NCBI GenBank assembly: GCA_964539475.1
Contig: CAZIIR010000002.1
Coordinates: 7,474-56,307 of the forward strand
Source: an uncultured Candidatus Saccharibacteria bacterium
Lineage (GTDB): Bacteria; Patescibacteriota; Minisyncoccia; Phycocordibacterales; XYD1-FULL-46-19
Direction of reading: 5' to 3'
Length of the DNA: 48,834 nucleotides
Shown here: positions 1 through 48,834 of the stretch, in pieces
How the letters are laid out: each line of letters begins with the position of its first letter
How positions within the stretch are numbered: position 1 is the first letter of the stretch
Position numbers and translations under genes: made by a program
Notes under the pieces: model-generated
Database searches by the model: none
What the model was told of the DNA's origin: nothing
What the model saw: only the letters and a program-made list of their open reading frames with translations

Positions 1-416
1 GTCGTCTCGACAAAGATTCCCGCGGACTTATTATTTTATCAAACGACGGTCGCTTAGCCGGTGCCCTCCTTGCCCCCGAACGCGAACACGAAAAGGAATA
101 TATCTTCACTGCCGACAAAACTGTCACCGAGGAACAGGCCAAACTCTTGTCTAGTGGTATCAAAATTGAAAATTATCGAACTAAAAAAGCTAAAGTTACT
201 AAAACCGGCGACAAAGAATTTACTATCGTCCTAACCGAAGGTAAAAAACACCAAATTAGACGGATGGGGGCAGCGGTTGGACTAGAAACCCGCGACCTTT
301 TGCGTACCAGAATCGAAAATATTAAACTAGCGGACCTAAAAGCCGGTGACTTTCGCGAACTAACCGGCCAAGAACTAGTAGAATTTTTGACTAAGCTCAA
401 ATTAGCCCGTAATTAA
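1..416 (+). CDS. Pseudouridine synthase, RsuA/RluB/RluF family (C-terminal part; the 5' end lies outside the window)
   Basis: Frame 3 is open from nt 3 and reads RLDKDSRGLIILSNDGRL, the catalytic-Asp motif of RsuA-family synthases. It continues through KKHQIRRM to a TAA stop at 414-416. Confidence 0.8.
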   Translation, partial: RLDKDSRGLIILSNDGRLAGALLAPEREHEKEYIFTADKTVTEEQAKLLSSGIKIENYRTKKAKVTKTGDKEFTIVLTEGKKHQIRRMGAAVGLETRDLLRTRIENIKLADLKAGDFRELTGQELVEFLTKLKLARN

Positions 417-719
417 AGGCTATATCCACAGCCAGGTTTTTCATTTTTCCCTATTTTCTGTTACAATATCCGCAGAAAAGTCATCGACCAACAACAAAAC
501 GCCGTCAAAAAAGCGTTAGCGTTTTGAATTTTGGCCGTTGATGAAAGGTCATTGGTTAACACTTACACGCCTGTCAGCGTATTTTTTAGTTTTAAAAATG
601 CGCTCGCACGCGTTGAAGCAAGGAACCGGCTCCTAGTGAGACCGGTTTTTGCTTCCTGGGGCCAAGTGCGCCAAACTTTGCTACAATAAGAATACTTAAT
701 AATTTAGTTAAAATATTTT

Positions 720-1109
720 ATGGAAATTTTATTTGTCGTCGGCCGAGTCTTGTTTGGTGGCTATTTCGTTTTAATGGGTATTAATCATTTTAAAAACACG
801 GCCGGGCTTACCGCTTATGCGACTTCTAAAAAATTGCCGGCACCCAAAGAGTCGGTTTACCTGTCTGGCCTAATGCTTCTTTTGGGTGGCCTGGGGGTAA
901 TAACTGGCGCCTTTTATGCTATTGCTTTGTGGCTTTTGGTTATCTTTTTAGTGGCTTCCGCTTTCACTATGCATGCGTACTGGAAAGCCGGTAATCCCGA
1001 AGAAGCCAAGGCCGACAAAGCCAGTTTTCAGCGCAACCTAGCTTTTGCTGGCGCTGGTTTAATGTTGGTTACTATCGACGCGGTCTGGCGGTACTCCTTG
1101 ATGTTCTAA
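720..1109 (+). CDS. DoxX family membrane protein
   Basis: 129 aa with 3-4 hydrophobic helices. The pattern RVLFGGYFVLMGINHF...AFTMHAYW is typical of DoxX. An extended -10 (TGcTACAAT, 679-687) lies upstream and a palindromic terminator lies downstream. Confidence 0.7.
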   Translation: MEILFVVGRVLFGGYFVLMGINHFKNTAGLTAYATSKKLPAPKESVYLSGLMLLLGGLGVITGAFYAIALWLLVIFLVASAFTMHAYWKAGNPEEAKADKASFQRNLAFAGAGLMLVTIDAVWRYSLMF

Positions 1110-1132
1110 TTTATTTAAACAAGTTATGAATC

Positions 1133-1166
1133 ACCTAAAAATGGCCCAGTTGGGCCATTTTTAGGT
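1133..1166. terminator. Bidirectional hairpin terminator after the DoxX gene
   Basis: Arms acctaaaaatggccc (1133-1147) and gggccatttttaggt (1152-1166) are perfectly complementary, with A/T runs on both sides. Confidence 0.7.
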
Positions 1167-1182
1167 TCTCCTCCCCTCTTGT

Positions 1183-1211
1183 TTGACAAATATTCATAAA
1201 TAGTGTATTAT
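1183..1211 (+). promoter_or_regulatory. Sigma-70 type promoter for the 1264 ORF
   Basis: TTGACA (1183-1188), a 17-nt spacer, then TATTAT (1206-1211). Confidence 0.6.
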
Positions 1212-1263
1212 ATGAGGTAGGATAGCCACTAGAATACCCCGGTGGCGAAAGGGAGAACCTAAC

Positions 1264-1545
1264 ATGCCAAAGAATGTTATACGGACTTTTGACGACGTCT
1301 CCCGTCTCCAAATTGGAGACGTCGTCAAGGGCGAAGACGCCCTGTGGATAGTGAAGGGTAAGGACAATGACAAATCCTACCCAGACCTGCCCCCGCCGGT
1401 GTTCACATTTGAAAACGTGGACACCGGCGAGACCGCCACGGTAGGATGGTGGCAGTTCGGCCCTGAACAGGGCTTCTGCAACGAAAGCTTGGGTATAGTC
1501 CCCTCTCTCGTCGGGGCCCGTCTGGTGACCCCCGTGGCCGTCTAG
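1264..1545 (+). CDS. Hypothetical small protein (93 aa)
   Basis: It has its own consensus promoter, a GGGAGA ribosome-binding site 8 nt upstream of the ATG, and a strong terminator at 1567-1597. The antisense 155-aa ORF (1135-1602) has no such signals. Confidence 0.6.
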   Translation: MPKNVIRTFDDVSRLQIGDVVKGEDALWIVKGKDNDKSYPDLPPPVFTFENVDTGETATVGWWQFGPEQGFCNESLGIVPSLVGARLVTPVAV

Positions 1546-1566
1546 CCACCCCACCTCGCTCACACG

Positions 1567-1597
1567 CCGGAACCCTCCCAGGGTTCCGGCTTTTTTT
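1567..1597 (+). terminator. Intrinsic terminator
   Basis: ccggaaccc / gggttccgg stem followed by cttttttt. Confidence 0.8.
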
Positions 1598-1662
1598 GAC
1601 AATATAACTTTTTTATGTCAATAATAGACGCAGACATCTGGGCTAAAAAAGCCTAGAAAAAT

Positions 1663-1980
1663 ATGTGGAGGAGAAACGTCGTGAAGAAGAGTCTAAGTGT
1701 AAGTGTACCTGTTCCCGCCAAACCGACTGCGGGCCCTCTGACCAGAGAAAGATTTTTGGCCCTCAAACCTGGTTGGGAAATTATCGATGGTCGGGGTCAA
1801 ACCTGGATTGTTATCGATAACTGTACCCACCAACGCGACCGCCTGGTCCTACGCACCCCCGGCAATACCAACAAAGTCGTTTTCTGGAGGGAGGACCAGG
1901 ACATCATGGACGAAAGGGGGTCATTCCTATTCGAGTTGAACGACGATTATGCACAAGTCCTCCCTCGGACCCAAGCTTAA
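1663..1980 (+). CDS. Hypothetical small protein, possible paralogue of the 1264 ORF
   Basis: The ORF is followed by a terminator at 2006-2039. GGAGGAG at 1667-1673 sits 7 nt before GTG 1681, so 1681 is a more likely start than ATG 1663. It shares a G..WIV core pattern with the 1264 protein. Confidence 0.55.
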   Translation: MWRRNVVKKSLSVSVPVPAKPTAGPLTRERFLALKPGWEIIDGRGQTWIVIDNCTHQRDRLVLRTPGNTNKVVFWREDQDIMDERGSFLFELNDDYAQVLPRTQA

Positions 1981-2005
1981 TCAGACACCACAGATTACAG
2001 TCCTA

Positions 2006-2039
2006 CCCCCGCCAGCTTCGCTGGCGGGGGTTCTTTTTT
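2006..2039 (+). terminator. Intrinsic terminator
   Basis: cccccgccag / ctggcggggg stem, loop cttcg, then ttctttttt. Confidence 0.85.
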
Positions 2040-2152
2040 ACTTTTTATGCTTTTTGTCAAGTTTGCCACCCCCTTTAAATATGTTACAAATATGGGCAGT
2101 TACCTGAACATTTACACAACTACACAACCAACCCAAGAAAGGAGCGCGTCTG

Positions 2153-3586
2153 ATGTCAGAACCAATCTGGCCTCAAATTTTAAAAAAGCTCCTTGAAATG
2201 GGGCTTCCGGGAATTGACCAGTTGGTTATCGAGAACTGGCTGGAGATATGTTTGTGCGATGGGATAGCTAATCGAAAGCTAAAACTCGTTGCCCAGACCG
2301 GCATTGTAAGAGATCGAGTGCAGAACGAACTTGCCGAAGGAATTCTGCAAGCGGTTCAAACTTTCGACTGGGGGAAAAACGTCATCAGAGTGGAAGTACA
2401 AGACGACCCTCGCCGTTGTTTTCCTCGAGATGAAGACTGCTTAGCAGAAAGTCCTGCCAACAATGAGCTAACGGCTGTAGCCGTCCAAGTTAAATCAACG
2501 GTTGCTGGACTCCAAACCAGGACTCAAGACAAGACGACAGTTTCCTACCCTGAATTTACCTTCGGTAACTTAATCGAAGGACCAGGCAATCGTTACGCCC
2601 GGGCTTTGGCGTTGGAGATGCCAGAACGGCAAACCAAAGAGAAACTTGTCTTAGTCTATGGGAAACCAGGTTCAGGCAAGACTCACCTCCTCCAGGCCAC
2701 CCACAAGGAGGCCTTGGCGAGAGCTCAGGATAAGTCGCATATTATCTCCGTCAGCGCCCAAGAATTCACGGACGAATTTATGGTCGCATTGGGACAAAAG
2801 AAGATGCTGGAGTTTGGCAGGAAATACGACCGGTGCAAATTCCTCATCTTCGATGAAGTCCAACTTCTGGCTGGTCGAGACAAGACACAAGAGACACTGA
2901 TTGGCATCCTGGACAAAATCCAGGAAAAAGGCGGGCGCGTTCTCATTGCCTCGCTAGTCCACCCCAAAGACGTGAAGTTAGACCCTAGTCTGAAGTCTCG
3001 ACTTTGTGGATTCAACTGCGAAAAGATTGAGCCACCACCAGTGGAGCTAAAAGAAGAAATTCTCAACCTCCACATCAGTAGGTCTCACCTAGCAGAAAAT
3101 CTCTGGCCCAGTGCCGAGATTGTTTCCTGGATCGCCCGAGAAGCCAACGGTGATGCGCGATTTCTACTTGGCCTGCTCAAGAGAGTGCTTAGTCATATTC
3201 GACTCGACCAGAAACCCCTGTCGCTCAAGGAAGTTCAGGAACTATTGTCGGATACTATGCCAAACCCTGTTGACTGTCTCTTGATTAAAAAAGTGGTGGC
3301 TTCGCACTACGGCGCCACTGTTGAGGCTTTGCATGGCCCAGGCAGAAACAAACTCATTGCCCGGCCCCGCCAGGTGGCAATGTACCTCTGTCGCAAGTTT
3401 CTTCCTGGCGAGAGCCTAGCAAAGATTGGCGAGCAATTTGGCAAACGCGACCACACAACGGTCGTGGCTGCAATCAAAGTCATAACCGATATTCTCGCCA
3501 ATGGGTCTGGTCAGGATGAGCTAGTAAGCGAGAAGGACAGCTTGGTGTCCGACTTACAAATAATAGAAAGGAGACTCCGAGACTAA
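2153..3586 (+). CDS. dnaA: DnaA-type replication initiator (divergent)
   Basis: Walker A is GKPGSGKTHLL and Walker B is FLIFDEVQLL. The box VII-like segment is SLKSRL..EKIEPP. C-terminal domain IV reads ARPRQVAMYLCRKFLPGESLAKIGEQFGKRDHTTVVAAIK. The N-terminus resembles DnaA domain I (IWPQILKKL...). AAAGGAG lies 8 nt before the ATG. Confidence 0.8.
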   Translation: MSEPIWPQILKKLLEMGLPGIDQLVIENWLEICLCDGIANRKLKLVAQTGIVRDRVQNELAEGILQAVQTFDWGKNVIRVEVQDDPRRCFPRDEDCLAESPANNELTAVAVQVKSTVAGLQTRTQDKTTVSYPEFTFGNLIEGPGNRYARALALEMPERQTKEKLVLVYGKPGSGKTHLLQATHKEALARAQDKSHIISVSAQEFTDEFMVALGQKKMLEFGRKYDRCKFLIFDEVQLLAGRDKTQETLIGILDKIQEKGGRVLIASLVHPKDVKLDPSLKSRLCGFNCEKIEPPPVELKEEILNLHISRSHLAENLWPSAEIVSWIAREANGDARFLLGLLKRVLSHIRLDQKPLSLKEVQELLSDTMPNPVDCLLIKKVVASHYGATVEALHGPGRNKLIARPRQVAMYLCRKFLPGESLAKIGEQFGKRDHTTVVAAIKVITDILANGSGQDELVSEKDSLVSDLQIIERRLRD

Positions 3587-3587
3587 A

Positions 3588-3624
3588 GCCGGGTTCGCGT
3601 ACGCGAACCCGGCTCTCTTTTTTT
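3588..3624 (+). terminator. Intrinsic terminator after dnaA-like gene
   Basis: Palindrome gccgggttcgcg-ta-cgcgaacccggc followed by tctcttttttt. Confidence 0.85.
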
Positions 3625-3638
3625 ATATTTATCATTTA

Positions 3639-5420
3639 TTACGACCGCTTGTGTTTGGCTCGCTCAGCCTCGGTCAAGTATTGCTTACGCAAGCGCACAC
3701 TTTTCGGCGTGATTTCTAAATATTCATCATCGGACATTATCTCCAGTCCCCGCTCAATCGTAATCGGTAGTGGTGGCACCAAATAAGTTTTTTCATCTGT
3801 ACCCGAAGCGCGCATATTGGTTAGCTGTTTACCCTTGGTTGGGTTCACGGCCATTTCTTCACCTTTTGAGGTGTTACCTACCACCATACCCTCATACACA
3901 TCTTCGGCTGCTCCAATATATAAAATACCTCGTGTCTGTAAGTTGGCGAGCGAAAAACCCAAAGCTTTGCCCGAGGCCATTGAAGTCATCGAACCCACCG
4001 CGCGTTTTTCAATTTCACCAGCGTAAGGGCGGAAGCCCACCACTCGGGTAGCAAAAATACCTTCACCTTTGGTGTCGATAACAAACTGCCCCCGGTAGCC
4101 CAAAAGACCGCGCGTTGGCCCCTCTAGAGTAAGACGGACAATATTGCCATCGACTTTCATATTGGTCATATGCACAGCCCGCTTGCCTAGTTTTTCAATT
4201 ACTGTTCCCTGCACTTCGGCCGGAACTTCAATCGTTACTTCTTCAAACGGCTCCGATTTTACTCCATCTACATCTTTAATAATAACTTGAGGCTGAGAGA
4301 CGGCCATTTCAAAACCTTCGCGTCTCATATTTTCCAAAAGGACCGCAATATGGAGCTCGCCTCGGCCATAAACCTTCATCGTGTCGCCATCAAAATCGAC
4401 CCGCAAACCCACGTTGATTTCCAATTCTTTCAAGAGACGCTCGCGGATCTGGCGACTAGTCACAAACTTTCCTTCGCGCCCACCAAACGGCGAGTCGTTG
4501 ACCAAAAAGTTTAGGGCGATAGTAGGTTCATCGACATGAATAACTGGTAACATTTCCGTATTTGGGTTGTCACAAATACTGTCACCAATATAAATTTCTG
4601 ACAGACCGGCAACCATCACAATATCTCCAGCCACCGCTTCTTTTACCTCTTTACGTCTAATCCCCTCAAAAGTGAAAAGTTTAGTAATCTTTCCTTCTTC
4701 TATCTGACCGTTTGATTTTTTAATATAAACCTTTCCCCCATCTTTTATTACTCCTTCATATACTCGCACTACTGCGAGCCGACCCAAAAAGTTGTCGTAA
4801 GCTAGGTTAAAAGGCTGGGCCCGCAACGGAGCCGAGGTGTCACTAGGCGCCGGCAAAACATGCTCTAAAACAGTATCGAGCAAGGGCTCCAAATTTTTGC
4901 GTTCATCTTCCAAATTTTTCATCGCTACCCCATCTTTACCAATAGCGTACACGGTGACGAAGTCTAATTGTTCGTCGGTTGCCCCCAATTCCATAAACAA
5001 TTCCAAAATCTCGTCGTGAGCCCGGGCCGCGTCGGCTGCAGGTTTATCAATTTTATTCAAAACGACAATTGGTTTATGACCAATCTCGAGTGATTTTTTT
5101 AACACGAAACGAGTCTGGGGCATGGGCCCTTCTTGGGCGTCGACCACTAAAAGCACCGAGTCGATCGAGCGTAACACACGTTCGACTTCCGAACCAAAGT
5201 CGGCGTGACCCGGGGTATCAACAATATTTATCTTGGTGCCTTTGTAGTTGATTGAGGTATTTTTAGCGTAAATAGTAATACCTCGCTCGCGCTCTAGGTC
5301 GTTAGAGTCCATCGATACTCCCTCTTCCACCATACCGGTCTCACGCATAATAGCGTCGGTGAGGGTGGTTTTGCCGTGGTCCACGTGAGCGATAATAGCG
5401 ATGTTTCGTATTTCAGACAT
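3639..5420 (-). CDS. typA: Translational GTPase TypA/BipA
   Basis: 593 aa. Motifs are [13 protein letters not shown] (G1), DTPGHADF (G3) and NKIDK (G4). The EF-G-like domains and the TypA-specific C-terminus are collinear throughout. Confidence 0.95.
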
Positions 5421-5507
5421 AAAATAAAAGTAGCCCGTGAGGGCAAATAGTGTTCACAATTCTACCATAACAGATTTAAAAAGTAAATATCAAAAACCAA
5501 AATAAAA

Positions 5508-5539
5508 GGTCCGGGTTTTGCTTACGCAAAACCCGGACC
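5508..5539 (-). terminator. Intrinsic terminator of the 5552-6475 gene
   Basis: ggtccgggttttgc / gcaaaacccggacc stem. On the minus strand it is followed by ttttattttggt. Confidence 0.8.
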
Positions 5540-5551
5540 ACCGCCACGCCT

Positions 5552-6475
5552 TCACGGATAAACCAAATCGGAAAGGCGAGCGAGACCCACGAGCAAGGCA
5601 AGTTGTTGGGCAACATTATCCACATTGTTGGGCAACAACTCGTAACCCAAACTTTTTTCCCGGGCTATGGCTATACCGTTAATGTCCGGGTCCATACCAC
5701 AGACATTCCCAGGGATAGTGATGTGCAGCTCGCCAATCTCCCCGCCGGAGTGAATTCTCACCTGCATTTTTGGCTTCAGTGAAGTCAGCTTCTCGCGGAC
5801 TGTCCGCCGATCCACCACCCCCTCCACTTCGCCGCACATATTTATGTGGGCCCAAGCCAGTGCTTCTTCCACGGGTGCCATGGCCGAATGGTCAAGAGAC
5901 AACCGAGCCAACTGTCGCGTTAATGCGGGAGAAAACTCCACCCTCGGCCCGAGTAAATACTCGGCCACATCCCCAAAACGAATCATCGCCCCTTGTTGAT
6001 AGCCCTCAAGAGGGGGGTCTCTGACCGGCTCTTGCAGACAATCAAACAACAAAGATGGCCCATCAGAAGTGTTTGTAAAACTCACCACCATCGCCTGGTG
6101 GTGGCCCTCAAGCGGCACTTTGATCGGGTCTTTCAAGGCCGCAAACAGGTCCGCCATTCCAAGCATCATCACCTCCAACTCTTCGGCCGAGACCTCCCCC
6201 TTTCCCCACAAAATCGGCAATGGCATGACGAAAGCCGGCCACGAACCTTCTTCTACCGCAGGCTCAAAAGAAAACGGCAGGCGTTTCTCTTCTCCTGCCA
6301 CATATAAACCTGCGACATATTCCCCTCCCGAGTCAGACTCCTTTTGCAGACGCTTAAACGCCAAGGGATGAACAGACACCCTAATCGCTTTTGCGTTTGA
6401 GTTGCCCCGCAGGGACAACCGGTACCACGTTGGCATATCGGTCTCCAGCAAGGAGACTTCTTGACTTTTTTGCAC
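5552..6475 (-). CDS. Hypothetical protein (307 aa), GC-rich unit
   Basis: GTG start preceded by GGAAGGAGG at a 7-nt spacing. It has its own promoter (6517-6545) and terminator. I recognised no family motif. Confidence 0.7.
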   Translation of the reverse strand: MQKSQEVSLLETDMPTWYRLSLRGNSNAKAIRVSVHPLAFKRLQKESDSGGEYVAGLYVAGEEKRLPFSFEPAVEEGSWPAFVMPLPILWGKGEVSAEELEVMMLGMADLFAALKDPIKVPLEGHHQAMVVSFTNTSDGPSLLFDCLQEPVRDPPLEGYQQGAMIRFGDVAEYLLGPRVEFSPALTRQLARLSLDHSAMAPVEEALAWAHINMCGEVEGVVDRRTVREKLTSLKPKMQVRIHSGGEIGELHITIPGNVCGMDPDINGIAIAREKSLGYELLPNNVDNVAQQLALLVGLARLSDLVYP

Positions 6476-6516
6476 CTTAGGACCTCCTTCCGGCTTGCGC
6501 CTTTTTTCTGCTTTTA

Positions 6517-6545
6517 TTTCTACAACATTAGAAAACTTTTGTCTA
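6517..6545 (-). promoter_or_regulatory. Promoter (TAGACA-17-TAGAAA) carrying the shared box GTATAGACAAAAGT
   Basis: The minus strand reads GTATAGACAAAAGTTTTCTAATGTTGTAGAAAT. The -35 is at 6540-6545 and the -10 at 6517-6522. Confidence 0.55.
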
Positions 6546-6548
6546 TAC

Positions 6549-6791
6549 CTAGCTTGGCTTTACCACTAGTTCTTCCGCTATTGGTCGAAAGCGGGCCACT
6601 TCTACCCCATCTTTAATAATATTTTCTAAAAACATAGCTGTTGGTCTCGCCCACAGCCCACCATCTTCGAGGTGAATATAAATAGCGAGTGGTTCCAAAG
6701 TTTCGCTATGCCTTACCTCCGCCAAAACTCGCACCTTGGTACCCTTGTAGTGTTCATACAAACCACCAATTTCTAGTTTTTTCATCTTCAA
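6549..6791 (-). CDS. DUF1653 family protein
   Basis: The motif YEHYKG..V.VLAEVRHSETLEPLAIY..L....LWARPTAMF matches the DUF1653 pattern. ATG 6785 lies 6 nt after a TAAAAT -10, which suggests a leaderless start. Position 6791 is a TTG. Confidence 0.75.
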   Translation of the reverse strand: MKMKKLEIGGLYEHYKGTKVRVLAEVRHSETLEPLAIYIHLEDGGLWARPTAMFLENIIKDGVEVARFRPIAEELVVKPS

Positions 6792-6839
6792 ATTTTACCA
6801 TAAATATTCCCGCCAAAAGTTTTATAAAACAAAAAAGGC

Positions 6840-6864
6840 CCAGCGCGTACTTCGTACGCGCTGG
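6840..6864 (-). terminator. Intrinsic terminator of the 6886-7437 gene
   Basis: ccagcgcgtac / gtacgcgctgg stem. On the minus strand it is followed by ccttttttgtttt. Confidence 0.8.
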
Positions 6865-6885
6865 AGCCAACTGCGAAAAAGAAAC

Positions 6886-7437
6886 TCAAAACTCCAACAA
6901 CTCCTGCGACCCCGTGAACGAAACATGGAAGTCCCGGAGAAAGGGATTACAACTGGTGCTGGCAATGGTCTGAACACTGTCCAAAGACAACATCCCCACA
7001 TCAAAACAAGCCCGCACAAGAACCCCCTCGTCTCCCTCTTCGGTTAGCCCCGAGAAGCCGAAGACAAAGTCGCTGGTGACAATGGCTCCGCCATAGCGAC
7101 CCTGATCTGGTTCGCGAGATTGCCAACTACTCACGTGACCTTCTTCGGTCAGAGACAACAAACGAGTCGCTTTCTCCTGACAGAGAGCAAAATACCGCAT
7201 GGTCTTCTCTGGGGGCACCGTCCCCACTCGGACGACAATAAGCGGTGCCCTTTTGGCCCACTCCACATCCGGAACACGCGGACTCCGTTCCCACACGGCG
7301 AGATACCCGCCAAAACTTAGTTGCCCGGGGGTCGCCCATCGGGAAAAATTCTTAATCTCTTCCTCCAGCCTCCCCAGTAGAGGAATAAAATCGCTCATCT
7401 CTCTCAAAACGCACCTTCCTTTCTCTTTCTTTTTCAA
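6886..7437 (-). CDS. Hypothetical protein, GC-rich unit
   Basis: Long ORF with its own promoter (7461-7489) and terminator. The first ATG is at 7398, and 7437 is a TTG. The segment YGGAIVTSDFVFGFSGLTEEGDE faintly resembles the GlcG/DUF336-type GGxI..G.SG..D pattern, but this is weak. Confidence 0.6.
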   Translation of the reverse strand: MKKKEKGRCVLREMSDFIPLLGRLEEEIKNFSRWATPGQLSFGGYLAVWERSPRVPDVEWAKRAPLIVVRVGTVPPEKTMRYFALCQEKATRLLSLTEEGHVSSWQSREPDQGRYGGAIVTSDFVFGFSGLTEEGDEGVLVRACFDVGMLSLDSVQTIASTSCNPFLRDFHVSFTGSQELLEF

Positions 7438-7460
7438 ATTGTGACTTCAGACCTCCCCAA

Positions 7461-7489
7461 TCTCTACCACTATTTAAGACTTTTGTCTA
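7461..7489 (-). promoter_or_regulatory. Promoter (TAGACA-17-TAGAGA, extended TGg) carrying the shared box GTATAGACAAAAGT
   Basis: The minus strand reads GTATAGACAAAAGTCTTAAATAGTGGTAGAGAT. The -35 region lies inside the last codons (CIDKSLK*) of the upstream nuclease gene. Confidence 0.55.
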
Positions 7490-8087
7490 TACAAGCCCTA
7501 TCGGCCCACAAACCTCTTTTTTCTACCCGTGCTTCTTGTTGGGCTAGTCTAAAATCTGCTTGATATTTATACGGTACCCCGTTGTAGATGTACTCATAAG
7601 CAAAACCTTCGGTCACCATTAGTTTATTAAAATTAGTCCCGTCGGGAAGTATCACATACCGCAACAGCCGGCCATACTTGTCGCGCTCACCTTGTGTTGG
7701 GTCCGCTTCTAGTCGCACTGTTTGCCCCGCGAGCACCGCCTTCGCTTTAGCCGAAGCTTCTATACCGAAACACTCCACCTTTTTGCGCGGGTCTACGGTC
7801 TCGGGTGTATTTATCCCAATCAAACGCAAAGTTTCTTTCTTCCCCTCTATATCTACCACCACCGTGTCGCCATCCACCACTCTTACCACTTGATACAAAT
7901 CTGTCGACACTATTGGTGAAGAAGTCGCCACCCCAGTCTCTTCGGCTAGTGTCGACCACCCCTCTTCACCACTTACATCTTCCCTACTTTTTTCATTCAC
8001 CACCACCTGGTTTCCAACTAAAATAAGTAAAAACAAAACCGCCCCCACCACACCGCCACCAATTTTTACCAGTTTAAAAGAAGGCAT
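7470..8087 (-). CDS. Membrane-anchored thermonuclease (staphylococcal nuclease/SNase fold)
   Basis: It has an N-terminal TM helix. The SNase motifs are VVRVVDGDTVVV, LRLIGINTPET, GERDKYGRLLRYV and EGFAYEY. Confidence 0.85.
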   Translation of the reverse strand: MPSFKLVKIGGGVVGAVLFLLILVGNQVVVNEKSREDVSGEEGWSTLAEETGVATSSPIVSTDLYQVVRVVDGDTVVVDIEGKKETLRLIGINTPETVDPRKKVECFGIEASAKAKAVLAGQTVRLEADPTQGERDKYGRLLRYVILPDGTNFNKLMVTEGFAYEYIYNGVPYKYQADFRLAQQEARVEKRGLWADRACIDKSLK

Positions 8088-8089
8088 TT

Positions 8090-8560
8090 TTAAATTAGCT
8101 TCACTTCTATTCTAGTATCAACATGATAGTCACCATCTTTCTCATCGCTATTCATCCAGACTTGTTCCGGCACCAATTTATATACTCGGCGCAAATTAGG
8201 CACCATAAAATCTACCGCTAGTGGTGCTGGTTTATTTTTCCGACCATAGAGCAAGGCCAGGGCTTCTCCTATCTCTTTTTCCTTTTCCAGTTCTTCCGCT
8301 CGACCTTTTATATATACTCCCTCACCCGTACCTTCGGGTGCTTTCGAGGCATATATCACCGTAAATACTTGCCCATTGGCTTTAATATTTACCGAGTGCT
8401 GGGCCATCGACGCCGAACTCCAATAGAAATTATAATTTTTGTCATATGCACTATAAACAGGTGAATTCCACGGCTCTCCCTCCGCCGAAACTGTCGCCAG
8501 CGTCAGATAAATAATATCCGCAATTATTTCCTTCGCTCTGGTCAAATAGTCATTTTCCAT
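8090..8560 (-). CDS. Pyridoxamine 5'-phosphate oxidase-family (FMN-binding split barrel) protein
   Basis: 156 aa. The pattern YLTLATVSAEGEPWNSPVY....FYW.S......H..NI is typical of the Pyridox_ox_2-like family. Confidence 0.6.
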   Translation of the reverse strand: MENDYLTRAKEIIADIIYLTLATVSAEGEPWNSPVYSAYDKNYNFYWSSASMAQHSVNIKANGQVFTVIYASKAPEGTGEGVYIKGRAEELEKEKEIGEALALLYGRKNKPAPLAVDFMVPNLRRVYKLVPEQVWMNSDEKDGDYHVDTRIEVKLI

Positions 8561-8612
8561 AAACCAATCCTAACAAACAAGTCCCTAAAAGTCATTGCCC
8601 TCCTCTCTTATT

Positions 8613-8640
8613 CTATTCTCATATTCGCGCGAATTAGTCC
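8613..8640. promoter_or_regulatory. Repeated 28-nt box, copy 1 (contains palindrome ATTCGCGCGAAT)
   Basis: The sequence is ctattctcatattcgcgcgaattagtcc. The palindrome is at 8623-8634, about 68 nt upstream of the 8560 start. Confidence 0.6.
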
Positions 8641-8658
8641 TATAGTAAAACATTGTTT

Positions 8659-8961
8659 TTACACCCGGCAAGCTTCTTCCACATAGGCCACAAGCTGGTC
8701 CTTGTCATCAATAATTTCTGGTGGTACCTCCAGATAGTTTTTCAAAACTTGCTCCGGACTCGGGGCAAACGGCCCCATCCCTACCTCAAGGTATTTTGGC
8801 GCTGTTTCCTCATTGGTTTTTAAATACAAAACCCCGTCATTTACTATGCCGAAAAATTTCTCCCCCAAATACAAGCCGTGGGAAGAAAACATTTTCTTAA
8901 CCCTTACCTCGCCAAGTTCCACCACCTGGTCCGCCACATATTCCGCGAAGCTAGTATCCAT
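8659..8961 (-). CDS. TfoX N-terminal domain protein
   Basis: 100 aa. The segment KKMFSSHGLYLGEKFFGIVNDGVLYLK matches the TfoX_N pattern. Confidence 0.65.
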   Translation of the reverse strand: MDTSFAEYVADQVVELGEVRVKKMFSSHGLYLGEKFFGIVNDGVLYLKTNEETAPKYLEVGMGPFAPSPEQVLKNYLEVPPEIIDDKDQLVAYVEEACRV

Positions 8962-9028
8962 ATTTTTGTCTTATTTGCTTATTTCGCTTTTTCCTTATTT
9001 TCAACTTTTTATTTCTTCTACCTTTTCC

Positions 9029-9055
9029 TTATTCGCCTATTCGAGCGAATTAGAG
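9029..9055. promoter_or_regulatory. Repeated box, copy 3 (degenerate, ATTCGAGCGAAT)
   Basis: The sequence ttattcgcctattcgagcgaattagag matches 22 of 27 positions of the box. It overlaps the last four codons and the stop of arsR, about 83 nt upstream of the tfoX-like start. Confidence 0.45.
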
Positions 9056-9309
9056 ATCTGTTTGATTATCGGGTGTTTGTGCGACGCCGACGAATACCAC
9101 ACCTCCAGCCCCCTCTGCTCTTTTTCCAGAATATCAACCCCATACAAAACCGCCAAATGTTTAGACGTAGCCTTAAACGACAAGCCAATCTTCTCCGCCA
9201 CCTCCCCTACCGTCGCCTCTTTTTCATTAGATAAATATTTTAAAATAGCCAACCTTCGCCCATTAGCCAAGGCTTTAAGCATCCTCTCGAGCTCTTTAAT
9301 ATTTTTCAT
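9037..9309 (-). CDS. ArsR/SmtB family transcriptional regulator
   Basis: 90 aa. The winged-HTH pattern is LKALANGRRLAILKYL...ATVGEVAEKIGLSFKATSKHLAVL. The ATG lies 6 nt after a TAAAAT -10. Confidence 0.85.
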   Translation of the reverse strand: MKNIKELERMLKALANGRRLAILKYLSNEKEATVGEVAEKIGLSFKATSKHLAVLYGVDILEKEQRGLEVWYSSASHKHPIIKQISNSLE

Positions 9310-9324
9310 CTACCCATTTTACAA

Positions 9325-9352
9325 CTATTCTCCTATTCGCGCGAATTAGTCC
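9325..9352. promoter_or_regulatory. Repeated 28-nt box, copy 2 (palindrome ATTCGCGCGAAT at 9335-9346)
   Basis: The sequence ctattctcctattcgcgcgaattagtcc differs from copy 1 at one position. Its centre is about 31 nt upstream of the arsR ATG. Confidence 0.6.
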
Positions 9353-9460
9353 ATAGGATATTATTTATTTTTACAATTTCATCTATCCTGGAAACAATCG
9401 TGTTTATTTAAAAATAACCACAGCTGGACAATATACTGTGAGACTTTTAGTATTATAAAT

Positions 9461-10312
9461 GTGACAATAAAACCTAACAAAATTAAAACTCTGGCTCTCT
9501 ACTCTGTTATTTTTATAACTATTGGTTTTATTGCTGTGCCAGTAATAATTAATTTTATAACTAACCCTTCAAATAACCGCGATTGGAATGATGATCAAAA
9601 AATTCTTCCCTACGCCACAATTAAAGATAATTTGATACATATTTATAATATAAGAAACTTTTCATATTCTTCACCCAAAACCTACACTCCAGACTATTAC
9701 GACAACGTATTTGATCTAAATAAAATTAAAAGAGTTTGGTATGTAGTTGAACCATTTTCTGGTGTACCAGGATCTGCTCATACATTCTTGAGTTTTGAAT
9801 TTGAGGATAATAAATTTATTTCTATTTCTGTTGAAATCCGTAAGGAGAAAGACGAGGAATATAGTCCAATAAAAGGACTATTAAATAGGTACGAAGTAAT
9901 GTATGTAATCGCCGATGAACGTGATGTGATAAAACTACGATCAAACTATCGAAATGATCTTGTTTACTTATACCCAGCAAATGCTAATAAAGAAAAAGTA
10001 AAGTTATTATTTTTAGACATGATTAATAGGACTAATAATCTAAATAACCACCCTGAATTCTATAATACAATCACAAACAACTGTACAACCAATATTGTCA
10101 ATCACATAAACAAAATTGGTTCCAAAAAAATCTCCTTGTTTAACCTAAGCGTAATACTGCCCGCGAGTTCCGATAAACTTGCCTACCATCTTGGGCTTAT
10201 AGATACAAACCTGTCTTTTGATGATACTAAGTCACTGTATCTTATAAATGATCGGGCCACAAAACACGCGACTGACCCTGACTTTTCAGTAAAGATCCGG
10301 ACGAAAGAATAA
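9461..10312 (+). CDS. DUF4105 (Lnb N-terminal-like) domain membrane protein
   Basis: It has an N-terminal TM helix. Segments follow the DUF4105 pattern: NRDWNDDQKILPYA, IYNIRNFSY, WYVVEPFSG..GSAHTFLSFEF, ISVEIRKEKDEEYSPIKGL and YEVMYVIADERDVIKLRSNYR. The gene is very AT-rich. Confidence 0.65.
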   Translation: MTIKPNKIKTLALYSVIFITIGFIAVPVIINFITNPSNNRDWNDDQKILPYATIKDNLIHIYNIRNFSYSSPKTYTPDYYDNVFDLNKIKRVWYVVEPFSGVPGSAHTFLSFEFEDNKFISISVEIRKEKDEEYSPIKGLLNRYEVMYVIADERDVIKLRSNYRNDLVYLYPANANKEKVKLLFLDMINRTNNLNNHPEFYNTITNNCTTNIVNHINKIGSKKISLFNLSVILPASSDKLAYHLGLIDTNLSFDDTKSLYLINDRATKHATDPDFSVKIRTKE

Positions 10313-10316
10313 GAGC

Positions 10317-10601
10317 CTAATAATAAACTCTTATAACATATATAATTTGTACTATAGGTAAAATCACAGAAACGCCACCAACAATCATACAGGCTAGTGA
10401 AAATATTTTTGGCTTTATGATATTATTTTTTAAATTATAAAAAGAAATAGCAAAAAGAAGTATCGCGAAAGGTAAAATTAAAACCAAATAACCAAGCAAT
10501 AATTCATACCAATTTGGTACAGTAAATGACCCGTAGACGTTTATTAAGCACCAAACACTAAGCCCCACACTTGTTGTATATAAAAATTTTTTTGTTAACA
10601 T
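10317..10601 (-). CDS. Small 3-TM membrane protein, candidate immunity protein for the RHS toxin
   Basis: 94 aa with three hydrophobic helices. The ATG at 10601 lies 2 nt after the RHS stop (10604-10606) on the same strand. Confidence 0.55.
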   Translation of the reverse strand: MLTKKFLYTTSVGLSVWCLINVYGSFTVPNWYELLLGYLVLILPFAILLFAISFYNLKNNIIKPKIFSLACMIVGGVSVILPIVQIIYVIRVYY

Positions 10602-10603
10602 AT

Positions 10604-13600
10604 TTATTTATTAAGTTTTGAATCAATAATTTGCCAAACTTCAGAATTCTGCCATAAATCAGAGTGCGCATTAATAAAATTAAATCCTGTTCCTTTTGTA
10701 ACACCGATATTATTTGCTCTAACAAAAAACTTATTTGCTAGAGAAAAAACTGTTGGCGGGTAAGCTCCAAATAGTCCGGCGACGCCTATTTTACCTACTG
10801 AAAAAGCTCGCCCACCTAAAACCTGAATCGGGTCCACAAGACTGTAGGCATTAGCGTGTCTACCAATCATATCATAATTTGGTTTGTAATCAGCCCTCAC
10901 TGGAGTGCCTAGGGTAACCAAATTGTCAATCTTTCTTTTTGTCATCTTACTCAAGAGAATAGCAATGTTTCCGCCGTGACTATGGGCAATCACATTAAGT
11001 TTTTCATCATTTTTGAAATTATAATCTTTAATCATTTTATTTAAATTCTGAGCAGCTTCTTTCCGGGCAGGTCTATTATTTTCTCCCGACCAACTGAAAA
11101 TCTTTGGCTCCTCTTTAAATGTTTTACCAACCACCTCTATAAAATCTTTTGCTTGACCATTTTTTGACCAAGATTTTTTATTATGAAAAGTACCTGGAAT
11201 TATCACCGTTAATAAACCACTTGGATCTTTCATCCCAATTGGGTTATTTCTCGCATAACTATAACTATTTTGTTGTTGAGGATCTATTAATAGTTCTGCT
11301 GGTAACACCCAAAACATTGGATCCTGACTCAAAAACCGGCCGATTTTGCCGTTTTGATAGCGGGCATTAAGGTAGCTAAGTCCAGTAAAATCATCATACT
11401 CCTGGCCAATATATTTTTGGCTTTGATTATAAGTCGATATTTTTTGGTCGAGACGAAGCTCACCATAGGGGTAATAGTCGACTAGTTCACTAATGGCGCT
11501 GTTTTTATCAGTCACAAGACTAGTGCCAGAGAGATGATCAGTGTGAATATAATAAGGACTACTAGTAGCACTTTCACTACGAATCGTCGCCACCAAGCGG
11601 TCCCCAGCATAGATATGTTTATCAATAATTTGCCCAGAAATATCATAATTCGGACTGATATACAGTGTTGTACTGGTACCTGTTTTTTGAGAAATTCTTT
11701 GTCCTTCATTATCGTACTCATATGTAGTAACTAAATTACCAGTGATACTTTTTACTAAACGGTCATTATAGTCCCAAGTAAAAGTGGCACCTGGTGCCAT
11801 TAGCATATTTCCATTTTTATCATAAGAATAAGTTGAGGAGGCAATGGAGGTCACGGCTTGGGGCGAAGTATAGTCAACAGCACTGTAACCATAACTACCG
11901 CCCGGACCGCTTAAAATATTACCAGTTGGGCCGTAAGTAAAATTTTGACTATATAAAGTAGAGCTAGCATTTACTGCTGTAGCTTTGGTCAAACGATAAA
12001 GATCGTCATAAGTATAAGTTACTGTCTTCGTGAGCAGGTTAGGCGAAAGATCAATTTCTTTTGTAATATTTCCACCAGCATCATAAAGATAGCTCACTGA
12101 CTGATATGTTGTACTACCTTTCTTGGTTTCTTTGTTCTTTAGTTGATAATTTTTAGCTGAGTCATAGGTAAAAATATTTTCTATACCGTCGGCATTTTGC
12201 TGATAAGTATCCAACCCGTGAGGTCCATAGTCCAAATCAGCCACGACAGGAAGCACTGGCCCATTTAGAATATCTCGCCGTGATATTTTCTCTATTTGAC
12301 CAGACCGATTGTAATTATAAATTATCTCCATATTGTCAGGTAAGCGTTTAGAAACTAAATTTCCAGCCAGATCATAAGCATTGACGGTAGTATAAGAAAA
12401 CTGATTGTAAACTTTATTATCTACCCTAACCTCACCCCGTGGGGTATATTGATAATTTTTAGACAGTCCAAGAATAGCCACCTTGCATAAACGTCCAACT
12501 CCATTGACACAATTGTCATAGATATACTTAACCTCCGGACCGGCTGTAGCAATATAATCTTCCGTTAGTGGTCGGTTCAGTGGGTCATAAACATAATTAA
12601 CAATTTGTCCTAGCGGGTCTTTCCTTGATATCAAATTACCATTATCATCGTAATAATATGCCCAAAGACTAAAAGTCGTATCTGTCGACTGGTGTAAGTC
12701 TTGAGCGGTCAACCGGCGCCCTAAGTTATCATAAGTGAAATCACGAATATTATTGAGTGCATCTATAATCCTGATTAAATTTCCAGTGGGACTATAATAA
12801 TACCGAGTATTATAGAAACCATTGCCGTACTTTTCATCAACCAGAACTAGTCGCCCATAAGCATCTTTGGTATATTTTTTTACTTTTCCTAAAGGGTCAG
12901 TAACAGTGGTCACCCAATCATTATAAGTGTAATTAGTAGAACCAAGTGAATTAACAACTATTTGCGGACGACCAACGGCATCGTAAGTAAAATTAGTAGT
13001 GATACCGGTTGAAAAAATTGGGGTAGTATAATATGAACCCGCTGAAGTATAAGGTAAAGTTTGAGTTGCTAATTCTCCCTGAGGGTTATAGTTAAGGGAA
13101 GTTACCGCGTAGTCGTCAGCGTCCTCCATCGAAGTCCTTTCTTGGATTAGTCTGCCGAGACCGTCAAAGTATTGATAAACTTCCGTAAATAAATTGGCAG
13201 TCAGTGAAGTTTTGACCTTAACTGACTGTGGTATTGTTTCGTCTTGATACGAGATATCTCTAATAGTAACGGTGGCACCTGAGCCGGCTTTTTCCTGTTC
13301 CCTGATCGGTCGTCCCAGCCCATCATAAGTTTTTATTTTACTAAAACCATTGGCATCGATTTCTTCTATCACTTGACCGGACAAATAATCGTAACCAAAG
13401 GACATGGTCTGACCAAGGGTATTGATAGCACTCTTAGGGTAGAGCCCCAAAGAATCATACGCGTAAGAAGTATTTCCACCACGAGGATCAGTCACTTTCT
13501 GTAAAAGACCACGGTTATCATAACTCATAGACTTAGCAATCCACTTAGTGCCTCCGACCCACTCCTCAACTTTGGTTAAATTTCCTTTCAAGACTGCTCC

Positions 13601-16597
13601 ACTGGACAAATCATCATAGTAATATTTTTTATAAGAAACAGCGGCACCATTATTATTCTTGAACTCTTCAGTTTTAGGTAAACTAGATATTCCAATATCG
13701 TTGTTTAGAGCATAAGAATAAACTTGAGTGGTTTTGTCGATTCCGATATCACTAAATCGACCGTCCATATTAGCAGAAACTTCACCCCAGTTTTCCTTGT
13801 TTGTAATATTGCCAAATTTGTCATATTTATAAGTTTCCGCCCCATCACGGTGAGAACTGTCGCCGTCGTAAGTCAGTTTGACATTGGACGCCAAGAAAAT
13901 GAAGTTCCGCTCAAACCCTTGTTCCGTCGCCAAAATAGCACGATCCCACTGGCTAACATTCCGTTCAAATAAACTACCCACCGCGTCATATTGTTCAACT
14001 AGATAAGGACGGTTAATCTTACTAGGGTGATCCTCAAATTCACCGCTACTAGTGTCAGATTCATTACCCTGATAAAAATAGTTTTTAGTCAGATTACCCA
14101 AAGGGTCAATTATGTCCACCTCACCAAAGCCAGCGAACCGCCTATCAAAAGAATTTTTAAAATAATAAAATCCGTCTTTATATAGATATTTAGTGATTGC
14201 TTCCTGACCTAAGCCATCTTTTTCTATAATTTCAGACACAGTCGTAATAACCAAGGGAAGTTTTGGATTTAAAAGTTGCCCTTCGTCTCGATATTGAGTA
14301 CTAGGTTTATATTTTATAGCCACTTCCCCGCCCATAGCAATCTCAACTTTATTTAAAAGATCGGGCTTCGGTCCCTCATTTACATAAGTAGTTGCGTGAT
14401 AGGCTCCCCCATATATTTCATACCGCTGAACTAAATCTTCTAAGCCGTCACCATTTACATCAACGATTCTCACCCCTTGATCAACACCACCCAAATCGAC
14501 AAAAACATGAGGTAAAGACCATTCGACACTTCGCACCCAGGTGTTTCCAGTATTAAGATAAACTTCTTTATTGCTACCTTCCTTTGCTTTTACAATATCA
14601 ACCAAACCGTCACCATTGATATCAAAAAACCTAACCCCAAAATCTTCTCCAGGATCGTTATAACGAATTCCATAGGTCAAGTCGACCGGTAATTGCCAAT
14701 TACCATTTCCCCGCCAGTCAGAACCAGTATTTATCCGATAATCAGATTCAAATTCACCGGCATCAATCTTGACTCTTTTGACCATATCCGCCAAACCATC
14801 ATTATTAACATCCACCAGGCGCTCACCGGTATCTTGGCCGTCTAATATAAAATAATCCTGCGGTTGCATGTCGGTTCGCAGAGTCCAACCTTCTCCATTA
14901 TTACTATGAATGCGACGCAAATCAATTCTACTAGCCCAGGCTCCTAAGATCATATCTACCAAGCCGTCACCGTTCATGTCAGCAAAACGAGCACCAAAGT
15001 CTTTACCAGAATTGTTTCTATCAATATCGGCAGTAACTGCCTCCGGCAGAGTCCAAGTTCCATTACCAGTAAAACTATTCCTCATGTTTAGGAAGGAAAA
15101 TGTTATGATCGACTCATCATCCCATTGATTATTGGCTGTCCTCAAATGAAGATCAGGCAGTAAGTCTCCGTTTATATCTAAAAATTGTAGCCCAGAATCT
15201 CGCCCACCTTTAGTAAAGACTCCTTGCGTGACACTCGGAACTTCAACCCAATCTTGACCCGTATTCTGATATTGTTTTTGACTGTCACCAGACCGACTCC
15301 TTATAACATCAGCCAGACCATCGCCATTAATATCTCCAAAGCGAACTCCTTTGTCTTCACCTACCAAGTGTCCATCTTCACCACTCACTATGTCTTCTGG
15401 TAAGTCCGTCCAGCTACCCCACTGGTGAGCAGATTTTGAATAAAAAAATTTGGTCGCTGGAGCATTAGTCCAACTATTATCGTCAGATAATCCAGACATC
15501 TTGATAGACGACAACACCGACCGAACGCCGTTATCTCCAGACTCATAATTAAGTTCATATTTTCGTTCGAGTCGGTTACTGATTAAAACTTCTATTCTAG
15601 CTAGTCGTTGGTCAGTAAAAATTTCATAACCCGTCGCGTAAGAATAATAAATATCGGGTCGGTTCTCCCAATAAAATTCAACCTTAAAAATACCCGCCGT
15701 GTCCGAGTGGTTAGTATAAGTTATTTGAGAAGGATATATTTGCCCGGAGTGCTTTTCATATTCATAGCTGATAAAATTACCATTAGGGTCCCTAATTTCA
15801 TTAACCAGCCAGCGAGATGTCTTAGACTCGTCACTCGGGTCGCCCTGTCGCGATAAAAAATTTTGACCAAAAACATATTTTGTTCCATCCTTAGCGGTAA
15901 CAATCCATTGGTTTTCTTCGAAAATATATTTTCTAAAATCACCATTTTCAAATCTAGCTCCATGCTCTTGTTCATCAATCCTAGCTAATTCCCCATCAAG
16001 AGACGAACTAAAAATCTTGTCGCTATACATATTTTCAACTCCTCGCCTGTTTAATGTCTCTATATAAGGGATAGAGAGTTCCCAACCATAACCAACCAAA
16101 TTATCATTCTTTTGGTTATCACTACTGTAGCCAAGCTTTAATTCAGGAGTAAGGCCATTACGACCAGGCGGAAGATCTAATAAATAATCATAAGAAAAAG
16201 CTCCTGTAGATGAGTTGACTGTCACTGACTTAGATTTGGTCTTACTATCTCGAGCACTGCTGTTAATATCATCTTCTTCTAAGCTAGTCGCCTTTATTTT
16301 TTCAAGAGATTGTTCATCTTTATCCTTAGTTGCGAGTTCCTCCGCTGGCTCTTCGGGGATATCTTTAGAATCAGGTTCTGTGTCTTGACGAGGTTCTTGT
16401 GCTGGTTCTTCTGTTTCTGGGGCTGGCACTTCGAGCACAGATTCTTCAGCTAAAGCAAGCGGTGCTATCGAATGGGTTGTTAACAAAAAAGCCAGCAATA
16501 AAATTGCTGGCTTTTGGGCAAGTCCCTTCGAACCAAGGCGCTGGCGACGACATGAGGACATATAAATTATGGCTTTGTTGGCATTATAAATAACCAA
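10604..16597 (-). CDS. Secreted TcB/TcC-like RHS repeat protein with C-terminal lipase-type toxin domain (1997 aa)
   Basis: Uninterrupted 5994-nt ORF. The Sec-type signal is AILLLAFLLTTHSIAPLALA/EE. The SpvB-like block reads SVTVNSSTGAFSYDY..LPPGRNGLTPELKLGYSS..GYGWELS. There are six DxNGDGxxD FG-GAP/VCBS-type repeats, many YD repeats (YDxxGR) and an RHS core ending PIGMKDPSGL. The first ATG is at 16561 and is the likelier start, since 16597 is a TTG. Confidence 0.9.
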   Translation of the reverse strand: MVIYNANKAIIYMSSCRRQRLGSKGLAQKPAILLLAFLLTTHSIAPLALAEESVLEVPAPETEEPAQEPRQDTEPDSKDIPEEPAEELATKDKDEQSLEKIKATSLEEDDINSSARDSKTKSKSVTVNSSTGAFSYDYLLDLPPGRNGLTPELKLGYSSDNQKNDNLVGYGWELSIPYIETLNRRGVENMYSDKIFSSSLDGELARIDEQEHGARFENGDFRKYIFEENQWIVTAKDGTKYVFGQNFLSRQGDPSDESKTSRWLVNEIRDPNGNFISYEYEKHSGQIYPSQITYTNHSDTAGIFKVEFYWENRPDIYYSYATGYEIFTDQRLARIEVLISNRLERKYELNYESGDNGVRSVLSSIKMSGLSDDNSWTNAPATKFFYSKSAHQWGSWTDLPEDIVSGEDGHLVGEDKGVRFGDINGDGLADVIRSRSGDSQKQYQNTGQDWVEVPSVTQGVFTKGGRDSGLQFLDINGDLLPDLHLRTANNQWDDESIITFSFLNMRNSFTGNGTWTLPEAVTADIDRNNSGKDFGARFADMNGDGLVDMILGAWASRIDLRRIHSNNGEGWTLRTDMQPQDYFILDGQDTGERLVDVNNDGLADMVKRVKIDAGEFESDYRINTGSDWRGNGNWQLPVDLTYGIRYNDPGEDFGVRFFDINGDGLVDIVKAKEGSNKEVYLNTGNTWVRSVEWSLPHVFVDLGGVDQGVRIVDVNGDGLEDLVQRYEIYGGAYHATTYVNEGPKPDLLNKVEIAMGGEVAIKYKPSTQYRDEGQLLNPKLPLVITTVSEIIEKDGLGQEAITKYLYKDGFYYFKNSFDRRFAGFGEVDIIDPLGNLTKNYFYQGNESDTSSGEFEDHPSKINRPYLVEQYDAVGSLFERNVSQWDRAILATEQGFERNFIFLASNVKLTYDGDSSHRDGAETYKYDKFGNITNKENWGEVSANMDGRFSDIGIDKTTQVYSYALNNDIGISSLPKTEEFKNNNGAAVSYKKYYYDDLSSGAVLKGNLTKVEEWVGGTKWIAKSMSYDNRGLLQKVTDPRGGNTSYAYDSLGLYPKSAINTLGQTMSFGYDYLSGQVIEEIDANGFSKIKTYDGLGRPIREQEKAGSGATVTIRDISYQDETIPQSVKVKTSLTANLFTEVYQYFDGLGRLIQERTSMEDADDYAVTSLNYNPQGELATQTLPYTSAGSYYTTPIFSTGITTNFTYDAVGRPQIVVNSLGSTNYTYNDWVTTVTDPLGKVKKYTKDAYGRLVLVDEKYGNGFYNTRYYYSPTGNLIRIIDALNNIRDFTYDNLGRRLTAQDLHQSTDTTFSLWAYYYDDNGNLISRKDPLGQIVNYVYDPLNRPLTEDYIATAGPEVKYIYDNCVNGVGRLCKVAILGLSKNYQYTPRGEVRVDNKVYNQFSYTTVNAYDLAGNLVSKRLPDNMEIIYNYNRSGQIEKISRRDILNGPVLPVVADLDYGPHGLDTYQQNADGIENIFTYDSAKNYQLKNKETKKGSTTYQSVSYLYDAGGNITKEIDLSPNLLTKTVTYTYDDLYRLTKATAVNASSTLYSQNFTYGPTGNILSGPGGSYGYSAVDYTSPQAVTSIASSTYSYDKNGNMLMAPGATFTWDYNDRLVKSITGNLVTTYEYDNEGQRISQKTGTSTTLYISPNYDISGQIIDKHIYAGDRLVATIRSESATSSPYYIHTDHLSGTSLVTDKNSAISELVDYYPYGELRLDQKISTYNQSQKYIGQEYDDFTGLSYLNARYQNGKIGRFLSQDPMFWVLPAELLIDPQQQNSYSYARNNPIGMKDPSGLLTVIIPGTFHNKKSWSKNGQAKDFIEVVGKTFKEEPKIFSWSGENNRPARKEAAQNLNKMIKDYNFKNDEKLNVIAHSHGGNIAILLSKMTKRKIDNLVTLGTPVRADYKPNYDMIGRHANAYSLVDPIQVLGGRAFSVGKIGVAGLFGAYPPTVFSLANKFFVRANNIGVTKGTGFNFINAHSDLWQNSEVWQIIDSKLNK
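10607..11212 (-). other. C-terminal toxin tail (202 aa) downstream of the DPSGL autoproteolysis motif; alpha/beta-hydrolase lipase-like
   Basis: DPSGL is encoded at 11213-11227. The tail contains the nucleophile elbow NVIAHSHGGNIA (AxSxG, as in Bacillus-type lipases). Candidate acid and His residues are at SLVDPI and INAHSD. Confidence 0.6.
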
Positions 16598-16633
16598 AGA
16601 AAAAAGTAAAGCTGTTCACATCTGCCCCAGCGA

Positions 16634-16790
16634 ACCCCACCTTTTTACGCTTTCGCGGGAGCTAGTTTAGAAATCAAGGAAGCGAACAGAAAAACTCATC
16701 TGTTTGAGCGAAGCGAGTTATGAGTTTTTTGTCGTGAGGTGACTATGATTTCTAACTAGTGGAGCGGGGCCCAGCGTAAAAAGGTGGGGT
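16634..16790. repeat. Long imperfect palindrome (about 157 nt) between ABC-F stop and RHS start
   Basis: The outer arms accccacctttttacgct (16634-16651) and agcgtaaaaaggtggggt (16773-16790) are perfectly complementary. The middle arms are ctagtttagaaatca and tgatttctaactag. The inner arms are agaaaaactcat and atgagtttttt. Confidence 0.7.
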
Positions 16791-16798
16791 GAGTGTAC

Positions 16799-18250
16799 TT
16801 ATTTCTCCAAATCCAGAATCTCATCAATCCGAATCTGCGCGATGAACTCGGGCACGTGGGAGACGAGCACCATCGCCCCCTCATAGGCACTAAGGGCGGA
16901 AGCGATGACCGGCAAGTGGCGAAAGTTTATATGGTTGGTGGGCTCATCTAAAATAAGGAGAGCTGGCTCCTCAAGCACAAGGCGAGCAAAAGCCACCAAA
17001 CCTTTTTGCCCTTCAGAGAGAAAGCCGATTTTAGTATCGATAAGTTCGCCCCGAATTTGAAACCCGGCAGCGACCGAACGCATTTTTTCTTCATCGGCTT
17101 TTTTCATTGCCGACATTAGCGACCGGAAAACAGTGTCTTCAAAATTGAGTGTGGAAAAATCTTGACGGTAGTAACCCACTTTTACCCCGGGGGTAATAGT
17201 GGCGCCATAGGCGGTACCGGCGGCCAACTTTTCGAGTAGAGTACTTTTGCCAATACCGTTGGGCCCAGACAGAAGCAGGTGCTGATTTTTACGCAAAGAA
17301 ATTTTGGTTTTTTTGTCGACAGTTTTGCCTTTCTTCACAATAGTAAAAGACGAGATGTTTAGTATTTCCCCTACTACGTCGAGCTGGGCAGGAATAAAAA
17401 AAGGGCGGATTGGTCGGTCTTCACGGCGCACCTCCACTTTTTCTTCTTCTAGTTCTTCAGCTTTCTCACGCATTTTTTTGGCCACCACACGCATCCGGCC
17501 ACCCTTTTGGGCAAAAAAGTTGGCTTTGTCTTTGTTGGCTTGCACTTCTTTGGCCAACTGGGCGTTTTTCATATTTTCTTTCGCAATACGAGCACTGATT
17601 TCAGCGACCACGTCGAAATAGTTTCCCACATACTGCTCCACTTTTTTAGTAAAAACATCGAGATACAAAACCCCGTGAGTGAAGGCATTGAGAAAATCGG
17701 CATCGTGGGAAATGACAATGCACGACTTTTTATAGTTGACCAAAAAGTTGGTGAGGTGTTCAATCCCCGCTTTGTCGAGGTTGTTGGTCGGCTCGTCTAA
17801 AAGCAAGAGGTCGGGATCTTGAATAAGGGCCGAAGCTAAAAGTAAGCGGGCCTGCTGACCCCCAGAAAAAGAGCGCACGATGCGGTCGTGGTCAGCCTCA
17901 AGGTTGACTGCCTCCAACACGGCATCAATCCGCGGGTCGATATCGTAAACTTTTTCTTTAAAGCGTTTAGTAAAAAATTCTCGCAAAGTAAGGTCCATTT
18001 CACTACGCGGAATCACTTGGCGCGCCGTAGCAATGGAGAGACGTGAGGCAATGTTGATTTCCCCTTTGTCGGGAGTAAGGGCGCCAGTAATCAGACCAAA
18101 AATAGTACTTTTGCCGGCGCCGTTTTGACCCATCAGAGTAACCTTGGCCCCCCGGCGCACCGAAAAACCCACTTCATTTAGAATGGGCTTGTTGGGGCCG
18201 TGCTCGAAAGACACTTCCTCAAAACGGACAATGGAACCGTCGTTGGCCAT
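16799..18250 (-). CDS. ABC-F family ATPase (two NBDs, no TM domain)
   Basis: NBD1 has GQNGAGKST, LSGGQQARLLLA and LLLLDEPTNNLD. NBD2 has GPNGIGKSTLL, LSEGQKG and LILDEPTNHI. A charged linker lies between them. The ATG lies 8 nt after TGTTATAAT. Confidence 0.9.
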   Translation of the reverse strand: MANDGSIVRFEEVSFEHGPNKPILNEVGFSVRRGAKVTLMGQNGAGKSTIFGLITGALTPDKGEINIASRLSIATARQVIPRSEMDLTLREFFTKRFKEKVYDIDPRIDAVLEAVNLEADHDRIVRSFSGGQQARLLLASALIQDPDLLLLDEPTNNLDKAGIEHLTNFLVNYKKSCIVISHDADFLNAFTHGVLYLDVFTKKVEQYVGNYFDVVAEISARIAKENMKNAQLAKEVQANKDKANFFAQKGGRMRVVAKKMREKAEELEEEKVEVRREDRPIRPFFIPAQLDVVGEILNISSFTIVKKGKTVDKKTKISLRKNQHLLLSGPNGIGKSTLLEKLAAGTAYGATITPGVKVGYYRQDFSTLNFEDTVFRSLMSAMKKADEEKMRSVAAGFQIRGELIDTKIGFLSEGQKGLVAFARLVLEEPALLILDEPTNHINFRHLPVIASALSAYEGAMVLVSHVPEFIAQIRIDEILDLEK

Positions 18251-18423
18251 AAGGCGCTATTATAACACGATTTTGGAAAATGAAAAAGTAGGGCTGTCAA
18301 AAAACATTTAGCGAGGCTAGTTTATTTTCCAAACCTTGCGGAGGTGTCGGCCGGCAGGGTTTTGGCCTTAGGTATTTTGTGTCAGCAGACACGAGGCCAA
18401 ACGGCCCTTGATTACGCAGAAGA

Positions 18424-18446
18424 AAAGCCCTCGCTGGAGGGCTTTT
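18424..18446 (-). terminator. Hairpin terminator downstream of the 18480-19211 gene
   Basis: aaagccctc / gagggcttt stem, loop gctg. Confidence 0.6.
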
Positions 18447-18479
18447 CTGTGTTTGGAAAAGAAAATCTAGACGAGTAAT

Positions 18480-19211
18480 TTATTTTCTGTCGTTACCTTT
18501 TCCACCCCAGTGGCCAAAGTTTAATGACAACCTCTGCCACAAACCAGACTTTTCACCTAGACTATTGTTAGTCTGCGGTTTGTTACTTAAGATACTAACA
18601 CTCTCGGCGACAATGACACGGGTCGCACTGTTGTACACACCGACGACTTTTACTTGCTTATCATCGGCTAGATCAGACAAGGAAATAGTGTCACCATCTT
18701 CATCGCGAATCACCGCATTGTCGGCATCAACATTTATCTCGCCAAAACGAAGGGTGTCGAGCTCAAATTCCTCGTCAGAGACATTTAAGTTGTCGATAAC
18801 ACCATTGACGGTAGTTTTAAGCGGAGCATTGAGCGACCAATCTTTTACTACTTCCGCATCGACAGTGAGCGAGGTACCAGACTGGAGGTCGCCAGAGAAA
18901 CTAATGAGGTGACCGACGGCGATATTGTCTTTGTCGATAGTGCCACCGTTTTTGCCAACAAACTTAGTATTGTTGTCTAAGTCTACGCGCCAAACAAGCT
19001 CGGTGGCTCCAAAGTCGGCGCGAGCAGTAATAAGAGAATCGGAAACACTAGTTACTTCGGCTCCGCGGACCACCACGTCGCCATTGTCGGCAATATGGAC
19101 TTCCAAAGTGGAACCCAGACGGTGAGCCACGTCACCATTAGCGAGAGCGAGGGCTGGTAGCCCTAATGCTAAAACCGTAAAAACCCCAATAAGATTCTTG
19201 AATTTTTTCAT
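18480..19211 (-). CDS. Secreted hypothetical protein (signal peptide, repeated beta-rich segments)
   Basis: The signal is MKKFKNLIGVFTVLALGLPALALA. I recognised no catalytic motif. A TATAAT lies 16 nt upstream of the ATG. Confidence 0.6.
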   Translation of the reverse strand: MKKFKNLIGVFTVLALGLPALALANGDVAHRLGSTLEVHIADNGDVVVRGAEVTSVSDSLITARADFGATELVWRVDLDNNTKFVGKNGGTIDKDNIAVGHLISFSGDLQSGTSLTVDAEVVKDWSLNAPLKTTVNGVIDNLNVSDEEFELDTLRFGEINVDADNAVIRDEDGDTISLSDLADDKQVKVVGVYNSATRVIVAESVSILSNKPQTNNSLGEKSGLWQRLSLNFGHWGGKGNDRK

Positions 19212-19303
19212 AAATTTAAGCAGGAAAATTATAACTAATAAACCGGCCTTTATTTCCTGTACCTATATGTAGACGATTCAAGAACTATTTTGTTGCAAGG
19301 GGC

Positions 19304-20140
19304 TTACTCGGTGGCCACGGGGACAGTGCCACAAGCCTGCCTAGTCTCATCTAAAATAGCAAAGACTTCATCGATGACCGGCTCTACCGCTCGCACATCA
19401 CGACCGTCTTTCAGATTTAAATAAACATCCAAAGCATGGGTTTGCATCGCCGACTCCACTTCACATTGGCGAAAACGATATTGGGCTTCGGCCCAAGAAA
19501 TAAAGACACTGCCGGTACCAGAAACCAGCGGTACAGCTTGCCCCTCCTCCAAAACGGTCAGTTTGCGCACAAGTACACCCTCGTCTTGGGCGATCCCCTC
19601 CACCGCTACCTGTCGGCCCCCAAAGGCCGTGTCGAAAGGTGAAGACATAGCCACACAAGGCAAAGCGCCGTTTGAGGCGGCACAGACACTGAGCTCGTCG
19701 AGGTAAAGCGTCTGTTGTTTGCCTTCGACTATAATAATAGGATAACTAGACGAAGCCGAAATAGTACCAGTAACAACTGTATTTATTGGTTCAGTGGGTT
19801 CGTTGACCTGCACACAATCGACAAAAATCGGACTACCAGCCTCTTCTAAAAAGGCCGTGCGTCCTTTGTTCCAAAAAACTACCGCCTCGCCTTCGTTGGC
19901 AAAGCGAGCGCCAGAAGCAGAAATTACTTGTTCGAGAGTAAAGCTACGCCCGTCGGAAAGCTTGAGCGCTACGATACCGTCGCTAAAACCAGCTTCAATC
20001 GCCTTGCCACCAGTACAAGCAAAAGCGACCACTGTGTCTGGCGTAGCTACCTGTTGGTCTAATTTAGATGAACCAAAATAGTAAATGGCTCCGAGTAATA
20101 AAATGACTACCACAATAGCGCCAATAGCTTTGGTTTGCAT
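19304..20140 (-). CDS. Membrane-anchored protein with MliC-like (lysozyme inhibitor) domain
   Basis: The TM anchor is AIGAIVVVILLLGAIYYF. The segment FACTGGKAIEAGF..VALKLSDGRSFTLEQVISASGARFAN..AVVFWNKGRTAFLEE follows the MliC pattern. The start is set at ATG 20140, because the longer ORF would overlap the upstream gene. Confidence 0.6.
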   Translation of the reverse strand: MQTKAIGAIVVVILLLGAIYYFGSSKLDQQVATPDTVVAFACTGGKAIEAGFSDGIVALKLSDGRSFTLEQVISASGARFANEGEAVVFWNKGRTAFLEEAGSPIFVDCVQVNEPTEPINTVVTGTISASSSYPIIIVEGKQQTLYLDELSVCAASNGALPCVAMSSPFDTAFGGRQVAVEGIAQDEGVLVRKLTVLEEGQAVPLVSGTGSVFISWAEAQYRFRQCEVESAMQTHALDVYLNLKDGRDVRAVEPVIDEVFAILDETRQACGTVPVATE

Positions 20141-20144
20141 ATTT

Positions 20145-20474
20145 TTATAACAATTTAAAACCAATAATTTTTACTTCCGTATCCGGACCAACTCTGTCAC
20201 CATAATAACGGCGGTAGGTGTCATACATCTCTTCATTGCTAGCAAATTTTTCGTGACCGGTAAAATCGGTCGGCTGGAGCTCTCCTAAAATTTTTATTTT
20301 AACCGACAACAATTCAACCTCCGCAAATTTTTCACCCGTATTCGAATTTACCATCTCTACCTTGTCGCCTACTGTTAGATTTTTGTCATCAAACAAACGC
20401 CAAGTGGTATCTTTTTCACCAGACAAAACGAGTGGTACCAAATGTTCACGAAATTTTAGAGTTTTGGCAACCAT
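20145..20474 (-). CDS. ASCH domain protein
   Basis: 109 aa. The segment LKFREHLVPLVLSGEKDTTWRLFDDKNLTVGDKVEMV matches the ASCH N-terminal pattern. Confidence 0.65.
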   Translation of the reverse strand: MVAKTLKFREHLVPLVLSGEKDTTWRLFDDKNLTVGDKVEMVNSNTGEKFAEVELLSVKIKILGELQPTDFTGHEKFASNEEMYDTYRRYYGDRVGPDTEVKIIGFKLL

Positions 20475-20483
20475 AAAAAACTA

Positions 20484-20867
20484 TCAATTTATAATATTAG
20501 CTTTTAGACCTGTTTTTTCTTCTAAGGCATCTAGGGCATCACAAATCTCATTGTATAAATCTGTTAGCCCCTCATTAGAAGCTGGTCGGCAATTTTCACC
20601 CAAAGTGTCGAGAGCCCCTTGCTCGTCGCCAACCGCTAGAAAAAAATCTACCATTTCCATATCAACCCTAATCTGCGCCTCTCTTATCTCCTTCTGCGAC
20701 TTATTTTCAATATCAATTTTGGCTAACTTTTCATCGCGCCAACGGCTCACTTTTTCTTTATTTTCTTCTGTTAAACCTTCAATTTCTAAAACTTTTAACA
20801 AGTCAGATTTTTCCAAGTCTGACTCACCCTGTTCAGCACTATTTTCGATATTTGGTAGTTTTTTCAT
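20484..20867 (-). CDS. Hypothetical acidic helical protein (127 aa)
   Basis: The ORF is the longest reading frame at this locus and lies between annotated genes. A TATAAT lies upstream. I recognised no family motif. Confidence 0.5.
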   Translation of the reverse strand: MKKLPNIENSAEQGESDLEKSDLLKVLEIEGLTEENKEKVSRWRDEKLAKIDIENKSQKEIREAQIRVDMEMVDFFLAVGDEQGALDTLGENCRPASNEGLTDLYNEICDALDALEEKTGLKANIIN

Positions 20868-20954
20868 AGGTTTGGGTTAGTTAACGTAATAGCTAGATTA
20901 TACTTGCAAAGCGTGATAATTTGAAATTAGCGAAATTTGGACGTTTAAACGACG

Positions 20955-21164
20955 ATGGAGGGTTTGGTTATGACCACAAAAGAAGGGTTGGGGTTGGTGG
21001 CGGGAATAATGCCTCTGGTGTTATCCCTTTACGTGATATTGAAATATAAAGCAGCCACTAAAGCTGAGCCCAGAGAGCTCCCAGATACCCCAACACCTAA
21101 CGACCGAGTTTTTCAGAAATTTTTGAAAAAACATGGCGGTGCAGATATGGACCGCATGGGTTAG
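20955..21164 (+). CDS. Small membrane protein
   Basis: One TM helix (LGLVAGIMPLVLSLYVIL). GGAGGG at 20957-20962 favours ATG 20970 as the start. A strong terminator follows. Confidence 0.45.
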   Translation: MEGLVMTTKEGLGLVAGIMPLVLSLYVILKYKAATKAEPRELPDTPTPNDRVFQKFLKKHGGADMDRMG

Positions 21165-21179
21165 GGACGACCTTAACCC

Positions 21180-21218
21180 AAATCCCCCAGGGCGCGCTCC
21201 GCGCGCCCTGGGGGATTT
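21180..21218. terminator. GC-rich bidirectional terminator between convergent genes
   Basis: aaatcccccagggcgcgc / gcgcgccctgggggattt, an 18-bp perfect stem. Confidence 0.85.
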
Positions 21219-21244
21219 CATTTATCTTTAATCTAATTTACTTT

Positions 21245-22462
21245 CTAAATCGAATCTAGTGCTTCATCCACCAAATCCATCGCCTCGTCGGCTAAATCTA
21301 TTGCCTCATCGTAGTCTTCGTCATCGAAGGCATCGTTAGCATCGTCGAGAACATCTTCAGCCTCATTTAATAAATCTTCGGCTTCGTCGGTATCGTCGCC
21401 GTCATCATTTGCATTATCAACCTCATCCCAAGCATCACTAATTGCGTCTTCTGCATCGTTAATTGAATCTTCAGCATCACTTTCATCGCTATCATCGCCA
21501 ATAGCGTCGATAGCGTCGTCGACTAGGTCTTCCGCTTCCTCAGCCAAGTCGCGAGCCTCGTCTATATCGTCATCATCGAGAGCATTTTTGGCATCATCGA
21601 GAGTGTCTTCTGCTTCAGTTAGTAAATCTTCAGCCTTATCCACATCTTCACCATTATCGTCGGCTTGCTCGATTTCATCCCAAGCGGCGTCGATATCGTC
21701 TTCGACTTCATCAATCAACTCATCTACCTCATCATCTTCCGACACTCCACCTGCATCTTCAAAGGCATCGAGAGCATTGTCGTAGGCGTCATCGGCAGCA
21801 CCGGAAGCATTTTCTAATTTACCGCCAAAGTAAAAGCGCACAGCATCAAACAAATCCACCCGAGCATCTTCGAGTTGCCCTTCGGCATTGTCGACATTTT
21901 CGCCACCATCTTGAGCATCATCAATCTCATCTACCGCATCTTCAATTTGATTGATAGCCTTTAAAATAAGGTCGCGCACACTCTTTTCGCTGACTGAAAC
22001 ACTAGGAGTAACAGTGGTACTGCCTTGTCCTTTTAGTAAATCTTTTAGCTGAGCTTCTAGCTGCGCCAGAGCGCTGTTGTTGGTATTAGTATTTGTGGTA
22101 GCGGTAACAGAGGAACCACCACCCACTAGACCAGCATAAGTCTCACGCGACTTGGCCCCAAAATAGCCAGTAGCCGGAGCAATACCCTTGGCGGTTTGCC
22201 ACTTGGCAATAGCCGCCTTAGTGAGGTCGCGCAGTAGGTTGGTCTCGTAGCCAGGCGCCCCTACACCAGTGGTTGCAATAATAAAGCCGGCTCCGTTTAG
22301 GTATTTTTGTAAACAACGCACATCTTCACCTGTCGCCCCTAGGTCGAGATCGCGTGTAAAGTTACATTTTTCGGCTGCAGTAGCGGTACTTGTCCCACCC
22401 AAGACTACAAAGAGAGCCATGAGAGCGAACAAAGATGAATAAATTATTTTTGAATATTTCAT
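21245..22462 (-). CDS. Secreted peptidoglycan-binding domain protein with long acidic repeat region
   Basis: It has a signal peptide. The PG_binding_1-like segment is GATGEDVRCLQKYLN...AAIAKWQTAKGI. The C-terminal 235 aa consist almost entirely of D, E and A repeats. Confidence 0.75.
   Translation of the reverse strand: MKYSKIIYSSLFALMALFVVLGGTSTATAAEKCNFTRDLDLGATGEDVRCLQKYLNGAGFIIATTGVGAPGYETNLLRDLTKAAIAKWQTAKGIAPATGYFGAKSRETYAGLVGGGSSVTATTNTNTNNSALAQLEAQLKDLLKGQGSTTVTPSVSVSEKSVRDLILKAINQIEDAVDEIDDAQDGGENVDNAEGQLEDARVDLFDAVRFYFGGKLENASGAADDAYDNALDAFEDAGGVSEDDEVDELIDEVEDDIDAAWDEIEQADDNGEDVDKAEDLLTEAEDTLDDAKNALDDDDIDEARDLAEEAEDLVDDAIDAIGDDSDESDAEDSINDAEDAISDAWDEVDNANDDGDDTDEAEDLLNEAEDVLDDANDAFDDEDYDEAIDLADEAMDLVDEALDSI
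21248..21955 (-). repeat. Three tandem acidic repeats of about 70-80 aa within the coding sequence
   Basis: The units AWDEIEQADDNGEDVDKAEDLLTEAEDTLDDAKNALDDDDIDEARDLAEEAEDLVDDAIDAI and AWDEVDNANDDGDDTDEAEDLLNEAEDVLDDANDAFDDEDYDEAIDLADEAMDLVDEALDSI are near-duplicates. A third, more diverged copy lies upstream. Confidence 0.75.
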
Positions 22463-22602
22463 ATTTTTAAATTTAACTAGTAACTAGACTGAAAATCTAT
22501 CCAACAATTATACACCAACTTTCGAGTTACCCCAAAGACCTCGGGCCTCTCCTCTTGGTACTAAAACGAATGAACTAACTTATCTTTACAAAATAAGGGT
22601 TT

Positions 22603-23850
22603 TTAAACATGACTACCCGCCACATAACCAGTGGTCCAACATAACTGAAGCGAATATCCACCGGAGGGCCGAGAAATATGCAGGAGGTCCCCCGTTAAAT
22701 ACAAATTAGAAATTATTTTTGAACCCATAGTACGAGTGTCTATTTCCACCAAAGGCACCCCGCCGTCGGCCACCACTGCCCGGTCAAAACCCATAAGCCC
22801 TTTTATAGTAAACGGCAAACATTTCAGAACTCGAGTGAGACTTTTTCTCTCTAGTTTAGTAACACTATGAACTTTTTTATCAGGAGCTACCGGTAAAATA
22901 CCAGCCGACAACAACCCGGTAGCCAAAGCGGGGGCTAAAATTTCTTTCAAAGTATTTTTAAAACTCTTGTTTTTAGTGCTATCAAAAACTGTTATCAATA
23001 ATTTTTCCAAAGAACCTAAATCAAGGTTGGGGAATAAATCAATATTAGCAATCACTGGACCAGTATGAAGAAAGTCCGCCACCCCTGAGGCACTGTTTAA
23101 AACTAGTGGGCCCGATAAACCAAAGTGAGTGAAAAGAAGTGGCCCCCTTTTTACCAATTTCTTTTTGTCAGTGCTTAAAAAGGTTAATTTCATTTCCGGC
23201 ACTGTCACCCCAGCCAAGTTTTTTACCCACACTTCTTCCACCGCCAGAGGAACAATAGTGGGTGAAGGAGGGGCAACTTGGTGGCCAAGTTTGGTAAGCC
23301 AGCCAAAACCATCGCCAGTCGAACCAGTTTCGGGGTGCGAAACCCCACCAGTGGCTAAAATAAAACATTTGGCACTAAATTTACCCTGCTTAGTGTTAAC
23401 ACTTTTTACAATATTACCTTCACGCTCAATACCAGTTACCGCCAGACCAGTTTTTACCTCTACTTGGCCAGTAGCTAAATATTTAACTAAAACAGCTAGC
23501 ACATCCTCTGCTTTTTCGGTGCCAGGAAACACACGACCACGGTCTTGGGTTACCAGTGGTAGTTGGCGCCGTTCAAAAAACTTGAAAGTATCACCTACAC
23601 CAAACTGAGTGAAAGCCGAATGTAAAAATGGTTCGGCTGAACCATATTTCTTTAAAAAAATATGTTGATCGGGCTCGGCATTGGTAATATTACAGCGACC
23701 ACCGCCAGTAATTTTTAATTTCTGGCCCAGCGACTTGTTTTTTTCCAGTAGTAAGACTGTCTTACCCCTCTCGGCCGCTCGGCCGGCCGCCATTAGACCT
23801 GAAGCGCCACCGCCAACCACAATGACATCATAAATTTTATTGGGCGTCAT
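22603..23850 (-). CDS. FAD-dependent oxidoreductase, HI0933/YhiN-like flavoprotein
   Basis: The start is set at ATG 23850 (MTPNKIYDVIVVGGGASGLMAAGRAAERG, a Rossmann GxGxxG). The motif GGGRCNITN is typical of the HI0933 family. The 74 codons upstream in the ORF track overlap the next gene and its terminator. Confidence 0.85.
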   Translation of the reverse strand: MTPNKIYDVIVVGGGASGLMAAGRAAERGKTVLLLEKNKSLGQKLKITGGGRCNITNAEPDQHIFLKKYGSAEPFLHSAFTQFGVGDTFKFFERRQLPLVTQDRGRVFPGTEKAEDVLAVLVKYLATGQVEVKTGLAVTGIEREGNIVKSVNTKQGKFSAKCFILATGGVSHPETGSTGDGFGWLTKLGHQVAPPSPTIVPLAVEEVWVKNLAGVTVPEMKLTFLSTDKKKLVKRGPLLFTHFGLSGPLVLNSASGVADFLHTGPVIANIDLFPNLDLGSLEKLLITVFDSTKNKSFKNTLKEILAPALATGLLSAGILPVAPDKKVHSVTKLERKSLTRVLKCLPFTIKGLMGFDRAVVADGGVPLVEIDTRTMGSKIISNLYLTGDLLHISRPSGGYSLQLCWTTGYVAGSHV

Positions 23851-23887
23851 ATTTAAAGGTAAATTATAGCAAAATATTAAAACAAAG

Positions 23888-23916
23888 ACCCGGGGTTCGC
23901 TACGCGAACCCCGGGT
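23888..23916 (-). terminator. Intrinsic terminator of the 23939-24499 gene
   Basis: acccggggttcgc / gcgaaccccgggt stem. On the minus strand it is followed by ctttgtttt. Confidence 0.85.
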
Positions 23917-23938
23917 TAGCTTATTTCTTCTCTGTTTT

Positions 23939-24499
23939 CTAAAATCTATCCACCACCAGCTGACCCATCGGCCACACCTCCGACCGGGTGAGGCAGTAGT
24001 AGCGATCGTCCGCGGCCGAGAAAAGTTCTTCGAGACTAAACACGTGACCAGCCCGATTAAACTGCTCGACATAGCCAGGTCCAGACATCAATTCCCAGAT
24101 TAAACGTACAATACCCTGCTCACAGACGAGAGGCCATTCGTGTTTTTCGTCTTCCTTGTACCAATAAACCATTTCCCGAACCAAAAGGGCCAGAAAATTA
24201 GGTTCGGGCATAAGAGCAAGATCAAAAAACAAAGAAAGTTGCACTTCCGGCACGTCTCCCATCTCTAGGCGGTGACAAATTTCTGCCTCCAAAATCTTTT
24301 GATCGAGAGTATCGATGTCTACCCCACCTTCAGTGTTGGTCACTAGTGGTAAAAAACTCATTACCCGCTCCAGTAACCGTGAGCGAACACTACGGCCAAG
24401 CGAAACTCCGCACGCAGAATAACGCTGACACAAACGACTCATCAATATCCTCATTAGGCTGGAGGAGGATACTTCACTCAAATTTTGCTGGTCAGACAC
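23939..24499 (-). CDS. Hypothetical protein (186 aa), GC-rich unit
   Basis: GTG start preceded by AAAGGAGGG. It has its own terminator. I recognised no family motif. Confidence 0.65.
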   Translation of the reverse strand: MSDQQNLSEVSSSSLMRILMSRLCQRYSACGVSLGRSVRSRLLERVMSFLPLVTNTEGGVDIDTLDQKILEAEICHRLEMGDVPEVQLSLFFDLALMPEPNFLALLVREMVYWYKEDEKHEWPLVCEQGIVRLIWELMSGPGYVEQFNRAGHVFSLEELFSAADDRYYCLTRSEVWPMGQLVVDRF

Positions 24500-24566
24500 G
24501 TTAAAGACCCTCCTTTCTTGGTCTGGGTTCTACCTTACACCACAAATTAACTAATGAAAAGCGGTT

Positions 24567-24881
24567 TTATTTTTTAGTTTTAGCCTCGGCCATTTCGTCT
24601 TCCAACTTCTTGTGCAAATCACCAATCTCCCGCTGGGTTTCCTCCATTCCCTGTTCTAGTTCTTGTTTACTGTTTTGCAGAGTAACTAGCTGGCTCTCGA
24701 GTTTTTCCAACTCCTGGCGTTGTTTGTTAAGCTCATTTTCTTTAGCTTGAATACTTTGTTTTGAATTTTCTATTTCCCGCTCTTTTCTAACGACTTCTTG
24801 AGACTTGGTTTTCACCGCCTCGGTCGACTTCTCTATCTCCCGCTGTAAATTTCTAATTTGTTGTTCTAGAGCTGATGCCAT
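24567..24881 (-). CDS. Coiled-coil protein (104 aa)
   Basis: Continuous heptad-like sequence rich in E, K and Q. It is the only sizeable ORF in this interval. Confidence 0.55.
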   Translation of the reverse strand: MASALEQQIRNLQREIEKSTEAVKTKSQEVVRKEREIENSKQSIQAKENELNKQRQELEKLESQLVTLQNSKQELEQGMEETQREIGDLHKKLEDEMAEAKTKK

Positions 24882-24960
24882 ATTGTTTTAGTTAGTTGGT
24901 ATAAGAAAATCTTAACACCGTACCCGGCAAAAATACAATCCTGTTAATATTATATAATTG

Positions 24961-24988
24961 TTGACAAATGTCTGATATGTTATATTAT
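24961..24988 (+). promoter_or_regulatory. Sigma-70 type promoter
   Basis: TTGACA (24961-24966), a 16-nt spacer, then TATTAT (24983-24988). Confidence 0.65.
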
Positions 24989-24994
24989 AGTGAA

Positions 24995-25099
24995 ATGAAT
25001 AAAGGTATTCAGATTATGAATATGAGTTGGACCAGCGCCTCAAAACGTGCGGTTTTCGTGTTGCCGTACGACCGCCATTCAGCTTATATTCAATCGTGA
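24995..25099 (+). CDS. Candidate leaderless 34-codon leader ORF (MNKGIQIMNMSWTSASKRAVFVLPYDRHSAYIQS)
   Basis: The ATG lies 6 nt after the -10, the same geometry seen at five other genes in the window. The ORF ends at TGA 25097-25099, upstream of the alternative hairpins. Confidence 0.3.
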   Translation: MNKGIQIMNMSWTSASKRAVFVLPYDRHSAYIQS

Positions 25100-25131
25100 T
25101 ACTTTTAGCCCTCTTCCTCAAATAACCTAGA

Positions 25132-25171
25132 AAAATCTCGACTGAATGAAAGCCGAGATTTTTTATTCAGT
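25132..25171 (+). promoter_or_regulatory. Terminator/anti-terminator-like alternative helices in the MFS leader
   Basis: aaaatctcg (25132-25140) pairs with cgagatttt (25154-25162) and is followed by Ts. The loop segment ctgaatg (25142-25148) can instead pair with cattcag (25076-25082) or attcagt (25165-25171). Confidence 0.4.
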
Positions 25172-25204
25172 CAGTGATCTTTTACAACTAGAAGCAGAGG
25201 AGAA

Positions 25205-26389
25205 ATGGAGATGAACGAGAAAGACTGCCGGAGAAACGTGGTCCTGTATTATGTATTTGCACTCTTCAACGAACCGTTGTTTTGGGGACCAATACTTATC
25301 ACCTCGCTTCAAAAGCTAGGCGGTATGTCATTGTCTGAGATCTATTACCTAGAGTCTATTGCTTTGTTCTTCTGTGCTGTCTTGGACATACCTTCGGGAG
25401 CCTTGGCTGACACAATTGGACGTAAAAAGACTATAGTTACAGGTCGCTTGTTTTTGTTTGGCAGTGTGTGTTTTTTTGCCACCATGACAAGTCCAGTGGG
25501 AGCCTGGATCGGAAATATGTTATGGGTGGTCGGATTTGTTTTACAGTCGGGTGCCGACAGCGCCCTACTCTATGACACCTTAGACCAAAACGGGCAACCG
25601 GATAGGTATAAGAAGATAGAGGGTCGTGCCATAGGTGGGCGCCTACTTCTGATTGCTTTGTGTTCATTGGCATCTGGATTTTTGGCGAACATCCATTTGC
25701 GCTTGCCACTTTTGTTGTGTTTGCCTTTTGTTGCCGTACCTTTGGTTGCTTCCCTCTTTTTTAAAGAGGCACCACGATCAAAGCACTATTCGGTCAAAGA
25801 GCAAATAATGACGGTTGGTCGTGGAATTTCTTTTGTCGCCAAGTCGGTTGAAATAAGGTGGATGGTTGGTTTTGCCGCTTTGGTACTTGCAGTATCAAAA
25901 GTTTGGTTTTTTACCTACAATCCATACTTTGAAACAGTCGGTCTGGATATCACCTATTACGGCGTTATATTTTTCTGTCTGAATATAGTAGCTTGGCTCT
26001 CTAGTCACTACTGTCAGGAAATAGAAAACCGTTTAGGTGAAAGAAACTGTGTAGCCCTAATGTTACTTTGTCTTGGTGTGCCCATCCTCCTGATGGGCCT
26101 CATGCCAATCTGGCCTTTTGCTTATTTGGTATTAGCCCAAAACATCGTCCGTGGCTTTATGAAGCCATTTGTGTGCACATATCTAAACCGTCACGCCAAC
26201 AGTGATATTAGAGCTACTGTCTTATCAACCCAGTCGACTGTTTCCTACATCGCGGGAATAGTTGGACTCGCCGTTTTTGGTTATCTTACCAGTACCGCTG
26301 GCTTGCTAACCTCGCTTGTTATTTTAGGACTGACAACTATTGTTCTGGGAACAATCAGCTATCTGTCCTACGTGAAAAAAATCAACTAA
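25205..26389 (+). CDS. MFS transporter
   Basis: 394 aa with about 12 TM helices. The loop motif GALADTIGRKKT lies between TM2 and TM3. Confidence 0.85.
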   Translation: MEMNEKDCRRNVVLYYVFALFNEPLFWGPILITSLQKLGGMSLSEIYYLESIALFFCAVLDIPSGALADTIGRKKTIVTGRLFLFGSVCFFATMTSPVGAWIGNMLWVVGFVLQSGADSALLYDTLDQNGQPDRYKKIEGRAIGGRLLLIALCSLASGFLANIHLRLPLLLCLPFVAVPLVASLFFKEAPRSKHYSVKEQIMTVGRGISFVAKSVEIRWMVGFAALVLAVSKVWFFTYNPYFETVGLDITYYGVIFFCLNIVAWLSSHYCQEIENRLGERNCVALMLLCLGVPILLMGLMPIWPFAYLVLAQNIVRGFMKPFVCTYLNRHANSDIRATVLSTQSTVSYIAGIVGLAVFGYLTSTAGLLTSLVILGLTTIVLGTISYLSYVKKIN

Positions 26390-26430
26390 ACCGGTCATTA
26401 AACATCAAAGGCGCCTGACCAGCGCTTTTT

Positions 26431-27042
26431 TTAATGAAATTTCTTCTCTTCCGCGAGCATGGCGACAATCTGGGCCAAACGTTTAGCCCTAGTCGCTGGG
26501 GTTTTAGCTGTCTGCAGGCGCCAAGTAATAGCATAGCGGTTGATCTTGTTTAATGTTTTAAAAAATTTGGCTGCTTTTTTATTTTTATCGATAGCAGATA
26601 AAAAGTCGGCCGGTAAAGTAGCCACACTTGGCGAGTCGTAAGCCGCTTCCCAACGACCGTCGGTTTTAGCGCGCTTGATTTCCGTAAGCCCCGCTGGTGT
26701 CATCTTTTTTTCTTTTATAAGTCGGACCACATGGTCGCGGTTACGTTTGGACCAGAGGCTTTTGCTTCGCCTCGGCGTAAACTTTTGTAGGTAGGCTTGG
26801 TCGTCAAACTTGGCCACCTGACTGTCTATCCAACCAAAACACAAGGCCTCATCTAGGGCCTCGGCATAGGTAATAGTTTTTACTCCTGAAGCCTTTTTGA
26901 AAAACTTGAGCCAAATACCGTCAGACTTGTGACTGTGCCGCAAAAGCCAAGCGCGCCATTTGGCCTGGGTAGCAAAAGGTAAAATTTCTTTATCAGCTAA
27001 ACTTTTGCCAACCACCTTAGCTTTATCTGGCTTCGCCCACAT
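26431..27042 (-). CDS. YdeI/OmpD-associated (OmdA) family protein
   Basis: Segments WRAWLLRHSHKSDGIWLKFFKK, YAEALDEALCFGWIDS and a C-terminal region ...RYAITWRLQTAKTPATRAKRL match the family pattern. Confidence 0.7.
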   Translation of the reverse strand: MWAKPDKAKVVGKSLADKEILPFATQAKWRAWLLRHSHKSDGIWLKFFKKASGVKTITYAEALDEALCFGWIDSQVAKFDDQAYLQKFTPRRSKSLWSKRNRDHVVRLIKEKKMTPAGLTEIKRAKTDGRWEAAYDSPSVATLPADFLSAIDKNKKAAKFFKTLNKINRYAITWRLQTAKTPATRAKRLAQIVAMLAEEKKFH

Positions 27043-27063
27043 AGCTTATACCTAAACTAATTA

Positions 27064-27543
27064 CTACTGATTCTTCTTAAAAAAGATGGTGCCCGAGTCG
27101 GCAGAAAGAAGTAGGGCCAAATTGCCCGCCTCGTCGATAATATAGTGACCAGTTTTTGCCACCGCCGTAGTAAACTCTTCCTCTTGGGACCCCTCGCAAA
27201 ACATTTTAGTTGAGACAAGTGAGCCGAGAGTTAAAATACCGTCGGAGCCCACTTGGTAGCTACCGCCAAATCTGTTGCAGTCGGTAGTACCACTCACTTT
27301 ATTGTCGGAAGCAAAAGTAATAGTAAAAGCCTCGGCTTTCTTTGGCAAAACTGTCGTACCGTCGCCCATCACTGTTTTTTCCCAAGTCCAAACCTGGTCC
27401 TTGGCTCGGTCAAAGTCCCCCGCCGGCACACTACCAGCTGGTAGCTTGCCGGCCGGTGCCTCGACTGATTGATTCTTAAAAAATACCAAACCCCCAACAA
27501 CCAACACAAGAACTATAATAACAATGGTTATATTTTTGTTCAT
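27064..27543 (-). CDS. META domain (HslJ-like) protein with N-terminal anchor
   Basis: It has a TM or signal segment. The META pattern is ITFASDNKVSGTTDCNRFGGSYQVGSDGILTLGSLVSTKMFC. Confidence 0.75.
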   Translation of the reverse strand: MNKNITIVIIVLVLVVGGLVFFKNQSVEAPAGKLPAGSVPAGDFDRAKDQVWTWEKTVMGDGTTVLPKKAEAFTITFASDNKVSGTTDCNRFGGSYQVGSDGILTLGSLVSTKMFCEGSQEEEFTTAVAKTGHYIIDEAGNLALLLSADSGTIFFKKNQ

Positions 27544-27586
27544 AAATTTAGTCTAGCAAATCCTGGTTAAAAAACTAATCCACCAG

Positions 27587-28036
27587 CTAGCCCCTTGGAA
27601 TATAAAACTTATTTTGCAGATAATTTTCAATTACTTCAAAACTTGGAAAATAGCGAGGCTCGGGTAAATTTTTCAAATCAAACCAATCCCATTTTATTAT
27701 TTCATCGGGCTCCATGACCGAAGCTTCCCCTTCCCACTCTGCGGCCACCAGACCAACTGTCATAAAATGCGCATACTGGTTTTTACAATTGTGAACCGAG
27801 ATTACTTTGGGGTTTTTAATTTTAATACCCGTTTCTTCGGCCACTTCTCGCATAGCCCCTGCTTCAAAACTTTCGCCCCACTCTAGCTTGCCACCAGGCA
27901 AAGACCACTCACCTGCACTACGAAAAGCCGAGTCGGCCTTGTCGGGGTCGGGGTGACGAAGACCTAAAAGTATTTTGCCATCTTTTTCTAAAATCACCCC
28001 AAACCCCGCTCCTACTCTCTTTTTGTCTTCGGACAT
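27587..28036 (-). CDS. NUDIX hydrolase
   Basis: The Nudix box is GGKLEWGESFEAGAMREVAEETGI. Confidence 0.9.
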   Translation of the reverse strand: MSEDKKRVGAGFGVILEKDGKILLGLRHPDPDKADSAFRSAGEWSLPGGKLEWGESFEAGAMREVAEETGIKIKNPKVISVHNCKNQYAHFMTVGLVAAEWEGEASVMEPDEIIKWDWFDLKNLPEPRYFPSFEVIENYLQNKFYIPRG

Positions 28037-28037
28037 A

Positions 28038-28640
28038 TTATTTAATTAGTTTTAAAAATTCTTCTTTGGTTTCTTCCGCTTTTTCATAATGCATTGGTAA
28101 GACTTGGCCAATCTTTTTAAACTTTTGACTAAATTCTATCGCCTCCACTGGACCAAAAGTGTAAAAACCACCAACAGGCAGAAGAACAATGTCCACTTCC
28201 AAATCAGCGACTTCTATGCCCGACGGATAAAACATATCACCAGCAAAATATATTTTTTGCCCATCAACCTCTAAGAGAAAACCAAAATTTTCTTTAGGTC
28301 GCACTTTGGTGTTTGGTCCATGGTCAACATTAAAAATCTGAACTTTAATATCACCTATATTTACTACCTCATCCGCCCTTATTTGAGCTATCTCTGAGCT
28401 TATTTTTTCCTCACCTAAAACTTCCATACATTCGGCACTCAAATAAAGTTTGTTAGGAGAAAGTTTTTTAATATTTTCGACCGATAAGTGGTCGCCGTGA
28501 AGATGCGAAACTAATACAGCATCCGCCAGAATCCCCTCCAGTTTTTGGGCGGCGGTATAACTACCAATATCAACCGCCAAGCAAAAGCCACCGTTGGTCT
28601 CTAAAATAAACCCCGATTGTTCAAATTGAGTTAGCTTTAT
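28038..28640 (-). CDS. MBL-fold metallo-hydrolase (start uncertain)
   Basis: The motif is VSHLHGDH (HxHxDH). The frame stays open upstream of TTG 28580 and encodes (I)KLTQFEQSGFILETNGGFCL, a typical MBL first strand, back to ATA 28638-28640, which is preceded by a stop. Confidence 0.75.
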   Translation of the reverse strand: MKLTQFEQSGFILETNGGFCLAVDIGSYTAAQKLEGILADAVLVSHLHGDHLSVENIKKLSPNKLYLSAECMEVLGEEKISSEIAQIRADEVVNIGDIKVQIFNVDHGPNTKVRPKENFGFLLEVDGQKIYFAGDMFYPSGIEVADLEVDIVLLPVGGFYTFGPVEAIEFSQKFKKIGQVLPMHYEKAEETKEEFLKLIK

Positions 28641-28821
28641 ATACCTATTTTAACATATTTTTTGACCCAAGGCAGGTTTTTATACTGCTCGTGAGTAAGG
28701 ATTAAATCTTTTATTTGGTCTATTTCTTTAAAATTCATTATTTTATTTGCCTTAGATTTAATAATTTTACTCTGGATATTTTACAAAAAATTAAATGGCC
28801 CAGCTTATTGTCAAACAGACC

Positions 28822-29991
28822 CTAGCTACTCAGTCGGTCTAACTTTTCTTTCCGACTATATTTACTAACCGACTCATAAAGATCCATCAGTTTTTTCGCA
28901 ATAAAAGAACTTGAAAATTGGAGGGAGGTTTTCTCCGCCATTAGGGAACACCTTTTGCGAAGCAAATCATCAGAAAGAAGTAATTTCACCTTATCTATCG
29001 CCTCTTTTTGAGAAGACACAATAAAACCATTTTCTCCGTTTCGAATAATTTCTGGAGCAACGCCAACTGGATACACCACAGGCACAAGCCCCTGTGACAT
29101 TCCCTCAATAAGACTCAGAGAAAAACCCTCGTATCGCGATGGGATAAATAAAACACTCCCCCGTAAACCTTTAACAATCTGGGGAATCTTATCTTTCTCC
29201 GTATTCACATATAATGAATGATTCGGTATGTTATTCAATAGCCAAGCCACGACCGTTTTGTTAGTCGTCATACATATCGTAGTCTTTTTAATATCACTAA
29301 AACGCCGATAAAGATGGATCAACCTATCGACCCCCTTGAGCTTCATATTAAACGCATCACCGCCCATCCTCCCCAAAAAAACAATATGTGGGTCATCGAT
29401 AGGTTTAGGACGATGATTATCAAACCAATAATCTTCAATTGCATTGTGGATGAGGTGAATTTTTTTCTCTTCAACCCCTATCTCGAGAAGTTCTTTTTTT
29501 ACATTTAAGGACGTGGCAATAACAGCCTCCGCTTTTGATGCGACATATTCTTCAACCTCCGCAATGTCTCTCAACGGTCGTCGTGTTTTTATATTAACTT
29601 CTTTAATCGCCCCCACTTTTTTAAGATCATACCAAATTTTTTTTAAATTAGTTTCCATCTGACTAGCCCGCGGTGTCGCTTTTAAAAAACCTCTGGTTGT
29701 TGATCCAAAATGGGTTATGACTGGAATAGGGTATGCTAAAAAAGGAATCGGGGTATAAGTGGTCCCCTGGATCAAGTCGTATTTTAATATTTCCTTTCGT
29801 TTTTCCAGAAGTGAATGAAAAAACAAAATGTTTTTTAGTCCTCCTAAATGAACTGGGGCATCTAAAGAGACCCGTGGGTAAAAATTTTTCATTTCTACTC
29901 CCGATTCCCTAAGTTTGAGAGACATAAGGTCATTTATATAGTGCGCCCCTGTTCCTAATTTCTTTTCATTATGTATGAAGGCAATTTTCAT
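28822..29991 (-). CDS. Glycosyltransferase, GT4 (GT-B fold) family
   Basis: The C-terminal motif is FIPSRYEGFSLSLIEGMSQGLVPVV....E...NGENGFIV (EX7E type). Confidence 0.85.
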   Translation of the reverse strand: MKIAFIHNEKKLGTGAHYINDLMSLKLRESGVEMKNFYPRVSLDAPVHLGGLKNILFFHSLLEKRKEILKYDLIQGTTYTPIPFLAYPIPVITHFGSTTRGFLKATPRASQMETNLKKIWYDLKKVGAIKEVNIKTRRPLRDIAEVEEYVASKAEAVIATSLNVKKELLEIGVEEKKIHLIHNAIEDYWFDNHRPKPIDDPHIVFLGRMGGDAFNMKLKGVDRLIHLYRRFSDIKKTTICMTTNKTVVAWLLNNIPNHSLYVNTEKDKIPQIVKGLRGSVLFIPSRYEGFSLSLIEGMSQGLVPVVYPVGVAPEIIRNGENGFIVSSQKEAIDKVKLLLSDDLLRKRCSLMAEKTSLQFSSSFIAKKLMDLYESVSKYSRKEKLDRLSS

Positions 29992-30139
29992 ATCTTATTA
30001 CTAGCACATCAGGCACATTTAGGACACCTGGTAATGATAATTTTTTATTCCCACTACCTATCCAGAGTAAAAATATCAAGAAAAACCTCCCTCTAATTTC
30101 CGCTATAAAAAATAAGTTTAGCGGGCACTTGATATATCC

Positions 30140-30703
30140 TTATAATACTTGCGCCAAAAATATAACTCCTAAAATACCAAGAGAGTTTAAGGCGAATGAT
30201 AAAACCAAAAATTGCCAGTTTTTTAGCTTGGAAATTCCTAAGAGAGTTATTCCTAGTTCATCCGGAAATGGCGAAGCCACAATAATGGCCCCCAATACTG
30301 GAGCAAACCAAGCAAAATATGGCGTGGCTAATAGATGAAACAAACGAAGTTTCCCCAACCTCTTAAGAATCGGGACTATTTCCTCAAAAACTCTATCTTT
30401 CATAAAGTGAAAAATAAAATAGTCACCAAGCACACCTCCTAAACCCGCAAACAAAGCAACTTCCAAAGGGGTTAGTTCTTTTGCCAAATAAAATAAAACC
30501 ACCGTCGCTGGGGCGACCGTAAAAGTAGAAACAAAAAATATGCCCACAAAAAAAGCCCCGAGATACCCAAGACTACCAATACGGGTAATCATATCTCTGA
30601 TTAGTGGAGTATCCGCAAGGTAAAAAAAGACTACCAAACTAACAATAAGTAGAAAAGTATTTTTGAACCGCCAATGTCTGTATTTTGATATTAACTCGTG
30701 CAT
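30140..30703 (-). CDS. Membrane protein, VTT/DedA-YqaA-like
   Basis: 187 aa with 5 TM helices. The segment LGYLGAFFVGIFFVSTFTVAPATVVLFYLA....LGGVLGDYFIF resembles YqaA/DedA-type proteins. Confidence 0.5.
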   Translation of the reverse strand: MHELISKYRHWRFKNTFLLIVSLVVFFYLADTPLIRDMITRIGSLGYLGAFFVGIFFVSTFTVAPATVVLFYLAKELTPLEVALFAGLGGVLGDYFIFHFMKDRVFEEIVPILKRLGKLRLFHLLATPYFAWFAPVLGAIIVASPFPDELGITLLGISKLKNWQFLVLSFALNSLGILGVIFLAQVL

Positions 30704-30713
30704 TAATTATTTT

Positions 30714-31190
30714 TTAACCCCGGCGGGCAGCGTCAATAACCGCCACATCAATTTTTTTCATTGTCATCATTGCCTCAAAAGCCCGTTTGGCTTCGTCACC
30801 ACCGGCCCCGAGTGCCTCGGTCAAAGTGCGAGGCGTAATCTGCCACGACAGTCCCCAGCGGTCTTTGCACCACCCACATTCACTTTCCTGTCCGCCATTA
30901 CCAACTATCGCGTTCCAATAGCGGTCCGTTTCTTCCTGACTATCGGTGGCAATCTGAAAAGAAAAAGCTTCGCTTTGTTTAAAAGTCGGCCCACCATTTA
31001 GACCAATGCAAGGAATACCACAAACAGTAAACTGGACTGTTAGCACATCCCCTGCCTTGCCACCCGGAAAATCGCTCGGGGCTTTAAAGACATTAATTAC
31101 TTTACTGTCGGGAAAAGTGGTGGCGTAAAAATCTGCCGCCTCTTCGGCCCCCTTATCAAACCAGAGACAAATAGTGTTTTTTGATGTCAT
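30714..31190 (-). CDS. VOC/glyoxalase-superfamily protein (PhnB / 3-demethylubiquinone-9 3-methyltransferase-domain type)
   Basis: The segment CLWFDKGAEEAADFYATTFPDS......GIPCIGLNGGP.F..SEAFSF......QEETDRYWNAI....ECGWCKDRWGLSWQI is the characteristic pattern. Confidence 0.8.
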   Translation of the reverse strand: MTSKNTICLWFDKGAEEAADFYATTFPDSKVINVFKAPSDFPGGKAGDVLTVQFTVCGIPCIGLNGGPTFKQSEAFSFQIATDSQEETDRYWNAIVGNGGQESECGWCKDRWGLSWQITPRTLTEALGAGGDEAKRAFEAMMTMKKIDVAVIDAARRG

Positions 31191-31362
31191 ATTTTTTAGT
31201 ATAACATAAGTATTTAATCACAAATTTTAAAACGCTTTAGCCCATCAGTTCTTACACTTGCAACAAATAAACTAGATATGGCTATGAGGTGCTATATTTA
31301 GTCAGTATAGTACCGAGTACAGTCTTAGTCAAAGTAAGTTATTCAATTTCAATATAAAAAAG

Positions 31363-31390
31363 CCGCCACAGGTTACGTAACCTGTGGCGG
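31363..31390 (-). terminator. Intrinsic terminator after rnc
   Basis: ccgccacaggttac / gtaacctgtggcgg perfect palindrome. On the minus strand it is followed by tttttt. Confidence 0.85.
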
Positions 31391-31406
31391 TGAATAGACT
31401 CCCCTT

Positions 31407-32132
31407 TTAAGACAGGGAAATCTTAAACTCAACTTTCAACGCATTCTTCGCGGCCTCTGACTTGGCCTCCTTTTTGTTAAAACCTTCTCCCCTTCCAACT
31501 AGCCTGTCGCCAATGTATACACCGAACACCTTGATGTCGTTCTGACCACCTTCTGGCTTTAGATCAACATAGGTCGTAGTGAGCTTAAACTCCTTTTGGC
31601 TCAACTGCTGGAGTAGCCCAATCTCCGAGATAAATTGACCCTGAATCATCAGATCCGGCAGTCTCGACAACAAAAACTCATCCAAGAAAATCTCGACCGT
31701 CCCCAGTCCTCTATCCAGATAGATTGCTCCGGCTAGAGACTCGAAGACACAGGCAAGCAGGTAGTCTTTCAACCGGCCTTTTTCTACGGTTTCCTTTCTG
31801 GCGCCGGTGCCAATGCGAATGAACTTGTCCAGACCAAGCTCGGTTGAAGCTAACCCCAGGGTCTTGTTACAGGTCAAAGTGCAAAACATCGCCGTCAGCT
31901 CTCCCTCTGCTTTGTCAGGAAAAGATCTGAAGAGATGACTCGCCACTACTAGACCTACAACTTTGTCCCCGAGAAACTCCAGCCGTTCATAATCTTCTGT
32001 GACAGCCACTCTGGCTTCTTGCCGAAAAGAAGCATGGGTAAATGCCTGCTCAAGAAGAGACTTGTTTCGAAATATAATTCCGATAGTCTCTTCGATTCGC
32101 TCCACCTCCTTCAGCGATAAAATCGGGATCAT
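31407..32132 (-). CDS. rnc: Ribonuclease III
   Basis: The signature is YERLEFLGDKVVGLVVA. The second catalytic block is FESLAGAIYLD. The C-terminal dsRBD is GEGFNKKEAKSEAAKNAL. GGAGG lies 9 nt before the ATG. Confidence 0.9.
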   Translation of the reverse strand: MIPILSLKEVERIEETIGIIFRNKSLLEQAFTHASFRQEARVAVTEDYERLEFLGDKVVGLVVASHLFRSFPDKAEGELTAMFCTLTCNKTLGLASTELGLDKFIRIGTGARKETVEKGRLKDYLLACVFESLAGAIYLDRGLGTVEIFLDEFLLSRLPDLMIQGQFISEIGLLQQLSQKEFKLTTTYVDLKPEGGQNDIKVFGVYIGDRLVGRGEGFNKKEAKSEAAKNALKVEFKISLS

Positions 32133-32227
32133 CGGTAAATGCCTCCAAGGTCAGCCGGGTGTCAAAGTGACTCGGGGTCACTTGTTACAGACATTCGGCA
32201 GTAATAGATGAAGTGGGTGTTGTTGAG

Positions 32228-32839
32228 TCACTGGGGCAACGATGCACCAGCACTCATCAACGCCAACTCGATCTTGGCGATGGCTTTTCTGTCCATCCCC
32301 TTGACCATCATAAGGCGACCACGACCACGAACAACAACATCACGAAGGGTGTTCACTTCTTTTCGTCGCAAGTTTTCCTCCACGGCTTTGTTGAGATCAC
32401 ACGAGGAAATATCTACGTCCAGTTTTTCGTCACCTCCTTCAGACACTCCTCCAACGAGTTCTTTCCCCTTCGGCAAATCGACCACCCCCATCGGCTCCCG
32501 AAACCTTTCCACCCGGTCAAACACCAAAGCCTTGTCTCGTAGCTGTTTAATGGCAACCGAAACAGCATCTTTGATATCAGGTGAAAAGCCATTCGATTTA
32601 ACCTGCCAGTGGTCATCCACCAACGAAGCCAAAGAAGAAAACCCTTTCGCTTGCAGGTATAAGACCACCTCCGAGGGTAACCCGAGAAAATCCACCATCA
32701 GACGTTCCTTGGGTATCACCAGGCAGTTGGGATGGACATTCGTCACGTAGATATCCGACTCGCCGTCATGCGTTTCGATATCGACATGCAGATTGATCCC
32801 CCCGACCTCCAAAACACCCTGGATCTTTACTTGGGGCAT
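32228..32839 (-). CDS. Hypothetical protein with RpoA alpha-CTD-like helix-hairpin-helix segment(s)
   Basis: Residues 143-200 read DISSCDLNKAVEENLRRKEVNTLRDVVVRGRGRLMMVKGMDRKAIAKIELALMSAG. They follow the alphaCTD pattern L.L..R..N.L....I.T..DL......L....G.G.K....I...L...G. A weaker copy lies at residues 48-102. AAAGGAGG lies upstream of the ATG. Confidence 0.7.
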   Translation of the reverse strand: MPQVKIQGVLEVGGINLHVDIETHDGESDIYVTNVHPNCLVIPKERLMVDFLGLPSEVVLYLQAKGFSSLASLVDDHWQVKSNGFSPDIKDAVSVAIKQLRDKALVFDRVERFREPMGVVDLPKGKELVGGVSEGGDEKLDVDISSCDLNKAVEENLRRKEVNTLRDVVVRGRGRLMMVKGMDRKAIAKIELALMSAGASLPQ

Positions 32840-32854
32840 TATCGTGCCTCCTTT

Positions 32855-34564
32855 CTATTTGCGTTTCAGTGAAGGTTGTATCATCTTCAGGTAGTCGAGA
32901 CGTTCACTGACCGTGTCTTCGTCATCCAGATTAAAGACCAGGGCGATCTTCGATAGCGGCAATTTAAGCCGTCGTCGGAGTTCATACATAGCCGTCATCT
33001 GAACAAATCGGGCTCGGGAGCCAACCTCACTATAAGCCACAATTGACGCCACATCAGTCTGTTGCTGTTTGGCTACCATTTCCAATACTTCTGTTACTAA
33101 CTCCTCCTCGGTCTTGTTTTCTCGGGTCCACTCCTTAGACTTTTCTCCCACTTTGATCCTCGTCTTCTGAATCAAGTATGGTTCTCTCGTCTTTGGGTAC
33201 TCCGATCGAACTTTCTCCCAAACATCCCGACTACGTAGTTTGTCGAGCGACTTCTCTATTCTCTGCCGGATCCGCTCCCGCGTGACGCCAAAGTATCCTC
33301 CGATTTCTTCCAGTGTTTGGGGGTGCTTCCCACCACAACCGAAGTACATCTCTAGACACTTCTGGTCAACTTCAGGCAAATTAGCCGCCAACACTTCTGC
33401 AACCACGTTACTGGTCTCTACCACTGACAACGTGTCACTTACCCGCTCCGAACCGTCTCCAATTCTCTCGGACAGCGACCTCTCATCGTCTTCTGCGTTG
33501 GGGGCATCAAAAGAAACAGTTGCTCCAGAACACAACACCAACATCTCTTCCAGCTTGTCGATATCGATTTCCGCAAACTCTGAGAGTTGGTCAAGCGTAG
33601 GTGGACGCCCAAGTTTTGTAGTCAATTCCTTTCTCAACCGCCAGATGTTCCTGACGGACGACGACAAATGAATAGGTATCCGTACCGGCCCAGCGGCATT
33701 CTGGATTGCCCGGTCGACTCTTTGCCGTACCCATTGCATCGCGTACGTACTAAAGCGAAAGCCTCGAGTATAGTCGTACATCTCCACGGCTCTCATTAGG
33801 CCCATAGCTCCCTCTTGATCGAGATCGTCGAGATCAAGCATGACAACTTTTTGTGGCTCTAACCTCCCATAGTTCATCAAAGCCATTTTCCGAGCCAAGC
33901 CAAGGTTTGCCGCCACAATAGCGTTTCGAGCGACCAGCTTTTCTTCTTCCGTACCTACCCGATAAGCCTTAAACAGCGGGAACTGCTCTCCTATCAGTCT
34001 CGACGCTGCCTCATCCTCCTCTGCTGTTGGTACCGGTAGAGACAAAAGCGGCTGGTCTCGGTCTTTAGCAAAACCCAACAGATCGGTTTCTTCCGGCCTA
34101 AATTCAAGGTCAAAATGTGCCAAACGGATTTTAACTTCGTCGAGCACATCCCGACCACTGCTATATTTCAGTTTCCTTACCATCGTCCGACCAGTTTTGA
34201 GTTCGCAAAAAAGCCGATCCAATTCTTCTTCGGTTCGAGCGGTCAGGTCTCGAACGACCTGAATCCCCGCGGACCAAAGAAAGAGTTTTGCCCGATTAGA
34301 CAGGACCAACTCTTCAATTGGATTGTCCAAAAACCCGTCATGCAAGCGGTCAGACCGGGGATCCTGCGCAACAGCTTTGGTGGGAATCATTACCTCATTC
34401 AACAAAGCAAAAAGTTCGCTGTCAGGATTGACAACAACACTTTTCTTCCCAAATCCTCGGACATAAAGGCCCGATCGTTTGAGGTCGACCTCAACCTGAA
34501 TGCGACGTGATCGCTTGTCAGGCAAGGTCAGTCTCAGCATTCCTTTCAGCAAGAGAGACTGCAC
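32855..34564 (-). CDS. Sigma-70 family factor (RpoD-like regions 2-4) with extra N-terminal and C-terminal domains
   Basis: Region 2 reads DLDQEGAMGLMRAVEMYDYTRGFRFSTYAMQWVRQRVDRAI and VRIPIHL. Region 4 reads LEEIGGYFGVTRERIRQRIEKSLDKLR. The core is flanked by about 200 extra N-terminal and 120 extra C-terminal residues. The start is GTG 34564 or ATG 34540. Confidence 0.9.
   Translation of the reverse strand: MQSLLLKGMLRLTLPDKRSRRIQVEVDLKRSGLYVRGFGKKSVVVNPDSELFALLNEVMIPTKAVAQDPRSDRLHDGFLDNPIEELVLSNRAKLFLWSAGIQVVRDLTARTEEELDRLFCELKTGRTMVRKLKYSSGRDVLDEVKIRLAHFDLEFRPEETDLLGFAKDRDQPLLSLPVPTAEEDEAASRLIGEQFPLFKAYRVGTEEEKLVARNAIVAANLGLARKMALMNYGRLEPQKVVMLDLDDLDQEGAMGLMRAVEMYDYTRGFRFSTYAMQWVRQRVDRAIQNAAGPVRIPIHLSSSVRNIWRLRKELTTKLGRPPTLDQLSEFAEIDIDKLEEMLVLCSGATVSFDAPNAEDDERSLSERIGDGSERVSDTLSVVETSNVVAEVLAANLPEVDQKCLEMYFGCGGKHPQTLEEIGGYFGVTRERIRQRIEKSLDKLRSRDVWEKVRSEYPKTREPYLIQKTRIKVGEKSKEWTRENKTEEELVTEVLEMVAKQQQTDVASIVAYSEVGSRARFVQMTAMYELRRRLKLPLSKIALVFNLDDEDTVSERLDYLKMIQPSLKRK
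32879..33106 (-). other. DnaA domain IV-like segment at the sigma factor C-terminus (aa about 487-562)
   Basis: The segment is VLEMVAKQQQTDVASIVAYSEVGSRARFVQMTAMYELRRRLKLPLSKIALVFNLDDEDTVSERLDYLK. Compare the dnaA-like gene in this window: [40 protein letters not shown]. Confidence 0.5.
34100..34333 (-). other. AlphaCTD-like segment inside the sigma factor (aa about 78-155)
   Basis: The segment is LDNPIEELVLSNRAKLFLWSAGIQVVRDLTARTEEELDRL....SGRDVLDEVKIRLAHFDLEF. Confidence 0.55.
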
Positions 34565-34649
34565 TGTTTACCATCCTTTCTGTACGTTAAAGTTGAGTTG
34601 TCAAAAAATCAGTTACTGCCAAGAAGTCTCCCATCAATATAGAGAGACG

Positions 34650-34685
34650 TCAATATTGACATAATATCCTATACATTATAGGATA
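34650..34685. promoter_or_regulatory. Palindromes in the divergent sigma / zinc-protein promoter region
   Basis: tcaatattga (34650-34659) is a perfect 10-nt palindrome that overlaps TTGACA (34656-34661). tatcctata-cat-tataggata (34665-34685) is a 9-nt inverted repeat. It carries TATAAT on the minus strand and TAGGAT on the plus strand. Confidence 0.55.
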
Positions 34686-34717
34686 CCAAAGGATATTTCA
34701 CCTTTAGGAGGGTTAGC

Positions 34718-35383
34718 ATGAGTAAAATCTTTTGTCAGATCGTCGGACATGACATCAAAGCTCAGACTTGCCTTTCCACTCAAGGTCAAGAAAGGTGCTT
34801 TGGTTGCGCGTCCCTATATCGCCTGTGTGAAATGTGCAAACACCGACCTGTCTCGGTCTCGATGACCGGATTGTGCGATGACTGCCTTCACATTAGATTG
34901 TCTCAGGAAAAAACCCCGGTGCCACCGTTACAAAAAAGCACCATGGTAACCTGCCAAGTGTTGTCACGAACAACAAGTGTAGCAGTCTGTGTAGCTACCC
35001 AAGGCCAGTCAGGTTGCCGGGGCTGTAGTGAGCCGGCTCGACTCTGTGAATTTTGCAAACAACGGACCGCTCAATTAGCACGCTTAGGCCTCTGCTTGTC
35101 GTGTGCTGTTCAAGAGTTTGCTCCCGAATGGAAATGGCTGGGACCATCAGATGAAAATCATAAGGTCCCGTTACCACTCCAAGCAAAGATTCCGGAATTA
35201 AACCAAAACCTGAGCGACCAAGACAAGACCACGCCCAACCAATTTAGCCTTGAAACAAAAATCAAACGGCTGGAGGGGTTAGCCAAGAGCATTGGCGACG
35301 GCAAAATCTTGTCTCAATTAATAAGGGAGGTAATCGAAGATTTAAAGGCACTAGAGGCACTGCGGAAAAATGAATCACTGTGA
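34718..35383 (+). CDS. Cysteine-rich protein with two identical-spacing 8-Cys zinc modules and a C-terminal coiled coil
   Basis: Cys residues are at 6, 18, 27, 30, 37, 40, 53 and 56, and again at 79, 91, 100, 103, 110, 113, 126 and 129. The spacing C-x11-C-x8-C-x2-C-x6-C-x2-C-x12-C-x2-C is the same in both modules. AGGAGGG lies 5 nt before the ATG and a terminator follows. Confidence 0.75.
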   Translation: MSKIFCQIVGHDIKAQTCLSTQGQERCFGCASLYRLCEMCKHRPVSVSMTGLCDDCLHIRLSQEKTPVPPLQKSTMVTCQVLSRTTSVAVCVATQGQSGCRGCSEPARLCEFCKQRTAQLARLGLCLSCAVQEFAPEWKWLGPSDENHKVPLPLQAKIPELNQNLSDQDKTTPNQFSLETKIKRLEGLAKSIGDGKILSQLIREVIEDLKALEALRKNESL

Positions 35384-35417
35384 GGGTCCGGATTATCTAT
35401 ATCCGGCCCTCTTTTTT
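35384..35417 (+). terminator. Intrinsic terminator
   Basis: agggtccggat / atccggccct stem with one bulge, followed by cttttttata. Confidence 0.75.
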
Positions 35418-35477
35418 ATATATTAAAAGGCGGAATCCAGGGGACCCCGCCTTAGTCAAATCAAATCTTTTCAGTCG

Positions 35478-36335
35478 TTACGAGACCTTTTCTTCCAGCT
35501 GTTTCAATCCCTGCTGGATTTGCTCTTCCAGAAGAGCGAGCTGTTTGAATAGGGTCTTCCTCTCGTCTGAAGTCTTCAACTTGGAAAAATCATAAGACTC
35601 CAGCCCGTCGTAGAGGTTGATGACGAGCGACGACAAACGGTTATAACTCATCGCCTGTTCACCGTTGCCTGTAGACTTGTGTCGCCCCTTTTTGCCACCA
35701 TCAGACTGGGACTGCTGTTGCAGGCTGCCGCGAAGTTGGTCGGGACTGAACCCGAAACGTACCGCTTGTTCGGCCGCCTTGTATCGAACCTTGTTTGGAA
35801 CTTCGAGCAGAACTTTCGCGTGAGAAAGGTTCAGGGCCCCGTCGTCCAGGAACTTCTGCACCGCTTCTGGCAGTTCGAGCAGGGCGAGCCTTTCGTTGAT
35901 GAACAACTCACTCTTGCCGATCTCGGCCGACGTCTGCTTGATGTCCCCACCTTGGTCAGCGACCAAGTCTTTCAAAGCCTCCGCCTCTTCGATCAAAGTC
36001 AGGTCTTCACGCTGGATATTTTCCACGAGAGCTCCGCGACGCGCTTCCTTGTCGCTGGCTTTTCTGAGGATCGACTTAATCTCCAGCAGGCCCAACAGTT
36101 TGTGCGCCCGAAGACGGCGATCGCCCATCAGAAGTTGGAACTCGCCCTCCTTCACTTGCCTCACAACAATCGGCTCATTCAGCCCGTCTTTCTTGATCGA
36201 GGCCGCCAGTTCGGCGATTTTGGTCTCGTCGAACTTTCTCCGCGGTTGGTAGGGATTCGGTTCGATTTTATCAACCGGTAACATCAACAGCTTGTCTGTC
36301 GGTTTGGACTCTTTCGCAGTAGCCATGATTGGCAA
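35478..36335 (-). CDS. ParB/Spo0J-type partition protein (no adjacent parA)
   Basis: The ParB N-terminal domain reads PNPYQPRRKFDETKIAELAASIKKDGLNEPIVV and has the arginine patch MGDRRLRA. The HTH region is ENIQREDLTLIEEAEAL. AAAGGAG lies upstream. The promoter is TTGACC-17-TAGAAG. Confidence 0.85.
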   Translation of the reverse strand: MPIMATAKESKPTDKLLMLPVDKIEPNPYQPRRKFDETKIAELAASIKKDGLNEPIVVRQVKEGEFQLLMGDRRLRAHKLLGLLEIKSILRKASDKEARRGALVENIQREDLTLIEEAEALKDLVADQGGDIKQTSAEIGKSELFINERLALLELPEAVQKFLDDGALNLSHAKVLLEVPNKVRYKAAEQAVRFGFSPDQLRGSLQQQSQSDGGKKGRHKSTGNGEQAMSYNRLSSLVINLYDGLESYDFSKLKTSDERKTLFKQLALLEEQIQQGLKQLEEKVS

Positions 36336-36504
36336 TCTCCTTTTTGTTGACCCAGAACAATAGCTGATTAACTTCTAACATACGAATTGATAGGGGTCAA
36401 ATACTCCTTGACTAGTGAACATAACTAATACATAATCTAAAAAGACCCTGTCCTCTAACAACCACCGCAACACTGAAAGCACGAGCCAGAAAGGAGGTGA
36501 AGTC

Positions 36505-38343
36505 GTGATAGTCCCTTACCCATATCAAGCCGAATGTCTTAAGGCCGTAGAAGAAACCCTTTCCCAAGGGCGTAAAAAAGCTCTGATTGTAATGGCAAGC
36601 GGTCTGGGTAAAACCATCACGGCTGCCTTAACTTTCAAAGCTTTCTGTTGTAAACAACCTGGGAGTCGCCTTCTTTTCTTATGTCACCAAAATGACATCT
36701 TGGAACAGGCATCGATCGAATTCCGACGAGTCCTGGGCGACACCTACACTTACGGACTCTTTACTGGTCGTGACAAAATTCTCTACCATGAAGCGGATTG
36801 TCTGTTTGCATCGTTCCAAACAATGCAACGGAAAAAACAACAGTTCGACAAGGACGATTTTGATGTGATCATTGTTGACGAGAGTCACCATACTCACGCC
36901 AAGACGTATCTACCGACCGTTCGATACTTCCGTCCGACCTTTTTGTTGGGAATAACGGCTACACCGGAGCGGTCAGACCTGCTGGACATTCGCCATGTTT
37001 ATGGACGAGAGATATTCAATCTCGACCTCCATCAAGCGATCGCCAGAAGACTCCTGACACCAGTGCATTACGTCCTCTTGATGGATGAGATCAGACGGTC
37101 AAAAACGATCAAGACGCCAGAAGGCATGATGTCCATTGCCAAGCTCAACAAGATGCTTTTTGTGCCAAAACGAGACAAGGAGATTGTCAGGATTATCAAG
37201 CAATACCAAGATAGGCTTGATGACCCCCGGACAATTATCTTTTGTCAGTCGATTGAGCACAGTCGGCGACTGGAAAAGTTACTGGGAGGAGCACTACTGA
37301 TTCACAATGCGGTCAAACCAGCAGACCGCAAACAACGGTTACTTCAGTTCCGTCAGTCTGGTGGCACAATTGTTACCATCGACATGTTCAACGAAGGGAT
37401 TGACGTTCCTTCAACCAACTTGATTGTGTTTCTTCGTTCAACATCTTCACCCAGAATCTTCTACCAACAACTTGGCCGCGGACTGCGTAAGTCACCGGGA
37501 AAGAAAGAGGTGACCATATTAGATTTAGTGGGAAATGTCGAACGTATCGAGACCATCCACAAGCTCAAACAGATGGTGGAAGCCGAGCAAGAGTTACTGA
37601 AAAGAGAATCGACCAGCAAACACAAAAGGTCCAGATACGACCAAGAGCCTCTGGAAGTTGAAACTGGGGAGATTAGTTTCGACGAGGTGATTGTTCCTAT
37701 TTTACACTGCCTTAAGTTCTTACGCCGGACTTACAACTCTGTCGATCTGGTTGAAGAACTACGGCAAATGGCGAACAAGCTTGGACGGAATATTACCGTT
37801 GCGGACATTCAGGAGGCACATAAAAAAGATAGGAGCGCTGGCTTACATCTTTTTTACAAAAACTTCGGTAGTATCGCCAATGCACGAGAAGCGGCCGGAT
37901 TAGATCCTGGCAGAAGGAGCTACACCGAGAGTGAAGATCTGACCGAGATGTTGAAAAAACTCGGGAAAGATTTGGGGCGTACCCCTAACGCCAACGACAT
38001 TAAGCGGGCTTCAAAAGCCGGCCTATGTCCTAGTGTAGGGACCTACATCAAGTTCTTTGGCTCGGTTGGTGCAGCACAATCTGCCGCCGGGTTTAAACCA
38101 AACCCTCATGGTTTCGACCCAGACAGAGCTTACCAAGGGTGGTTTACAGACGAAAACCTTATTGAGTATTACCAACAGCTCGAGAGAGAACTGGGAAGGA
38201 GACCCCGTCAGAGAGATATTCAATCTCGCTATAGACGAGGCGAGACCCCGGCTTACAGATCATACTTCCAACATTTTTCTAACTTCGCCAACATGCATCG
38301 CATAATTGCGGAGCGAGAAAAAGAAACCGAGAGGAAGGATTAA
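36505..38343 (+). CDS. Superfamily-2 helicase (ResIII/DEAH type) with three C-terminal tandem repeats
   Basis: Motif I is MASGLGKT, motif II is IIVDESHH, motif III is GITATPER and motif VI is QQLGRGLR. The start is GTG with GGAGG 7 nt upstream. Confidence 0.9.
   Translation: MIVPYPYQAECLKAVEETLSQGRKKALIVMASGLGKTITAALTFKAFCCKQPGSRLLFLCHQNDILEQASIEFRRVLGDTYTYGLFTGRDKILYHEADCLFASFQTMQRKKQQFDKDDFDVIIVDESHHTHAKTYLPTVRYFRPTFLLGITATPERSDLLDIRHVYGREIFNLDLHQAIARRLLTPVHYVLLMDEIRRSKTIKTPEGMMSIAKLNKMLFVPKRDKEIVRIIKQYQDRLDDPRTIIFCQSIEHSRRLEKLLGGALLIHNAVKPADRKQRLLQFRQSGGTIVTIDMFNEGIDVPSTNLIVFLRSTSSPRIFYQQLGRGLRKSPGKKEVTILDLVGNVERIETIHKLKQMVEAEQELLKRESTSKHKRSRYDQEPLEVETGEISFDEVIVPILHCLKFLRRTYNSVDLVEELRQMANKLGRNITVADIQEAHKKDRSAGLHLFYKNFGSIANAREAAGLDPGRRSYTESEDLTEMLKKLGKDLGRTPNANDIKRASKAGLCPSVGTYIKFFGSVGAAQSAAGFKPNPHGFDPDRAYQGWFTDENLIEYYQQLERELGRRPRQRDIQSRYRRGETPAYRSYFQHFSNFANMHRIIAEREKETERKD
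37732..38304 (+). repeat. Three tandem repeats of about 55-65 aa resembling the homing-endonuclease-associated repeat
   Basis: The three units are LVEELRQMANKLGRNITVADIQ...FYKNFGSIANAREAAGL, LTEMLKKLGKDLGRTPNANDIK...YIKFFGSVGAAQSAAGF and LIEYYQQLERELGRRPRQRDIQ...YFQHFSNFANMHRI. Confidence 0.6.
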
Positions 38344-38344
38344 T

Positions 38345-38380
38345 GCCTGTCATAAGTACCAACTTGTGGCAGGCCTTTTT
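38345..38380 (+). terminator. Intrinsic terminator after helicase
   Basis: gcctgtca / tggcaggc stem with one G-U pair, followed by cttttt. Confidence 0.6.
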
Positions 38381-38416
38381 GTTCTATTTTTACAACAGAA
38401 AATGAGCCAATAAATC

Positions 38417-38977
38417 TTATATGATAGATTTGTGGTTAAAATGAAAATATTCCCCCAATTTTCCCATTTCAAATCCATGGTCTTTCATTATTTCCACTAC
38501 CTGCTCCTGTAAACCTTGATAATAAAGACTACGGTCATCAGTCTTATTTTTATAAAATCCAAAAATTAATGCCTCAGGATCATCTTTGCCATCCCGCATA
38601 AATACTTCTTTATTTTTTTCCATATCCCACAAGGCTACATCAACGGCTTTGCCGGTCGTATGATACATATCTTTTATGTTGAGAAGTTTATCGGTCTGTT
38701 CTTGACCAAATCTCGCTACCCGCTTGTCATACACCAGACGATAGAGTGCTGACGAACGATAGCCTTCTTTTATATACAACCGATAACCAAGCTTTTTCTG
38801 AAATTGACTGTCAACCTCAAGGAGAAGAGAAATTATATCCTGGTGGACTTGTACGCGATCATCTTTTAAACCAACTTTAGTCAACTCTTCTTTTGATATG
38901 TCATAAGCTTCCGCCTTGTGCCAATAGAAGTTGCTACCTAAGAGTCCATATTCATCTATATAAACAAAATTATCCAT
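38417..38977 (-). CDS. M15-family D-Ala-D-Ala dipeptidase (VanX-like)
   Basis: Segments IKEGYRS, MYHTTGKAVDVALWD and EYFHF resemble the Zn-ligand pattern of VanX/M15D. Confidence 0.65.
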   Translation of the reverse strand: MDNFVYIDEYGLLGSNFYWHKAEAYDISKEELTKVGLKDDRVQVHQDIISLLLEVDSQFQKKLGYRLYIKEGYRSSALYRLVYDKRVARFGQEQTDKLLNIKDMYHTTGKAVDVALWDMEKNKEVFMRDGKDDPEALIFGFYKNKTDDRSLYYQGLQEQVVEIMKDHGFEMGKLGEYFHFNHKSII

Positions 38978-38978
38978 G

Positions 38979-39530
38979 TTAAATATTCCTTAACTCCTCT
39001 TTAGTTGGATCTGAAGTCATAAAAGAAATAGTACCCGCTTCAGCCTTATCGAGATTTAAAATACCCCCAAGATGGTCGTACTCGTGCTGCAGGAGCCTAG
39101 CTAAAAACCCATCTGCTTTTTTTGTCTGCCTTTCTCCTTTTTCATCCATATATTCTAGGGTTATTGACCTAGGTCTTTTTACATCTCCCGAGACATAACC
39201 ACAGCTAATGCAAAGCTCACGGTACAGATTTTCTTCTTTTGATAACTCAACGAGTTGCGGGTTTATATATGTTTTAAATACATTATCAGAGTAGGTCACA
39301 AAGACGCGTTTACTGATTCCAACCTGAGGAGCCGCTAGCCCCCGACCAAGACCAGTTATATCTCGATACAAAAGGAGCGTTTTTTGTAACTTTTCTGATA
39401 TATCCAAAGCTTCGGCCAGTTCCACCTCTTCAGCCGGCTGCCGAAGCACCTCCTCGCCCATATAGGTTATCTCTGGGCATTTTATGATAACCTCATTTAG
39501 CTTTTCATTTAGTTGGGAGATGGGGGTCAT
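38979..39530 (-). CDS. def: Peptide deformylase
   Basis: Motif 1 is GLAAPQVG. The motif 2 region is a variant, ELCISCG. Motif 3 is QHEYDHLGG. Confidence 0.9.
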   Translation of the reverse strand: MTPISQLNEKLNEVIIKCPEITYMGEEVLRQPAEEVELAEALDISEKLQKTLLLYRDITGLGRGLAAPQVGISKRVFVTYSDNVFKTYINPQLVELSKEENLYRELCISCGYVSGDVKRPRSITLEYMDEKGERQTKKADGFLARLLQHEYDHLGGILNLDKAEAGTISFMTSDPTKEELRNI

Positions 39531-39847
39531 ATAACTTCAATTGGATATACATCTGTCGCTGGCTCTTCGTAAGGATGTACCTCTCGAATTGCATTTAGTA
39601 CATCCTGCAGCTTATCTGCTGAACAGATAGTCTCGATACGGTCTTCGGAAACTTCTTCAAGTTTACCCACAAATCCGATGGTAGGGTTCGCTCCTTCCTC
39701 GGGTTTGAAACGACCAGTACCTTTAAGGGTAAAAGTACAGTGAGAATAGTTTCCTATTTTTCCAGCACCAGCATTCCCTATAGCCTCACGCAATTTATCT
39801 GCGTGATCCTCTGGAACGTATACAACTATTTTGTAACGCTTAGTCAT
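39527..39847 (-). CDS. Small PII-like protein (NIF3/YqfO C-terminal-type, COG3323-like)
   Basis: 106 aa. The pattern is YKIVVYVPEDHADKLREAIGNAGAGKIGNYSHCTF...GRFKP..GANP.IG......V.E.RIE.....D....V..AI...HPYEEPA.DVYP. Confidence 0.55.
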   Translation of the reverse strand: MTKRYKIVVYVPEDHADKLREAIGNAGAGKIGNYSHCTFTLKGTGRFKPEEGANPTIGFVGKLEEVSEDRIETICSADKLQDVLNAIREVHPYEEPATDVYPIEVI

Positions 39848-39860
39848 TTTTTATAATTTA

Positions 39861-40517
39861 CTAAATCTCAAAATTCCTTAATTCTTCTAATTTTTTATTT
39901 ACTGCTTCGTCTGATATGTACTCGGGCCTAATAGTCGACTTGGCAAAGACTTGCCGCTCGACTTCTCTTAAAGTATTAGCTAGAACATCATACCGGTCCG
40001 TCGCTATCGCTTTGTCTGTCCGCCCGGCATACCTTTTCCGGCCTTCGGCCAGCCTTTCCTCGACCGAAATCACACCATGGGGACCGACCCGCATATCCGA
40101 GTAGGCGCAAATCTTTTTGGCCAAAGACTGATCCCCCTCCGTCTCTTCTAGTTTAGTAAATCCGACCTGATTGGCATAGGCCTTAATATTTTCTGACTGT
40201 ACTAATTCGGCGATGATGCTTTGAGTGGCGTGGTGCTCATCAATGCCGTATTTTTCTATATACTCGTCTTTCACCTTCTGCCAATAAGCCAAACCTTCCG
40301 GCTCGAGGAACTCCGGGAAGTAGTTCAGATTGAACTTGATAATATTGCCCATATCATGCAAAAGACAAGTCGTGACTACTTCCTTGGTTTCGTCAAAACC
40401 CGGAATCGATTCGGCAATCATCTGCCCCACCGCCGCCACCCGCAGCTGATGAAGCTGCAAGTTGGGCATTATTTTGTATTGAGAGTAGATTTGATGAAGG
40501 GGTATAGCTTTTTTCAT
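39861..40517 (-). CDS. HD domain phosphohydrolase
   Basis: The H...HD motif (LHQLRVA ... CLLHDMGN) is present, and the length is typical of the family. Confidence 0.7.
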   Translation of the reverse strand: MKKAIPLHQIYSQYKIMPNLQLHQLRVAAVGQMIAESIPGFDETKEVVTTCLLHDMGNIIKFNLNYFPEFLEPEGLAYWQKVKDEYIEKYGIDEHHATQSIIAELVQSENIKAYANQVGFTKLEETEGDQSLAKKICAYSDMRVGPHGVISVEERLAEGRKRYAGRTDKAIATDRYDVLANTLREVERQVFAKSTIRPEYISDEAVNKKLEELRNFEI

Positions 40518-40530
40518 ATTAGTTATAGAT

Positions 40531-41757
40531 TTATTTATATTTAACCTTCCTCAAAAACACATAGCCAATAATCACCATAAAAACAAGGAGAAAGATAGAC
40601 CCTCGATATTGAATATCTTCGCCAAAAGGGGCAAGCAGAGTAAAAGTCGCGACCCAAATGAGTGGCCCCACAACAACCGAGGCCCGCTGGAAGAGGCTGT
40701 ACATGCTGAAATACTCTGTCTGTTCGTCCCGCGGCACCAACTCGGCATAGATTACCCGCGCCAAGCTAAAGACCAAGCCGTAGGACAAACCAGAAAGTAC
40801 GAGGACACCGAAAACCAGAACTTGGTTTTTGGGTACAATCGCGAGTAAAAAGAAACACAGACCGTAGAGAAGACTGGACATTAGCAAGGTTGCCATCTTT
40901 GACTTAAGAAATAAAACAAAACGAAAGGCTAGTAATCCGCCCACCAAGCCAAACCCAAGTCCGATCAATGCCGTATAGATGACCATCTGATCAGAAAGAT
41001 CAAAAACTTTGGAAAGGTAAACTGTGGCGTAGATCTCAAATGTCGAAATAGCGTCGGACAAGAAAAGCATACCCAGGAGAAAAAACAAAACCGGTTTATC
41101 ATTTTTAATCTTTCGCCAAAAGTCGGAGTAGGAAAAAGCCACCAGTTCTTCTTTCTTCACACCTACCTCTTTCGCAAAAAGCAGGAAAGGCAGTCCGAGT
41201 AAAACTGATAATACCGCCCCCACCACCAGCGCGAGTGGTTTACCGGAGAGACCCAAAAAAATCGCCCCACTCGCCACCAAAGGACTGACCAGGGCCATCG
41301 CTAGCGCATTGCCAAACTGCCCTAAAGCGTAACCACGACCGGAAACGACAACATCGTTATCCTGATTTGATAGTGCCCGTAAAAGCGAAGAGTAAACCGC
41401 GACACTACCTTGAAAACAGAATTGAAAGAAAATGTAGACGAGGAGCGCTATAATCTGAACCGTAATGCTAGACAGGCTGTCATTTGCAAAAAGGTAGCCC
41501 AAAATAATGAGCGAGACAGCCATCCCAATCAAGCCGTAAGTCAGAAGTGGCCGACGGCGGCCAGTCTGATCGGCCCGGCGACCCAAGGGCGGTAGAAGAA
41601 CAAGCAGAAGGACCGTCGAGAGCGAAGCAGCCACACCGATCCACTCCTCCATTCCGCCTTTCTCAACAAATATTAGGGGAAAATAAAAAATTAAAACAAC
41701 CGAAGCAAAGGAGTTGGCGAAATCGTATAAGTACCAAAGTCGGATTTGTTTAGTCAT
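40531..41757 (-). CDS. MFS transporter (UMF1/Atg22-like)
   Basis: 408 aa with about 12 TM helices. The N-terminus reads LWYLYDFANSFASVVLIFYFP. Confidence 0.8.
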   Translation of the reverse strand: MTKQIRLWYLYDFANSFASVVLIFYFPLIFVEKGGMEEWIGVAASLSTVLLLVLLPPLGRRADQTGRRRPLLTYGLIGMAVSLIILGYLFANDSLSSITVQIIALLVYIFFQFCFQGSVAVYSSLLRALSNQDNDVVVSGRGYALGQFGNALAMALVSPLVASGAIFLGLSGKPLALVVGAVLSVLLGLPFLLFAKEVGVKKEELVAFSYSDFWRKIKNDKPVLFFLLGMLFLSDAISTFEIYATVYLSKVFDLSDQMVIYTALIGLGFGLVGGLLAFRFVLFLKSKMATLLMSSLLYGLCFFLLAIVPKNQVLVFGVLVLSGLSYGLVFSLARVIYAELVPRDEQTEYFSMYSLFQRASVVVGPLIWVATFTLLAPFGEDIQYRGSIFLLVFMVIIGYVFLRKVKYK

Positions 41758-42421
41758 TATTTAATATTGCCAATGATAATGTTATTATTCCCTCCCCTTC
41801 TTCCTTAATCAAATTTCCCAGAAAGATATAATTACGATCATGCTTTTGATTTATATATACCTGTACAACCTCACACTCTCCTAGAACACTGCTAAAATAT
41901 TTGTATCCCATTTCAGGTGGGGCAAAAATAACAATATCTTCGGAAATATACTTGCGAATATCTGCTACCAATGTAACAAGGTCAGGGTTTTCAACATTCC
42001 TTTCTTCTGCTGTGTATTGAAAATATTTATCTGGATACCAATATGGAATATCGTAAATAACAATGTCAGCTTTTACGTTTTTCAATATCTCTTTATTAGA
42101 CACATTTCCTTGAATAAGTATTGAGTTTTCTGACACTCCTGCTTTTTGTAAATTATCCTTGCATGCTTCGAGTGCCTGTCTATCAATATCAATACCAATC
42201 ACTTTATCAAATACTGGCGCTAAGTATTCCATCGTTACTCCGACAGCACAGCATAATTCTAAAAGGACTTTTGAAGGGTCGCCAATTCTATTAGCCAACC
42301 ACTGCGCCGCCATAGGGTTATTTGATAAATAGAGAGCCAGGGTATCTCCGACGATATCCTGTCTATAGCCTCGTTTCGCTATAAGTGTTGAACGAGTTTT
42401 TTCATTTAGGGGTGATTCCAT
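41750..42421 (-). CDS. Class I SAM-dependent methyltransferase
   Basis: Motif I is VLLELCCAVGVT. The acidic loop is VIGIDID. The segment DIVIYDIPY is post-I/IV-like. Confidence 0.7.
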   Translation of the reverse strand: MESPLNEKTRSTLIAKRGYRQDIVGDTLALYLSNNPMAAQWLANRIGDPSKVLLELCCAVGVTMEYLAPVFDKVIGIDIDRQALEACKDNLQKAGVSENSILIQGNVSNKEILKNVKADIVIYDIPYWYPDKYFQYTAEERNVENPDLVTLVADIRKYISEDIVIFAPPEMGYKYFSSVLGECEVVQVYINQKHDRNYIFLGNLIKEEGEGIITLSLAILNND

Positions 42422-42444
42422 ACTAAAAGCCTAGCAAAGTAAGA

Positions 42445-42849
42445 CTAAAATGAAAAATCCTTAAATAGCCCAATCCACCCGAGGTCAAGCCATAATTTAA
42501 GATCACTATAAAAAGGATTCTCCGGTGATAATTGTTCAAGCAATAGAATTGACGCTTTGGTTTCTCCGGTCAAGTTCAATCCAACCCGAAAAGCAATCTC
42601 TGCGTATACCCCTGGACCGATATATCCTTTGATATTTTTATTCTCTTCGTTGGCCACAAAGTGAATATCGGCTTTAGCTAAGTCAGAATAAAATTCTTGG
42701 TGAATGACAGGATATTGAATCGCAAACTCCCCGTTTGCTATAGGTTTAGGATAGTTGATAACCTTATACCCTTTTGCCCTCCAAAAAACATCCCATTTTT
42801 TCATCTTTTCTTCCAGAGAGACACTCCCTGAAATCACAACTGTTTTCAT
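42445..42849 (-). CDS. Hypothetical protein (possibly nucleoside 2-deoxyribosyltransferase-like fold)
   Basis: 134 aa. The segments MKTVVISGS... and ADIHFVAN......GYIGPGVYAEIAF resemble that family only loosely. The ATG lies 6 nt after a TGgTAGAGT -10. Confidence 0.5.
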   Translation of the reverse strand: MKTVVISGSVSLEEKMKKWDVFWRAKGYKVINYPKPIANGEFAIQYPVIHQEFYSDLAKADIHFVANEENKNIKGYIGPGVYAEIAFRVGLNLTGETKASILLLEQLSPENPFYSDLKLWLDLGWIGLFKDFSF

Positions 42850-42888
42850 CTAAAAACTCTACCAGGTTAGAGTCAAAAAGTCATTGGC

Positions 42889-42930
42889 GTAAATTTATTA
42901 ACACTCCCCTGGGCTTCCAATCTTTGAACC
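42889..42930 (-). repeat. Intergenic module copy G (partial; TGTTAATA variant)
   Basis: The plus strand reads gtaaatttattaacactcccctgggcttccaatctttgaacc. It aligns with copy A over about 45 nt. Confidence 0.5.
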
Positions 42931-42983
42931 TTTTTCACAAAGAATCGAATTTTGATTCCAGTAATTTAATTCCTAAAAACTTT

Positions 42984-43391
42984 CTATTTTTCAACAATTG
43001 CGGTTACCTCAATCTCTATTTTGGCACCAGTTCTTGTCATACGATTCACTTCAACAAGAGTGCTGACTGGCATGGAGTTTTTAAAATATTCGCCTCTAAT
43101 CTTCGAGATTTTATCAAAATCATTCATGTCAGTGACATAGATAACCGCCTTTACAACATCATCTAATGTTGCGCCGGCGTGCTCCAATATCTTCTGTATA
43201 TCTTCAAATACTAGTTTGGTTTGTTCTTCCACGTCGTCTGTCACCACCCTGTGACTATCATCTTTGGGTGCTTGTACACCAGATACGTAGATTTGATAGA
43301 AGTCGCCCACATCAATCTTCTTTGCAGGAATGTAGCTGCCTCTGGTTTTGTAATCACCGAGGACTATATCTTCTATGTATTTCTTACTCAT
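42984..43391 (-). CDS. RidA/YjgF family protein
   Basis: The segment VKAVIYVTDMNDFDKISKIRGEYF....PVSTLVEVNRM...AKIEIEVTAI is the canonical RidA C-terminal pattern. Confidence 0.85.
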   Translation of the reverse strand: MSKKYIEDIVLGDYKTRGSYIPAKKIDVGDFYQIYVSGVQAPKDDSHRVVTDDVEEQTKLVFEDIQKILEHAGATLDDVVKAVIYVTDMNDFDKISKIRGEYFKNSMPVSTLVEVNRMTRTGAKIEIEVTAIVEK

Positions 43392-43427
43392 GAGCTCATT
43401 ATCCCAAGTTCTGCCATTAAATGCTAT

Positions 43428-43475
43428 CTGCTCCCCCGGAGTGAGTGAAGCAGTTCATTCACTCCGGGGGAGCAG
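43428..43475. repeat. 22-bp near-perfect hairpin
   Basis: ctgctcccccggagtgagtgaa (43428-43449) pairs with ttcattcactccgggggagcag (43454-43475). There is a single G-T position and the loop is gcag. Confidence 0.8.
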
Positions 43476-43550
43476 AATTAAAACACCTGACGGCGTTCTA
43501 AATTTTGCTCTACACCCTCTACAACATCCGAACCTTGGGGTAAAAGAAAA

Positions 43551-43584
43551 GGCCACCACCCTAAATATGATAGGGGTGGTGACC
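43551..43584 (-). terminator. Intrinsic terminator of the 43600-43959 gene
   Basis: ggtcaccacccc / ggggtggtggcc-type stem. On the minus strand it is followed by ttttctttta. Confidence 0.75.
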
Positions 43585-43599
43585 AGATGAGTATCTAGG

Positions 43600-43959
43600 T
43601 CAGATCTCAAGATACTCCGCCTTCTGCAGCATCACATAGATGTAGACGGTGAGGTTTCGATCATAATCCGCCAGGAACATCATCACGTCCTTGCGGATTT
43701 GGGCAACCCGATCCTTCAGATTACTTTCACGCTCAGGACCACCATTGCCGTAGATCATGATGCCGACGTCTTTGTGACCAGTATCGTACGGACCGGACTC
43801 CGAAAATCGAACCTCAACCTTGTTTGGAGTGAGATGGAGCTCCGGGTTTGACGGAACATCAAGTGCCCTCGCGACACTCTCTCCGATTGTTGGTCCAAGT
43901 TTCGACAGTATGTCTCCTTCGAGCCGACCCTTCGCGTAGTGAACCAGACAGATTGGCAT
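43600..43959 (-). CDS. Hypothetical protein (119 aa), possibly tautomerase-superfamily-like
   Basis: GGAAGGAG lies upstream. It has its own promoter and terminator. The N-terminus MPICLVHY (Pro after Met) and the size resemble tautomerase/MIF-type proteins. This is weak evidence. Confidence 0.6.
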   Translation of the reverse strand: MPICLVHYAKGRLEGDILSKLGPTIGESVARALDVPSNPELHLTPNKVEVRFSESGPYDTGHKDVGIMIYGNGGPERESNLKDRVAQIRKDVMMFLADYDRNLTVYIYVMLQKAEYLEI

Positions 43960-44000
43960 GAGGTAACTCCTTCCTCTTCTTTGTGGTTTTTTCTGCCTTA

Positions 44001-44031
44001 CTTATAACACGGCACTGTAAATTTGTTAACA
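44001..44031 (-). promoter_or_regulatory. Promoter within module copy A (TTAACA-17-TATAAG, extended TGt)
   Basis: The minus strand reads GTGTTAACAAATTTACAGTGCCGTGTTATAAGT. The palindrome TGTTAACA is at 44024-44031. Confidence 0.6.
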
Positions 44032-44080
44032 CTTGGCTCCGCTCCCTGCGGGAAGTTAGAACTTTGAGGTAAAAGCAAAA

Positions 44081-44108
44081 CCTGCGACTCCATTACTGGA
44101 AGCGCAGG
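44081..44108 (-). terminator. Terminator of the aminotransferase gene
   Basis: Imperfect stem cctgcg..ct / ag..cgcagg. On the minus strand it is followed by tttgctttta. Confidence 0.6.
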
Positions 44109-44127
44109 CTTGTAAGGCCGAAGGATA

Positions 44128-45360
44128 TCATTTGTAGCGAACGTTGGCCTGCTTGAATGCCGCGACCAGGTGTTCAATCATCGCTTCGACATCGCCGCAC
44201 ACCGCGTACCGCATGTACGGATCAAAGTGAACACCGACGACGCCGGTCTTCGTAATCATCAGCCGATTGAACTGCTCGGAGGACTCGATCTTCTCGCCGA
44301 AAGCATGGACTGGGCATTTCCACAAAGTAAAGAAGCCCGCCTTCGGTTTGACCGCCAGCTCCATCCCGCATGATTGGAGCGTCTCCGTCAGAACCTTCAC
44401 CCGCCGGGTGTACATCTGCCTTGTCGCCTCAAGCGACGCCCGATCGTTTTCGAGAACGTGAAGAATACTGACCGCCAGCGGTGCATTAAAGCCACTGTCG
44501 GTGTTCCCCTTCACAGTCGCAATATCGGCAATGAAATCTGCCGAACCGACCATGGCACCGGCACGCCAGCCGGTAAAGTTGCCGATCTTGGAGCCGGAAA
44601 AAGCTTCGGCCCACGAGAGGTTGGGATAGTGTACTGCCACGTCGGCCAAGGTACACAGTCGTTCGCCCTCATGGGGAAGCGCAGCGTATGCGGCGTCATT
44701 GAAGAGTCGCACGCCGTTTTCTTCGCAGTAGGCACAGACAGCGTAAAGCCATTCGACCGATGCGGTCTGCCCAGTGGGATTGCCCGGGTAGTTCATCATG
44801 ATAAGGCTGTTGGCACCACCATCACCAAACCGTTCTGCCGCTTCACTGGGTTCGAAAAGGAAGTCGTTGCCGGGATCTGTGCCAAGGGCCCGATGGCTCA
44901 AAAGGGCCCCAGTGTTCTCAAGATAACGGCACTGGTCAGCCGGGGTCGGATACCCGGGCTTCGTCGTCGTGTAGACCATGAAGCGCGAGATCACACCCAT
45001 GTCAGCAGACTGCAACGCCGCCATGATGACCACCTGAAGCATGGACTTGATCCCATGCACAGGAAGGTAGGCCAGGTGGTCGAACATCGCAAGGTTCTGC
45101 TCGACATGTGCCTGAACAAAGCGCTCGGCGAAATCCGGCATCGGCAAGCACCCATTGTCCTGGTACTCATGCCAGACTTCGTCATCAGACATGATGAGCT
45201 CTGCCGCCTTCCGACGCGCCGACTCATAAGCTGGGCCAGTTGGCTGGCCGATTGAAAGACGGTGAAGTTTCAACCCACATCCTTCAGCTTCGCGACTCAT
45301 GGCCTTGATACTTTGGAAGAGGTTAGCCCCCATCCTAATCCGCGGTTTCAGCATTAGCAT
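44128..45360 (-). CDS. PLP-dependent aminotransferase, class I/II (possibly LL-diaminopimelate aminotransferase-like)
   Basis: Motifs are NYPGNPTG, the lysine motif FSGSKIGNFTGWRAG and NDAAYA. AGGAG placement favours ATG 45354 as the start. The gene lies next to a dapB-like gene. Confidence 0.8.
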   Translation of the reverse strand: MLMLKPRIRMGANLFQSIKAMSREAEGCGLKLHRLSIGQPTGPAYESARRKAAELIMSDDEVWHEYQDNGCLPMPDFAERFVQAHVEQNLAMFDHLAYLPVHGIKSMLQVVIMAALQSADMGVISRFMVYTTTKPGYPTPADQCRYLENTGALLSHRALGTDPGNDFLFEPSEAAERFGDGGANSLIMMNYPGNPTGQTASVEWLYAVCAYCEENGVRLFNDAAYAALPHEGERLCTLADVAVHYPNLSWAEAFSGSKIGNFTGWRAGAMVGSADFIADIATVKGNTDSGFNAPLAVSILHVLENDRASLEATRQMYTRRVKVLTETLQSCGMELAVKPKAGFFTLWKCPVHAFGEKIESSEQFNRLMITKTGVVGVHFDPYMRYAVCGDVEAMIEHLVAAFKQANVRYK

Positions 45361-45495
45361 CTCCTGTCTTTTGGCACAACCTTAAAAAGTCAGCCGTTGC
45401 AGTTCATATTTCAAAGTTCTAAAAATCCAAGGCTACTGTGCCCCAGAAACTGCGATATTACTAGCACATAAATATGGAAAAAGTAAATATAAAAA

Positions 45496-45524
45496 GCGCC
45501 CAGCTGTCAGAGACAGCTGGGCGC
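45496..45524 (-). terminator. Intrinsic terminator of dapB-like gene
   Basis: gcgcccagctgtc / gacagctgggcgc perfect stem. On the minus strand it is followed by tttttata. Confidence 0.85.
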
Positions 45525-45545
45525 ACCTTGCGGTTCGCTTAAGAT

Positions 45546-46385
45546 TCAACCTTCCAAGACATCAATCATGGAGAAGACCTTGCCTTTGACTCCCAGCCTT
45601 ACCTGACGGACCAGGAAGTCGAGAGCCTTCATCGTGCCGTCGACATAGGGCGCACGGCCGTTGATGTTGTGGACAAACTCCACTTTCATCGAATCATCAG
45701 GTTTTGAGATTGAGTACGAGTGCCAACCGTGACCGCCCAGATGTTCCGCCGGAACACCCATGGAGAGTTGCTGCTCCTCGTCACGAATCATCACAATCTG
45801 GGACTCTTCGAACGGCAGACCCAGGGCCCGGAAGTGCGGAATCATCGCCCGGGCTGTGCCGCTTGAGTCAGGCTTGGCTTTCTGGTGGCTCTCGACAATC
45901 TGCAACCTGAAGCCAGAAAAGCAGTCGGGAAAGTTTTCCGCGCCGTACTGGATCATCGCCTGTAGGGCCACCACTGGAGCAGCCATGTTGGGGGCGATCA
46001 CAGCGCAGATTTCCCAAGCCTCAACTTTCTGCTTGAGCACGTCGCGGTCACCGCCAGTCGTTCCCATGACGAAAGGAAGACGCTGTCTGCAATAAAAATC
46101 ACCGTTGTCGTTTACCGCACTCGGATGCGAGAAATCGATGACGACCACCGGGCATCCAAAAGCGCGAGCCTCGGACAGTCCGTCGAGAAACTTCTCCCTT
46201 TCCCTTGGCTGGAAAAGGTTAATCACCTGCCCTCTGATATCCATGCGATAGCTTGGATCACTGGGTCCAGTTAACCCAACGGTGGCCAGATGATACTTCC
46301 CCCCGTCAACCAAACCGTTTGCCACCAGTCTCGCCATCTTTCCCGGCAAGCCACTGATCGCCACAAACACCTTCTTTTCCAGCAT
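45546..46385 (-). CDS. dapB: 4-hydroxy-tetrahydrodipicolinate reductase (DapB), plant/chlamydia-like type
   Basis: The N-terminal Rossmann segment is VFVAISGLPGKMARLV. Further segments are FVMGTTGG, VIAPNMA and the substrate motif IVESHQKAKPDSSGTA. Confidence 0.75.
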   Translation of the reverse strand: MLEKKVFVAISGLPGKMARLVANGLVDGGKYHLATVGLTGPSDPSYRMDIRGQVINLFQPREREKFLDGLSEARAFGCPVVVIDFSHPSAVNDNGDFYCRQRLPFVMGTTGGDRDVLKQKVEAWEICAVIAPNMAAPVVALQAMIQYGAENFPDCFSGFRLQIVESHQKAKPDSSGTARAMIPHFRALGLPFEESQIVMIRDEEQQLSMGVPAEHLGGHGWHSYSISKPDDSMKVEFVHNINGRAPYVDGTMKALDFLVRQVRLGVKGKVFSMIDVLEG

Positions 46386-46438
46386 GACACTAGTCCTCCT
46401 CTCGTAGAAGTAGAAACGCCTATTTCAATCCAATCTAA

Positions 46439-46469
46439 CTACTACCACACCTATGTTAATTTGTTAACA
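46439..46469 (-). promoter_or_regulatory. Promoter within module copy B (TTAACA-17-TAGTAG, extended TGg)
   Basis: The minus strand reads GTGTTAACAAATTAACATAGGTGTGGTAGTAGT. TGTTAACA is at 46462-46469. Confidence 0.55.
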
Positions 46470-46518
46470 CGATGCTCCGCGGACTCGAGTGAGTGAGGAA
46501 ATTTACATAAACAACAAA

Positions 46519-46564
46519 CCCGCCTCACAAAGTGACAGCGTGATTGCTGTCCCGTGAAGGCGGG
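46519..46564 (-). terminator. Composite hairpin terminator of the 46566-46889 gene
   Basis: The outer stem is cccgcctcac / gtgaaggcggg and the inner stem is gacagc / gctgtc. It starts 1 nt after the stop codon. Confidence 0.7.
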
Positions 46565-46565
46565 A

Positions 46566-46889
46566 TTACCTCGGACGAACAGAGCGCAGAAGAGTGCGCC
46601 CTTTTTCTGTTTCTGAAAGTTCACTCTTGGCGCCCACAGCCTCTTCTTTCGTCTTGAAACGGGCCGTTTCTTCAACGGCTGGTTTGCCGCGAACGAGAAG
46701 GGTCATGATTCCCTCGGCGAACTCTGCACCCATCTGGTACGTTTCCAAGCCATCGTCTGTTAGACGAAACAGCGCCCATTCGTCATCAGGTTCAACATTC
46801 CCATTCTCAATCACCGTACACAGAGGTAGACCTCCGACCCCATGTTCTCGGCAATTTGTCTCTCCTATTACCACTTTCTGACCGGCCAT
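46566..46889 (-). CDS. Hypothetical protein (107 aa), GC-rich unit
   Basis: AAGGAGGGAGG lies upstream of the ATG. The promoter is at 46936-46963 and a terminator follows. I recognised no family motif. Confidence 0.6.
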   Translation of the reverse strand: MAGQKVVIGETNCREHGVGGLPLCTVIENGNVEPDDEWALFRLTDDGLETYQMGAEFAEGIMTLLVRGKPAVEETARFKTKEEAVGAKSELSETEKGRTLLRSVRPR

Positions 46890-46935
46890 AAAATCACCTC
46901 CCTCCTTTGGCCATGGTTAGATTTGTCTAAAGTAA

Positions 46936-46963
46936 TTACTACCACCCGTAGTTTTTTTGTCTA
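46936..46963 (-). promoter_or_regulatory. Promoter (TAGACA-16-TAGTAA, extended TGg)
   Basis: The minus strand reads CTAGACAAAAAAACTACGGGTGGTAGTAAT. Confidence 0.55.
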
Positions 46964-47267
46964 GAAAACCCTTTCTGCTTTCCTTTCCGTCAGACAAGGA
47001 CTCGCGGCTCACCCTTATATTCTCAAGCATCACCACCGACACAGTCCCCGGATCAGTACGCATCGAACTTGGCGGAATGGTTGGCAGAGGTGGAAGCGGT
47101 TGTTCATTGAAGATGGCAAGGCCGAGGATATATAAACATGCCGTCAGTTCCAATAGCTCTTGCGAACTGCAGGAGGTGAGGAAATTAGAGTAAAAGAAAA
47201 GGCCGCTCAAGCTACAAGAGCTCAAGCGGGCCAAAGACGAGACAACAAGATTTCAGGATTCAAGTGA

Positions 47268-48101
47268 TCAGGACTCCGCCAGACCACTGCGGGAGAATAG
47301 GACGCCGAGGTCGTCGTTCAAGTACCCGGGGCCATAGCATTCCACGCCCGCACCGTCCGAGTCAGCATTGCCGACGTACACCAGGTCCCCGTCCGCATCA
47401 CGGGAGGTGGTCCAGGAATTCACGTTCTCGAGCAGACGCTCGCGGTTCACACCCTGGTAGAGCGCAATCGAGTAGACCAGCTCGCCAGGAGAAAGGCGGA
47501 AGAGTTGATTCACCTTGAGAGCGACGAGCTCTTCGGTGGCCTTCTGCTCGTCGTTGTCCATGAGCCAGTCCAGGCGGCTTTCGTTGGCGTCAAACTCTTC
47601 GACGGCTTCCTGGTACAACATTGGCAATTCCTCGCCCTCGTAAACCTGGTTGACCAGATAGTCCACGATGGCCTGCGTCTGGCCCAGATAGTTTTCTTTA
47701 GTCGAATCCGGAATCACTTTCCGACTGACGAATTTCCAAGTCAGCACGGGCGCGATCGGATTCGTCGCGAAGAAGACTTCCTCCTTGTACCAGTTCGTCA
47801 GAACGTAGAGCAGTCTGCCATCATCAGCGAGCTTGTTGCCAAGATGGTCGCAGACGCCCTTCATGGTAAGCGGGGCCCCAGTGGCATTTTTGTCGGCAAA
47901 GAGGACGAGGAACTGGCCAAGAGCGCGAGCTCGGACGAGCTCCTCTTCCGTAAACGGAATGGGCGGAGCTTCCACCTCGATTCCAAATACTTGCTTCACT
48001 TCCGTGGCGCCGAGACAGTCGGTGCCGCGAAAGAAGAGGTTGCGAGCGAAGTTTTCACTAGCTCTGATTGCTGGTTGTGTCGGTGTTGCAGCGACGTTCA
48101 T
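47268..48101 (-). CDS. Hypothetical protein (277 aa), GC-rich unit
   Basis: GGGGAG lies upstream of the ATG. A consensus promoter is at 48197-48224. The ORF is the only long frame here that carries start signals. I recognised no family motif. Confidence 0.7.
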   Translation of the reverse strand: MNVAATPTQPAIRASENFARNLFFRGTDCLGATEVKQVFGIEVEAPPIPFTEEELVRARALGQFLVLFADKNATGAPLTMKGVCDHLGNKLADDGRLLYVLTNWYKEEVFFATNPIAPVLTWKFVSRKVIPDSTKENYLGQTQAIVDYLVNQVYEGEELPMLYQEAVEEFDANESRLDWLMDNDEQKATEELVALKVNQLFRLSPGELVYSIALYQGVNRERLLENVNSWTTSRDADGDLVYVGNADSDGAGVECYGPGYLNDDLGVLFSRSGLAES

Positions 48102-48196
48102 TGGCTTAACTCCCCTTCAGTAAGGATGCGGTTTGGGTTCCGTCGTTCCTAAAATCTATATTTTAAAGGGAATACTTCCCTGACAATCTGAGGGGT

Positions 48197-48224
48197 ATTA
48201 TAACAATTAATTACAAAAAGTCAA
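48197..48224 (-). promoter_or_regulatory. Consensus sigma-70 promoter (TTGACT-16-TATAAT)
   Basis: The minus strand reads TTGACTTTTTGTAATTAATTGTTATAAT. Confidence 0.65.
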
Positions 48225-48261
48225 TGAAGCGTCATGTTTCCATACTTTGGCCCCGTTTTTG

Positions 48262-48323
48262 CTAATTTGTTAACACTCGGCTCCGTCGGCTCGAGGAAGT
48301 GAGGAAATTAGGGTAAAAGAAAA
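48262..48323 (-). repeat. Intergenic module copy C (full length)
   Basis: The minus strand reads TTTTCTTTTACCCTAATTTCCTCACTTCCTCGAGCCGACGGAGCCGAGTGTTAACAAATTAGC. TGTTAACA is at 48268-48275. Confidence 0.65.
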
Positions 48324-48351
48324 GGTCTCGTGCAAGTCACCGCACGAGACC
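48324..48351 (-). terminator. Intrinsic terminator of the 48371-48631 gene
   Basis: ggtctcgtgc / gcacgagacc perfect 10-bp stem. On the minus strand it is followed by ttttctttta. Confidence 0.85.
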
Positions 48352-48370
48352 TCAACCAAAAACCTAACGC

Positions 48371-48631
48371 TCAGCCGTTCTTAATGTCTATCGAGATGCG
48401 GTCAACCATCGGACCAGCTGGAGTATCGCGAGTGGTGGTGCGATTCTTTACTCCACTTTCATTGAGGAGCTTAAGCAATATCTCCAACTCTCTCAGCTCC
48501 ACTTCTTCCAATTCTGATCCTTTCTCCGCTGGCACCGAGAATGTCACGCTACCGTGGTTTATCTCAACATCTAGGTGCCACACTCCTCTGACGATGGTAA
48601 GTGGTGGATAGCAATAAAATCTACTCAACAA
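48371..48631 (-). CDS. Hypothetical protein (86 aa), GC-rich unit
   Basis: TTG start with GGGAGG 6 nt upstream. The promoter is at 48667-48697 and a terminator follows. Confidence 0.55.
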   Translation of the reverse strand: MLSRFYCYPPLTIVRGVWHLDVEINHGSVTFSVPAEKGSELEEVELRELEILLKLLNESGVKNRTTTRDTPAGPMVDRISIDIKNG

Positions 48632-48666
48632 CGTACACCTCCCTTCTCAAGGTTTTTCTGAAGTAA

Positions 48667-48697
48667 TTTCTACCACACCACTGTAAATTTGTTAACA
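48667..48697 (-). promoter_or_regulatory. Promoter within module copy D (TTAACA-17-TAGAAA, extended TGg)
   Basis: The minus strand reads GAGCCGAGTGTTAACAAATTTACAGTGGTGTGGTAGAAAT. TGTTAACA is at 48690-48697. Confidence 0.6.
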
Positions 48698-48834
48698 CTC
48701 GGCTCGGAGGTATGATTAAGAACAGCATACGCATGAGAAAATTCTAGAGGGACAAATATAACCAAATGTTATCAACTGTTTATATGTTCAAAATACATCT
48801 TTACTTTCTCGCTATTAGTGCTAATTTATTAATA

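Follow-up and report, generated by a model that had tools for sequence, protein, structure and literature searches.

The 'TcdB/TcaC' class of polymorphic toxins described by Zhang, de Souza, Anantharaman, Iyer and Aravind in 2012 combines a signal peptide, an SpvB domain, an integrin-like beta-propeller, an RHS region and a variable toxin, as laid out in Table 1 of that work, in which alpha/beta-hydrolase (lipase-like) tips also appear under the names Tox-ABhydrolase-1, -2 and -3 (PMC3482391). The RHS protein examined here has a layout identical to the one that defines the class and is a member of it, ordinary in kind. CPR/Patescibacteria are missing from the phyletic list given for the class in 2012, and the account of the class, its immunity-family list aside, does not mention a three-helix membrane partner such as the one encoded at this locus (PMC3482391).

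The BC cocoons of Tc toxins, TcdB2-TccC3 (4o9x, 6h6e) and YenB-YenC (4igl), have in common with this protein the fold of SpvB head and propeller, the RHS shell, the DPxGL autoproteolysis motif and a basic encapsulated cargo. Tc subunits are not known to have a Sec-type leader. Tc toxins are found in insect and human pathogens, whereas the host here is a CPR bacterium, and the Tc toxin of Y. entomophaga is reported to be released by T10SS-dependent lysis (PMC10847048). Leaderless cytoplasmic assembly followed by T10SS lysis is a Tc trait that does not describe the present protein.

WapA of Bacillus subtilis is a Sec-dependent Rhs toxin. In bacterial teneurin-like proteins (BiTLP, 9pt5/9ifo), much as proposed here, an RHS/YD shell exported by Sec/SPI encloses a cleaved, polymorphic C-terminal toxin, the immunity gene lies immediately downstream and no delivery machinery is known (PMC13018210). 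The same R/D/D autoprotease logic is seen in both, with an R-to-D spacing of 13 in each. Teneurin-like proteins are defined by an FN-plug together with a propeller of the NHL type and a TIP domain, whereas the head of the present protein is formed by SpvB and an FG-GAP propeller. T6SS Rhs effectors (RhsA 7q97, Tse5 8cp6, Tse15 8uy4) have the RHS shell and core in common with it, gave its best PDB sequence matches and also occur as toxin/immunity pairs.

The protein is encoded in a 48.8-kb stretch of DNA, called the window below, all of which was analysed. The genome is of Patescibacteria and Vogelbacteria-like, and its BipA, 91% identical to Vogelbacteria/Patescibacteria proteins, supports this CPR origin. 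We consider it likely that two genes of this Patescibacteria (CPR) bacterium form a polymorphic toxin/immunity module at the locus. Its features are as follows.

10604..16597, minus strand: RHS polymorphic toxin, longest reading frame, 1997 codons if counted from TTG; likely start ATG 16561
16583..16610, minus strand: promoter-like site TTTACT-16-TATAAT upstream of ATG 16561; consensus match only
16448..16561, minus strand: putative Sec/SPase-I-type signal peptide, aa 13-50, from sequence reading and hydropathy; h-region PAILLLAFLLTT
16223..16447, minus strand: acidic Pro/Glu-rich low-complexity linker, aa 51-125, from sequence
15398..16222, minus strand: SpvB/TcB N-terminal domain, about aa 126-400, from Pfam SpvB (5.2e-17) and the predicted model
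14378..15397, minus strand: FG-GAP/integrin-like beta-propeller, about aa 401-740, in the TcB gate position, from profile, motifs and model
11477..14377, minus strand: TcdB middle/N region and RHS/YD-repeat shell, aa 741-1707, from profiles and PDB sequence matches
11213..11476, minus strand: Rhs-associated core, aa 1708-1795, ending in DPSGL (11227..11213), from TIGR03696 (1.7e-16)
10607..11212, minus strand: C-terminal toxin tip, aa 1796-1997, predicted minimal alpha/beta hydrolase, from model, profile and alignment
10317..10601, minus strand: candidate cognate immunity gene, 94 aa, from family HMM and synteny

The single ORF of 1997 codons claimed for 10604..16597 is indeed intact, with zero internal stops from its TTG onwards. 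The public gene call P0001 is 100% identical over its 1985 aa and fits an ATG at 16561 (Met13). Within the TTG extension, at 16610..16583, lies a promoter-like TTTACT-16-TATAAT (10 of 12 positions, a consensus match only), which favours Met13; translation probably starts there and yields a product of 1985 aa. A Sec-type signal peptide and an acidic linker had also been proposed, and by sequence reading and hydropathy both are present. The sole hydrophobic segment of the protein spans aa 30-51, and the leader reads as a basic n-region and a cleavage motif A48-L49-A50 before E51. This leader layout recurs in 23 of 24 homologs, and linkers of a similar kind are seen among homologs. A Sec-type leader is the apparent export signal of the RHS protein.

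Profile searches recovered the domains named in the first-pass annotation, namely SpvB (5.2e-17), FG-GAP_3 (1.5e-15), TcdB_toxin_midN (2.3e-26), RHS_repeat (5e-44), YD_repeat_2x (4.2e-24) and Rhs_assc_core TIGR03696 (1.7e-16, aa 1708-1795). All of these scores lie above the curated cut-offs and are therefore far beyond chance. Six propeller repeats had been counted, and six DxNxDxL motifs are located at aa 422, 474, 540, 596, 659 and 713, from which six blades are inferred. The model predicted for aa 126-900 has a pLDDT of 88. Its top 13 Foldseek matches are all TcdB/YenB structures (E 1e-36 to 1e-28, TMq 0.68-0.76), with TcdB1, TcdB2 and YenB at E 1e-36 to 1e-29 and TMq 0.70-0.76, and it also matches the SpvB N-domain 6p0x with TMt 0.62. 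The suggested B-like half is thereby borne out at the level of a predicted TcB-like fold. For T6SS Rhs proteins the same model gives TMq <=0.22; the present protein has a Sec leader and a TcB-type head. A T6SS Rhs effector identity was rejected, since no PAAR/VgrG match was found at E<=0.01 and the window holds no T6SS genes. Membership among teneurin-like proteins was rejected as well: the propeller is FG-GAP and not NHL, TMq to 9ifo/teneurins is about 0.10, and only shell and core align. In PDB sequence searches the shell region matched Tse5, RhsA and the shell of a teneurin-like protein.

The protein had further been read as a fusion of B-like and C-like halves. A TcB-like head on an RHS shell stands, yet the protein is not the full sum of B and C, as its cocoon of about 1670 aa is a single polypeptide set against TcdB2-TccC3 chains of about 2080-2170 residues. 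This shorter length indicates that the RHS shell under the TcB-like head is reduced in size. One could nevertheless propose a true Tc BC component: it would dock on a TcA pentamer whose gene lies at another site of the genome, and would inject the lipase into eukaryotic or bacterial target cells. Such a proposal draws on the N-terminal half being structurally closest to TcB, the TcA-binding propeller included, on the basic tail (pI 9.9), which fits typical Tc cargo, and on the existence of natural tcB-tcC fusions (PMC7861908). We regard it as quite improbable. The longest other ORF in the window has no more than 612 aa, and neither TcA nor T6SS or T7SS genes occur in the 48.8-kb window, where ORF and profile inspection agrees with the earlier statement that translocator, T6SS and T7SS genes are missing. 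None of the three was found around five related CPR loci either (L002, L005, L086, L087 and L088, <=10 kb each side), where no gene is of TcA size. The Sec leader found in 23 of the 24 homologs and the immunity-type gene downstream both set the protein apart from the Tc BC cocoons, and a 7.5-kb tcA would presumably weigh heavily on a genome of about 1 Mb. The delivery puzzle raised in the first-pass annotation persists in part, in that the shell would have to open without TcA; it is smaller than stated, as RHS proteins with Sec leaders are a class already catalogued (PMC3482391). A lipase that works at the external face of a membrane would, moreover, make a TcA-like injector unneeded.

The C-terminal end of the scaffold is where the family ceases to be conserved. 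DPSGL lies exactly at 11213-11227 as annotated (aa 1791-1795), and in a 25-sequence family alignment conservation extends to DPxG, after which no consensus remains. Homolog tails are about 150-230 aa and mutually unrelated where the motif scan placed the junction. Three residues of the Rhs core, R1746, D1759 and D1791, are putatively those of an aspartyl autoprotease, and each of their columns is >=90% conserved in the alignment. By analogy with characterised relatives, autoproteolytic release of the C-terminal domain after DPSGL may be expected.

The tail of 202 aa (aa 1796-1997, 22.5 kDa, pI 9.9, GC 0.35) contains the AHSHGGN nucleophile elbow noted earlier, and Ser1873, Asp1922 and His1978 follow in Ser-Asp-His order. 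Numbered within the tail, the serine (S78) and the aspartate (D127) do not vary across 12 sequences, and the histidine (H183) is >=90% conserved. Sequence matches are generic: alpha/beta-hydrolase Pfam families fall below cut-off when the full protein is searched, the best matches of the tail, PGAP1 and Abhydrolase_1, are just above or below it, and the tail alone passes PGAP1 with 25.8 against a cut-off of 24.3 bits. Searched alone against PDB sequences, the tail gave a best E-value of 0.11. A lipase-type alpha/beta hydrolase had been predicted from the elbow motif, and structure prediction now points to a LipA-like fold with the conserved triad. The AF2 model (pLDDT 86, pTM 0.84) has 55 PDB matches at E<=1e-3; among the 50 listed nearly all are alpha/beta hydrolases, with LipA at the top, and the model fits best to Bacillus LipA (7r1k and 1i6w) and Lip_vut1 6nkc (TMt 0.64-0.71). 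The tail thus appears from its model to be a minimal, lid-less alpha/beta hydrolase closest to Bacillus LipA, and the nearest folds suggest lipid esters as its substrate class. Like LipA-type lipases (family I.4; 1i6w, 7r1k) it has a lid-less fold of about 180-200 aa, an Ala-His-Ser-x-Gly elbow and the Ser-Asp-His order; it differs from them in its identity of 15-19%, in an insert of about 20 residues at 136-157, modelled at low confidence, and in being delivered as an RHS tip. Immunity proteins of T6SS Tle lipases, the Tli proteins, are periplasmic, whereas the partner of the tail is an integral membrane protein. Tle3 (PF24322) did not match the window tail at E<=0.01 and matched two of the 12 members of the tail family (7.9e-8).

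Relatives of the tail number 1666, and many of them form the C-termini of proteins of 1500-3200 aa. Inspection of 30 loci spread over several phyla often showed the tail beginning directly after the RHS DPxG motif, and a tail relative is encoded in at least 476 of 599 matched stretches of species-representative genomes. Carriers include CPR, Paenibacillus, Acidobacteriota and endosymbionts of fungi, and a multi-helix membrane ORF is usually next downstream. In the window this position is taken by the 94-aa ORF, which begins 2 nt past the toxin stop codon, has about three membrane helices and a GC of 0.27. An outward loop of the small protein has a conserved N-W-x-E. A family HMM built without the window member found the ORF at E=7.7e-12 among 3750 ORFs. 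Its homologs directly follow the closest tail relatives at five other distinct CPR loci (L001/L006, L004, L007, L008 and L011), in L011 as a tandem duplicate, and they follow orphan tips without scaffold as well (L001, L004). RHS loci bearing other tips lack the family. The ORF therefore tracks the tip and not the scaffold, the signature of a toxin/immunity pair, and by synteny it is probably the cognate immunity gene.

Class I holins resemble the 94-aa ORF in size and topology. One may hence ask if this small protein of about three membrane helices serves as a release factor of the holin type, or else has nothing to do with the toxin, the more so as lysis-based release is known for the Tc toxin mentioned above. 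We consider this very improbable and rejected a holin identity, as the family is found only after this tip family, orphan tips included, and is absent after other tips; the tandem duplication, the Sec leader of the toxin itself and the lack of an endolysin nearby likewise speak against it. No holin/endolysin cassette was found anywhere in the window.

More than 500 proteins match at E<=1e-10, and the best 120 of these score 990-1345 bits at 32-40% identity. Named relatives come mostly from Paceibacteria, Wolfebacteria, Ryanbacteria, Falkowbacteria and Adlerbacteria and have variable tips; we found no description of the family in CPR in the literature searched. Some relatives have extra N-terminal domains, named LamG-like in P0013 and immunoglobulin-like in P0046 (one source each). 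Together with the propeller, and with the co-option of RHS shells for adhesion (PMC13018210), such domains would suit a surface adhesion or recognition protein with a tail that has lost its toxin function, in the manner of animal teneurins. This is barely credible here, given the intact and conserved autoprotease residues and Ser-Asp-His triad and the linkage of the tip to an immunity-type gene.

A further alternative is host-directed nutrient harvesting. CPR bacteria depend on hosts for lipids, and the lipase could free fatty acids or lysolipids from the membrane of the host cell for such a lipid-dependent cell while the small membrane protein shields the membrane of the producer. The CPR-type genome, the lipase-like tip, the great abundance of the family across CPR lineages and the extra N-terminal domains, which may be adhesin-like, all agree with this. 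However, relatives at equivalent loci carry Pfam accessions that we take to be HNH nuclease, restriction-endonuclease-type, CHAP and VanY domains (positions unchecked), which, with a Barstar gene downstream in L088, form a pattern of swappable killing toxins rather than of an enzyme devoted to feeding, and the orphan tip/immunity arrays in L002 are typical of kin-discrimination systems. Nutrient harvesting therefore seems unlikely to us, and the toxin/immunity module remains our preferred reading.

For this module the following course can be envisaged. The pre-protein would leave the cell by Sec and lose its leader after Ala50. Outside, the TcB-like head, predicted to comprise SpvB and the six-motif FG-GAP propeller, would close the RHS/YD shell, and the Rhs-core aspartyl protease (R1746, D1759, D1791) would cut after DPSGL, leaving the basic 22.5-kDa tail sealed inside, as TcC, Rhs and TLP precedents suggest. 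On contact with a neighbouring cell the propeller end may open, the trigger probably being a surface receptor and not TcA. The freed lid-less, LipA-like serine esterase/lipase would then attack membrane acyl esters from outside, and the 94-aa integral membrane protein, presumably co-transcribed, would protect the producer and its kin, as its tip-specific synteny suggests.

The module is a further instance of the puzzle of how a Sec-exported RHS shell frees its cargo without an injector, and the LipA-like tip is a widespread cassette which, with its membrane ORF, defines a testable toxin/immunity pairing. Carrying a 6-kb gene is costly for a cell whose genome measures roughly 1 Mb. More broadly, Sec-exported SpvB-propeller-RHS cocoons could serve CPR/Patescibacteria as their chief weapon on contact or as a means of breaching hosts, free of TcA and with a receptor-opened gate, lipase tips serving to open or harvest the membrane of the partner. 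We hold this wider proposal to be doubtful; if true, the family would be a minimal, self-contained, ancestor-like form of Tc toxin and key to the episymbiotic lifestyle.

The surroundings of the module bear on its age. A six-frame DPxG scan and phmmer revealed neither orphan RHS tips nor a second RHS gene in the window, and Rfam and tRNA scans found no RNA features there. A functional link to the adjoining low-GC Lnb_N gene (9461..10312) found no support, as no such gene adjoins tail relatives elsewhere. In the window as in L088, the RHS gene is immediately preceded on its upstream side by an ABC-F gene, with the two ABC-F proteins 56% identical, and this shared synteny indicates that the position of the RHS gene is old. 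It also counters the use of the GC dip as proof that the gene as a whole was transferred recently. From its composition, just the end with tip and immunity gene (GC 0.35 and 0.27) looks to have been swapped.

The giant RHS protein is real. Window positions 10604..16597 on the reverse strand hold one uninterrupted ORF of 1997 codons from TTG, as the first-pass annotation had it, and every motif listed there was found in its place. The public gene call on the same contig is 100% identical (P0001) and 1985 aa long, starting from the ATG at 16561 (Met13). A promoter-like site lies inside the TTG extension, upstream of this ATG, which suggests that the ATG is the true start, giving the 1985-aa product. 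Profile matches were judged by the curated cut-off of each family, and all six modules listed below exceed their own, including the SpvB and RHS-core matches on which the reading of the protein depended.

16610..16583, reverse strand: promoter-like TTTACT-16-TATAAT, a consensus match only
11227..11213, reverse strand: DPSGL motif, aa 1791-1795
aa 1796-1997, reverse strand: tail
aa 422, 474, 540, 596, 659 and 713, reverse strand: six DxNxDxL propeller motifs
RHS_repeat profile match, E 5e-44
aa 708-839: TcdB_toxin_midN profile match, E 2.3e-26
YD_repeat_2x profile match, E 4.2e-24
SpvB profile match, E 5.2e-17
aa 1708-1795: Rhs_assc_core TIGR03696 profile match, E 1.7e-16
FG-GAP_3 profile match, E 1.5e-15

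The sole hydrophobic stretch of the entire protein by hydropathy, aa 30-51, has a basic segment before it and A-L-A|E after it, and the region therefore reads as a Sec/SPase I-type leader. It leads into an acidic, Pro/Glu-rich linker that extends to about aa 125. The same layout, with an FA/QE or FA/EE end and then an acidic linker, is common to 23 of the 24 full-length-set homologs, the remaining one being N-terminally truncated, so the predicted leader is a family-wide feature. The autoprotease residues R1746, D1759 and D1791 are all present, in alignment columns conserved at 90% or more, and the first two lie 13 residues apart, the Arg-to-Asp spacing also reported for BiTLP (R2103 to D2116, PMC13018210).

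Residues 126-900 were modelled from an alignment of 24 homologs (pLDDT 88.2, pTM 0.88) and compared with PDB structures. The top 13 matches are all TcB subunits (TcdB1, TcdB2 and YenB; E 1e-36 to 1e-28, TMq 0.68-0.76), so the earlier label "TcB/TcC-fusion-like" is correct where the head is concerned. The SpvB N-domain on its own (6p0x) gave a TMt of 0.62. The cocoon as a whole, aa 126-1795, comprises about 1670 residues, shorter than the 2082-2168 of TcdB2-TccC3 chains; a TcB head that sits on a reduced RHS shell describes it better. Against the same model, T6SS Rhs proteins reach a TMq of at most 0.22 and teneurins with the bacterial teneurin-like protein about 0.10. The T6SS Rhs effector was rejected because the protein has no PAAR, and the teneurin-like protein because it has no NHL or FN-plug.

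The longest other ORF in the window is at most 612 aa, so TcA is not present there. T6SS, T7SS and two-partner secretion genes are likewise absent from the window, and the earlier statement that no translocator lies in cis is borne out by ORF sizes and gene content. No large gene sits beside the RHS gene at five related loci (L002, L005, L086-L088). A Tc toxin proper was rejected for a protein that has a leader and no TcA in the window or at related loci. Natural tcB-tcC fusions have been noted (PMC7861908). In Zhang et al. 2012 (PMC3482391), a "TcdB/TcaC" trafficking class combines signal peptide, SpvB, integrin-like beta-propeller and RHS repeats, and its toxin tips are many; the paper describes alpha/beta-hydrolase lipase-like tips as well. 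The window protein shows every feature that defines this class there and is a further example of an already catalogued toxin class. Its first interpretation as a secreted RHS cocoon with a lipase-type tip is supported. Our incomplete literature search found no papers on the SpvB-propeller-RHS family in CPR bacteria, a weak negative; how abundant the family is among CPR genomes and the new tip/immunity pairing are worth further work.

A word-indexed search with the tail returned 11 relatives, and an exhaustive HMMER search 1666 at E<=1e-3 (414 at E<=1e-10), with many situated at the C-termini of proteins of 1500-3200 aa. Across a 12-sequence alignment tail residues S78 (part of AHSHGGN) and D127 never vary, and H183 is conserved at 90% or more (Ser1873, Asp1922 and His1978 of the protein). 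The tail alone matches the PGAP1 alpha/beta-hydrolase profile (25.8 bits, cut-off 24.3), as do 11 of the 12 aligned sequences overall; two of the family also hit the T6SS Tle3 phospholipase domain. The AF2 model (pLDDT 86, pTM 0.84) is confident except at residues 136-157, and the structures it matches best are the minimal lid-less Bacillus lipases 7r1k and 1i6w and Lip_vut1 6nkc (E about 1e-6, TMt 0.64-0.71). Model, LipA-type matches and conserved residues bear out the proposed alpha/beta hydrolase with a Ser-Asp-His triad as a predicted fold. The tail has a mass of 22.5 kDa and a pI of 9.9. This lipase-like domain is also found outside RHS proteins, in stand-alone proteins of about 290-340 aa (L059, L063, L046, L052), some of them in Dependentiae/TM6, where the N-termini resemble signal peptides, and others in Mycoavidus and Mycetohabitans, which are endosymbionts of fungi.

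Small ORFs follow the tail and its closest relatives directly.

10317..10601, reverse strand: 94-aa ORF, start 2 nt past the toxin stop codon
L001, Nomurabacteria contig: uncalled 91-aa ORF, 2 nt after an orphan tip
L004: homologous 76-aa ORF, cut by the contig end
L007 (Saccharibacteria) and L008 (Komeilibacteria): homologs after tail relatives
L011 (Candidatus Uhrbacteria), 3661..3957 and 4201..4485: two tandem copies of this small three-helix family after a lipase tip

Hydropathy of the window ORF shows two broad hydrophobic blocks; since the first could hold two helices, the product reads as having about three membrane helices. Its GC content (0.27) is the lowest of the region, compared with 0.35 in the tail, 0.38-0.43 in the RHS body and 0.47-0.48 in flanking genes. 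An HMM built without the window member recovered it at E=7.7e-12 in a set of 3750 ORFs taken from 89 loci, and found no match below 0.01 at loci whose RHS genes end in other tips (L002, L005, L086-L088). The ORF thus tracks the tip rather than the scaffold; this pattern is classical for a cognate immunity gene and makes the ORF a candidate for that role. The positive-inside rule would place the conserved N-W-x-E loop on the outer side. In other phyla the proteins encoded after the lipase tip are usually unrelated ones of 94-217 aa, for which 2-6 helices are predicted, in keeping with toxin action at the membrane. Several ORFs, including the 91-aa one, are equal in length and HMM score between L001 (Candidatus Nomurabacteria, GCA_016186455.1) and L006 (uncultured Candidatus Saccharibacteria, CAZKPK01); if these are one locus, their taxonomic labels conflict.

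The full RHS query matched more than 500 proteins at E<=1e-10, the best 120 at 32-40% identity. Named matches all belong to CPR lineages, bar a Methanoperedens, a Bacteroidales and an unclassified "bacterium" entry, and relatives bear varied extra Pfam domains. All five related loci have a small ORF immediately after the RHS gene, often with a run of small ORFs or of orphan RHS tips; L088 has a Barstar gene here and L086 a Hint_2 gene. An ABC-F ATPase gene lies directly upstream of the RHS gene both in the window (16799..18250, reverse strand) and in L088 (8063..9526), so the position is old. Identity between the two loci is 56% for ABC-F but only 38% for RHS; the toxin gene thus holds a conserved chromosomal position and diverges faster, and its tip end looks exchanged. 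On the groundwater CPR contig L002 (3507..9744), a full RHS gene precedes an array of orphan C-terminal tips, among them a phospholipase-like one and the lipase tip P0126, which is followed by a different protein of 248 aa.

We infer that Sec would export the RHS pre-protein with removal of the leader, and that the protein would fold outside the cell. Autoproteolysis after DPSGL would leave the tail inside the shell until the propeller end opens at a neighbouring cell on some cue. The released tail would then hydrolyse membrane acyl esters at the outer face, with the small membrane protein protecting the producer. Some RHS relatives carry what we take, from Pfam accessions, to be cell-wall hydrolase domains; like these, the lipase tip requires no passage into the cytosol, so most of the delivery puzzle raised earlier is gone for this protein. 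For teneurin-like proteins the opening trigger is explicitly stated to be unknown (PMC13018210). Cargo release from Sec-exported RHS shells in general also merits further work.

The contig from which the window comes measures 56.3 kb. The rest of the window holds housekeeping and small-genome genes (dnaA, BipA, secreted nuclease, TfoX_N, ABC-F, RNase III, sigma-70, ParB, deformylase, DapB), with BipA 91% identical to Patescibacteria and Candidatus Vogelbacteria proteins. A gene for an Lnb_N-domain membrane protein (PF13387, 1.2e-38; 9461..10312, forward strand) converges on the 94-aa ORF with 4 nt between stop codons; its GC content of 0.32 is low like that of the toxin tip end, and no such gene was found beside tail relatives at other loci. 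Cumulative GC skew falls steadily over the whole window without a turning point, and dnaA is some 7 kb away from the toxin locus. Further genes are as follows.

2153..3586, forward strand: dnaA
7470..8087, reverse strand: SNase-family nuclease with an N-terminal hydrophobic segment
8659..8961, reverse strand: TfoX_N protein
19304..20164, reverse strand: MliC-domain (lysozyme inhibitor) protein
36505..38343, forward strand: ResIII helicase with homing-endonuclease-associated HNH repeats

Follow-up and report, generated by a model that had tools for sequence, protein, structure and literature searches.

Gene organization and integrity of the locus

In the window, the whole stretch of 48,834 nucleotides that was analyzed, the list of open reading frames contained a gene on the minus strand (32855..34564, stop codon at 32855-32857) for a 569-residue sigma factor fused to additional domains. 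The gene begins with GTG and is preceded by a Shine-Dalgarno-like AAAGGA. No alternative in-frame start is present, and relatives align with the protein from residue 1 on. An identical 569-residue protein with the same neighbors was encoded in L082, a Logan assembly made independently from run SRR12762285, and the domain order was identical in more than 40 homologues, which were colinear in the family alignments A1, A2 and A12. The peptide stretches quoted in the preliminary description of this DNA were all found at the residues given there. Since the ORF was identical in an independent assembly and more than 40 homologues were colinear with it, the frameshift or assembly join that the preliminary description had raised as a concern was excluded. 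Hence, the ORF is real and the gene is intact.

Upstream, the sigma gene is separated from a divergent gene by an intergenic region (34565..34717) with two short palindromes and, in either direction, a match to a sigma-70-like promoter (minus strand, TTGGTA-17-TATTAT; plus strand, TTGACA-17-TAGGAT). The number of promoter matches in this region was not above that of shuffled sequences. The palindromes were considered as a conserved element of the sigma promoter region and rejected, as they were not conserved in related loci. Nothing was found by the tRNA and Rfam scans.

The divergent gene (34718..35383, plus strand) encodes a zinc-ribbon-like protein of 221 amino acids with two CxxC motifs, for which Pfam returned nothing. 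Its homologues occupied the same position in L001, L085, L097, L100 and L101, and orthologues elsewhere add FtsK-gamma winged-helix repeats. Next to it is a ParB gene (35478..36335, minus strand; Pfam ParB_N and HTH_ParB), which had the same placement across L001, L085, L097, L100 and L101 as well. On the other side, a partner gene for a protein of 203 amino acids (32228..32839, minus strand) starts 15 nt past the sigma stop codon. It is followed by a gene for RNase III (31407..32132, minus strand), which was assigned by Pfam and was syntenic in L001, L085, L086, L088, L097, L100, L101 and L102; RNase III came after the sigma or the partner gene in every locus examined. The block order of ParB, zinc-ribbon protein, sigma, partner and RNase III was kept in seven further loci, and the genes of the block co-diverged at 34-51% identity (tblastn). 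The context of the block was chromosomal in several lineages, where it was located between rpsJ and rplC or beside lexA and rarA. A dnaA gene is located in the same window (2153-3586).

Sigma core and linkers

The central part of the protein (aa 206-446; 33227..33949, minus strand) is a sigma-70 core with regions 2, 3 and 4. Pfam matched Sigma70_r2 (PF04542) at aa 243-287 (E=4.8e-10), Sigma70_r3 at aa 306-371 and Sigma70_r4 (PF04545) at aa 394-444 (E=4.9e-13), and the core was 35% identical to residues 371-613 of E. coli sigma-70. The equivalents of the region 2 contact residues Y430, W434, R436, Q437 and R441 are kept (E. coli sigma-70 numbering), and so are H455 and, in region 4, R584, E585, R586, R588 and Q589. 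These comparisons showed that the residues reading the -10 and -35 elements are retained in the core, and they agreed with the preliminary description, which had placed sigma regions 2-4 at aa ~205-446.

The fusion protein has regions 2, 3 and 4 in common with group 1/2 sigma-70 factors (RpoD, RpoS and SigA), and the contacts to the -10, extended -10 and -35 elements are largely conserved between them. Unlike these factors, it adds an N-terminal alpha-CTD-like and a C-terminal DnaA-IV-like domain, and it lacks regions 1.1 and 1.2. Pfam gave no match for PF03979 and PF00140 in the fusion protein, whereas PF00140 was present in all ordinary sigma relatives compared. Region 1.1 is a part of sigma that exerts auto-inhibition. 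The NCBIfam models of the RpoD/RpoS type matched with E values of 1e-42 to 1e-49, yet the protein fell below every one of their cut-offs (162-167 bits against 354-572). With regions 1.1/1.2 missing and the scores under the equivalog cut-offs, the protein differs in sequence from a group 1 primary sigma (RpoD). In the related locus L100, a second, ordinary RpoD/RpoS-like sigma of 356 amino acids adjoins the block.

Two conserved linkers flank the core. The linker leading into region 2 (aa 160-205; 33950..34087, minus strand) carries a family-specific motif, LP.PT...IGEQFPLFKAYR, which was conserved in alignments A1 and A2; its G192 and F198 were near-invariant among 43 members, and a helix was predicted at aa 181-194 (AlphaFold, pLDDT ~80). 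The linker after region 4 (aa 447-483; 33116..33226, minus strand) has a conserved VWE...K..VGE in alignments A2 and A8. In the AlphaFold model of aa 447-569, this linker was predicted to form a helix at aa 448-455 and a long helix at aa 462-482. The AlphaFold models in this study were built on alignments of 2-3 sequences.

Alpha-CTD-like domain

The N-terminal part of the protein contains a double helix-hairpin-helix domain (aa 72-159; 34088..34351, minus strand) that resembles the RNA polymerase alpha subunit's C-terminal domain (alpha-CTD). Pfam RNA_pol_A_CTD (PF03118) matched aa 78-116 with an E value of 1e-5, and its 25.6 bits exceed the gathering score (23.8). When the family profile A6 was compared with PDB, alpha-CTD structures were matched at 1e-7, with alpha subunits making up all of the first 41 matches; profile positions 3-87 aligned to residues 4-73 of the B. 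subtilis alpha-CTD (E=1e-7). BLASTP against a real RpoA (P0122) gave 38% identity with an E value of 8e-11, and the alignment reached the end of RpoA. In the Foldseek search with the modeled segment, 50 of the 50 matches listed were RNA polymerase entries, and isolated alpha-CTD chains were matched with TM scores of 0.76-0.86; the AlphaFold confidence in this segment was moderate (means of 47-79 over 10-residue blocks) and the N-terminal model was poor elsewhere. The proposal of an alpha-CTD-like N-terminal domain in the preliminary description was thus borne out by Pfam, profile, BLASTP and structural matches. Residues 72-159 are firmly supported, by sequence and by predicted structure, as a true homologue of alpha-CTD.

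The whole domain is homologous to alpha-CTDs such as those of B. subtilis and E. coli. However, the window copy is carried on sigma and not on an alpha N-terminal domain; this assembly domain is missing from the fusion protein according to Pfam. The copy also differs by a basic insertion of ~15-19 residues between the hairpins (aa ~118-136, FCELKTGRTMVRKLKYSS; 34157..34213, minus strand), which appeared as a gap in the B. subtilis alpha-CTD and in RpoA P0122, and which was variable in length and often K/R-rich across the family. Furthermore, the 265 determinant is only partial. Its residues R265/N268/C269/G296/K298/S299 correspond to R/L/F/G/D/V in the window protein, so that R265, G296 and R297 of the DNA determinant are kept while N268, K298 and S299 are lost, and the 265 determinant was not conserved across the family. 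Since R265, G296 and R297 are kept and the insertion is basic, this domain may bind DNA.

C-terminal domain

The domain at the C-terminus (aa 484-569; 32858..33115, minus strand) is referred to as D4a, and D4b denotes the canonical DnaA domain IV that is found as a second copy in many relatives, P0002 among them. D4a was aligned to D4b by hhalign with a probability of 94-96% (P 1e-7 to 4e-9), and D4b matched the DnaA domain IV in PDB at 2e-12. D4b is a clear member of the DnaA domain IV family (PF08299; Pfam E values to 1e-32), and many copies carry the full contact set. Direct comparisons of D4a were below significance. Pfam Bac_DnaA_C (PF08299) on the full protein aligned to aa 492-553 in the right register with 13.2 bits (E=0.095) against a cut-off of 31.5, and on the isolated D4a it gave 16 bits, again under the 31.5 cut-off. 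A deep D4a profile matched Aquifex DnaA with an E value of 0.077. AlphaFold predicted five helices in D4a in the order expected for DnaA domain IV (mean pLDDT 72); in the Foldseek search with the C-terminal model, DnaA entries ranked 3, 8-12 and 15, all with E>1 and among other helix-turn-helix folds. The preliminary description had likened this region to DnaA domain IV. That likeness holds through the profile chain from D4a via D4b to DnaA domain IV, while the direct Pfam, Aquifex and Foldseek comparisons stayed below significance. Hence, the view that D4a is a degenerate, acidic paralogue of the canonical DnaA domain IV is supported indirectly.

As L085's D4a matches Sigma70_r4_2, a duplicated sigma region 4 was also considered as the origin of D4a. 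It was rejected, since hhalign gave 0.3% against region 4 of the family and 96% against D4b.

The residues that contact the DnaA box are largely replaced in D4a. R399/P423/R432/D433/H434/T435/H439 correspond to E/S/D/D/E/D/E, with D433 alone retained, and positions 432-439 read D-D-E-D-T-V-S-E, so that the recognition helix has -4 as its net charge. Thus, while D4a appears to share the order of the five helices with DnaA domain IV, its recognition helix is acidic and it lacks R399, H434, T435 and H439; the fusion protein also differs from DnaA in having no AAA+ domain. Similar acidity was observed in all D4a copies. In about 17 D4b copies of relatives, D433 and H434 were kept and position 435 was T or S; R399 and H439 were present in the majority of these copies as well. 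Matches to the DnaA-box consensus in the window were at chance level, with no cluster and none near the sigma locus.

Nbeta, the partner protein and the family

The first 52 residues (34409..34564, minus strand) form a putatively beta-rich domain, termed Nbeta, that the sigma and the partner protein have in common. Nbeta of sigma matched that of the partner with a probability of 89% and P=2e-6 (hhalign), and two strands were predicted with low confidence (AlphaFold). In the partner protein, Nbeta is combined with one helix-hairpin-helix module and, at the C-terminus, an alpha-CTD-like domain. It was matched by NCBIfam rpoA models at 8e-5 and by Pfam alpha-CTD at 0.034, and its profile A7 matched alpha-CTD structures in PDB at 3.5e-5. 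The partner gene was conserved in L001, L088, L100 and L101. It was found after sigma genes of the Nbeta type (the window, L001, L100 and L101) and was missing after the fused types (L085, L086 and L102), and its C-terminal domain occurs fused to sigma in other family members. A local HMM recognized Nbeta in 28 of 43 family members, and Nbeta was mutually exclusive with a fused C-terminal alpha-CTD, which occurred in 0/28 members with Nbeta and in 8/15 without it (Fisher p=4.4e-5).

An exhaustive HMMER search assigned the sigma fusion to a family of ~45 clusters at 50% identity. The relatives survey suggested in the preliminary description thus revealed a shared architecture, with the alpha-CTD-like domain preceding the sigma core in all members. 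In 43 members analyzed with Pfam, sigma regions 2 and 4 were matched in all 43, RNA_pol_A_CTD in 28, Bac_DnaA_C in 29 (best 1e-32) and a DEAH helicase in 19; the helicase is N-terminal in these ~19 members. The closest relative of the window sigma was only ~41% identical to it, whereas BipA of the same window has relatives with 91% identity. BipA, encoded at 3.6 kb as compared with 31-36 kb for the sigma block, assigned the host to Paceibacteria (Vogelbacteria-like). Carriers of the family include the MAG GCA_964366545.1 and the source genome of the window, with runs SRR12762285, SRR7119500 and SRR22387810. A scan of species-representative genomes returned ordinary sigma factors only, with one search pattern being generic and the other too narrow, and its best locus (L002) was a normal Saccharibacteria rpoD beside dnaG. 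A word-indexed search with the N-terminal profile gave only two proteins, one of which was a real RpoA.

No published description of the alpha-CTD/sigma/DnaA-IV architecture was found in the literature searches. The statement in the preliminary description that no described sigma factor has either appendage agreed with the searches of the literature and of family libraries, but the protein is no one-off. Judged from these searches, the window protein is one member of a sizeable and previously undescribed family.

Discussion

The protein at this locus is composed of Nbeta, an alpha-CTD-like domain, sigma regions 2-4 and a DnaA-IV-derived domain. With moderate confidence, we propose that it is a lineage-specific initiation factor of the sigma-70 family in a clade of uncultured, ultra-small Patescibacteria (CPR), and that the appendages of the window protein serve in docking or regulation rather than in reading sequence. 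Its conserved core would bind core RNA polymerase and direct the polymerase to sigma-70-like promoters. From the pattern of gene fusion and fission, Nbeta of sigma may pair with Nbeta of the co-transcribed 203-aa partner, and this pairing would tether the two further helix-hairpin-helix modules of the partner to the holoenzyme. Relatives would reach the same outcome with an alpha-CTD-like module fused straight onto the sigma C-terminus. The DnaA-IV-derived C-terminal module comes after region 4 and is therefore expected to be next to the DNA immediately upstream of -35, the normal place of alpha-CTD.

In relatives with D4b, the C-terminal module probably reads a DnaA-box-like 9-mer, which is predicted to be TTATCCACA-like. 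In the window protein, the positions that would read the DnaA box are acidic and the alpha-CTD determinant is partial, and therefore a role of its appendages in docking or regulation is likelier than one in reading sequence. D4a and the alpha-CTD-like domain would most likely act through protein docking or regulation, for example by masking region 4 or by binding a partner, and additional non-specific DNA contact may come from the basic insertion loop in the alpha-CTD-like domain. ECF sigma factors of the ECF41/ECF42 type carry regulatory C-terminal extensions with a SnoaL-like or TPR domain. The concept of a domain after region 4 that modulates sigma in cis appears common to both, and by this analogy cis modulation would be the most likely role of the acidic D4a. 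However, the extension here is a DnaA-IV derivative rather than a SnoaL-like or TPR domain, and the presence of region 3, together with regions 2 and 4 of the RpoD kind, means that the fusion protein is not an ECF sigma.

A wider reading, which is possible but tentative, is that promoter recognition in this CPR clade has been rebuilt around sigma, with alpha-CTD copied onto sigma and its small tethered partner, a DnaA head placed behind region 4 to read upstream elements from sigma, and a DEAH RNA/DNA helicase fused in front in about half of the members. If this is true, the modules borne by sigma would assume the roles of alpha-CTD in contacting upstream DNA and docking activators. They might also offset alpha subunits that lack the CTD in Parcubacteria. 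Such CTD-less alpha subunits are stated in PMC8321222, although the statement was not found in the source cited there.

The preliminary description had proposed that both appendages read sequence, so that a single polypeptide would make three or four DNA contacts, UP-element-like ones to AT-rich DNA and DnaA-box-like ones among them. We consider this unlikely for the window protein, for which it found no support. Both appendage domains are homologous to DNA-binding domains, R265, G296 and R297 and a K/R-rich insertion are present in the window protein, and D4b relatives keep most or all of the DnaA-box contact residues, which makes the proposal plausible for those relatives. However, the window protein has D4a only, with E at R399 and a recognition helix of -4, as part of a class that is acidic throughout. 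Its contact residues are replaced in both appendages (E/D/E/D/E in D4a; L, D and V at N268, K298 and S299), family members do not conserve the 265 determinant, and DnaA-box matches stay at chance level in the window and are absent near the locus.

It is improbable, in our view, that the family is mainly a factor linked to replication or the chromosome, in which the DnaA-IV module targets the polymerase to DnaA boxes near the origin or competes there with DnaA, and of which the window copy has decayed. In such a case, transcription would be coupled to replication initiation or segregation. The ~17 D4b copies with D433, H434 and T/S435, most of them also with R399 and H439, are consistent with this, as are the constant neighbors ParB and the FtsK-gamma (KOPS-type) winged-helix protein and the presence of dnaA in the same window. 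On the other hand, the link to the origin consists of gene neighborhood alone, in which genes for RNase III and ribosomal proteins are equally constant, and the window protein has no functional-looking DnaA-box reader and the window no cluster of DnaA boxes.

An origin of the protein from a defense system or a mobile element, as an MzaA-like or phage-type sigma outside the host's own transcription apparatus, is very improbable. The best-scoring named model in NCBIfam and PADLOC was MzaA (NF041931 / PDLC02203), which is the sigma factor in the anti-phage system MZA and likewise consists of a sigma core and a long N-terminal extension. In addition, a type-IV-restriction-like SF2 helicase is encoded nearby (36505-38343), and the divergence between the sigma block and its relatives is far greater than that between BipA and BipA relatives. 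However, the match to MzaA was confined to the sigma core and scored 182.5 bits, where the cut-off is 800. The MZA partner genes are absent, the context is different, and PADLOC gave no match to any other MZA or defense component among the neighboring genes. The viral contigs of IMG/VR hold plain sigma cores only, and the block lies in chromosomal contexts (rpsJ/rplC; lexA and rarA) in several lineages.

An artefact, with separate genes joined by a frameshift or an assembly error, hardly needs to be entertained: in the L083 relative (P0001) the C-terminal module is in a separate, overlapping reading frame, so that either split forms or sequencing errors do occur, but the identical ORF in the independent assembly and the more than 40 colinear homologues effectively refute it.

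In textbook accounts, bacterial RNA polymerase has sigma and alpha-CTD as separate parts, and the reading of replication origins is the hallmark of DnaA domain IV. The architecture described here points to an altered assembly of the transcription start complex. As a natural example of relocated domains, this family could inform the design of orthogonal sigma factors. A conserved family in which sigma, alpha-CTD and DnaA domain IV are placed on one polypeptide, often together with a DEAH helicase and with a putatively tethered partner that would add two more alpha-CTD-like modules, suggests that promoter recognition may be organized differently in the large radiation of uncultured CPR bacteria.

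Integrity and sigma core of the fusion protein

The sigma fusion protein is encoded by an ORF of 569 aa at 32855..34564 (-), as placed in the preliminary description, with a GTG start and a ribosome-binding-like AAAGGA upstream of it. No alternative in-frame start is present, and the alignment showed that M1, K7, G8, L10 and R11 match the relatives, which supports the GTG start. An independent Logan assembly of run SRR12762285 contained the same 569-aa protein with identical neighbours. Hence, the fusion is not a frameshift or assembly error that joined separate genes, a possibility raised in the preliminary description. In the relative P0001 (metagenome locus L083, 1528-1842), the C-terminal module (D4a, see below) has a reading frame of its own, which overlaps and is placed immediately behind the stop codon of sigma; either the gene is naturally split or sequencing introduced a frameshift.

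Pfam models matched sigma region 2 (Sigma70_r2, aa 243-287, E=4.8e-10), region 3 (Sigma70_r3, aa 306-371, E=3.1e-6) and region 4 (Sigma70_r4, aa 394-444, E=4.9e-13), and NCBIfam models of the RpoD/RpoS/SigA type covered aa 205-454 at 1e-42 to 1e-49, all far under their equivalog cut-offs. The core is 35% identical to residues 371-613 of E. coli sigma-70, and it retains Y430, W434, R436, Q437, R441, H455, R584, E585, R586, R588 and Q589 (E. coli numbering), the residues that read the -10 and -35 elements. The protein is therefore predicted to recognise a sigma-70-like promoter. Regions 1.1 and 1.2 were not found by Pfam, whereas PF00140 was present in every ordinary relative compared. The protein falls within the sigma-70 family, but it is neither a group 1 RpoD factor nor MzaA. 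Its architecture is not described by any NCBIfam, Pfam or PADLOC model, and full-text literature searches returned no description of a sigma factor with alpha-CTD or DnaA domain IV appendages, in agreement with the novelty claimed at the outset.

The N-terminal appendage

The preliminary description had assigned the N-terminal appendage to the RNA polymerase alpha subunit's C-terminal domain (alpha-CTD). The Pfam model RNA_pol_A_CTD matched aa 78-116 (E=1e-5, 25.6 bits) above its gathering score of 23.8, and a profile of aa 72-159 built from six family sequences matched alpha-CTD structures from B. subtilis (3IHQ, 1Z3E and 3GFK, at about 1e-7) along the whole domain; its best 41 matches were alpha subunits without exception. 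In BLASTP, aa 51-159 aligned with the 307-aa RpoA P0122 at 38% identity (E=8e-11), reaching the C-terminus of P0122, with one 15-residue insertion in the window protein; this insertion has the basic sequence FCELKTGRTMVRKLKYSS. For aa 1-200, AlphaFold gave a model that was poor overall (mean pLDDT 56) and moderate in the alpha-CTD-like segment. All 50 Foldseek matches listed for this model were RNA polymerase entries, among which isolated alpha-CTD chains gave TM values of 0.76-0.86. The N-terminal appendage is thus a genuine alpha-CTD homologue, as proposed.

Residues were numbered by E. coli DnaA 374-467 and RpoA 249-329, and these references reproduced the published residue numbers. By this numbering, the window protein retains R265, G296 and R297 of the 265 determinant and carries L at N268, F at C269, D at K298 and V at S299. 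The determinant is not conserved family-wide, and 20 of 41 members have an acidic residue at position 298.

The C-terminal appendage

In relatives, a small helical domain is present twice in tandem after region 4, as a proximal D4a and a distal D4b. D4b is unmistakably DnaA domain IV, with Pfam scores up to 1e-32 and a four-sequence profile matching DnaA structures of M. tuberculosis, Aquifex, E. coli, Thermotoga and Bacillus at 2e-12 to 2e-7. The sole copy in the window protein is the proximal D4a. In hhalign, D4a matched D4b with 95-96% probability (P 4e-8 to 4e-9) over 57-70 columns that take in two N-terminal helices present in DnaA domain IV and absent from sigma region 4; the single D4a sequence of the window protein gave 94% probability (P=1e-7). 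D4a as a duplicate of region 4 was rejected, with a probability of 0.3% against the family's own region 4.

The direct tests of D4a were all below threshold and point the same way. Bac_DnaA_C matched aa 492-553 of the window protein in the correct register (E=0.095, 13.2 bits, cut-off 31.5) and its isolated D4a at E=0.013; it was also the most frequent Pfam match among 14 D4a copies (3 of 14, best 2e-4). The 14-sequence D4a profile had a single full-domain match among solved structures, Aquifex DnaA (E=0.077). For aa 447-569, the AlphaFold model (mean pLDDT 72) contained five helices in the order of DnaA domain IV; Foldseek returned nothing significant for it, the DnaA entries (ranks 3, 8-12 and 15) having E above 1 throughout. 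The proposed likeness to DnaA domain IV thus stands through the chain from D4a to D4b to DnaA, and not by direct Pfam, structure-profile or Foldseek matches.

Both D433 and H434, together with T or S at 435, are retained in about 17 D4b copies, the majority of which have kept R399, R407, P423, R432 and H439 as well. In every D4a copy, in contrast, residue 399 is not basic and the recognition helix is acidic; the window protein has E at 399, D-D-E-D-T-V-S-E at 432-439 and a helix charge of -4. These positions are decisive for function, and the D4a of the window protein is therefore unlikely to be a DNA reader. The window protein differs in this from a functional DnaA-box reader. The homologies put forward in the preliminary description hold, but the DNA-reading roles it gave to the appendages are not supported for this particular protein, in which D4a is acidic, the DnaA-box residues are lost and the 265 determinant is only partly kept. 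The dnaA gene at 2153-3586 (+) is normal, with complete AAA+ and domain IV.

A conserved family with variable architecture

Exhaustive searching of 1.84 billion representatives with HMMER gave about 45 clusters whose match runs from the N-terminal or alpha-CTD region across sigma into the C-terminal domain, so the architecture recurs in relatives; a word-indexed search returned only two full-length relatives, P0001 and P0002. No family member was found in IMG/VR. Among 43 aligned members, Pfam detected Sigma70 r2 and r4 in all, Bac_DnaA_C in 29, RNA_pol_A_CTD in 28, DEAD and Helicase_C in 19, HA2_C in 17 and OB_NTP_bind in 13. With local HMMs, the alpha-CTD-like domain preceded sigma in all 43 members, an N-terminal beta-rich domain (Nbeta) was found in 28, D4a and/or D4b in about 36, and a further alpha-CTD-like domain fused at the extreme C-terminus in 8. 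About 19 members (including P0124), with proteins of about 1220-1480 aa, carry an N-terminal fusion to a complete DEAH/HrpA-type helicase (DEAD, Helicase_C, HA2, OB), which precedes the alpha-CTD and sigma modules. The 1299-aa protein of L085 (4159-8058), for example, consists of helicase, alpha-CTD, sigma, D4a, D4b and alpha-CTD.

Gene block and partner protein

The sigma gene lies in a block of ParB, a divergent zinc-ribbon protein, sigma, an optional partner of about 200 aa and RNase III, which recurs in the window and in loci L001, L085, L097, L100, L101 and L102. Identity between the window and the other loci is 34-51% for every gene of the block, which has therefore diverged as a unit. 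The contexts in L001, L100 and L097 are chromosomal. The genes rpsJ (S10) and rplC (L3) are normally adjacent in the S10 operon; in L001 (767-9783), HU, ParB, zinc-ribbon, sigma, partner and RNase III are inserted between them, directly after rpsJ. In L100 (552-11442), the block from HU to RNase III also directly follows rpsJ, and the contig ends at RNase III, short of rplC. In L097, the block is beside lexA and rarA-like genes. An extra ordinary RpoD/RpoS-like sigma of 356 aa lies beside the block in L100, so the fusion protein need not be the sole sigma.

The partner (32228-32839, -; 203 aa) begins 15 nt after the sigma stop codon, and its gene is conserved in five loci; in other loci it is fused to sigma. 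The protein starts with a beta-rich segment, continues with a first helix-hairpin-helix module and ends in an alpha-CTD-like domain, whose profile matched the T. thermophilus alpha-CTD structure at 3.5e-5; NCBIfam rpoA models matched the protein at 8e-5. Its N-terminal segment is homologous to Nbeta of sigma (hhalign 89% probability, P=2e-6). The fused C-terminal alpha-CTD is found in 0 of 28 sigmas with Nbeta and in 8 of 15 without it (Fisher p=4.4e-5); the partner gene is present at loci of the Nbeta type, whereas sigma is directly followed by RNase III at loci of the fused type. From this fusion/fission pattern, partner and sigma are predicted to act together, probably joined through Nbeta.

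The zinc-ribbon protein (34718-35383, +; 221 aa) contains two repeated CxxC...CxxC motifs and has no Pfam hit. Its position is the same in six loci, and FtsK-gamma repeats occur in most loci of the block; the orthologues in L001, L097, L100 and L101 are longer, with FtsK-gamma winged-helix repeats. This protein could regulate the sigma. Two short palindromes, ATCCTATA-ATG-TATAGGAT and GTCAATATTGAC, overlap the divergent promoter-like sites between the two genes (34634-34690) and showed no conservation in related loci. Adjoining ParB, a 612-aa SF2 helicase (36505-38343, +; ResIII, Helicase_C) has three homing-endonuclease-associated HNH repeats, and its best PADLOC match is to type IV methyl-directed restriction enzymes.

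Host and other features of the window

BipA (3639-5420, -) is 89-91% identical to proteins of Candidatus Vogelbacteria, Paceibacterota or Patescibacteria, indicating a CPR bacterium of Paceibacteria, whereas the closest relative of the sigma fusion protein is about 41% identical and none of the sigma block exceeds about 41-51%. The block may be missing from close relatives, its region may have had a history of its own, or sampling may be uneven, with libraries short of close relatives (a self-hit was returned for BipA and not for sigma).

AATTTGTTAACAC occurs five times at 42892-48698, four times exactly and once with one mismatch, within longer conserved intergenic modules. Ten matches were found at up to two mismatches, a count reached by 0 of 100 shuffles. 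On the minus strand, the copies resemble TTAACA-17-TATAAG/TAGAAA promoters, with the 10-bp palindrome TTGTTAACAA over the -35 position. No copy was found near the sigma gene or in 99 related loci. An ORF of 1997 aa (10604-16597, -) lies in a stretch of markedly lower G+C (35-40%, against 45-50% around it).

Proposed role of the appendages

In the holoenzyme, the -35 element is occupied by region 4, whose C-terminus points to upstream DNA, and the alpha-CTD normally docks alongside. Because of this geometry, a domain about 40 residues after region 4 would sit over DNA at roughly -45 to -60. For relatives with a canonical D4b, the natural reading would be a sigma-borne reader of a DnaA-box-like 9-mer. 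The window protein has no D4b, and its D4a is unlikely to bind DNA since it is acidic; most likely, D4a would have a regulatory or docking role, such as masking region 4 in cis or binding another factor. The holoenzyme would gain alpha-CTD-like surfaces, which may bind DNA or proteins, from the N-terminal alpha-CTD-like domain and its basic loop and from the two modules of the partner. We are highly confident of the domain identifications and lean slightly toward the overall explanation, while the mechanistic reading is tentative, with a little under an even chance of being right.

As a sigma-70-family factor, the protein has a multi-domain architecture that is both conserved and undescribed. 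Parcubacteria alpha subunits have been stated to be without a CTD (PMC8321222), a statement absent from the text of the paper cited there and used here only as a lead. If Parcubacteria alpha subunits do lack the CTD, its relocation to sigma would be an attractive explanation. Through the DEAH/HrpA fusion of other family members, an SF2 helicase is physically linked to an initiation factor.
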